DNA of 49,756 nucleotides, counting the filler, from Sphacelaria rigidula (Eukaryota): the NCBI GenBank assembly GCA_964200075.2. It is 3 parts of 3 records of this genome, joined end to end, with 100 filler letters (N's around TTAATTAATTAA, not from the genome) between each part and the next. Parts side by side here need not be neighbours in the genome. Positions count along the whole stretch, not along the records: positions 33,240 to 49,756 come from CAXNAA020001329.1; 2 more parts are not named here. One strand, given 5' to 3'. A program made the position numbers and the translations under genes. Positions within the stretch are counted from its first letter, which is position 1. Every line of letters begins with the position of its first letter. The notes under the pieces are model-generated. The model ran no database searches. It was given only the letters and a program-made list of their open reading frames with translations, and was not told the origin of the DNA. Below, piece by piece: positions 1-49,756 of this stretch.

Positions 1-389
1 GTCTTTCGTGCAAGACAGATATGCCACTTCAGCCCCATATTTTGTTTGAACCCCAAAATATAAAATCGGCTGTTAACTCGTGCTGGCGCTGTGTTCTTCG
101 TAAGTGTTCGTGGTTTTGTATATTGTATACAGTATGTTCAGGTCAACTGTACCACAGAACACATGAAAACTCGACGGCTGTCAAAAGCATAGCTCGAGAT
201 TGGGGAAACTGGCTAGAAAAACCGCTCTAGGCACGCAGACGCGTGTGTTGTACTATAGTTGATGTGTTACGTGTGAGTACAAAATATGAAATTGGGTTTA
301 ATGCGGATTTGACTCTTGAGGGGTTCGCGACCTGTACGCTCTTATTTGCCTACCCCACCCGCCAAAAGCCGCGCTACCGAAGAGTCGCG

Positions 390-1640
390 CCCCATGACAT
401 GATAGGTGGAAAGCAACAACGTGTTCATCGTGATTTATATCTCATGATCATAAGGTGGACAATATGTACGCATGATTCGTGCTTCATAAACGAAAGGTGA
501 GAAACATGTGCACTTAATCCATTTTGTATTAATGGAAGGTACAGTAGGGAACATGTAGGTATATGATTCATGCCGCATGAATGGAAATTGGGAAACATGT
601 ACGCTTGATTCACCTCGTCGTATGAGTGGAAGGTGGGTTATATGTACGTATGATCCATGCTGCATGAACGGAAAATGGGAATTACGTAGGCTTGATTCAC
701 CTCGTATGAATGGAAGGTAGGTGGGGAACGTGTGCTCATGAGTCATGCTGAATGAATGGAAATTGCGGGAAGCATGTACCTATGCTTCACACCATACGAA
801 TCAAAGGTAGGAAACGAGTACCCTTGACGATGTACCGCACGAATCACGAACTGGGAATGTGTACACTCAAAGTGGCGTCGTACGAATCACGACCCCAAAA
901 CGTGTACACATCGCAACTTGCCTACGAATCGTATAATAATTGATTCGTCCAAATGTTGAATATGAGTCTAATCACGATTTTATTCGTCCGAACCGTGGGA
1001 TAATTCCTGAAGCACAAGGAAATGATCGATAACCTGACCTTCACCTAATTCGTTGTCCATCTCGAGATATTGTGGCGCACCAAAGGTCATGCCATGAAGC
1101 ATTTTATGGGTCATAACCTTTCTGACGCACGTAAGATTCCGTACCAAAATCAATATATTACGAGTAAAGGAGGCACTTAATGCACCAAATCTGGATTTCG
1201 CGTCTCAGGTTTTTAGAGTCGCGCTTTGAAAATTTGATATGCAGATTTGCTAGGACAAGATGAAAAATCTTCAGCTTCTTGAGTTTTTTCTACTATCATT
1301 AATGTTTTTCATTTGTAGGGGCGTTTTAAGGAAAATGGATAGTATTGGACACATATTATGGTGGTAGCGTGTCCGGTCTATGTTCCCGTTAGGGGGTCAA
1401 GAACGATGTTCAATACCCGAGGACTCGATTAGCCAGTAGCAAAATTTCGCATCCCTAAAAAAAGCGGCCTGACAATGGTAGGCTCAGAACTGGCATGTGG
1501 GCCTGACAAAGATACCACATTATTTGATGAATGGCCACCTCAGGAACGCTAGAGTCGGGTAGTGCACGCAAGCACTCGACCATTTTGAATAGGCCTTCCA
1601 GGCAAAAAAAATAGTTTTTTCCTGGGTTGCAGTCCAACGA
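390..1640 (+). mobile_element. Non-autonomous repeat element with an internal degenerate ~42-bp tandem array (about 395-900); a related copy lies at 32830-33139 on the opposite strand
   Basis: Monomers such as CATGAATGGAAATTGGGAAACATGTACGCTTGATTCACCTCG alternate with TATGAGTGGAAGGTGGGTTATATGTACGTATGATCCATGCTG. Downstream non-tandem sequence (ATAATTGATTCGTCCAAATGTTGAA...TTTTATTCGTCCGAACCGTG, ~936-997) recurs as a reverse complement near 32950-33015. Element ends are not resolved. Confidence 0.55.
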
Positions 1641-1761
1641 TACGCGCATACATCATACGAGCTACGGATGTAAACGACAAACGGATAGGAACAACAACTT
1701 TGAAGTTTAAGCAGTAACGTCAAAAAACGGTGACATCGACATTCAACAAACGAAAACCAAG

Positions 1762-1820
1762 TCGAAATCGCGATCGCAATCGAGATTGAAATCGAGATCG
1801 AGATCGGAATCGAGATCGAA
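1762..1820. repeat. Imperfect hexanucleotide microsatellite (ATCGAG/ATCGCR-like)
   Basis: GAAATCGCGATCGCAATCGAGATTGAAATCGAGATCGAGATCGGAATCGAGATCGAA is visible directly. Confidence 0.75.
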
Positions 1821-1920
1821 GCAGACATGATGGAAAGTGTGCTAATTTTCAAGTGCGACAGGCGCCAAGCCCACATCCTATTTATTTTATTTTCACTCAT
1901 GTTTCCTTTGTCGCACTTTG

Positions 1921-2150
1921 AACCCTTCCCTCTCCTCGGGACGAGTCCGTGGTCTCAAGGGATCAACTAATCTCTTCCCGGTGCACGCCTTGCATTTAGG
2001 TCTCGCGGATTAGGTCAGCACTACGGACCGCGCCAACTCTCGTCAAACAAACTCAGTCGACTACTTTTTGTTTACTCACGTACTCACGCTTTCGACGGTG
2101 GAAATCAGACCGAAGAAAAAAAACGACGCATCGGGATTCGAACCCTCGTT
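1921..2150 (-). mobile_element. SINE-like dispersed repeat (family A) with a tRNA B-box remnant
   Basis: Minus strand reads GGGTTCGAATCCCG (Pol III B box), then CCACCGTCGAAAGCGTGAGTACGTGAGTAAAC...AAATGCAAGGCG...TTGATCCCTTGAGACCACGGACTCGTCCCGAGGA. The same body recurs at ~6970-7150, ~8765-8950 and ~20449-20630. Confidence 0.7.
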
Positions 2151-2154
2151 CTCA

Positions 2155-2670
2155 CAACTGACCTGCTTGATGAGTTCGAGCAGAATGCCTTTCTGGGGGC
2201 AGTCCCCCATCTTTTATTCTCTCACGACGCTGGTGATTCCCTGATCGAGTATAGCTCCTCCCCGCTATTTTCAAGACGACTAAAACATTCCCATCGCCAA
2301 AGCAGTACATGAGAAGCTACGCGGGTCTACGAATACGTGTCCTCAATCGGCATAGTGCGCTTTTGTTCGCCACGGAGAGTGCGGCTGCAGACTCGGGAGT
2401 GGTAGCGCATCCGTGCTGAAGACGTCTCCCCACTGGAGGTCGGCGTGTCTGACGTCGACCAGGCAGGCCGCTCTCTTCCTGGTAGTTGCGGTTGGAGGCG
2501 TCTCTGAGTTCCCCTGCCGGGACGATGATGACCATCCAGTTGTCGCTATCTGCCGTGAAGCGATTCTCCACAGTCGTCTTGATTCCCAGTCGCTGCCGAA
2601 GCGCCGCGAGTGCGTGAACCAGCGGCTGGTGTTGTCTCACCTGGTCCTCCACTCTGTGACAGATGTGCTG
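2155..2670 (-). pseudogene. Decayed C-terminal region (zinc-knuckle remnant plus restriction-like endonuclease) of an RLE-type non-LTR retrotransposon
   Basis: Frameshift-joined translation HICHRVEDQVRQHQPLVHALAALRQRLGIKTTVENRFTADSDNWMVIIVPAGELRDASNRNY/RKRAACLVDVRHADLQ.../SFSCTALAMG.../AILDQGITSVV.../KGILLELIKQV follows the motif order of CRE/NeSL/R2-like RLE domains. It has several frameshifts and a stop. Confidence 0.7.
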
Positions 2671-3573
2671 CGATTCTTACGTAGAAACCCGAAGTTCCGC
2701 TGATGAGCGATCCTCAATTTCTTGATTAAATACTGCATGACTGCGGGTGCTCTCTATACCGAGGTTTTGTTTCACTATCATGATTTGCCGAGATTTTGCT
2801 GGCGAGGATCTTATCAAACATCCGACTTGAGAACTAAGTGCCGCCGATACATAACGGAGGCGCCAGCGTACCGAAAAACCATGAAGCACGTTGAGGAGAA
2901 GAAGGAATTCGGGTGAAATGCTCACATGTATGAATCGCAAACTGTGCTATGACTCACTACATACAATCATCCAGCGATAGAGTGGCTGTGACTGCCGCCT
3001 TCTCACATTGAGGCCATGTACCCTACGCCTGTGGCGTAAGCTGTTACTAATAGCACCGTGCCGACTTTCACGGCGCACAATGCTTCCCACACTGCATTCC
3101 TCCGTTTGTCTCCGCGAAATACTTCGTATGCACAATGCCTCACCTAACCGAAATACCGCCCAAAATTCTGAAAATCTGAGAGACGAATCTATCACCAACA
3201 CTAATTTTGGACCATGCACGCATCTCTGGAGCCGGCGTCCTGCAGGTAAATTGCACTGCATTAAGAGGCGAGATAACGTCAAATCTACATGCACAGTATT
3301 CATATCGATAGACTTGATTGTCGCACTTTAACTGAGTCGTACCCAAGGGTCCAGCCGTGGTGTCATGATAGTCGTACCCAAGAAAAACAAAATAGACTTG
3401 TCAAGGAGAAGTCCCGACCATCCGTCGTGAATACTTGCGACCCTAAAAAACGTGTCGACACAAGTAAGTAGGAATCTACCAGCACAGGAAAGTGCGAGTG
3501 AGAAAGACGTAAAACGTGTGGACAACGCTCAAACTTGATAATGCTGTAAGGGTAGCGGTAGAGGAGCGAGTGT

Positions 3574-6500
3574 CTATTCAGGTCGGGGTTGCCTCTTTCT
3601 GCTCGTAGCCTGCTGCTCCTCCCGTCTCCTGACTTGTTCGCGAAAAAGCGGTTTTTCCTCTTCAGAAAGATGCGGGAGCACGGGTAGCTCGAATCTCACC
3701 GACGCGTGCGTATGGATCCATCGCATGATGGGTCCTACCTTACCGACGCCGGAGAAAAACCTGTGGACCCAGCAACACCAATCCAATAACATCACAGTGT
3801 AAGAACAATCACAACTTTGTGGCAGGTTTGTACTCGAAAGTGCACGCTTTTGAATGAAGACACGCTTGTTGTCCGCAGAGTGCGCCACTCACCGAAACGG
3901 CGGTCCCTTGTCTTCTGCTGGTAGAAGAACGATCGCCGGAAGTGGCGGGAGAGTGATTCCGAAATCAGAAGGTGGACTCTCTTCCGTGACGTCCATTGCA
4001 GCCACCATGACCGACGGTATGGCTAAGTTTTTGAATCTTTCGCCGACACGCTGGACGTGGTAACAGTTTATTCACAGAGAGCAGTGGCCAGGTGGAAACG
4101 TCAAAGACTTCATCGGCACCCACTCTGGTGGTTGGTCCCAACAGAGCATCACGTTTCCCATCAACCGCCCTCGGCTCCTTTGTAGTGGTGGCAAGCACCA
4201 GCAATATTTGGTTCTACTCACTACCCAGAACGTTTAGTAGGTGTTACACTGTGGTTGAGGTGTCATTTGAATCTGACGACATTTTCCCTATTGGGCTAGA
4301 AAGCCAACCCGAATTCACCTTGTAGTAGGGTAAAAAATGGCTGCAGCTCTCGCATTCCTGATGAGACGAAGACGCAAAGACAGGTGCCGTCGAAAGAGCT
4401 TGTAAGCAGCGTGTGCGCAGGACATGCCATCGCACGCAGAATACGCCTTGAATCCATGCTACACCAAAATGAACATTCACGTTGATCCGATCACGCAAGA
4501 CATAAAAGGGAAAACGTCGCGGCATTTCATACAGACTGTGGACAACGGCAACGATGGGATAGCGCCAAGAAGCATCATACACACGGCACCTTCGAGTAGA
4601 AGAAGATGATCACATCCTTGCTATCGTCTAGGACCTCATGCTCAAACGTGTTTCTGGTCACCTAGATCAAGGTGGCACGGGAACGTAGAACCCACAGCAT
4701 TAAAGAGTCACTACTTTGCGACAGGCAGTGAGGCAAGATCTGCACAAGATGCGTGCACTACAGAGATGAACAAGACTACTCTTGGGTCCCTATCATCAAG
4801 CCGAATAAGTATCGCGGCAACGGTTTGGCATTGAGTACTGTGAGGAGAAACGATTGCTTGCGCCTCACTTGAAATATTGCATCCTGTGGTTTCAGCTGTT
4901 CCGAAACCCCTGGCACCTCCGGGGGTGATTTCCGCTTCGTCTTACGGCGCGCAGTGTTGTGTTTGCTGTATGGAACAGCGCTGACCATTGCCTTTTGTGC
5001 GTCCTGAGATCTCTGCATGCGACCACTCAAAAACGCCGAAGTGAACTGAAGGAGCGTCTCGCGATTGATGGGGAGGTTCTCGGGAAAGGGCAACTGTCTG
5101 CCATCCCTCGTGTTGAAGCCTAGCTGGGGTAAGCGCTCACGGCTACCTGGTTGCGTGTGTGATCCCAGTTGAAAGGGTTCATGGCGCAGCTGTTAAGGGA
5201 CACAAGGTACATCATTCTTCCAACTGTGGTGGAAAGTACTCGGCGCCACACGCTGAACTTGGCCGGGACAGTACTCACCAAAGAGACCCAGAGTCTTCAT
5301 ACTGTCCGCAAAGGCAACTCCGTCCGCGTAGAGGCAGGAAATACGCCCTCTCTGGGAGCACGTTGATGGCATGGACAACGTCGATGCAACACGCAGCAAA
5401 CGTGCGCATCCTAAGCTGCTTAGGGATTCGATGTATGGTGGGTAGAGACTTCTTGTTGAAAGTAGTGCTAAAACCACCGGTTGGTATGGAACGATGGTGA
5501 GTTTTGTTGTGTGCATTCAAAGTTAAAAAAATTGCAGTTTCAGGGTCCTTCTTACGATGGTTGACGGAGGGAGATACACCTCTCCCTGCTATCTGTTGAG
5601 CAATCGGGGGGCTTGACTCGCACGAACGCCTACTGATTTTCCGTAGAACGTCGCCAACGTGTACATGAAGTACAGGGCAGGAGCATGATAACGCAGGACT
5701 AGCACATTTTGGGGGACAGGTGCAGGTACAATATCAAGTGCTGGCAAACGGGCCGGGAAGTAGATTATCCCCATAAAAAGTGGAGGAGCAAGTGAGACGG
5801 CTGCTCCCGTCAGTCAGCATCAGTCAACCGTCGGAGGTGATGAGTCTTTAATAGCCCGGTCGTGTTTGCGTCGGTTCAATGGCATTCTATTACCCATATC
5901 TTTTATTTAATGTGTAGTAACGTTTTCTCACATGCTCTAGGGCTACTTCCTCAAGTTCCTTGATTAATTCGCGGTTGCTCACGCCGCCCGACATGCCGCT
6001 GACCGAGGTTCCGAGATCGCCAGCGGCAATATCTGACACAGACGTCGTGAAGTGCAAGATATCAAATCATTTGACGTATAAATATGCGTTTGCTGAAGCT
6101 AGGCAGTACACCTCCAAAGCTTTCGCCGCGACCTGGTGGTCTAATTGTCATGTCATGGATCAGTTACGGCGGATTAGTTGGTTCGAACCCCGAGAGTCAT
6201 GGTATATTTCAAGGCCGTGTTCTGTAGGGTACGGATATGTTCGGTAGGGTATGATACTTCTGACAGAACTTACAAAACCTGTCGTGTACGGTATGAACGC
6301 TGTACAGAGACCCTCACCCATAATCGGGTATTTCTACAAGGGTATACCCGTACCCTGGGTAAGGGTAAATATTTCGTACAGATCGCGCAGAACTGACGGG
6401 TACCTGCATGGGAGGCCTGCCTTACTCACAGAACTGTCGGGTAAGGGTATGGGAAGTTCCCACAACCCGCAGAACCTGCCGGGCACGGGTAATGCCTGGG

Positions 6501-9500
6501 TAAATACCCCAGGTATACAAAGAATCGTACCCTACTGAACAACATAAGCTTGAAATATTCCGAAACCATCTTCAATACATACGGTGTTTGCGCATGGTTG
6601 GGTTTGGGGGCGGTTTTGATTGCCCACCACCTAGCATTTCCCTGAGGACGGTTGAAGAGGAAAACAACTCCAAGGTTGTGTGTGCTCTGTAGGGTACAGC
6701 TGTGTTCGGTAGGGGCATGACATTTCTTGCCAAACTTAGAGAACTGTCAGGTACCGGCATGATATTCCTACATGACCTACAGAACCTGTCAGGTACAGGA
6801 ACTCTTACCCGCAACCGGGCATTTCTACAAAGGTATACCCTTGCCCCCGGTGAAGGATAAGAAAATCGTACAGGCCGTACAGAGCTGTCGGATACAGGTA
6901 ATATCAGCGTAAATACTCGGAGTAGACAAAAAATCGTACCTTACAAAGCACAGCCTTGGAACTTAACGGTTTTCCGTTGTGGAAGGCGTGGGAACATGAG
7001 TTAACAAATAACGTCGATGAAAAACACTCGGCTGCGGTACAGTACGATAGTGGTTCTGATTCAATGCTCGATAAAAAAATGCAAGGCGGCTACCGAGGGG
7101 AAGATGGGCTGATCCCTTGAGACCACGGACGCGTCGTGAGGAAGGGTAGGAGTGAAAAATATGACGAGAGACTCGTTCAACTAACTACGGAGGGCTATCT
7201 CGCTTGCTTGTGAATATCAGATGCGACAAAATGTCGCTCACCTGGAAGTTCTAGAAACATAATGAGCATCGGAAGGCGGGTTCGCTCGTATTGCGGGAAG
7301 TTTCCATGAGTCAAACGGCCCACCAAAGGCATACTTTCCTGCGGGCGAGAACAACACGAAGAAATGTGTGTGTTTTAGGTTGGCCATCAGCATCAAATCT
7401 TTTACGAATAACGATGACGTTCTGAGTTGGCATAACTCAGTGGTGACTGCCGATGAAAACATTTCAAATGCGCTCGGAAAGAACAGCTGTACCTTGAGAA
7501 TCCAATCCTTGATAGAGGCGTTTTCTTCGAGAATTTCTTGCAAGTGGAGGCTTGGTCCCATGGAAACTCCAGGCCTGGAACGGGATAACGTGATGAGCGG
7601 CACCGGGCCCTCAGAACACTAGTTTTGTCTATACATTTCTACCATAACATAAAGCGGGGAGTATAAGGGTGGAACTTACCTCTTTAAAACGACTTCCGGT
7701 GTCCTCAGTATCCACCCAAGCTTTTTGAAGTGCTCTGATACTGTCGCGTCGTCCACAACTCCCAAGTATAAATCGAACTGCGCGAACAACGGAGGACTAC
7801 GTGATCTCAGCCACGTGGATACCACGAATGATAGACAACCCATAGTGTAGTGCTGTTTTCCCAACGACTTTCCGCTCTTTTTCAGTTCCACGTCTACAAG
7901 TAAAACTTGCATCGGAAGAGTATATGCCCACTGACCATTAACTTCAGATCGACAGCGGCTTCCATGAAGTCTTCCATCTCATCCTCCTCCATTACAAGAG
8001 CGTCCGAGAAGAACCCTACCACCTGGTTCAAATGAACGTGTTGGAGAAACCAGGGGTGCCACACATATTATTGAACGGTGTAACTTTGTCTTCAACACCG
8101 CGTCCTTGAAACGTGGGTGAGTGGAAAGTTATGGCGTACTGCCGTTCGAACACTGTGTGCAGGATCATAACCACAACCCGCAGCACTCGTGCTTTTACCC
8201 CAAGTTCTCAGTGTGCTCAGGCCGACTGCACGATGCCCTCGCTCTGTTGCAATACACTACACTACGCCGCACGTCAGTTCACCAAACGGCCGCCACAAGG
8301 TACAAGAAATGTAACCACGCAACCTCAGTACGCACCGCAATTGCCGTGGTTGACGTGTGTTTATACCCGTTCCGAGGGTCTTGGAAGAAGGCTTCTACTT
8401 CGGCGACGCTCCTGAGTCTTCGCGTAGGCGGGTCCCTTTGTTTTCGGACAAATTCGGTAATAGCGTGTCGCTCGTGTGGGCCTTCGTACAGTAGCGCCTT
8501 TGACTTGCGCTTTTGTGTGATAAGGGCAACAATGGGAAGGTGCTGCGCGGCGGCTGTCTGGCCCTTCACCACATCATACAGCAGCTGGCGTTCTTGGTCG
8601 GCATCAATCCGCCCCAGTTGTACCTGGGAGAGTATGGTGCACACAAAAATAAAGAGATACAGCCGCCGCGCTCCGGTGGTGTAACTATAACAACGACAGC
8701 CACGTACGGCGGGAGGTTACGGGCTCGACGAACGATATATACGGTCTTGTTGAGGAGGACCTACTCTCTGCCGTTGAGAGAGAAATGACGCGAGTAGCAA
8801 AACAGTTCGACGAGAGCCGACGGAGTGCAGGAGTGCAGGAGTGGTGATCCAGTCGCCGATAAATAAAAGTTAGGTAGTAGGTAGGTAGGGTACCGGGAGA
8901 GGAGTGGGTTGATTCCTTGGGACTGCGATTTCGTCCCGGAGAAGGGGGGGTATACTCATGATCTTGCATGCAAAGTCATACATACTGTATGGCCATTGGG
9001 GAGGGGTCAAACGATGACGGAAGAAAAACGCGCAGTACACAATGCACAAGTATATCCGGTATTGATTTCAGTGGCGCGGTGGCAAAGTGGGGTCAGGAGG
9101 TTGTCCGGGGGGTTGCGGAGGGTTGTGAAGGGTTAGGCCCCATGAGAGGGAGGGAGCGCTAGGAACTGAAACGCAGCTCGTGTGTGCTACCCGGGCAACC
9201 GCATATCGAGTGAATATCCAGTAACATTTCGTTCATCTGCTGCGGGCTCGGAAAATATCCTCGGACCCTACCCTCCTCCGTACAGACTCTTCTTGACAGA
9301 CCGACAACAGCTCGCCTTTTCGCAGCTTCCTGTCGTTAAATGGAGCCATCTGCATTTATAATTTTCCATTACTAGCTGTGGGCTGGAAACGTTTGCCTCG
9401 GGGGGTTCGAGGTGTTGATTTGAAACTATGTAGGACACCTCTAACACGCTTGTACGGTACGAGTGATGACTTCCGGTGTTTTCGTAGTTTCCGTGGTTTC

Positions 9501-10273
9501 TAACGAACTCACTCCCAACGCTTCCAGGTCAGCAGTGGCACCCTGATACTCCGCCTCGTAACGGATGCATTTGTGGCACGATCTAGACGAAGCAGCTATG
9601 AGTAGCGTGCCTCCCTTCCGAAGAGTTTCTGCGAAGTTTGCAGACGTTAGGTTCACATGGCCCGCGCTGAGGATGGGCACCACATCACCCTCGTCTGCGA
9701 AACCTGAGCCATGTATTTTGCACATACGGCGGTCGTTGTTGGAATTAGACGCCCTGATCGACACCGTTGTTGTCGTGGCATATATTTTCGCTCTATTTAT
9801 TGGTCATGGCGCAGAGTACTCACAAAAGCGGCAGTCATCTCCTTCATAGCCCACGTCGCACTCGCAAACGAAGTCCTTGCAGGTTCCGTGCCCCGAGCAA
9901 TTGTTGAAGCACACCGAGTCCACCTGAATTTCGGCGCTCTGGTTCGGTGCTGCCACCAGGACGCCTGAGACGTGAGGAAACCAGCATGCGGCAAGATACA
10001 CAGAGGCAAAATGACGGAGGTGAACTTGTTGCACATGTGAGCAAATACACAAATCATTGGTCTGGCAATGTGAACCACTATTCGGGGCGCCGGCTCGAAG
10101 TCATGTTTCAGGCGAGCAACTGGGATCAAATTTGAATGCATTTTTTTCTGCGAGTAAAGCACACTTTGTCCGATCCTAATCCTCCGCATCGGATTGGGAG
10201 CCGATCTCACCGGTGGGAGCATTGCCACCGTAGGGGTGCACAAAATACTCGTGAGGTTTGAATTTGTAGGAAC
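3574..10273 (-). CDS. EGF-like domain plus four-thioredoxin-fold (a-b-b'-a') protein disulfide isomerase-like protein; multi-exon, 5' end unresolved
   Basis: Phase-consistent GT-AG exons read by hand (5' to 3'): 10273-10211 (tentative), 9964-9824 (EGF: CFNNCSGHGTCKDFVCECDVGYEGDDC), 9703-9513 (NLTSANF...SRSCHKC), 8623-8336, 8022-7936 (VVGFFSD), 7777-7680, 7574-7493, 7338-7242 (MPLVGRLTHGNF), 6032-5932, 5351-5279 (RGRISCLYADG), 5146-4869, 4661-4590 (TFEHEVLDDSKDVIIFFYSK), 4357-4319 (ECESCSHFLPYYK), 4050-3893 (VMVAAMDVT), 3760-3574 (TAG stop). There is no internal stop. Confidence 0.88.
6210..6552. mobile_element. MITE-like element with CAAGG...CTTG terminal inverted repeats and internal ACAGAAC/GGGTA sub-repeats (copy 1, intronic)
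   Basis: The 5' end CAAGGCCGTGTTCTGTAGGGTACG is an imperfect reverse complement of the 3' end CGTACCCTACTGAACAACATAAGCTTG. A second copy follows at 6671. No clean TSD was seen. Confidence 0.7.
6671..6958. mobile_element. MITE-like element, same family (copy 2, intronic)
   Basis: Ends CAAGGTTGTGTGTGCTCTGTAGGGTAC and GTACCTTACAAAGCACAGCCTTG. The interior (GTTCGGTAGGG, ATTTCTACAA.GGTATACCC, AATCGTACC) is colinear with copy 1. Confidence 0.7.
6970..7150 (+). mobile_element. SINE-like family A copy (diverged, intronic)
   Basis: AAATGCAAGGCGGCTACCGAGGGGAAGATGGGCTGATCCCTTGAGACCACGGACGCGTCGTGAGGAAGGG matches the reverse complement of 1921-2000. Confidence 0.7.
8765..8950 (+). mobile_element. SINE-like family A copy (strongly diverged, intronic)
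   Basis: GTTCGACGAGAG...AGTGGTGATCCAGTCG...ACCGGGAGAGGAGTGGGTTGATTCCTTGGGACTGCGATTTCGTCCCGGAGAAGGG aligns by eye with the family body. Confidence 0.55.
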
Positions 10274-13020
10274 CTTTTATCGAATCCAAACAAAAACGAA
10301 TGCAACATATGAGCGCACGCCCCGATTAACAGCACTCCAATGAATGGACTATGGACGTCTCGAACGGGTTTTGAAACGGAAATTTCCTGGCCCATATTTT
10401 GTGTACTCCTATTTGTAGGAGCCTCAAAATGAGAAGGATCTAGGCACGAATGTGCACCCCCCACCAACCCCTACCGCGGCATGGCTCGTGGATCGTTCGT
10501 TTTGATCGTCTCTTCAGAGGCAAACGGCATATCCGTACAGACCAAGCGCTGCACTACCGAGCGCGTGCAAAAACAAGATGTGCTATAAGCTACCCCTCTC
10601 ACTTGCAGCATTGATCTCACGCATAACAATACATGAACCAGACACCATCTCACATCTACACATCAACATTCACGGCATTCTACAATATGCTGCGGTACGA
10701 AACAGCGGCAAGGAGGGGGGAAGGTTATGCAGGCAATTGTGCATCTAATTTGCGTCTTCAGCAATAGTCCCGCTGTACTTACATTTTTGTATAGCGGTAG
10801 CAGTCGAAAGGTTGCAGTTTGCCTGTTTGACAATATGTTTTCCCCGGGCATGCATATCGAGCGGAATACAGATACTTACCGGAAACCTACGGTTAAGAGC
10901 TTTCAACTGTACCAACTTGAATCGGAATGTTCACCGTAGGTAGCTCGTGGTGACATGGTGACAGTCGCTGCAGAGGGTACTTCACAGGACGAAACACTAC
11001 ATATCTCGACGACACGCCGAACCTGGCTAAAATTCTAGGCGTGTTGAATTGACTCATATCTCGGATAATAGTAGACAGGGGGTCTTAGTCGGGCATGTCT
11101 AATCGACGACCTGAGAAAGCTCTGGATTGAACCTGGCAAGTGGTGAGGTATGGTAAGGTGTTGTGTGCGAATCAACTGGGTTCCCGAAATCGTTCAACGG
11201 GTGCAGTTTAGTATCTCCATGATCAAGGCAGTAAGCTTGCCTATCCAACGACTTCATGCTGCTTATTAGCCGGCTGCCTTTGTAATCTGGTGCTCTGGCG
11301 TCATACAACGTACGGTGTGCCGCTGGCGTCGTGCATGCTGTAGTCTTACCAGAGGCCGGGAAACTGCTGCCTACGCTGTACATCGTGACGCATTTCCTCA
11401 ATACATTACGCAAGTATCAAATGTAGTGGAATTGATCTATTTGCTGCGGGTAGCAGTCATACTCTGACTTCCTCGACCGTCTCCCCCACGAGACAGCAAG
11501 TTGGTATCTAGTTAATTTTGTTCTCTCGTACAGTAGTATCTATAGCTTATCCTGCAAGCGTTCCTCCCTAAGCGAGGGTGCCCATAAACTTGAAAAATAG
11601 CACCATTGCCCCTGAAGCCATAATTTGATGGTCTTCGGGGGTGGTATACGGTGAACATGATGCGCCCCCTCCGCGTAGGATCATGATCCAGCATGCGTAT
11701 GTCGATATTCTACCTGAAATAGTATGGAATTTAAACTAAGGGCACTACATTAAATTAACTTTGATTGGCCGTACTTGGCACAAGTAATTCACTGTTTGTA
11801 GTTAGTTGCCCTATAGTTGAGCCAAGTAATTAGGAATTTGCGGTCTAAAGTCAAGTAGCTTTCGCTATAGTATAAGGTTTAGGCTGAGCACACTACATTC
11901 AAGCTAGTATGAGTGGCTTCGCTTCATACAAACAAGTAGGTGGCCCATACTCGGTCGAGTTTGGTTTCTGCATGGTATCCTGGTTCCGGGGGCAGAGAGA
12001 CGACGACATTTCTGGGCGAATGAAAAGTGATTTGCTCCTGCATGCAGTGGTATTAGGAATTTTGGTCTAGTCGCCCTGGAGAAGGCAGCCTCAGTACACG
12101 TTTGCCCTGATATGTTCTCACGACAAGAGGCTCAAGCCGTGTGTGCCTGCAATGCCCAGCTGGATACAGCAAATCAATACAGATCCAATCACAGTCGTAG
12201 CAATTGAATCCAGATGTTCACAGAAACCAATTAGATTGTCTCCTCGTAGTCTACAATACGAACCAGAGCCAGTAGTTTCCCAACGACCATACAGCTCACT
12301 GGTAAGGACTCACTTGGAACTCAGAGCAACGGCGGCAAAGCTGGTGATGTCCTGGGCCCAAATAGAGTGAGTGATCATGGGAGGCACTCACTCCGACATA
12401 TACCTACCCTACACCCTGAATTATATCCCTGTCCAGTCATGATACAGGACCGAAAAGCAGAGGACGGGAATCCTCCATCTTCCAACGAACGTTCCGGCAA
12501 CACTATCTGTTGTGCACATGAACATTGGATGTGCAGACAACAACCATACTGTATCTCTCATCGACTTTTCAGAACATCAAATTGGATCTTCCAACAAGCT
12601 GACATCTCTCAAGCCAATCAAGATTCATATCCAAACGTTCATTTACTCCGAGATCTGTATGTCCAGAACGCTGCTGTACCTTATCGACGCTAGTCCCTTC
12701 AAATACCATAACAGTGGTTTGTAGGGGGACTCTACAGTAGAGTACGCAGTATCGCTGAACAAGCATGTGGAATGCACTAAGTCGTGCTTGAGTGCAATGC
12801 TGGCAAGTAAGTGTCTTGGGTGCTTGCTGCGCACTGAATTTGTGGCATCTCTCCGGCACTTGGTATCAAAATTATTATTGCCAAGCAAAGAAAGCAGAGG
12901 GTGCGTCGTGCTTCTTGCAGATGTACACAACACACAACAAACGGGAGAAGAGCATCAATTGAGACACTGCAACTGTACCTTTTAACAATTTCTTGTGCCC
13001 AAACGTTGAAATTTTTCAAG

Positions 13021-16000
13021 GGTCGGACGAATAATGATGTGCCTGAAGATGTGTTGCTTTCAATGTCACTAGCTCGTACCGTACGAATCAGTCCCTGGGC
13101 TTCGTGTTCAACGTTGCATCCCAGGTACGTGCACCCCAGGCACGTGGAATAGAACAAAAATGCGCAGATGCGTTTTGACCCGGCGTCAACGTTCTTCGCT
13201 CTTTCGAGCACCCAGACCCCAGAGATCGTATATTTGGTGATTCGAATCAGTGATGATTCATCCGACCCTCGAGATTTTTCACACGTTGGACAAAACAGGT
13301 CCCTGTAGCTCGAGATTGCTCTTTTTCAGCGTACCTCCCTACTGAGCTAAGGGAGCTACACGAGCTACGCATGTTTGCCATGGGTGAGCTATAAAAGCTA
13401 CATGTACTACGCATGTTTGTCCCAGGTGAGCTACCAACCCGTAGCTCACCAGCGCATATTCGTCCTGGGTGGGCTGTGAGAGCTATATGAGCCACGCATT
13501 CTTGGCCTAGGCGAGCTACCAACCGGTAGCTCACCAGCGCATATTTGCCCTGGGTAAGCTATTAGAGCTACATGAGCTACGCATGCTTGCCCTGGGTGAG
13601 CTACCAACCCGTAGCTCATCAGCGTATGTTTACCCTGGTTGAGCTACGAGAGCTACATGAGCCGCACATGTTCGTCCTACGTGCGCTGGCAACCCGTAGC
13701 TCATCCGCGCATATTTACCCCGGGTGATCTATTCGAGCAACATGAGCTACGCATGTCGCCTACCAATCCGTAGCTCACCAGCGCATAGTCGCCCTGTGTG
13801 AGCTATTCGAGCAACATGAGGTGCGCATATATACCTGGATGAGCTACCAACCTGTAGCTCCTCAGCGCATATTCACCCTAGGTGAGCTATGAGAGCTACA
13901 TGAGCCACGCATGTTCGCCTGGAGGAGCTACCAACCCGTAGCTCCTCAGTGCGAGTTCACCCTGGGTGAACTATGAGAGCTACATGAGCTGCGCATGTTT
14001 GCCCTGTGTGAGCTAGCTTCCAACCCGTAGCTCGTCGACACATATTCGCTCTGGGCGAGCTATGAGAGCTACCTGAGCTACGCATCGTCGTCCTGGGTGA
14101 TCTACAAACCCGCAGCTCATTTAGCGCAAGTTTACTCTGGGTAAGCGAGTTCACGAGCTGTCCGACGTGTGGAATTGTTTACACATTAGATCATCTACTA
14201 GTCTTCTCGATTACTGTTCTTGATTTACCAATCATCACAGGGCGTTGCCTCACGTTGAGATATAGGTATAAGATGAATACCAGTTGCCAGGGAACATTGT
14301 GGGGACATTGCAAGAGCTCCGACAGTTCTTGACACTCTTGTCAGTATTTTTGCCCGTGACCGCTTCGTGACTCCGTTGTTTTAAAAGCAAGACTGGGGCA
14401 TACAGTTGTCGGTTGTCTGCTGTACGGGCGGTAGTACTGTACAGTGAGGACAGAGTCATCTACGTTTATGCTGAATTGGCGAGTACATTCGCTTTGAATG
14501 TGTAGATATGTGTACTGGATGCAACGCCCACCCCAGTCAGTCGATGCAGACTGTGAGCGTGACGTACTGTTTGACAATGTTGTGCTGTATACACCGCACG
14601 ATACTGCTGCTGCTCTGAGTTTGGGCGGTCAGGTGCTTGTGTTCATATTGCACTGGTGAGCTACGCATGTTCACCCTAGGTGAGCTACTGTACTGTATAC
14701 GAGCTACGTGAGCTGCGCATGCTTGCCTTGGGGGAGCTATCGAGTATAGCTCATCAAAGCATGTTTGTTCTGGATGAGCTATGAGGGTTACACGAGCTAC
14801 GCGTGTTTCCCCTGGGTGAGCTACAGCACCAGCCCGTGACTCATCAGTACATATTCGCCTCAAGTGAGCTATGAGAGCTATATGAGCTACGCGTGTTTGC
14901 CTTGGGTGAGCTACCACCCCGCAGCTCATCAGCGCATATCCACCCAAGGTGAGCTACCAGCCCATAGCTCATCAGCACAAATTCGCCACAGGTGAGCCAC
15001 CAACCCGTAGCTCACCAGTGCATGTTTACCCTGGGTGAGCTATTGGCCGTATCTCATATGTACATGTTCGACTACAAGTCAACTACAGCCCGCAGATGAG
15101 CTAGCTCACTCGCCCCCAGCCTTGTTACCTGCCAGACTGTTATATTTTTCATCCGACTTTTAGACGCAGTCGCCACGCGATTTCTCATTTGGCAATCTTC
15201 TGTCGTGTGACAGGAGATGAGCCCGCTACCTTTGATCAACGTTTTCTAGTCCCAAATACTTGTACTCTAACGCGTGAGTTCGAAAGCCCACATGTATTAG
15301 TTTCTAACCGAGGTATGGGACCGGACTGTGTCCTCGATAATCGCAATCGTCCGAAAATATCAAAGGAAAAGGGACCCCGCCACAGTGGGTCGACCTCGTT
15401 CAGTATCACATGTCCAAGTATCTGTACTGACTGCGCGGCATGCATGGTGCTCCAGTGTGCTGTCAACACGAAGAGAGAACAACACGCTATACAATGGTGC
15501 TGCAGTGCACTGTTAACATGATGAGAGAACAACACGCTATACAATATCATCATGTCTCACATGGCAGATTCGCCACACCCAGCAAGATCAGCGCTTTAGC
15601 AGTTGGAAGCATCCTTCACCCTGATGTTCCTTTTCACGGTGGTCCGCAGGGCGCAGGCAAGATGTTTTTGTTGTACTCACATGAGTCGGCCAAACGATCG
15701 AAGTACCCAGACTGAAAACCTAGCAGCATAGTCAGCAATGCATCGAGCTCGCACTACCTCTCTAACAGCACGCATGCCCTGCTGAAGGTACCCTCATGGT
15801 AAGATCCACACAGACTGCAGCATGATCAGAGAGCCCAATGCGCATGGAATATGACCCAATGTACACGACATGGGAAAGATATAGCACCTGACATACATGG
15901 GCTATGACTCTTATCCGCTGATATGAGAGTCTGAACTCAAAGATCTTGAGTTGTTCTATACGTGTATACAATTTTTGAACAACTTTGGTACCGGTGGTAC

Positions 16001-16137
16001 ATGCAAGAAAGTGCGGATTTTGAAGTACGAGTCAATTTTTCGATGTGCTTCCGCCATCTTGCTGCAGTGGTTGTACTCGCTTCTTCACTGCAGGCCGTCG
16101 GTTCGCAATATGCTGACCTTGAAGTTGTTCTAACCAG
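13021..16137 (+). CDS. Putative internal exons of an uncharacterised gene transcribed divergently from the PDI-like gene; runs off the contig end
   Basis: Three exons join in phase without stops: 13021-13124, 15568-15656 (needs a GC donor) and 16068-16137. They give GRTNNDVPEDVLLSMSLARTVRISPWASCSTLHPRFATPSKISALAVGSILHPDVPFHGGPQGAVVVLASSLQAVGSQYADLEVVLT. Further coding-like segments lie near 11295-11412 and 12140-12301. No family was recognised. Confidence 0.35.
13340..14150. repeat. Tandem array, ~85-bp unit (dimer of ~42-bp monomers), about 9 copies, each with a GGTGAGCTAC-CAACCC-GTAGCTCACC hairpin
   Basis: Hairpins start at about 13425, 13510, 13595, 13680, 13754, 13838, 13922, 14007 and 14096. 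Confidence 0.9.
14655..15110. repeat. Second block of the same GAGCTAC/GTAGCTC hairpin tandem repeat, same orientation
   Basis: For example CTTGGGTGAGCTACCACCCCGCAGCTCATCAGCGCATAT at ~14901 and GGTGAGCCACCAACCCGTAGCTCACCAG at ~14991. Confidence 0.85.
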
Positions 16138-16402
16138 GTGAGCGTGAGTTAACAGCGCACCATGTCTGTACAATAATTGTTCAACAAGGTGAGCGTAACA
16201 GATGGGCAACGTAGCGCCGTGTCATGCGCGCAAGACGTGCTCCCCCGCTGTAAGTCCGAACCCCTCTTTCAACAACTACTGTAATGATGCGCCACGCAGG
16301 GGCACCACTGGTCTCGGGGTGCAACTGAGCTGCGAAGCCAGAGGAAAGGGTGCTGTGGTCGAAAGGTGGGCTCTGTTTGTGTGTTAATGTGTGTTATTAT
16401 CC

Positions 16403-16451
16403 CAAGGTTATGACATAAAGCAGCTTTATGTCACAACCTGTCCCAACCTTG
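16403..16451. repeat. Short palindromic element bounded by CAAGGTT...AACCTTG
   Basis: GGTTATGACATAAAGC-A-GCTTTATGTCACAACC is a near-perfect inverted repeat. Its termini resemble those of the CAAGG MITEs. Confidence 0.55.
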
Positions 16452-16520
16452 GTCGCTATCCCATCTACTGTACAGTACCGGCCCGCTGGTAAGAAACTGA
16501 AAAATCGGCCTGAGGCTGGG

Positions 16521-16620
16521 NNNNNNNNNNNNNNNNNNNNNNNNNNNNNNNNNNNNNNNNNNNNTTAATTAATTAANNNNNNNNNNNNNNNNNNNNNNNN
16601 NNNNNNNNNNNNNNNNNNNN
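16521..16620. other. Artificial contig spacer (N44-TTAATTAATTAA-N44)
   Basis: Exactly 100 bp with a six-frame-stop linker flanked by Ns. An identical spacer is at 33140-33239. Confidence 0.97.
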
Positions 16621-18035
16621 CTACTCTCCTTGAGACTCCCGTTTCAGTACACGTAGTCGGCTGGTCTCTTTTTCGGTCCTGTGCCAAGATGTCATGAACC
16701 TCTCCGCTCCCTGTAATACCCCCGCGTTCCATGGGATCCTCACTTCTTTCTTTGCTGCAGAAGGCCAGAGTGCACTGTCAACTCCGAACGTCAATCGCTT
16801 TTCGTCCGTGCAGCCGTTCGTGGCTCCGAAGGCTTGGAAATTTTGCCGCAGGCACTTCAACCGGTTTTGCTCGGGGCACCCCGGTCCTGGATCCTCCCCT
16901 CACGCTAGTGTTCCGAATGCCANNNNNNNNNNCGGTAGTCGTCCGTCCTGTTGTCAAGCTAGAGCTCCAGCGAACAGCAGTCTCCGTTGCCGAACGATGG
17001 CTTCAGCACTTTGGCAGCCGGTCTTCTTCTGGGCCTGGGCGTACGATAACTGCCTGTATGTGCCACGCACTCGGTGGTACCCGATAACCCGCAACAGGAG
17101 TCGGTGGTGTACCGTTCTCAGTAACCGGTAGTGTTCGCGGCGTGGGGCCCACGTCATGCATCCGTACAGTAGGGCCTCCATCGCCTCTGCCTTTAGTAGG
17201 CGCACGTTGATTTTCCACGGTGCTTTCGGTCGGTCGAAGAGTTCTCGGGAGAATCTTCTGATGCATGCCCACGCGGCTTTGCCCCGGTTGTTATCTCTTG
17301 TGTGAGCTCGCCATGACTAGCCCGCCCCAGTACCGGAACTGCGTGGTTTGTGGGTATGTCTGGCCTACTGCTTCGATGACCAGTGGGGGTGGGGGTGGTG
17401 CTGGTGGTTCCCCTTTCTGTGGTGGTTTCGCGGGCTCCATTAGAAGCGTCTCTGTCTTCCTTTCCGAGACCGTCGGTCCGAGGGCCCTCAACACTTGCAC
17501 TCTAATTCATCATTGTCATCAGGCCGTTGGGTGACCTCGATACGACGGCCGTGTCATCGGCGTGAAGCATCCCCCATACCACCCGCCGTGCGCGTTGTAG
17601 TGGTGTCTCCGTCTCCCTCACCGTTTCCTCGTCGAGATATACCATGTCCTCGGGGATTATGTCGTTCTCGCTGAATCGCACGAGAACTACCTCGAGCGCC
17701 GCAGCGAAAAATATATTGAACAGCGGGGACAGCACACAGCCTTGCCATAGGCCTTGAGTAACTTCGAACCACTGAGAATTCCCTCTTGTCCATGCGTACG
17801 CGGGCCTTCATGCCATCGGGGAATTGGTGGATCACTGCTATCATCTCATCCGGAATCCCAGCTCGGGCAAGCAGCTGCCGTAGGAGCTCTCTGTTTACCG
17901 AATCGTGGGCCTTGGAGATCGACGAAGCACATGCACAGGGGTATTCTCCATCGTTGTCCCAGCTCTTGGAGTCGCCGCACTACGAACAGCATGTCGACGG
18001 TGGATCGATCTGGTCTAGACCATGGCTGCTGCTAT
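16621..18035 (-). mobile_element. 5'-truncated, frameshifted LINE (RTE-like) reverse transcriptase region
   Basis: Minus-strand RT motifs: RSTVDMLFVVRRLQELG, MCFVDLQ, QGCVLSPLFNIFF, WGMLHADDTAVVSRS (YADD position), QFRYWGG, RLLKAEAMEALLYGCMTW, IVRQRRLLFAGALA. It has several frameshifts and an internal 10-N gap at 16923-16932. Confidence 0.92.
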
Positions 18036-19280
18036 TAGTCCGTGAAGTGCGGTACACAGACGATGTTCAAAACCACTCTCTACACGTACGTTCCTGCGCT
18101 TGATCTGCTTGATCCGTCCGACGTACGCTCAGGCGACTTCCATGTGGGACCTCGCCCACTGCAATTCGAGAGGTGACGGGTACTTGCTGTTGTGACGCGA
18201 AGTTGCTTTGCACAGCAACAGAGCATATCAACGTACACAGGCAGTGGTGACAGCACATTTTTTTCCGACTGTCGTTGGTGTACAGAGGCGAAGAAACAAA
18301 TATCCCGCCTGTCCAGTCTCATGATTTCCCGTCATCTTGTCATTAATGGACACAGGCGGTAGTAACAGCAAACGTCGTGGCTGTCTCTGGTGTATGACAG
18401 GCAGTGCATCGAACATTGAAGAGACTGCGCTTGAGGCCCTGGCTTGTGCGCTCGATAGCGTAGACACAACACAGCCGATTTTGATCAGAGCAAACTAAAT
18501 GGTTCGTGATACTTGATGTTGGGAGGATGAATTGCCCCTTGTACACGAGCGCATACGAGAAATCAGCACCACATGGCGGGACGGAAGATACACACACATA
18601 CTTGACACATTCCCTTCAAAACAAAGCTTGTCCCATGTTGCATTGTTCACACATTGTTATTAGTATTCACAGTTACTTGAGGATGAAAAACATCATTGAT
18701 GTCTCCCGACTGTGACAGGACCGAAGGACCGCATTAAAAATTGGGAGCACCGGCTTGAGTTATGCGTTGGAGCTTTAACACTCTGGCATGTAAAGTTTCC
18801 TGATGTGTATACATGGTATTCGCAGCTACGCTTTGTTCTAAACCTTGCCTCCCCCTACCTGTTTTTTCATTCGCTCTCCAGCATCGTCCCCATTCCATCG
18901 TCCAAAATCTTGGAACTTTTCTTCTACGGTGCTCGGTGGCGAAAGTAATGACCCTCGTTATGGGGATACACTCGATAGCACCCCCCAGAAGAATGACTGC
19001 GTCAAGGTGGCAGAGTCTACATGCAGATCAAAATGGCAACGTCGCCCGTATAGAGCACTTCATGCACTCTCGAACCGGCCACCATGGAATGTGTGATCAT
19101 TTGCCTCGTGACAGTTTTGAGGCCGGTTTGAGGGGAGTGCGCGGTCCTTTGTTCCCTGCATCAGTGGTTTGACAATTGACCACGCATCCCTTCCGAGACG
19201 GTATTACTCTCGAATCGAACACTTACGCCGTAATCTACTTGAGGCAGAGTCAGGAAATCAGTCTCGCACACTTGTTGGTC

Positions 19281-19650
19281 GCCCTGTTGACTCAGTTGGT
19301 AACCTCGAATCCTTCCGGTTGTTGGGTTGTGGGTTCTAGTCCGGTGCTGTCACAGCGTGGAATTTTCACACTATGCCCAACAGGGGGGGACGACCAAGTC
19401 GTCGGGTCAAGGAATTCTACATCACGATCGACGAGGAAAAGGGACTACTGAACCCTCTCGCGATGAGAAGTGAAGCGAGCACCCCTGAAGGAACATGGAG
19501 TACCAACAGCAGAAGAAACTTCCCTGTTTCAGCTCTCCTCCCGTGTGACGATGGGCTGATGCGCCCACATATACCGAAAGGTGTAGGCTAGCGTCCAGAA
19601 TAGGTGGGATGAAACACACACCACGGTAATGTCGTACTCGCACACGACTG
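19281..19650 (+). mobile_element. tRNA-derived SINE-like element (family B) with a 3' hammerhead-like motif
   Basis: A-box-like TTGACTCAGTTGG at 19287-19299 and B-box-like GGTTCTAGTCC at 19332-19342 have tRNA spacing but no acceptor stem. The 3' part has CTGATGCG-CCCAC...GTGGG-AT-GAAAC at 19556-19615. Confidence 0.5.
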
Positions 19651-19784
19651 CCAAGGCTTGAACGTCACTCACACTCGTTGATTTCCAGAGTCGAGTTTCT
19701 TGCGAGGCGTCTTATTCATCACTTTGTCCGCCCTTCCATGTGCAATGTACGAACACATGTCGGCCGTTGCTGCGTTTCGCACAG

Positions 19785-22700
19785 GTGGTGCTGGCCTATT
19801 CTGGAGGTCTTGACACATCGGTCATCCTCAAGTGGCTCTCCGGGCAGGGCTTCGAGGTCATCTGGTACGTACAGCCGAGTACAGCCGTCCTGTCATGAAG
19901 GGTGGGGCAGTAGACATGTAATCCAGTCTTCGTCTCGTGGCGTCATGGAACGAAACTGTTTTGTTCCCAACGCTCCCACCCATACCGAAGTCAATTTCCG
20001 TTTGTCATTCAATCATGAGTGAAGCTGTAGTACCATGCCATATGAAAACACCCGACTTCGTTCGTAATCCACGGATAAAGACATGTATTTTTCTGGTACC
20101 AACGGAAATTGATCACTTCATGCTGTTGAATGTCTGCACATGAACTTAACTAATTGTGACCGCGGTGACTATGAAATTGTATGGATGGGCAAGCTACAAC
20201 TGAGGGGGTAGGCGCATGACATCTCCCCAGGCCGCACACCACGACTTCCTGTCCAAGCTAGTGAGGAACAACACAGCTGAGCGCATCCTTGACTTCAATA
20301 TATTCGTGTCCATACAGCAGACTGTTTTTGTAGTGACAAAATGGTCATCACGGTATGTCCTGATAGTAGTCCATTTGAAGTGGACATGACCGCCGCACCC
20401 CGGTGATGGAGTGATCCGACTGTCACTATCTATCAGGGTTGAGACGATGATATCTACCGTCGAAAGCGTGAGAACGTAAGTAAACGAAATGTACCGACTT
20501 CAGTAGTTTGGCGTGAGTTGACGGGATGCGGGAACGCGGACCCAATTCGCGGGACCAAAATACAAGCTGTGTACCGGGGAGCGAAGAGTTGATCCCTTGA
20601 GACAACGGACTTTTCCCGAGGAAGGGCAAGCGTTCGAAGTGTGATTGAAGAAGGTGGTTGTCTGCCATTATGTGCCACGGTGAGCCGTATCTGGTTCACG
20701 TACGGGTAGCTGATTGTGGTATGTTCTGCACATGGTGGACAACGAATTACATTACATCATCAAGACGTGTATTGCGTACAGTATGGAATCTCTTGTTGAT
20801 ACTCGAGGCAGTATACCTTCCGACAACGTGATCCGTTGTCGATGGTTTGATGCTTTGCGAACTCCGGGCGATGGAAATGCCTAACCTCGACCTTCTCGGG
20901 GAGACTCTTGAAAAAATCCAGCTAACAAAGTCACGAAAAGTTGCTCACTGGGGAAGATTTGGTCGCGATATTTCAGGGAGGGATACGTGACACATTAGAA
21001 TAAACCGGGAGAAACGTAACCTCGGGCCACTTATAACGCTACGTCCGGTTTGATTTTGGATTGGACAAATGCAACGTAACGTGATGTAACGTGTGGACCT
21101 TGAACCTGTCTCTTGGGCGTCCTCATTTCCGTCGTGCCGCTATTGTGCGTCTCATTCTTGTGTCTTTTAATCCCATACTACCCGCGTGCGGCCGACGGGT
21201 GCTGTATCCAGCTACTGCGCGAACGTGGGACAACAAGGAGAAGACTACGATGCCATCACGAAGAAGGCTAAGGACTGTGGGGCCAGCAAGGTGCGTACGT
21301 AGCTCTAGCGCTGTATGAACTGTATTTGTCGCTTGGATTTTCTCATGCGTACATGAGTTTTCTTTCCTCTCCAGGTGTTGTATTTTTTTTTTTCACATCT
21401 GTCGAAGAATTTTTTCAGAAGACGACGTGGATGAATATGACGGAGATCGGCTCATGCCGACCCGGAAAGAGTCACAGGAGACTGACATCTCGACAGTCTC
21501 CAGCGATCCCCTTGGAACATGACCAACCGTCATGACGTGGAACCGAGCGTGTTGTGCTGTTGTAGCACCGTGCATAAATCGGGAGACTTCTTTGTCGTGA
21601 AAAGCACAGGCCGCCCGGGCTCACGTCAGCAGTGTTCAAAAGTTGCACCCCTCCCGAGTATGCCGTTGCACAGCTTGTGAGGATGATGAAAGTAACTCTG
21701 GACACCACTTGGATTCATGTAAGCTCCGTCAGACTCGGCTTCACGCTTGTTCAGCATTCTCGCAGACGTGAGATTCGGACCTTCGCAATTGGCTGTCGTG
21801 GATGCTTCCAGCGTGCGCTGCCCTCATTTTTTTCATCAGGTCGGTTCTTCTCCCCCCTCCTCCGCCTCTCTTCCCTGAGTGTGTCCCCTGCGGGTTTAAT
21901 TGTGGGCACATGGATGCCCGTAGGGTTCAGATCAAGATCGGACAAATCCAGTGCCGTGGTCACTGAATGGGACGTACTCGAGATGAACAAAAAATAGGAA
22001 CCTTCGCCAAGAAAAGTTGAAGAACAATACAATTTGAACAGGCGGTTTCGTGGTGGTTTCACATGGAAACAGAATATGTAGTGTTGATTTTTACAGTTGA
22101 ATTATTGTCCCAGTGTTTTTGACCCGTGAATGAAGTATGTCTATGCATTCTCATCATCCCGCACCTCTGTCGTACTGTGCTGCTACATGCTACACGTTCG
22201 TTCGTCCTCGTGTCCTATTTTGTGCGGGGGTGCGATTGTTCCAGGTTTACATCGAAGACCTGCGTGAAGAATTCGTGACGGACTTCGTGTTCGAAGCTGT
22301 GAAAGCCAATGCCATCTACGAGGGGCGATACCTTTTGGGAACCAGGTGAGGGAAAACCGGGGACAGGAATTGAGGAGTCCGAATCATACGAAACCGTGCT
22401 GGCGTTTTCCCTCGTGCCATTTTTCCATGTTTCAACAGTTGTGTAGGTTAAGCCTATGAGCTTCACATGTCCAGACCCCCGCATCTTGTTGGCAATTGTG
22501 TGTGATTTGTTTCTTCAGTGAAACGAAAAACCAGCTAACCGTTCTGGAGCCGATATTTTGTGTGACTGCCATCGTAATGCCGATTTCTCTTGTTTGGATA
22601 TTCCTCGTGCGGTCGTCAAACCACCCCAGCCTGGCTCGGCCGGTGATCGCGAAGCGTCAGGTGGAGATTGCCCAAAAAGAGGGAGCCAAGTTCGTATCTC

Positions 22701-25700
22701 ACGGTGCCACGGGGAAGGGGAATGACCAGGTGATCGGTACATACCGAGATTGCTGAGTATGGCATGCACGCATGACTGTATGATGACACATACCCTGTCC
22801 CTCCAGTATTTTCTTGTTTATGACGCGTGTCGTTTCTCGAGGATGCAGAGACACTGACTGAAGTATTACCGCAACTCCTTACACGTGAGATGAAAAATGA
22901 GTCATCAACGATCTCGCGAGTGTCACTCGAACTCATTGAATTTAGCCTGGAATAAAGGAGATGGCTCGGTCAGATGTAGTTCGAGGGCTCGAAAATTGCC
23001 ATGTATTGATGCTGATAACTCGAGGTTGGTATGACAAATTTCACGCTGATCTGGGAAGACTGGAGGAGTTCCAAGCATCACGAAGGATGTAGCACCATCT
23101 ACGATGACTCCCGTGAACGCTGTGAGTAGGTCAGTGATGACGCACCAAAACAGCATTTCACTCTCGCCAATGGTGGCTGATCTTTTACAGTATGGCGAGC
23201 TTGACACTGATCTGCGTGCCCGGCATCCAGCACTGTGTGGCTTGGTCATGCTGAAAACACAATCCACGGATTTGGATATCATAAATGTAGGAACTCTTCA
23301 TGTACCCTAGACACATGTGATGAGTCAGACTACACAAGATCTGTGGCACGTGTAAAAAAACTTGTGCAGGCGGTAACGGCGCCGTGCAAGATTCGCCTGC
23401 GTTTCTCATCCATGCACAAGCGCCTGCTATTTTATTTGTTTTCCTCCCCCGGGGTATGTTGCTATGTCGATGATGAACGTGGTCGGATCAGTCTTCCACT
23501 CGGCAGTCATGATTCCCCCTGTGATTTACGGGAGATGAGGAGGAATTGGGGTTGGGTGAGTTATATATATGTACGAGTCGTATATATTATAAGTAATGGT
23601 GGCCGACCAGCGAAGCTTGTACAGCGATATTCAGTTTTATCGGTAACGGTATGCAGCACCCACCGATGTCCAGGAAGTCGATGTGGTAGCGGTCTTTTCA
23701 ATCGTACGTTCACGTGTAGATGGCCGCGATGCAACTATAGTTGGTCTGTCTTCGTCACCTTAGCTTCTCCTATGGTTGACATGCGTCTGATGCACATATT
23801 TTCATGACCGTTTCTTTTTGTGGTTGTCAGGTCCGTTTCGAGATGTGCGCCCAGGCCCTCGATGCCAAGATCACGGCGATCGCACCCTGGCGAGACCCGG
23901 AATTCATCGAGAAATTCAAGGTACGGCGTGTGAGGCATCTCTGCTACCTGTCTCCCGTGTGTGCTTTCAAATCTGAAATGTATCGTTCATATGCCCGGCT
24001 CATGATTTAGTGCGTTATGACTCGATTCGAGAAAGAGGGTGTGCTTCGCCTACAAGTTCAGATGCCTGTGAAGGTAACACCTTGCGTGTACTTTTGGCGT
24101 TTTGTCCCCGTTTACGCCCAACCGTCTCCTCTGTTATTGTTGTTGTTGTTGTCGTCGTCGTCATCTTGACATGACAAACCATTCCGATATCTGCTCGGTA
24201 CAGTCGTACTGGGCATCTTCTGCGGACGCCTTCCGTGGTGCGTCATGTATATTATGTACACATATGTGAATAATGTCAGGACAACCTGTGAAACCGCCAC
24301 GTTGATCCTGTGATCGCATTGATCAGTAGGCAAAACGGTTTGGAATTCTAAAAAGTTTTTGCGATACGCTTTGCTGGCCGGCATAGCATATCTTTGCTGG
24401 CAGGCATAGCATATGCTTCCATGTTGATGAAAAAACATCGACGGAGATACGAGTGTGTAGGAGGTTTTCGCCAGCCTCTGCCTCTGATGTATTCGTCCGC
24501 TATCGTGATATCTTGTGCACATTGCGCAGGGGCGCGGAGATTTGTTGGCCTACGCCGCGGAGCAGGGGATTCCCGTATCTTCCACACCTAAGGTGAGAGG
24601 TAACGGGGCACGGAATATTAATTTTCGCTGATGAGTCAAGCACGACTGATTTTGGAAATGGCTCGTACGGTAAGTAGAGTAGCGCAAATAGCACGTTGAT
24701 GAGAAACTCAGGCCTTGGTTTTTCGAGAATCCGGCGAATCATCGCTGCTTGGAATCGCCAATTCTACGATTCTCGTGGAGTGCTTGAAAATAGAAAACTT
24801 GACCACGGGTCAAAACACCCTCAAGTCCACCGCGGGGCAAAACATCATCGACCCAACAATTTGAGCTATTCCATGTGCCTAGTGTGCAACGCTGAGCAGG
24901 AGAGCCAAATAGTTTATTCGCACGGCATGAATAGATTGCACTTATAACAACCTAGTTTACAGACAAATTGTTCGTCCTACCCCTGAAGCTTGTCAACTGG
25001 GGTCTACCGAATCGAAATACACTTGTCACCTATTCCGCTGATTCCCATGTGATGTACTTTTGTGGGAAGGTCAATGTGATGTGTCTGTGCGGCCCGGCAT
25101 TGTACAGATCGCCTTTGCTATCATGCATCGCTGTGTAGGGAGACGGTCGACATCTGGCGACCCGAGTGTTGTGTATACTATGCATAGGCTGGTCAAAAGC
25201 ATTGATTCACTGCTGGAGCACATCCACTTTTAATCGTGTACTGCCCTTAAGCCCAACAATCGTTCCCACGCTCTTGATCAAGGCGAAAACAGGAAGGTTT
25301 TCAAGCTAATACACATGGAAACGTCAACATACCGTCGAGATTTGACTCCACAACGTTTGCCTCAGAGTACCGTTAATGTACACGATGCCCCGTTTCTGCG
25401 CATGGAGAAATCCATACTGATTGTGACCGACGTCGACCTCTTGGTGTGTGTTTGATAACCGCTCCGGTCGGCCGGCCGGCCGGGCCCCCACAGGCGTCGT
25501 ACTCCATCGACGAGAACTTGTATCACACATCGTACGAGAGCGGTATGCTAGAGGATCCCGCCACGCCGCCTCCCCCGGAAATGTTCAAGATGACCACTTG
25601 CCCGACGAAGGTGAGGGGTGATGGACTGAATTTTCCCTGGGACGCAATCGGGTTGCCGCGAGTCGATGACGTTAGACGGGCTGTAGTAGTGCTGGTCCAG

Positions 25701-28700
25701 CACTCGGTACCGGATTCGAAAGCGGGCACCGAGGGGAAGACGGCGTTGAGCAGTCGGGACTGCGAACTTACTCATGAAACCTAGCGGGGTGAGAGTGGTA
25801 AAGAGTATGAAGAACGAAACCAAACCTACGTGAGAACGGAACTCAGTGCATGTTTTTATTTTTAGCTCATGATCAATCGATGTTTTTCGTGTGTTCGTCT
25901 CCATGAACATCGCGCCTGCCCTCGGTTTCTCAATAACTCAACTCCCTTCTCGTCATGTCCTTCTCTTCGTCGCCAAAGATGCTAGACCATGAACAATCGA
26001 GGAGGTACCATCCGCTTTCAAGCACTTGAAAAAAATCGTATGTCCCCAACTTGAGCATGTCATGCATACGCGTGCGGTTTGTCCTTCGATATGTGATGCG
26101 GCGGGGACGGGGGTGGCGCAGGCGCCAGACACGCCGGAGGAACTGAAGATAGACTTTGCTAATGGAATCCCAGTCAAGGTGGGTCCATAGGGTGTGGTCC
26201 GAGATTGATTTTTACGCGTGTTCTGTTGCACTGCACCATGGTCTACCGACTGCACGCTGGTCGTCCGCGGTGTAAAAATGCATTGCTACTTGCGGGTCTG
26301 CTTGATCCAGTCTGCTATCCATGACTTGGAAATGAGGGACGCAAGTTTGGTACATCACTTGGGAAGGAATCTGGGAAACTTGAAAAGCTCCTGGAATAAT
26401 GCACGTATGGGCGCTGTTCGCAGACTTGCTCGACTTGGAAACGGTGTTGGTACGTGGAGTGGTCTACAAGGCAAGGATACAGTCGTTACAACATGTACTT
26501 ACATACGTCGAGATAACACCCTGGACAAGATTGCATTATCCAAAAATGCAATGCGTACAGGGTCGGGTATTGCGTCTTCTGCAGTAGACAGGAGATTCCA
26601 TACAGTACGCACCACACCTTTAGCAATGTGACGAACACTACAACTTTTATAATGACACTCAATCAAATGAGATTTTTACACAGATACACAGATGATTCAT
26701 CACTATTCTGGAGTTTCAGGGTCGGCAGGCGCTGGATAAAGACGCGGGTTGTGCCCGGCACATGCCCCAATTTCGTGTTGTCGGAACGATGGCCGTTTAT
26801 GGAGGGAGTGTTACCAACCGCGTATAGCCCGGAGAAACGATCTTCACACACAATCGAGGAACATGAAAGAACAGAAGGCGTAGTACTGCTGCACTAAGAT
26901 GCGGATCGGTTCGGTCAAGCGAAAGTATTTTGAGGGCGAGAACCGAGGGCTATGAACTTCTGATGCCGAGATTCCGGTGTGCCCGTACCTCGTCCAAAAT
27001 TGATCGTACATGATATATTTTCGTCGAAACCTGTGTCGGGTATTCATGTGTCTCGATTGTCGAAGTTTGGGATTGAACCGAAACCGTGATGAGTGATGAG
27101 TCACGGTACCCGAAGAGCTGAATAATTGCTTCGAAACTAAAATACTAGTCTCAACTTGACTACAACACTGTCCAAGGTGTGGTCGAGATATACTACGCTG
27201 ATACGATACTTCTCGTACAGTCCGATTCTCACAGTGAAGATGCGCTATGAAAACGTTGACCTGGCCAATGACTGGAGCACTTTTAACAGCCGTAAAAGCG
27301 GTGGTGACGGCAAAGTATTACTGACTGGAGCACTTTTAACAGCCGTAAAAGCGGTGGTGACGGTAAAGTATTACCGAACAAAATGAACCTTGAAGGTTAT
27401 GCTGTTCATCTGGGATTAGATGCGGTAGCCGAACGCCATCCATTTCACTCGTGGAATATTGACGGAGTTGCTCGACTCATTTATTACGTTTGGTACGATG
27501 AAGAGCAGTTTTGATGTTCTTTGCACGCCCGGTTACTTGCCGTGGCAGGAAATGAATAGTTGTGGTTAATCGATGTGTCTCCAGGGTGTTGTTACCCTTC
27601 AACCCTCCCTCGAGAAAATTTCTTCGCTGATCGATGACATCAAATTGTGTGCGCATTTTTGTCGCAGGTGACGAACAAAACGGATGGGACGGTGAAAGAC
27701 ACGCCATTGGAGCTGTTCTGCTACCTCAACGAGGTCGCTGGACGCAATGGAATCGGCCGCATTGATATTGTCGAGAACAGGCAAGGGTTTTTTTCTATCC
27801 TATCTTCAATATCTTCTGTGGTGCCCCGAATCATTCCTTCGTGTTGATACCCGCCCACATCAGCTGGCACGGTCAGCTGAGTGACACACGCGTCATGCGG
27901 GGAAATGTATGTGGGAATGATGCCGCGATAGCCCCGCCCCCCCGAGAAGAGTGAATGGATTGAGGAAGCAAATATATGGGGAAATGTGGGGATATCGGGA
28001 AACATGAAACTCCTGGAAAACGGAGTCGTTGGTGAGCAAGGGAGCTGAGGCTTCGGCGTGTGTGGTCTCGGTGTAGCGCAGGGTTTTAGGGTATCGAGGA
28101 GAGGCAAAGCTAAGGAGAAAACATGAGGGGATGGATAAAATCGGTCACTCTTTGTGACAGTAGTGTTGGTGACCTTTTTAATCGAGACAAAATTCGAATT
28201 TCACAGTGAAATCAGTCATTTCACAAGAACCAACTCGAGAAATCGCACATGAATGTATAATATACGTTCACATGAGCTCGACGGACTAGTCCGCCGTGAC
28301 CGTGTTGGAGTGGAGCACCCTCGGTATAATATACGCTCACATAAGATCATCGTCCACCTCACACAAACACATTCACCTGACCGGCAAGCGACTGTTGAAA
28401 CTTTTTGACGACACGCAGATTCGTAGGAATCAAGTCCCGTGGAGTGTACGAGACGCCCGGAGGTTATTTGTTGCGGGAAGCGCACATGGACCTTGAAGGG
28501 ATCACCGTAGACAAGGAGGTAGGTTTTGCTGGTGCCCGTAGGTATTTTGCCGAGAATGCGGAGGTAGGTTTTGCTGGTACAAGGCGGACGTACGCAGTTG
28601 TTGAGCTAAAACGATCTCCGTATCATGTTCTCCTTTTTTTGAAAAATGGAATTTAGTGAAAGATCACGCACGTTTCATGCTCGACTTGCACTTCACCCCA

Positions 28701-31700
28701 CTGCGTCCTTGTGCGCGAACAAAAAATGGGGATGATGGTGCGTTTTCATGGAAGTGCAACATTAAGATAAAAGGGGCGAATAATTACCGGCGGGACCCTT
28801 AATTTTTATTAGCAGCGTTTTGCTGTCATCCTGTAGCCCGTCGACAGTCGTCTCCCCACATTCGTGTGCATTTTGCACACCTTTGGCTCACGGCGCCAAG
28901 GGGTGGAGTACGTTGGGTACTGACAACATGTGTACCCTTTTCCCCCGGGTACCCGGGGTTACGTGCTTGATCCAAGTGAGCACACCAGGATCTGTGTATG
29001 TAAATTTGTCCGTTTTACCCTGTTATACGTGTTAACTCGAGCACATTTTTGTACAGTTTCCTTTTTTTTCAAAGTCGTTAGACACTTGATGGTAGTCAGG
29101 ACCGCTGCTGCTTCTGGTATTTACCTGAATATGAAGTTGGCCCAAGATGTTGTAAACGAAGTCCAGTGCTGTTCTGCGGAAGTGTGAACAGCCTGTTGGC
29201 TGGAAAGATTCCCGCGCGCACGTCATTGCACGTTGAACCCGACGCTAGTTTTCGACGTAGTCTGCAGTCTGTGAGTTGATCTATTGCCTAACCTGATGAA
29301 GGATCTGCTCTTCACTTTTTTTGGATAACCAGGTTTTTTTTTCCCTGGACTAACTGTGATGAACAGTTGCACCCGGAGACTTGTATTGCGTGAAATACAG
29401 CCCTGTTGCAACGTTGAAGATTTTGGTGCAACCACATGGCAAATCCGTTATGGTGGAAACGAACTGAACCGATACTCTCTCCCACAAGCTGAAGAAACAT
29501 CCCGGGTCTCCTGCACCATCTTGTGTGTAACAACAGGTGGTGCGCGTCCGCGATATGCTCACCGAAGAATTTTCCCGCTTGTGCTACAATGGCTTCTGGT
29601 GAGTTGAGGGAAAATATGCAAATATCCCTCGAAGGATTACAAATGGTCTGGGGGCATGTGGTCGTCCATATGAAAGTCATCCTTTATGACTTTCGGTCAT
29701 CGACACCATTGCTTTGAAGTTATACTTGTTTTTTAGTACTTACCCTCGTTTTCGAAGATGAACAAACGAGAGGACACACGGAAATCGATTTCATGGACAC
29801 CGTTACAAGAATCTACTTTCCAACATCACCGTACCGGCACACACCCGAATACGAGATGCCCGTAGCTCGATGTATCACCGCATTTTGCCATTTTTTTCCT
29901 TCGTAACACGTGGAATAATGTAGGTACGCACCGGAGATGGAGCTTGTGAAGCACTCCATCGCATTCACCCAGCGAGACGTCGAGGGCAGCGTCGACCTCT
30001 CGTGCTACAAGGTGCGTTACGTCCACCGTGACCTATCAGTGTGCTGCTTGCTTCTTGCTTTTCTTGTCTTCCCTCTTCGCATCTCTCTCCCGATTTTTGA
30101 TGCCGGTGTGGTACTCCCCATCAGATTCTGATACTTGAAGTCCTGACGTCCCCGAGTAACGATTCTATCGGAGGGTTCGCGCGATGCCTTTGGCTGGGGT
30201 CAGGGTTGGAGTTGAAGCAAGGTTGCGTAAACAAGTCTCCATGAAGCCAGTGTTATGTCCAGTCATGGCGGTCTAAACAAGGTGGACTGTAATTTAGACC
30301 GATGTCGATGTTTGTGTCTGAATCCCCGCACTGGCAACTTGGTAAATGACTCCAATCCCTACTCTGGTCTTGTAATCATAAGGTCTACCGGTGAGCGGCT
30401 TCGATGATGGAGGAAAAGTCGCCCTGTAGGGGCATGTCAACATGCCCCCCGAAGTACGAGATACAGTACTATCCCTCACTGGTCAGATGACATTTTCCCA
30501 CGCGCCTCGGTCATTTTTGAATTGGAAACATTGGTGGCGAAACCCAAATAATGAGGATGTTCTGTAATGGGGGTGTCCATTCGGATGCAGTACTCGGACG
30601 CGTGGGGTAAGCAAACTGTGGGTTCGAAATAATTGCAGGTTGTATATATGCTGTCGTGGAGTTGTTTTGTCAAGGCAGTAAAACGAATGAACGCCTGGCG
30701 AGCAATGCTTGACTATCAGAACGGTCTGGTCGAGTCTTGTGGAATTTTTGGAAAATAACCGACATGTTTCTTGCCGCGTTACAGGGCAATGTAACAATCA
30801 ACGGTAGGTCTAGCCCCAAGAGCCTGTACAGCGCGAGCCTGGCTTCAATGGAAATCGAGGGAGGTGGAGAGATCGACTACGAGCCCGCGGATGCCCAGGT
30901 GAAGAGGAGACGCGCAAGAAATTAGGAATGTGTCGTCGGCTTTAGAGTACAAAAATATTTCAGCTTTGATATTTTGTCGCAACTTTCGTATATTTTCCGT
31001 TCGGTTTGGACCTACTATTCTGACTGTTCCCTTTTCTCGGAATCTCCGACTTTTGAAGGAAAGACAAACCCGCCCCTCCTCGAAAAATATGGCAAATGAC
31101 AGAGGGACGTGTGCGTCACAGTGGACGTCGCTTCCTCACACGCTGAACAACGTATTTCGTGAAGAAGTGTATTGCATACACTATCCACTGTTGCGTCTAG
31201 TGCAATAGACACAACATACCAGACCCTTCTAATACGATTGCCCTCTTTTGTTCCATCACCTGCGTGCGCGGAATACAACTTTTTTCAAGCTGGTCGGAGG
31301 AATGATGTCATGGGTGCACGTTGGTGTGTCTACGGGTAAATTGAAGCACCCGCATTATCGTTGAGACCTAGCGATCCGGATTGTTGTCTGGCAACGCTAT
31401 TTTCAAGCTGGCCATAAAGCTGATGTATGATACGATGTATTTCCGTACGTGAGGAAACGAGTACGAAAACTCGTGAGGACGAAGCATGATGTACAGTTGG
31501 GAGGGCTACACCCCCAAGTTGAACCGGCTGGCACTTCAGCAGAAAATCATGTTTGTTTTTTCGAAAGACCCCTTTGTTCGACCACTCCAATCGATCCTTG
31601 TTTTGTCTTGCGATGCTGCCTCCCGCCTGCTGCATAAATCACTCCCAAAGAAGTGTTGGGGAAATGAACCACGCCAACCAAGCGACGCATTTCAATGTGC

Positions 31701-31834
31701 ACGATTGCCCTCTTTCGTTTTTCCGTTTTCTTGGCCTGTTCGTGTATCAGGGCTTTATCCGCATCAACTCAACCCGTCTCAAGGCGTACAACTTCCTCCG
31801 CGGCTGCCCGGCATCCCTCAAAAAAGATTTTTGA
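19785..31834 (+). CDS. ASS1: Argininosuccinate synthase (EC 6.3.4.5); 14 exons identified, start exon not located
   Basis: Exons 19785-19864 ([12 protein letters not shown]), 21212-21290, 22245-22345 (YEGRYLLGT), 22630-22729 ([11 protein letters not shown]), 23831-23920 (VRFE..IAPWR), 24530-24592, 25494-25610 ([20 protein letters not shown]), 26122-26178, 27668-27780 ([10 protein letters not shown]), 28419-28518 ([15 protein letters not shown]), 29537-29598, 29924-30011, 30785-30898 (GRSSPKSLY), 31751-31834 (GFIRIN...TGA). They total 1248 nt, or 415 codons plus stop, and all phases are consistent. Confidence 0.97.
20449..20630 (+). mobile_element. SINE-like family A copy in the first identified ASS intron
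   Basis: CTACCGTCGAAAGCGTGAGAACGTAAGTAAAC...GTTGATCCCTTGAGACAACGGACTTTTCCCGAGGAAGGG matches the reverse complement of 1921-2105. Confidence 0.75.
24132..24165. repeat. Compound trinucleotide microsatellite (TTG)n(TCG)n, intronic
   Basis: TGTTATTGTTGTTGTTGTTGTCGTCGTCGTCATC is visible directly. Confidence 0.8.
27269..27374. repeat. Tandem duplication, 2 x 53 bp, intronic
   Basis: TGACTGGAGCACTTTTAACAGCCGTAAAAGCGGTGGTGACGGYAAAGTATTAC occurs twice with one substitution. Confidence 0.92.
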
Positions 31835-32829
31835 GTGAGGTCACATGTGGGAGTAGCTTGCTTGACTCCCTCATCTATTCTCCATGCCCGCATGGATGAG
31901 CGTCTTTTTAGTGTACCAGGGAAAGATACTGTACGGCTCATTTTAGATCTTGACGTGAATGTCCAACGTCGAAACGAAAACGGAACACACACAGGATATG
32001 CGGGAAGGAGCAAGGGTGTGGAGGGATATGCGTCTAGTGTATGGTAGTGGTGGGCACGGAGGGGTAGAGCCAAACACCAGTGCAGTAATGTGTTCGTCAC
32101 GCGCTTGAACGATGTGTATTGGTGATATTTGGGGGTGTTTGCTGCTGGCGTAGTGGTTTACAAAGCTCGCTAAAAAGAAGTCGATAGAACACGGGCTACA
32201 CTCCGCTGTGGTCGGTGGACGGATTGAACACGGCGTAAAGATAAAATTTAGTCTGTATTACAGGCTGTTGGGTGTGGGAGAGTGACCCAGAATGTTGAAC
32301 TTCGTTGTTGCTAGGCCTACGGGCTTGAAATTCGAACTCGACAGGCTTGAATCAGACATTCACTTTTTGGTCAGGTCATGAACAAAGCCTTGGTTTGTGG
32401 TGTGGGTCGACTATTTCAGGTTGTTTCTTTGTGCGTGAGAATGACTGGGGTGCCGGGTAGACTGGGCGAATGAAGTAACTGATGAAAATGCATGCATGCC
32501 TTCAGCCAATGTGTTGATCGCGTTTTGCCGCCGACCAAAATGAAGAAACGAGTATGCTCGTTGGATGTACGTGGGTCATACGCACTTCGTCGGGCTCACA
32601 AACTTGGTGTGCTTGAAGATTTATAGTTTTATTCGGTGGGCGCTTGCATGTACTCCATATCGCTTCCCGTTGATTGATGACAGCTGTTGTACCCTTGATG
32701 CCAATGCGAGATCGCGTATGGTATGTAGGATGTCCAGGGTTTCAATTCACATAATCCTCTCATCTCGTGATCGTTCTCGGTCGTCCGCATGGGGGCGAAG
32801 CTGATGGATACACTCCGTCAGATCAGAGC

Positions 32830-33139
32830 GCAAGGTTTGGAAGATTCAGGATTCGAATTTGAAGTTTATCTCTCAATACGCGGAATTAGAGGGGGATATC
32901 TCGAGGCTCCGATTACAACCTCGCCGCGTTGTTCACGAAGGTGAAATATTGCACGGTTCCGACGAATAGAATAGTAGCTCGTCCCCTATCCAACATCTGC
33001 ACAAATCAATTATACCATACGTGTATGGTTTGTGATTTGTACGTGGTTTATCTTCACCTCCCATCCTTGCAGCATGAATCATGGGCTCATTTTCCCCCCT
33101 CGCGTCCATACAGAATGGATGACTTGTACATGCCCCCCC
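32830..33139 (-). mobile_element. Partial copy of the element at 390-1640, truncated by the contig end inside its tandem array
   Basis: The reverse complement contains CCCATGATTCATGCTGCAAGGATGGGAGGTG (monomer-like), TATAATTGATTTGTGCAGATGTTG, ATTCTATTCGTCGGAACCGTG and CTCGAGATAT in the same order as 730-1070. Confidence 0.6.
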
Positions 33140-33239
33140 NNNNNNNNNNNNNNNNNNNNNNNNNNNNNNNNNNNNNNNNNNNNTTAATTAATTAANNNNN
33201 NNNNNNNNNNNNNNNNNNNNNNNNNNNNNNNNNNNNNNN
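33140..33239. other. Artificial contig spacer (N44-TTAATTAATTAA-N44)
   Basis: Identical to the spacer at 16521-16620. Confidence 0.97.
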
Positions 33240-33352
33240 CTTGGACTCCTTTCTCAAAACGACACGGGCGCACTCGAACAGGACACAAATATGATCAGAT
33301 CCTTCATGTGAACTGCAAGTGCGCCCGTGTCGTTTTGAGAAAGGAGTCCAAG
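33240..33352. repeat. Perfect 35-bp inverted repeat at the contig start
   Basis: CTTGGACTCCTTTCTCAAAACGACACGGGCGCACT (33240-33274) is the exact reverse complement of 33318-33352. Confidence 0.9.
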
Positions 33353-33859
33353 GTGGAACCCAATCGCACAGGTTGCTGGAATCGGGATGGTATACCACGA
33401 TCTGATCTATTGCTGCGTTGTTCAAAACTATCTCTTGTGTTGCCGCAAAATCCGACGAGTTCCCAGTTTCTGCAGACCTTGTTGCTGTGGGGTTGGTATT
33501 CGTGGAGTGTCCACCATGTTTCTGAGTACTGTTCTCAACCCAGTTCAGAAGTTACTCCTCTGAGCGCCGCGCGGAGGATTTTGCAAAGTTGCCCTTCCAA
33601 ATAAAATTCCTTGCCTTCCTCCATCTTGGTTGTGATACTGCCGATGACTTGGCGAGCGAGACCGGACGTCACGCCCATGCACCGCTCATCTCTTCTGGCG
33701 GATCGAGACTGTTGGTTGACCGTTTGGCGTCCGCCTTGACCGTTGTTTGAGCCAATCGGGCAACGGACCACGTAGTTTCCATGAACCAGTGTGCGCCGGC
33801 AGACGCATGGCTCGAGATGAACTGGAAACAACAAACCCTGACTACGTAAATGCTCTGGT

Positions 33860-36800
33860 TGGATGTCGGAGAGAGGGGTGATTTGGTACACGTGACATCG
33901 GGTGGGGCGTACGGAATCATGGCCAAACGTACGGTGCGCCCGCGCGGAGCATTGGGTCGAACAAGCGTCGGCTTTTTGCTAGCCCGTCGTCAGGGAGTTT
34001 GTTCCAGAGAAGTTATTACTGTAATCAACCATCGGATGCGAGAAGGATCTCTTTTTGTGGGTGGGTACTAGGCCTTTGAGCTGCTGCCCGCCCTCCCTGC
34101 TATCCGTCCTGCCTGTCGAGTCTTGTCTGTGTCTAGGTTGCTTGCCATGCCGCCTTCCCTAGCCGGCAAGTTGCCTACCTCGTCAGTTCAATAACTTCAT
34201 CTGGCATATCGTGAGCCAGTTCCGTACTGATGATTTCTTGTGGTCAATTCTTGTTGATGGTCTCGCATGCTTCCGGCACGACTTCTCATTGTATAACATG
34301 GTGTGGTCATTCCATCCATGTTGGGCACTGCGATGACTGGTGCTCATGGCGCCGTCAGCTCTGCTGACATGCCCCATGTTGGTGCACTCCTGAGGAAGAT
34401 CTTCCTGCGTGCGGCGAGATCTGCACACCCTGAACACGTGGGGGCGCTGGTTGGATATCGGGGGAAAGGCCTCAGGTACACGCGACATCGGGCGGAGTGT
34501 ACGGAGGGAAATCGAACCCCTCACGACAAGTTGGCAGAGGTGGAGCTCGTTCGGCCCCTCACTCCAAGAGAGCGCCGGATTGAACAAGCTTCGGCCTCTG
34601 CAAACTTGCCCGTCGTGGAGGAAATGTTTTCTCGTCACACCACCTGGTTCACGCGCACCTGGTTGGTCACCTTGATACTTTCTGTTGGCTCCTTGCTAGG
34701 GTGCGATCGCCCGTTAAATTCGTGTGCAACCTCGAATCGCTATAGCGCTCGTGGGGTGTTGAGCATGGAGGGTACGTAGTACACTCGCGTAGAGCGTCGG
34801 GTTGAGCTAGTCCCGCCTCTGTGTACCTGACCTTGTCCAAAAAATTGTTTCTGTGACAAGCGCTTGGTTCAGTATGCCTGAATACCTCGTCATCTTAATC
34901 ATCATTTGCTGATATCTTGGCGAGGTTGACGCCATGGTGCAGCTCACAACTAGTTCCACGGGCAAGACCACATGTACGGCAAACTCTTGTCGGACCACAC
35001 GCAGAGCTATCCCCCGATCACATGGATGTATCCACCCCGCGATGTTCCGCCGCGACTCGACACATGTGCGGTGGGAGGCAACTCAGCCGGTCGGGGAAAA
35101 GGGTACCTGGTACACGTGATGTCGGGAGGGGTGTCCGGGGGAGGAATTTGCCCTCTCACGATGACAAGTGCACGGAGGTTGCGCTCGTTGGACCCAACAC
35201 TCCAGGAGAGCGTTGGCTCGAACGAGGTCCGCCTGCGCGTACTTGCCCTCGTCGACAGGGTTTGTTCCTGGGAGACACTTCCTGGTTCACGCGCACTTGA
35301 GGTCCTCGTCACCAGGCCGATCTTCGCTGAGCTATGACTACAGTTCGCAATGTTCTTGTCGGTCCGGGATGCCTGGTACCTGGTACACGTGACGTCGGCA
35401 GGCGTCAACGGGGGAGAAATTTACCCCCTCGACGATAGGTACGAGGAGGCGGCGCTCGTTGGACCCAACACTCCGGGAGAGCGTTGGGCTTGAATGAGGT
35501 CCGCCTCCGCGTATCGCCCTCGTGGAGAAAGTTTATTCTTTGGAGACACATCCTGCTGTACGCGCGCTTGGGAACGTCGTTACCGCATCTACTACGCTAG
35601 GCTGTGGTTAAATTTTGCCTTTTCCTTGTCGGTCCAAGATGCCGTCGCGCTACCTGGTACGTGACATCGGGAGGTGTGCACGAGGGAGAAATTTACCCTC
35701 TCACGACGATGGGTACAAGGAGGCGGTGCTTGTTGGACCCAACACTCGGGGAGAGCGTTGGCTTGAACAAGGTCGACCTCGGCGTACCTGCCCTCGTAAA
35801 GGAAGTTCGTTCTTCGGAGACACATCCTGCTGTACGCGCGCTTGGGAACGTCGTTACCGCATCTACTACGCCAGGCCGTGGTTACATTTTGCAGCTTTCT
35901 TGTCGGTCCAAGATGCCGTCGCGCTACCTGGTACACGTGACATCGGGAGGTGTGCACGAGGGAGAAATTTACCCTCTCACGACGATGGGTACGAGGAGGC
36001 GGCGCTCGTTGGACCCAACACTCCGGGAGAGCGTTGGCTTGAATGAGGTCCGCCTCCGCGTATCGCCCTCGTGGAGAAAGTTTATTCTTTGGAGACACAT
36101 CCTGCTGTACGCGCAGTACAAGACGCCGTTACCGCATCTACTACGCCAGGCCGTGGTTACATTTTGCAGCGTTTATGTCGGTCCGAAATGCTCTAGTGCG
36201 ACGTGGTACACGTGACATCGGGAGGTGTGCACGGGGGAGAAATTGAACCTATGACGACAGGTACAAGGCGGCGGCTCTCGTTTGGTTCCACACTCCAGGA
36301 GAGCGTCGAGTTGAACGAGTTCCGCCTCCCTGTACTTGCCCTCCTGGGGGAAGTTTGTTCTCGGGGGACAGACACATCCTGCTGTACGCGCACTACAAGA
36401 CGCCGTTACCGCATCTACCACGCTGTGTTCGCTATCCTATGGTTGCCCTATCACATTCGTGTTGGTCCTAAATCCTGTAGCGCCGTGTACCTGCCTTTGT
36501 TTTGGGTAGAAATATTACCTCTCACGACGACAGATATTCCGCGGTTGCGCTTGTTCAGCCCCACACCCGAGAACAGCGTCGCGCCGAACGATCTCGGCAT
36601 CCGTGTACTTCCCGTCGTGGAAAAAGATTTTTCCCGTGGCATGCATCTGGTTCGAGCGCACCCAAGAAACTTCTCGCTGCACTAGCTCCGTCCTAGCATG
36701 TGGTCGTGTTTCGACACGTATCGTGCCTGTTGAACATCCTGTGGTGCTGATCATATGTGGGGGAGAGGGGCCTCGTGTAACACGCGGCATCGATCGGGGT

Positions 36801-36960
36801 GTCAGGTGAGAAATCAAACCTCTGACGATGATGGGTACATGGAAGCCGCGCTTGTGCGGCCCCACAATCCAGGAGAGCGTCGGGTCGAACGAACTCGGCA
36901 TCCATGTACCTACCCACCGTCGAGGACGTTTGGTATCGTGACACAACGTGATTCACGCGT
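33860..36960. repeat. Array of about 9 hairpin-containing units (core period 273-275 bp; diverged outer copies)
   Basis: The anchor TGGTACACGTGAC (with variants) occurs at 33884, 34474, 35108, 35381, 35655, 35929, 36204, ~36485 and ~36775. Each complete unit holds an imperfect inverted repeat around a central CCAACACTCC.GGAGAGCGTTGG. Confidence 0.92.
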
Positions 36961-38649
36961 GCACGAGGATTTCCTCAGACGGGGCAGCTTTGCGCACTCG
37001 CAACCGAAGACGGTATATATTGCGATAGCAAAATAATCTACTGCAGCAGATGCGAATAATATCGTTAGTAATGGCCATCGATCGGCGAATTTCTTTCTAT
37101 TTTCGTCGGCGATATTCTATCTACAGACGAGTTTCCCCCGCTCTTATTTGGGCAGCAGTCTGCTGTGGTCCTGCACCGAAATTCATTGCGGCCAACCAAA
37201 CGCACCGACCGAAAGCTTCACACACCCATTGACGACGGAAATGGCTTCGATAGACCGTGTGCCAAATATAATAATCACAACCATGGCTAGTGACATAGTA
37301 GAACAAATCTGTTGTCGGTACTGACTGACGATAGATGACAAATCTACGCATGCCGACGATGAAACGCGATAGATGAACACCAGAATCTCATCTGGTATAC
37401 GATGTCCATAGGTGAATATTCGATATCGGCTATTGTCACACATGATTGTCGAGGCTATTGCCACACCCTGGGCCTCAAAAATACGTGGAGAAACACCGGC
37501 GCTCGAATAGCCCCGAGAACTTGACGGCCAGGATTGATCGTTATAACCGACTGATACTAAGTTCTTCCGACAGCAACTGTAGGCGACAATAGATTCGTGA
37601 CAAAAAAAAAGGCTGGATCATTGCCGTCACAATGTGGGAACGAATTTGTCTGAACGTTTTATTTGATGGAATGGGCTCTGAAATATGGCCCACCAAAGAA
37701 CCTGTCGCGCGGCCCCCTCTGCGTGTTGCTGGACACGAAATGATATCAAGTGCGCCCACCAATGTCTGTTGAGGGACACGAAAGCACCTGCATCGCAGCC
37801 ACCAATGTCGACTGCTGGACACTGTAACCTGAATCGCGGCCACTGATATCTAAAGTAGGCAGCACCAGAAGTTTTGGAAGTCGTAGTTGTCGTTTTTTCT
37901 GATTTTTTCTGGAGTACCGTTTTTCACCACCACGTGAAAGTGCTAGCGCCGTTAGATTGAGGGAGAAAACAAAGGCCGCGCTCGAACTGTCTTGATACCC
38001 GTTTATCAGGAAAGTGTCTTTGACTGTTTTTGGTCCAATATGAGCAGTGTTCCCGCCCTTCAGCGACGAAACGGTGAATATTCAGACGAACGTAAACGTT
38101 TTCCCATGAGCACTCGAAAGTGCTAGCGTCGATAATTTTGTCAAGATGAGCAAACCGTGCACAAATTACAATCGCCCAAGTTGGTGTTGTGCGGGCGATA
38201 CCGGGTGAAGATCCCGTTTATCAGGAGAAAGTGCCATTGACGTAAATGGTCCAAGAAAGATGGTTTTCCTCCTCTAGCGCAGTGACCAGGTGGAATGTCA
38301 AGAAAATAATCCCGCTGGTTCTTTATCATACGATAGGGATCAAGGCGGTCCACCGAAAATATCGAAAAGCGAGAGCCTGGCGTCGTATTTTTGCAGGACC
38401 CCCAAAAGACGGTCAAGCCCGTAAGTCACTCTTCATTGATCTCATATGATTTTTCTTTCAATATTTGTCAAGAGGATTCAAATATCTCAGGATGCCAATT
38501 TTTTGGCATCCAACAGTCACTGTGATGCGCGGTGGCACGCAAAACAAATTTAGACCATCTTTGGGAAACGATGAGACGAGGGATTCTGCATACTTTTGAC
38601 GCCATCGATCCGTCAATCGCTATGCATGGGCGCTCCCGAGAAAAAATGA

Positions 38650-41600
38650 ATTGGCTGCTGATGGCGATGCTCATATGAAAAAATACGTCCTCCTGATATA
38701 CGGGGCAATTGCTACCGATGGACGACCCACAAACTCGGTGATGTTGGCGAAAACTATTTATGGATATGCCGGAGTGTGTCCGGCACATGCCGAGGTGAAG
38801 AGCTCGCTTACCTCTGACCCCGCCACCCCACCTTCGGTGGTGCGCGGAAGGTGTCGTTCACCGGTTTTTTTTCCGACACTGCTTGTGTTGTATTATTTTC
38901 ATGAAGCAGCTCGTTCTCATTTCCCAGGGTACGGTATCATTTGTTGAGATGAGGAGAGGTAACGAAAGGCAAGAAACGACGATCGGGACCCATTTTCGCC
39001 ACACTGGGTGAGCAAATGATCGTGAAATGCGAAATAGGAAGTGATGCGCCATCGAGCGGGGGGCGGTCAAGGAGGGAAAAGACGTGCGCGTGCAACGACT
39101 AGCCGATTGAGTATCGATTGGAAGAGCTGGAAGTGCCGTTGCACGCACATGGCAAGTGCGTTGCGGTCTGAAATATGTGGAGGGGGGGAAGGTGGAGCGC
39201 GAGTACAGAGTTCGAATGCTGTAGTTACAGACTACTCGTCGATGCCGGAACCATGTACCCGTACCCTTCACACCCAGGCTCTTCCAAAATCAGCGCCGTC
39301 GTTCGTCACAAGGTCGTCAACGGTACCAGTCACCCCGCTACCGCCATCTCAACGCCATATTCGATCGAGTTCCGTTGTCCCGTACTCAACATGTACCAGC
39401 GGAAGTCCTACATATCGTGGATCGACGAGTAGCGTGGCCCCACTGTGTAGCGGGGGAGGGGACGGGGACAAAATAAACGGTGCCGACATTGATCCATTGG
39501 AAGCTGGACCGGATGTATATCCGTTTGAGTTTAGAGATCCGTTGGAGGAGGGAGACGGAGAAAAGCAGTCGGATGCGGAAGTGGGCGACCGAGCCTTGGA
39601 GGCCCGGGGTGATGACGAGCATGGGGAGCAAGGAACAGGTGCAAACCATGAGCAGTCAGCGTGGGGTCGGCGGCCTACACATACATGAGGACCGTAGGTT
39701 CGATATGTTTGAAAGTCAAAGTCAGCAAAGGATGACTGTCCTGTTCTGGTTCGCGTTACTCCACCCCTACCCCACCCCACTCCGTATTGCTTGAATTGCT
39801 TGCCTCGACGATGACTGGGGAATAGGGCTGTCATCCTTTCAATTCCTTCCGGTCTTTGAAGCAAGTTCGCACGTTCGAGAGATGAAACACATACATGCCG
39901 CACGTCTAACACTTACGGTTTCGCGGAACGAGCAATATTTCGCTGTTGTGACATCGATAGCTATTCTACATTCATCTCGCGACATTTTCACACCCTGGAC
40001 AACAGTTCACGTTGTCGAAAAGTATACCGCGTACAGTATCGACTGCTACACATGCCCATGGTTGGCATGATGAGAGATTTCATACTGTATGCCGAATAAT
40101 TTTTGATGAACGTGGTCTGTTGTCGAGGGTAGAAAACATTTGACCATGGGCAGTATATATTGAAACGGTGCGATAGACAAGTGATCCAAGTCAAGTCGAG
40201 TCAACTCATTTCAACTACTAATATGTTTGTTCTGGGTGAGTGTGAAAAGGAACGTCGTATGTTCATGTTTACTGGAAAGATTTCATAGCAAATAGACTTC
40301 CGCCAAATAGAAGATTTTACAGCTGGTATACAGGGGGTGTGTTACAGCTGGTATACAGGGGGTGCGGTGGTATTCGGTGAGACGTCATGTACGCTATATA
40401 GCAGACAATATAGCGTTTTTCTAGACCTTGGGTATCCTGGGTCACACTTGCTCCGCAAGTTGTGTGAAGACGTGTAGAGACGAAATGCACGAAATTCGGA
40501 GAAGTTTTTGAAAATAACGCCTGAAGAAACTCATGACGAACTACTCTCCGCACTCATTCCCCCTTCCTGTCTACCGCTCCCTCCCTCCGCGTTTACCTCG
40601 CTTGCTTCGAAATGCACACGTAGTTTGTGGTGAAGATGGGGACGAGGCTACAAATGCGGTGGTGCCCCGTATAGTCGAGGTCAAACCTAAACGGGGAAGG
40701 CCCCGGAAGACAGTGACGATGTCGGAGGTTGCAGCCGACAACGTTTCCCAGAGCGGTAAACCAAAGCGCGGGAAACCGCGGAAGTCCGATACAGCCGAGA
40801 ATCCGATGGCGTACAACGGTGAAGAGGACGTGCAACACTTGCGGGTATCTCCATCGGATGTGCTCATGTTCATGCAGGAGAAAGGGGGCAGGCGAGTGGC
40901 TCAGCGATGAGGACAGACTGCGATGCATCGTCGCCCATTCTGCCGTGTATTTCATCTCACCGCGTGGTCGATGTACCGAAATATGTACCTGAGTAAGGGG
41001 TCACGAGAACGTGTGCTGTGGACTGTCCAATTGCTCGAGGTGGTCTCGTGTCAACGCGCATGGCTGCCCAAAAGCATTAGGTTACGCTCATCACTATTGA
41101 TAACCCTAAACAGCGGTAGGGTTTGGAGAGGTGGAGGAGCGCCCGATGGGTTGATCAGTTGTTGCTCCCCCGACCGCGTTCTCTGACATCGAGAACACTG
41201 TTGAAAATGCGACAAAAATATGATCCACCAATTTTTGTGGTGGTATGACACGGTGACCCCCTTGTGATCGGTAGGCAAAATGTTACGTCTAGAATGGGTA
41301 TGGTGCTTTTTCATTAGGGGGCGAAGAAGCGGGCAGTGAACGGTCCAACACGCGATATGTGATACCCATCCGTAATACTGCTGTTAAGTACTGTACATGA
41401 TCCCATATAAATATATCGCGGTACCGCATGTCGATGTCGAACGGCCACCTATACCGATTCACAAGAACAAGAATCGTCTGTGGTTCCTGGTAAGTTGATC
41501 CTTTATCTGGTGCAACTAGGGATTTCCCCTCGAAGGGGTGGCTTCCCTCTCATGTCCCACACACTTGAAATTAGAGCTCGGAAATGGTTTGTCCAACCAT

Positions 41601-42636
41601 GAACCAGTTGAATGGTTACGCGCAGCGCACTCATGAACCGGTTCAATAGTACATGATGGTTTTGTCATCGAGGGGTGCAGCCGCGAGCCAAAAAGCCTCC
41701 CCGGTAGAGGAGGTCCTGCCGGAGGCGCAACCGGAGGATCCCGCCCTGCGTGAGGCACGTTTTTACACATTTCGGCTCCAAGTGAGCTAAAAAATACATC
41801 CAATTTGGATCAACGTTCAAGGACTGGATGTACCATACATGATCGGTAACGGTTTATGAAGCCGGTAACGGTGAAAAATGGTTTGAAGCCATAATCCAAA
41901 AATTTCACATCAACACATGATAACGATGGGCAGTTATAACTGGTACTATTTTCGAGCAATACTGAAGTGAATTCGGTCGCGTGTTGATGATAGGGGTAAC
42001 ATGATTGGGAACTTCTCCAGTGATGATATTCCTGACAATAGTACAGCAACCAGACAGCCCCGGCCCATCGGTGTCCCGCATCATCATCTCACCATGAGTT
42101 GGCATGAGTTGGAGCTTATTTACCCCATTATCCCTGCTCCTTGCGCGTCTCCCGTTCCTACCTATGAACGACTCAGGCCCCGGAGCTTGAGGAGACGGAA
42201 GCGAGTCGACCCCATGTTTCCGAAAGATCACCCGTATCCGTTCGAATGGATCAACAACTGCGAACTTCCGCATGGATGTCGAGCACACTTCGTGAGTGAA
42301 CCGATCAGTTCCTGCCTGTTGAGTATGTATGCACAAACATCCTCTGGAATTGACAGTTGCAGCTTGAAAGAATGGATACGAGACAGAGACTGGTGGTCTG
42401 GCGGTCCAATGGTCGTGGAATCTTTTCTCGAGTATGAAATGAAGGTTAATTGGTCACGTTCGGGTACAGTTCCGCATCAACGCGAAATTCGCGAAAAGCG
42501 GCGAGCCCATCGGCAGAAGACATGGAAGTTGACGGAAAGTCGAGCGGGCCTGCCGGGAGGTGACCTGCAACACATATCGGCTTTGCTCGGCTACGAGCAA
42601 TCTATATCCCCATTTGTGGAGATACAGCACAAGTAG
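38650..42636 (+). pseudogene. Decayed multi-exon gene with two AT-hook-like motifs and Ulp1/SUMO-protease-like (peptidase C48) segments; probably transposon-borne
   Basis: KRGRPRK (40689-40709) and KRGKPRK (40764-40784). After a frameshift come GEWLSDE...VYFISP (40891-40962), YRNMYLSKGSRERVLWT (~40974-41024) and YKYIAVP...PIPIHKNKNRLWFL|GTAAG (41406-41489). Open frames also span 39041-39688 and 42001-42636. The family assignment rests on motif order only. Confidence 0.4.
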
Positions 42637-45535
42637 TTGCCCCTGACACTCTATTTGGAAACCCGGAGCTGCTGTTTCGCAAATCGAATGTCCAGCTGTG
42701 CGGTTGTTTGGCAGGTTTCTCACTCTGATATTTTGAGGAACAGGAAGTATCAACCGCTTTGCTAATCATACTTCTTTTTCACCAAATGGTCTCTACTTCT
42801 GTGTGTCTGACACGCTGGCTCAGGGTGAGTGTCCGTTTTTTTTTTTCACTCCCACACAGATTGCGAAACAGACACACGTACTAAAAATTGAACATGCTCA
42901 GATTTTTTCCTCGCGTTCTTTGCGGCGGTGCTGGTATCATGTTCCTCGCCCAATCATGGGCCTTCAAATTGGTCTGAAATTGTAAGCTTCTGTAACCAGC
43001 TAAGGGATTTAACGCCAAAGAACGATTTTCAAGCGGTTTGTATGCAATTGAGTTATACTCCAAAAACTGGTTTTTGATCATGTGTGGTCTTGCGTTGTCA
43101 AGCATCCCTTGATGAAGGCTGGGCCGCCGAAGACGCCCACTTTTCTTCAATCCGTTCTGACAAAGGGTATATCGCGAGTCGTGCCTACGATGACATCGTC
43201 ATAATCGGCAAATCATCACGCGTCTTCAAATCCATGTAGCACTGCGATCCGAAAAGGTCTTATCAAACGAAATACCAACCTGTAGTCAAGAGTGCGTTAT
43301 GCTGCGGAATTAGCCAAGAGAAACCGGCTGAGATTGTATTTTCCGTCACGGTCAGTTTTGTGCCGCGTGGTGCCTCACAACCTGTAGCTCAATTTCCGAG
43401 TTCAATACTTGGTCGTTTTCGGTGAAATTTTGACATGCTGGTGTCTGCTCAATTTTGGATCGTTTTCGATAAGTTTTGACACGACAAACATGACGTGATA
43501 CTCACACAGCCGCGTGACATTGTGATTGGCCAATTGTTCTCGATCTTGGCAGTTTGATACAGTGGTTGTGAACAAGAGGAAATAATTTCGAATCGTATCT
43601 GAAAGTTTACCTCATCTGTCATTTTGAAAAGCTCGCGCGAAGACTCATCGAAGCCGGTCGATCTCAGCTCAAGCGCACGAGGAAAATGACAGTAACACAG
43701 TTCAAGACGAGTGGTCTGACGGACTTTCCGTACGTTCCGTTTTTTTAAGTCGACATTCACTTCTCCCTGTGTTTTTTCCTTCGTATTCCGTCTTGCAAGT
43801 GTGTGTACCACGGGGGCACCGAAGAAGATAATGCACTCGCCGCTAAGCTTATCGGGAAGGTCAAGGGCACCTACAAGAATCTCATCAACGTGAGTGTGTG
43901 GAGGACGATGCCCGCGGTCCACCGGCCCGCAGGTCAATTTGGGTTTAGTTACAGTACACATCCGTGTTGCCTGCGAAGCAGATGAAAACAATTGAGGATG
44001 ATGGATCTCACGCGTTTCTGCGTTGTCGGGAGGAACGGACACAAAACGGAATGCGGGTCGACGAAGGAGAACATAGCTAACTACGCCTAGGTCTATGCGA
44101 TATATTGCGATATATTCTCATCTCTTCTCTTGCTACACTGCGACATGTGATGAGTTTATTGCACCAGCTCCAATTGACTGAGATATTCTCCCCTACACGA
44201 GACTGTGATCTCAACCCTCTGGTTCGTTTCCCTACTATGGTACCTACACCTTTTGATATCGTAATATATCGTTCATGGTGTGGAAACGGCTGTGAGGAGC
44301 ATAATAACGGTACATCACCCAACATTTTTTGCACTTTTTTTCGATCGAGGAAGTGCGATCCGTTTTTTTTGCCGATATGATGAGCCCACCGAATTTATCT
44401 CTTAAAAGACTCGATTCACAGTTATCATTCGTCGACCGCATGTTTACGGTCGAAAAGCACCACGCGGGCTTGACTTACATTGTACGGACCACAACGCCGG
44501 ATAACAGTGCTTGTCTTCAACACTAGCGAACCCCATACAAAATATTCCCCACCACCGCAACCCTTCAGCATGGAACACGAGGGACAACAGGGATAGATAC
44601 ACTGCAATATATTTGCGTATGCTTTTTGATCTTCAATTGGCGAATAAGTTGAGCATCTTCGTTCATGGTGGGAATTAGCGACGGTATGTGTGGCAAAGAG
44701 GGCAAAGCGGCTTGAGAACAAGCTTATGGACAATGCAGGTAACGCGGAGCTGCACCTAGTTGAAGTCCTGTCGCGTCGCATTTTAGGAACAGGCTTTCCT
44801 ACGCTGTCTGCGCTCGGTGTTGCCCGCATTTCATCAGCCTTCTGTGCGAAACACGCATACACACTTCAGACACAAATCATGTGAACAGTGCAGGCAGCAG
44901 ACTCTACCTTACTGTACACGAAGGATGTGCACGTTTGTGCGCGGCACGGAAGTACCGATTAAAATGCCACCTCTTCTTCTCCCCAAACTTGTCCGTCGAT
45001 TGATACGTGTTTCAATGCGATGTACCGGTGATCAGGTGTTGGAGATGAAAGCGGAGGAAGGTATTTTCATTCCGCGAGATATTGTTCTGAACGGCGGCCC
45101 CTTCGAGATTTGGCTCGAGTCCACTGATTGGGTGAGTTATTACACTAGCTGGTGAACGATGCCGTGCACGCGCGGAGGGGGGCGATGTGGGGGTTCGGGT
45201 TAGATGATACGTATTCGGCACTGTTTCAGAAATTGTTTCCTAATTTTTCCTGATTCATGTTCATCTGTGCCACCGTTCAGTCGCATTCAAGAGGAGTTCC
45301 CGGAGCCAGAAGGAAATTAACATCATGAAACAGATAACGGATCTATCAACCAACGAGCGGTTGTCGACACTTCTCTACGCTGTACATTTTGAACTAGAAT
45401 ATATATTTCAATTATTTTGTGCTCAAATCGAACGAGATATCGCCGGTTCGACTTGGAGAGAAATCATGGTTTAGTACGAGTGATGGTCATGTTCCACCGT
45501 CTGTTATTTCGTGCTTTCCCTGAAGTCGGTACTTG

Positions 45536-46013
45536 GGCCGGACGTCATTGCACACGATATTTGGCCCACGGATTGTTCACTTATGATACGTTTGACCGAC
45601 CTTTTTACCCAAGACATTGAAAACCGCCAACACACGTCTCGGACACTTTTCATCACCCCTCAGAGAAGCATAGCCCACTTTTCATATTCGGTTGGCTCCC
45701 ACGGTTTGAGAGTGGCCGCTGAAACATGGTCTGTGTGCAACAAAACCTGCGGCGATCTCTACAAGGATTATTCGGCAAACTGGAGGGGTTAGACGAGCAC
45801 AGAATTTTTGTACACAGTTTTTTTGTTCAGCGGGCAACCTCGAAACCGCGGAGGCAAGCGAATATGAAAAGTAAGCTAGGCTCTTTCCTCTCTGTGGGGT
45901 GTTGCAAAGTTTCCGAGACGTGTCTCCCCCTGTGTGCGGGTCCAAAAGTGAGTTGAACGTCCCCAACGTGAATAATCCGTGAGACAAAATTCTGTGTGCC
46001 ATTACATCCGGCC
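45536..46013. mobile_element. Fold-back/MITE-like element: ~215-bp imperfect inverted arms around a ~40-bp spacer
   Basis: The left arm GGCCGGACGTCATTGCACAC..CACGGATTGTTCAC..ACACGTCTCGGACACTTT..ACTTTTCATATTCGGTTGGCTCC..CCGCTGAA aligns along its length with the reverse complement of 45795-46013. Confidence 0.8.
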
Positions 46014-46683
46014 TCACGGCCATGATGTGACGAATAGCCCTGGTTGAACCCCCGAATTTTTTGGCCTCTCAGAATCAGTGAGCAACCCGGGATCGATTTG
46101 AAATTTGTCAAATGAACCCTAAATTTCCGAGCATGCAAACGGTTGGTACCCAACTCGAGGTTGTGACACGGATCTAGACTCTGCCCCCATAACGACGAAC
46201 GTTGGCGGATGCTGTGAACGCCCGCGGCAGCGCTTGTGGTCGTAGCTCGTTCACGGGGGCCACCCAAGACTACATCCCCGAGTCTAAAAGGAAGACTCGA
46301 ACGCGAATGGAAAAGTCGAGACACTCTTCCGACGTGAAATACGATGACGCAAAAGAGGGGGAGTTGGCCGCTCAAGCAGTCGGCACAAGGATTGTGGGGA
46401 CCACCTCCGCTCCTCCGCGTCATCTTGAGCGAGATCGACAGGTGTTTCTGTTCCCGCGTTCCCTTACACGCAGCTAGGTGGTAAACCTTCATTGAGAATG
46501 AAAAAAGTTCCATCACGATGTGCACACGTGTACTACAGACGGTTCAGTACAGAACACTTGAAACAGACAGCGTACAGAACTGTCTACAGTGCAACAGTAC
46601 GGAGGAGACCAGCCTAGGAACGGACACAACTCCCGAAGCAAAATCTCAGTGACACAGATGAGTTGAGCCGTGCTCCGCATGTC

Positions 46684-46820
46684 ATTTAATCGTTCAACAA
46701 GGGAAAGGTGCCCATCTGATCATAAATCTGGGCCATTATTTTCACCTTGATTCAACCCCATGTCTGCTCATTCCTATACGCTACGGAGATAGCGTTCACA
46801 CTAGAATCCATGTGAAATCC
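46684..46820 (+). repeat. Dispersed ~140-bp direct repeat, copy 1
   Basis: TTAATCGT..CAAGGGAAAGGTGCCCATCT..TGGGCC..TTGATTCAACCCCAT..ATTCCTATAC..GGAGATAGCG..TGTGAAA recurs at 49459-49597. Confidence 0.8.
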
Positions 46821-49458
46821 TGAACGCTACCTCCTGCGGATGAGGATGTTATTTGTTGTGCACGTTCCTTGGAGCACGCGTAGACGATAGATACCCGTCA
46901 CCTTCACACTCGTATTCTATCTCGAGACATGCCCCCGTCCGCTGTCTGTATTCGGTGACAGTTATCGTCAGGCCCTGTGGGGATGTGCTCATCTACTCCG
47001 TCCTGCGTGTGTTCATTATACCTTCCGCTTTTTTCAAGTGGAACCGCCTGTCATGCACGTTACCGCACTCCGTCGTGCGCGTCTATGCCATCGGTAAAAC
47101 GGCACCAGGAGTTTGGTGCACGAATTTGTCACGTGAGTCTACTTGAGCTTGGAGTGGTGCGCCATTTTGGTGAGCTGCATCACCAACAGTTTGGGAAGAA
47201 CCATATCTTGCCGGAGAAAACGTCAGTGACAAAACGGTCATCATTTGTCACCGTTTAATAAAGGGTCGCGGGTCAACACCGATCGTTTTATTCAGCGCAT
47301 TCAACCTTAATTTTCATGTATGACCGCGTGGGGAGATGCAGCGCGATCACGGGGGGTCGTCACTTGCGCTGACCACAACCTCCAGCGCCCCCCGTAATTC
47401 ATGCATGACCCCGCTGCCGCATTTCCGCATTTGGCCCGCCATCGCAAGACTTCAGTATACCAGAAGGTGATGCGCACGCACGTATTCGGTGCCTTGTCGA
47501 GTGTGAGAACACAACAAACTTGAAACCACTCCTCGGGTGGGACACTGGCAAGAGACGTGAGACGTGGAAAATGACCTAATCGACACTGAGTGTCGGCCCG
47601 CTTTTGTTTCTGCCTTGTCGAGTGATGTTTACCCTCGTTGCCCGGAACTGTTGCCTGGAGGGCTCTACCCATACCCACACTGATCTTTGCAGCGTACACC
47701 TTTCCCGTCGAGCCTTCGGTTCGCACTTCGAACACCCCGCCGATCTTTACGAATTATCTCGTAACTCACGACAGATTTTTTCTTGTACTAGTGCGAGGAG
47801 TAATTAATCCCCCACCCTACCCGCCTGCCCGATTCTACATGAACTCAGGTGCCATACCACCTTCGGGCGACGACCGGCGTGCAGCTGACGGATGAGCACA
47901 TCGACAGTATTGTCGAGGACGTGGGCTATCGCGTTCGCGATGAGGCTCTCATTTTCCCGAATTTCGGTACCGAGCCGTTGTATGACGTCCCGGGCGCGCG
48001 TTATGAATACCTGTACGAGAAAAAAACTGGGATTCTGTAGGCAGGCGCCTTCGGTTTCAAGGTAGACAGCACTACTAGAATCATTACTCATGTACAAGTA
48101 CTGTCCTCGTGGCTGGGATATGCTTGAGTGGCGGAAATAGCTGCAATTAGTACGAACGTTTTCCGAGCAGCGAGTGAGCGCAAGAGGGAAAGACCATAGC
48201 GCCGTGTATATGGGTAAGGTGCATTGTCTCAGGAGATGGAATACTGTTCATGGTTTTACCCGTCGGTAGTTGGCCGAAAGCACTGTTGAACCAAAGTAAC
48301 TATGGGGCGGGAAAGTACGAATGGAATGTGGAGCGATCAAAGACGAGGAGTGAATAGGGCGATTCTGGTTATTAACCGACACCTTACAGATGCATACGCC
48401 ACTCAGGGAACATGCGCGATGGTGTCGACCGTCATTACACATCCATTGAAGACGCTGAACAAAGCGTTGTCCGAAGACGGCCACGAATGCTAATGTGCGA
48501 GGCATGAGTCAGGTTGATACTCGATCGTTTCAACGTGCCGAACGTGGGACGGGTCGAATACGGTTGCCAACATCTGCGCGGCAGCTACTGTCAACGCCTC
48601 TGTGTGCGATACGTTTTACAATATGTCAACAGCCTGATTCAAAGATGACGTTCCCAAAAACATATATACTTCACATCATACTGAACGCATTATACCTTTC
48701 GAAAACGGCCTAGTATCCCGCATGTGATGCATTTCGTAGGCCGCAAAATTCAAGAGGAGTACACAACGAAACGAGCATTCGAAGTAGGTTATCGATGAGT
48801 TGCCCAGTCACAAACACGCACAGCGATAAACGTGCTGTTCTGGCGCTTGTCTCCTTCTCCTTCGTCTCTTTCTCGTGTAGGTGAACGTCAGATCGCGCAG
48901 TCATTTTGGAAGTAGAAGAATACTACTTGAACAGATCCAGCCTGTCGGTCAAGAGAAGAATCCATTTGTGAACGTCGTGCCTGGTGTGAACGACCTAAAC
49001 CCTTTATCCGCGAGTGTAGGTCACCTGCTAAATCGGCATCAATGTAACATTGGGAGCAACTTACACGTCCCTGTTGGGAATTCGGTATTATCAAGGGTGC
49101 GGGTGTGTGGTGACACTCGTGAACAATCCATCAGCCCCATCTCATTCGCTCCATTTTCGAATTTCCTGCCGGATAGATACAAGGTCATGTACTGCTACTG
49201 TCGTTGCCACAGAACAACCACTTAATCGACGTATTATATTATGCACGCGTGGGTGTCAAGACTCCCCCTGCTACGAGCTGGGCCAGCCTAAAGGCGGATT
49301 TGACGTTTGCAAGCCTATGCGCGCGCGAGTATCTACAGGTGGACCCTGAAATTTGGTACAGACGACGAATACGAGCTGGGCCAGCTCAGAGACGGATTTA
49401 ACCTTGCAGAGCAATATCTCATCCCCGGAAACGAATTGGGCCGTGGTCCGCATATCGT

Positions 49459-49597
49459 ATTAATCGTCGAATCAAGGGGAAGGTGCCCATCTACTCAAAA
49501 GTTTGGGCCCATATTTTCTCGTTGATTAAACCCCATATATATCTAGTAATTCCTATACCAAGGGAGATAGCGCCAATACTTAAATCTCTGTGAAACT
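49459..49597 (+). repeat. Dispersed ~140-bp direct repeat, copy 2
   Basis: Colinear with 46684-46820. Confidence 0.8.
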
Positions 49598-49756
49598 ACC
49601 GATTTATGCATTTATTTAGCCGATGGCGACGAAAATTGGTGTGGAGAACCGCAGAAGAGTGCCGAATAAAAAAAAAACTGGGCCTTCGTTCTTTTCTTTT
49701 TTTTCATAAAGGTTACAGCTTTTCTTGTGAAGAAATGGTCTTCACCATACTAACAC

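Follow-up and report, generated by a model that had tools for sequence, protein, structure and literature searches.

Array Layout and Host Gene

The window, i.e., the whole stretch of 49,756 nucleotides of Sphacelaria rigidula DNA that was analysed, contains ten hairpin units at 33880-36969, eight of them whole (~195 nt each, 196–200 nt) and two partial, with eight different predicted guide sequences inside 3.1 kb (Table 1). The initial annotation described a tandem array of ~274-bp units; this holds for u4–u9, spaced by 271–276 bp, and not for u1, u2, u3, and u10, whose spacing is irregular. The individual spacings of 273, 274, 274, and 275 that it gave were found again in the sequence, as were the stem pairs quoted for the copies at 34474, 35929, 36204, and ~36775 and the stem change from CTCGTT/AACGAG to CTTGTT/AACAAG. 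The fold-back, described as 80–110 nt long, has to be enlarged, since the whole unit of ~195 nt folds back. Units u5–u7 are recent near-copies (85–92% alike); the guide register of u5 has a 1-nt deletion near the 3′ end, and u5 and u7 share the same guide. Old hairpin copies remain 58–69% alike, and the 78 nt lying 3′ of u2 and of u10 resemble those of every other unit at the level of shuffled sequence. Much of the 5′ arm is missing from u1 and u3.

The array sits in sense inside intron 1 of a spliced brown-algal gene, flanked by argininosuccinate synthase on one side and by the host exons on the other. Exon 1 and the 5′ part of the intron presumably fall in the gap at 33140-33239. A loose end before 39275, present in runs X3 and X8, is an exact, genome-unique match to G000:C22401:1197-1226 (minus strand) and is followed there by a GT donor; exon 1 comprises 150 coding nt, and its frame continues in the exon that follows CAG at 39275-39277. 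This link was drawn from single contigs of two runs and one unplaced contig. The joints of the host gene are present in runs X1, X3, and X8 and absent from the DNA run X6, with GT..AG ends at 4/5 of them. No scored homologue of the host protein was found, only weak look-alikes, the last exon included. Contigs of the three runs cover u8–u10 (36226/36253 to 38032/38133), are thin over u4–u7, and are almost absent left of 34342; X1 and X8 resemble one data set filed twice, and the DNA run also breaks at 36204. This pattern would fit cleavage within the array, but contigs give no level, ends, or strand, and it is not used as evidence here.

The same intron carries an unrelated perfect inverted repeat, possibly a separate young hairpin RNA. 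Two weak matches to miRNA models of Rfam 15, below the gathering score, lie on the hairpin at 33241-33351, and no long match to the repeat was found in the TPR/NB-ARC stretches examined.

Table 1. Positions in the window of the hairpin units, the inverted repeat, and the parts of the host gene.
Feature	Position	Strand	Details
Intron 1 of host gene, 3′ part	33240..39277	+	Total intron length 7.2 kb or more; exon 1 and the 5′ part of the intron are on contig C22401, which is not in the window
Unrelated perfect inverted repeat	33240..33352	.	35-nt arms, cut by contig start
u1, decayed	33880..34020	+	5′ arm mostly lost; guide register 33968-33988 no longer fits TPR exons
u2 hairpin	34470..34665	+	Predicted passenger 34526-34546, predicted guide 34591-34611; target reads GKFAEA
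u3, partial	34745..34880	+	5′ arm mostly absent; guide register 34812-34832, 5′ C; target reads VRYTEA
u4 hairpin	35104..35303	+	Predicted passenger 35164-35184, predicted guide 35228-35248; target reads GKYAQA
u5 hairpin	35377..35574	+	Predicted passenger 35435-35455, predicted guide 35500-35520; target reads GRYAEA
u6 hairpin	35651..35848	+	Predicted passenger 35709-35729, predicted guide 35773-35793; target reads GRYAEV
u7 hairpin	35925..36121	+	Predicted passenger 35985-36005, predicted guide 36049-36069; target reads GRYAEA
u8 hairpin	36200..36398	+	Predicted passenger 36257-36277, predicted guide 36321-36341; target reads GKYREA
u9 hairpin, weakest fold (z 0.23)	36472..36668	+	Predicted passenger starting at 36530, predicted guide 36594-36614; target reads GKYTDA
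u10 hairpin	36772..36969	+	Predicted passenger 36831-36851, predicted guide 36895-36915; target reads GRYMDA
Host exons 2–7	39278..48040	+	~39278-39636, 40622-40893, 42177-42291, 43800-43889, 45036-45131, 47849-48040

Folding and Covariation of the Stems

Plus-strand folds are better than dinucleotide shuffles in 7/10 units (z −2.0 to −4.5), and u1, u3, and u9 do no better than such shuffles (z 0.2 to 0.3). The minimum-energy fold of this strand is unbranched in six of the eight whole units and branched in u5 and u9. The proposal that the stems covary between copies proved to be real, as paired changes exceed both shuffles and a simulation of neutral decay. In the eight whole units, 13/56 pairs are changed on both sides, compared to 7.3 +/- 1.7 in shuffles, none of 500 of which reaches 13; when the registers were slid by 1–3 columns, only 1–4 both-sided changes were left. 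Two Watson–Crick pair types occur in 9/40 columns, for which a simulation of the neutral decay of a perfect palindrome at matching divergence gives P 0.0007–0.035. The stems are also rich in mismatches, and these are fixed in place while neighbouring pairs covary.

The strand of the array is not fixed by folding alone. The comparison of G.T with A.C (68 to 49) gives P 0.096, the minus strand is favoured by z-scores in 8/10 units, and the plus strand by free energy in 6/8 units; two invariant A.C pairs would be G.U if the minus strand was transcribed. The assignment to the plus strand comes from the asymmetry of target matches between the arms, presented below.

Predicted Duplex and Its Match to TPR Exons

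The register of the duplex, one of 25 U-starting registers listed, was picked from the structure prior to any target search. In 8/8 whole units the predicted 21-nt duplex sits 43–44 nt from the loop, and its geometry at this fixed distance is compatible with predicted 2-nt 3′ overhangs. The predicted 5′ base of the guide, U in 8/8 whole units and C in u3, is unpaired in 7/8 whole units, and U is in addition complementary to an A that is conserved in the target; the other duplex end is an invariant A.C mismatch. Within the guide, 15–17 of 21 bases are paired in seven of the eight whole units and 14 in u9, so that the pairing of at least 15 nt with the opposite arm, used as a criterion by Tarver et al. 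(2015), is seen in those seven. The 196–200-nt length agrees with the long unbranched foldback of brown-algal miRNAs, and the intronic position on the host-gene strand, taken from target asymmetry, with another of their features.

The 3′ arm holds the guide strand, which runs antisense to nt −1 to 20 of the 126-nt TPR exons in genes of the NB-ARC-TPR type and in related TPR genes. In the genome search, performed with up to 3 mismatches and against a control, the u2 guide gave 66 matches (2 in the control) and the u8 guide 45 (6 in the control), two of them exact and located in TPR repeats of contig C12236. No excess was found for the u10 guide (6 genome matches vs 5 in the control); of its five non-self matches, three fall on the starts of TPR exons in C7370. 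In a loose test, an AG acceptor and a TPR-like exon start accompany all 43 u2 and all 34 u8 matches in the DNA examined, outside which 22 further u2 and 9 further u8 matches lie. Pfam TPR_12 was recovered for 5/5 exons tested, four of which exceed the cut-off, and NB-ARC is encoded 5′ of the exon arrays, in the same orientation, in contigs C3, C1829, C1255, C5738, and C4985. The u4 guide has one mismatch to a GKYAQAE exon on the last of these contigs. In one set of 20 stretches, 17 yielded no 126-nt TPR exon.

For further tests 171 TPR exons were used, 19 picked via NB-ARC and 152 lying on contigs that the u8 and u10 guides had retrieved; candidate TPR exons in the genome number at least 307. 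At least one unit matches 103/171 exons with at most 3 mismatches, and such exons are present on all 18 exon-bearing contigs. No exon lies within 3 mismatches of u5, u7, or u9 in this set, the best match of u5 and of u9 having 4 mismatches. The best match of u6 to the exons has 2, and its penalty is at most 4 in 16/152 exons. When only the 19 NB-ARC-picked exons are considered, a penalty of at most 4 is reached by u2 (5) and u4 (2), and seven other units fail. At penalty 4, none of 1215 other hairpin 21-mers matches either exon set. Different units best fit different target loci.

At either end of the 21-mer, the likeness to TPR exons stops. In profile tests, which are biased because 152/171 exons came from the contigs found with guides, the log-odds per base are +0.8 to +1.35 over exon nt 1–20 and −1.3 to −3.5 in all bins outside; by arm, the 3′ arm scores 8–21 and the paired 5′ arm −6 to +5. 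A profile search in a spliced two-exon context returned matches just 21–27 nt long. No resemblance of the precursor arm to the target beyond the mature sequence was found in this context, which points to an array origin that is either old or different. The 21 distinct guide substitutions lean to bases found in targets (P 0.00005–0.0007), and diversity per position is correlated between guides and targets (rho 0.64, P 0.0016). Variation is highest at third codon positions (0.29 vs 0.11 and 0.18), and amino acids change too. The target site ranks 35 of 126 exon windows in conservation and is not the most conserved of them. The earlier suggestion that the constraint on the units is not protein coding is correct in that the DNA codes no protein, but the 3′ arm is codon-constrained, by the codons of its targets.

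Copy Number and Other Identities Considered

No second copy of the array was found in the genome; it is known from one contig only, the searches giving lower bounds. Motif matches elsewhere in the genome number 39, against 54 in the control. The hairpin model found no hairpin at 24 motif loci, two flanking stretches, and 6 further loci, very diverged copies being possible. A metagenome scan yielded eight apex-motif matches, none with a hairpin and none above 17.7 bits. No Rfam 15 family matches the array at E up to 5, and scans of it for tRNAs and for bacterial promoters and terminators found nothing.

Several identities were rejected. Against a MITE or foldback transposon, no dispersed sharp-ended copies turned up in these genome searches, and motif matches elsewhere are near control and hairpin-less. 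For protein coding by the units, there are long open frames over the array and no convincing Pfam match (best E 0.033). By eye, features of introns or mirtrons are not conserved across units, nor are motifs of Pol III A/B boxes, hammerhead, SRP, and snoRNA. The 5′ region of a retroelement was dismissed, as there is no similarity beyond the array within the window and the array is single-copy.

Discussion

The proposal that the hairpins are a pre-miRNA or hairpin-siRNA cluster making different small RNAs is supported by the host intron, the strand, the 21-nt register, and the target family. Judging from sequence, the array is very probably a tandemly expanded intronic microRNA family acting like plant miR482/2118. 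It is proposed that the array intron would be transcribed along with the host gene, and that Dicer-like cuts would free a 21-nt duplex with 2-nt overhangs a constant 43–44 nt from the loop. The 3′ strand, with its predicted 5′ U, would then be loaded on the single brown-algal Argonaute, and the loaded guides would damp NB-ARC-TPR and TPR messages, each of which has many sites because every repeat exon bears one. The covariation of the stem could in part arise because the guide follows diversifying targets and the passenger arm compensates, and the remaining stem would retain the processing scaffold. Brown-algal miRNAs were described as mostly intronic, sense, 21 nt long, with 5′ U and foldbacks of 170–183 nt on average (PMC4513859; PMC5381526 Table 1). 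In Ectocarpus ago mutants, however, predicted targets shift little at the mRNA level (PMC12867755), which counts against the proposal.

In an alternative explanation, which we regard as unlikely, the locus would be a hairpin-siRNA source. Imprecise or phased dicing would yield several small RNAs from the hairpins, selection would act on the TPR-matching one alone, and the targets would be the same, but such a locus would fall short of the formal miRNA criteria. The ~195-nt stems have room for several 21-nt steps, 43–44 nt to the loop equals about two of them, and conservation is equal at the apex and in the guide (0.73 each in the five least related units). Many Argonaute-bound small RNAs of Ectocarpus stem from unannotated introns (PMC12867755), which would also suit this origin. 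Only a single window per hairpin fits a target family, however, and the array stems are full of mismatches, which sets them apart from the perfect hairpins of siRNAs.

Still less probable is that the guides act on the exon boundary, in pre-mRNA or chromatin, and steer splicing or shuffling of TPR exons instead of silencing mature mRNA. In nearly all exons, the site runs from the final acceptor base through exon nt 1–20; Ectocarpus esi-MIR11372, predicted to act on NB-ARC-TPR genes, maps to nt 105–125, the opposite end of the same exon type, and TPR exons undergo shuffling (PMC3341825). Pairing does not extend further into the intron, though, base −1 is G in spliced mRNA too, and ordinary silencing of shuffled genes would also need a site within the exon. 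A broader form of this idea builds on the exact coincidence of the site's start with the splice acceptor and on the pairing of the Ectocarpus miRNA at the opposite end of the exon. According to it, the guides could be an expandable library matched to the shuffled TPR exons of these candidate immune receptors, in which every unit serves different exon variants and helps to decide exon splicing or recombination; we consider this improbable. If true, RNA guides would control a receptor repertoire in a lineage distant from both animals and plants.

Arm-to-arm gene conversion creates covariation, and the array might be a neutral relic: an old inverted TPR-exon duplication, a palindromic satellite, or a foldback element would have been multiplied in tandem, and such conversion would have maintained its pairing. 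The weak sense similarity of the 5′ arm in the paired register and the recent near-copies u5–u7 are consistent with it. This explanation is nevertheless highly improbable and largely refuted by a TPR-exon likeness that is limited to the 21-mer and far stronger on one arm, which conversion, offered initially as a neutral alternative, leaves unexplained. Moreover, mismatches persist in fixed places amid covarying neighbours, the hairpins outlast their flanks, and no dispersed copy was found. The other early suggestion, an origin-like cruciform or ssDNA array that terminates a large mobile element and is similar to baculovirus hr, here widened to viral termini and recombination arrays, takes account of the imperfect tandem palindromes, but its probability is close to negligible. 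Only one locus was found, inside an intron, DNA depth is flat and single-copy (58–100 over array bins vs ~66–72 in adjacent single-copy bins), the apex pattern has 0 matches in viral contigs, and the match to TPR codons would have no explanation.

The microRNA family proposed here is comparable to plant miR482/2118 and other NBS-LRR-targeting miRNAs, whose target is a coding motif conserved across a large, duplicated NB-ARC receptor family (PMC5026261). In these miRNAs, family diversity follows the codon variation of targets and old members have no target likeness outside the mature sequence (PMC5026261). The diversity of the array guides likewise follows target codons, as measured on an exon set partly chosen with guides. 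No homology is claimed, and the array would act like the family without being a member: miR482/2118 targets the P-loop-coding sequence of NBS-LRR genes, a single site, whereas the array guides match the start of repeated TPR sensor exons, many per gene, and array members form one intronic tandem array.

Closer at hand, the sequenced 21-nt, 5′ U miRNAs esi-MIR11372 and esi-MIR3457 of Ectocarpus resemble the predicted guides in having NB-ARC-TPR/TPR genes among their predicted targets (PMC4513859 Tables S2, S3), and esi-MIR3457 is also intronic, sense, and 3p (PMC4513859). Unlike the array, both are single loci with unrelated precursors of 98 and 144 nt (PMC4513859), and the site of esi-MIR11372 differs from that of the array guides, as described above. 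Short pieces of the array were not found among Ectocarpus or Saccharina precursors. Families of miRNAs predicted on shuffled LRR/TPR exons were reported by Cock et al. (2010), and the mention of them in PMC3341825 describes neither a cluster of diversified guides nor a test of co-variation with targets. Local duplication of pre-miRNAs is shared with the miRNA clusters of Ectocarpus and Saccharina japonica (PMC4513859; PMC5381526), but compared to the ten array units, there are two pairs in Ectocarpus (PMC4513859) and, in S. japonica, six clusters, all but one of two genes, with families of at most 3 members (PMC5381526).

Nearly all brown-algal miRNAs are portrayed in PMC4513859 and PMC5381526 as single-copy and unclustered, with no validated targets. 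If the microRNA reading is true, the array would be a ten-unit cluster whose guides record selection on a named target family, and it would provide evolutionary evidence for functional miRNA targeting in brown algae via near-full pairing. The locus supplies exact 21-mers, coordinates, and sites for testing the regulation of candidate receptors, as well as a search recipe for other brown-algal genomes. The exon-shuffled NB-ARC-TPR genes were proposed to be pathogen receptors (PMC3341825); plants and brown algae, whose miRNAs are of independent origin, would then have arrived convergently at diversifying miRNA families that keep NB-ARC receptor genes in check.

Hairpin units and their covariation

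The stems, coordinates and spacings quoted in the initial annotation are all present in the sequence. A profile scan of the window revealed ten related hairpin units (u1-u10) and none in the rest of the window; of these, u1 and u3 are partial and the other eight (u2, u4-u10) whole. The tandem period of ~274 bp, ascribed to the entire cluster, was recovered by Tandem Repeats Finder for 35104-36423 only and not for the remaining array, and the fold-backs exist, but the folding length is the whole unit, 196-200 nt, rather than ~80-110 nt. On the + strand, stability exceeds that of shuffles in seven of the ten units (z -2.0 to -4.5), the exceptions being u1, u3 and u9. The claim that stems covary between copies proved correct. 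Among eight units both sides change in 13 of 56 pairs, compared with 7.3 +/- 1.7 in shuffles, a number equalled by 0 of 500 of them, and slid pairing registers give just 1-4 such changes. Neutral decay of a perfect palindrome, simulated at matching divergence, arrives at the observed nine two-type pair columns of 40 with P 0.0007-0.035. Hairpin identity between old copies is 58-69%, and the stretches of 78 nt that follow u2 and u10 show shuffle-level likeness to every other unit. The earliest duplications are those of u2, u9 and u10, the recent ones those of u5-u7.

Genome searches found no second copy of the unit in the 244-Mb assembly, DNA depth across the array is near single copy, and there was no match to Rfam. 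None of eight metagenome motif matches has a hairpin. Over u6, a contig of the DNA run X6 (depth 47) carries about ten differences from u6, and at the places inspected by eye it does not read as u5 or u7 either; it may be a further unit or a second allele absent from the assembly. The bin depth there is 100 versus about 68.

Features of the window
Feature	Position	Strand	Remarks
42/85-bp repeat array	13350-15070		short internal palindromes
LINE-type reverse transcriptase fragment	16954-17979	minus	broken; named relatives in Pylaiella and Ectocarpus, 72-76% identity, the basis for treating the genome as brown-algal
Argininosuccinate synthase gene	19797-31830	+	exons at about 19800, 25500, 28430, 29930, 30790, 31750; ends near 31830
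Perfect inverted repeat	33240-33352		35-nt arms; contig start
Hairpin units u1-u10	33880-36973	+	
X6 contig over u6	35598-35985		
Very high-copy repeats	37650-38750, 41500-42050, 43160-43700, 45630-45920, 48670-49756		copy number by DNA depth in the tens of thousands or higher
Host gene, exons within the window	39275 onward	+	
Host exon preceding the last	45036-45131	+	
MITE-like element	45632-45923		long inverted arms
Host last exon	47849-48040	+	

Host gene and intron

The host gene has exon joints in three runs, with GT..AG ends in four of five, and these joints are absent from the DNA run. In two of those three runs, the upstream continuation of the contig is an exact, unique match to C22401, another contig of the assembly. 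The matching letters close a coding exon of 150 nt that is followed by a GT donor and continues in frame into the exon at 39278. Because a single contig spans 33240-39277, the array falls inside intron 1 of the host gene, which is at least 7.2 kb long; this placement draws on few contigs and an unplaced piece. RNA contigs cover u8-u10 and are uninformative on level, ends and strand. The last host exon resembles unnamed proteins of 84-86 aa, P0002 and P0005 (E 6e-7 and 1e-4), a likeness that by eye extends into the preceding exon, and exon 1 on C22401 has, also by eye, the look of a signal or targeting peptide.

The inverted repeat at the contig start is in the same intron and may extend into the gap. 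It is single copy, gives weak miRNA-model matches and has no target in the TPR loci examined; it resembles a young brown-algal pre-miRNA.

Predicted guides and candidate TPR exon targets

In the pair table, the 3' arm has an invariant U that stays unpaired in seven of eight units, and 19 pairs further down comes an invariant A.C mismatch; together they enclose a 21-nt duplex with 2-nt overhangs. This register, one of 25 U-starting registers listed, was picked before any target search. The distance of this duplex from the loop is 43-44 nt in all eight whole units, and 15-17 bases of the predicted guide are paired in seven of the eight.

Genome matches were counted with at most three mismatches to each 21-mer, against a control. 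The u2 21-mer has 66 matches (control 2) and that of u8 has 45 (control 6); u10 shows no excess (6 versus 5), with three of its five non-self matches on one TPR gene. Many matches recur every ~420 bp; these are starts of 126-nt exons lying between AG and GT, reading GKYxEAEPLYERCQ and matching Pfam TPR_12. In a loose test, an acceptor and TPR exon start accompany all matches examined (u8 34/34, u2 43/43; 9 and 22, respectively, lie outside the examined DNA). Of the 23 NB-ARC matches in the genome, five precede an array of these exons and share its strand, and Ectocarpus NB-ARC-TPR genes have the same layout with 126-nt shuffled exons (PMC3341825, parts covered). In one TPR locus (L077, contig C12236, 540-1260, minus), each 420-bp repeat unit seems to hold a second, decayed exon-like copy inside its intron, and two of the exons terminate in a stop codon in place of Gln.

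At most three mismatches to some unit were found in 103 of 171 exons, and the units divide the targets among themselves: u2 fits 15/16 exons on C1409 and 9/11 on C1255, u8 fits 6/7 on C15892, u10 fits 3/14 on C7370, and u4 fits both on C4985 (all contigs of this assembly). This set is biased, as 152 of the 171 come from contigs found via the u8 and u10 guides; for the 19 found via NB-ARC, a penalty of 4 is reached by u2 (5) and u4 (2) alone, in union 7/19. None of the 171 exons has at most three mismatches to u5, u7 or u9. These units may be decaying, or their targets may lie outside the examined exons, because at least 307 candidates exist in the genome.

In a sliding comparison, antisense likeness to TPR exons is concentrated at the guide site, with 0-4 mismatches in nine of ten units versus 5-9 elsewhere; averaged log-odds are above zero over exon nt 1-20 and below zero in all flanking bins, and all 1215 other 21-mers of the hairpins have penalties above 4. 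Folding by itself left the array strand undecided. The TPR exon score is 8-21 for the 3' arm and -6 to +5 for the paired 5' arm, and this asymmetry assigns the array to the + strand, sense to the host. The eight distinct guide readings (GKFAEA, VRYTEA, GKYAQA, GRYAEA, GRYAEV, GKYREA, GKYTDA, GRYMDA) contain 21 distinct substitutions favouring bases present in targets (P 0.00005-0.0007), and positions that vary more among the guides also tend to vary more among the targets (rho 0.64).

Proposed mechanism and alternatives

The initial annotation allowed a small-RNA hairpin cluster or an origin-like array. Of these, a candidate miRNA cluster with its guide site antisense to TPR exons is favoured, and it is highly probable that the array works as an intronic miRNA cluster whose guides follow the target family. 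The hairpins, their place in an intron, the complementarity and the variation shared with the targets are observed directly. Beyond that, the intron would be co-transcribed with the host gene, dicing would take place at a constant spacing from the loop, and the strands from the 3' arm would repress TPR-repeat messages, with one site per exon. We infer these steps because of features of known brown-algal miRNAs, which are described as mostly intronic, sense and 21 nt with a 5' U, from foldbacks of 170-183 nt (PMC4513859, PMC5381526, parts covered), and as relying on a single Argonaute and probably affecting translation (PMC12867755, parts covered). Tandem duplication would supply copies, guides would diverge in step with the genes they target, and the passenger arms would adjust to their guides.

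That the same hairpins are an imprecise source of hairpin siRNAs is unlikely. An action of the guides on splicing or shuffling of exons is somewhat less likely still. A neutral relic is very improbable. An origin-like array is the least credible reading; viral contigs gave no match.

Comparison with known systems

NB-ARC-TPR genes are already among the predicted targets of Ectocarpus miRNAs, including esi-MIR11372 and esi-MIR3457 (PMC4513859); PMC3341825 and PMC3874173 (parts covered) also report such predictions. The two named miRNAs are single loci, unlike the ten-unit array, and esi-MIR11372 pairs at exon nt 105-125, whereas the array guides pair at nt -1 to 20. In the TPR exons of L086-L108, both sites are at most one base from a splice site. 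Known brown-algal miRNA clusters are, in the parts covered of PMC4513859 and PMC5381526, nearly all pairs. In the literature and supplements covered, no account was found of a multi-unit cluster whose diversified guides are directed against TPR exons; the 295 putative miRNAs of PMC12867755 (12 of 18 supplements covered) may include a similar cluster. In its proposed mode of working the array resembles plant miR482/2118, where miRNA diversity is reported to be driven by target codon diversity (PMC5026261, parts covered). However, the array site is a TPR exon, not the P-loop, and the array is no member of that family. The feature is real: ten units in one intron of S. rigidula form a candidate miRNA cluster whose guides would track shuffled TPR exons in genes for candidate immune receptors.
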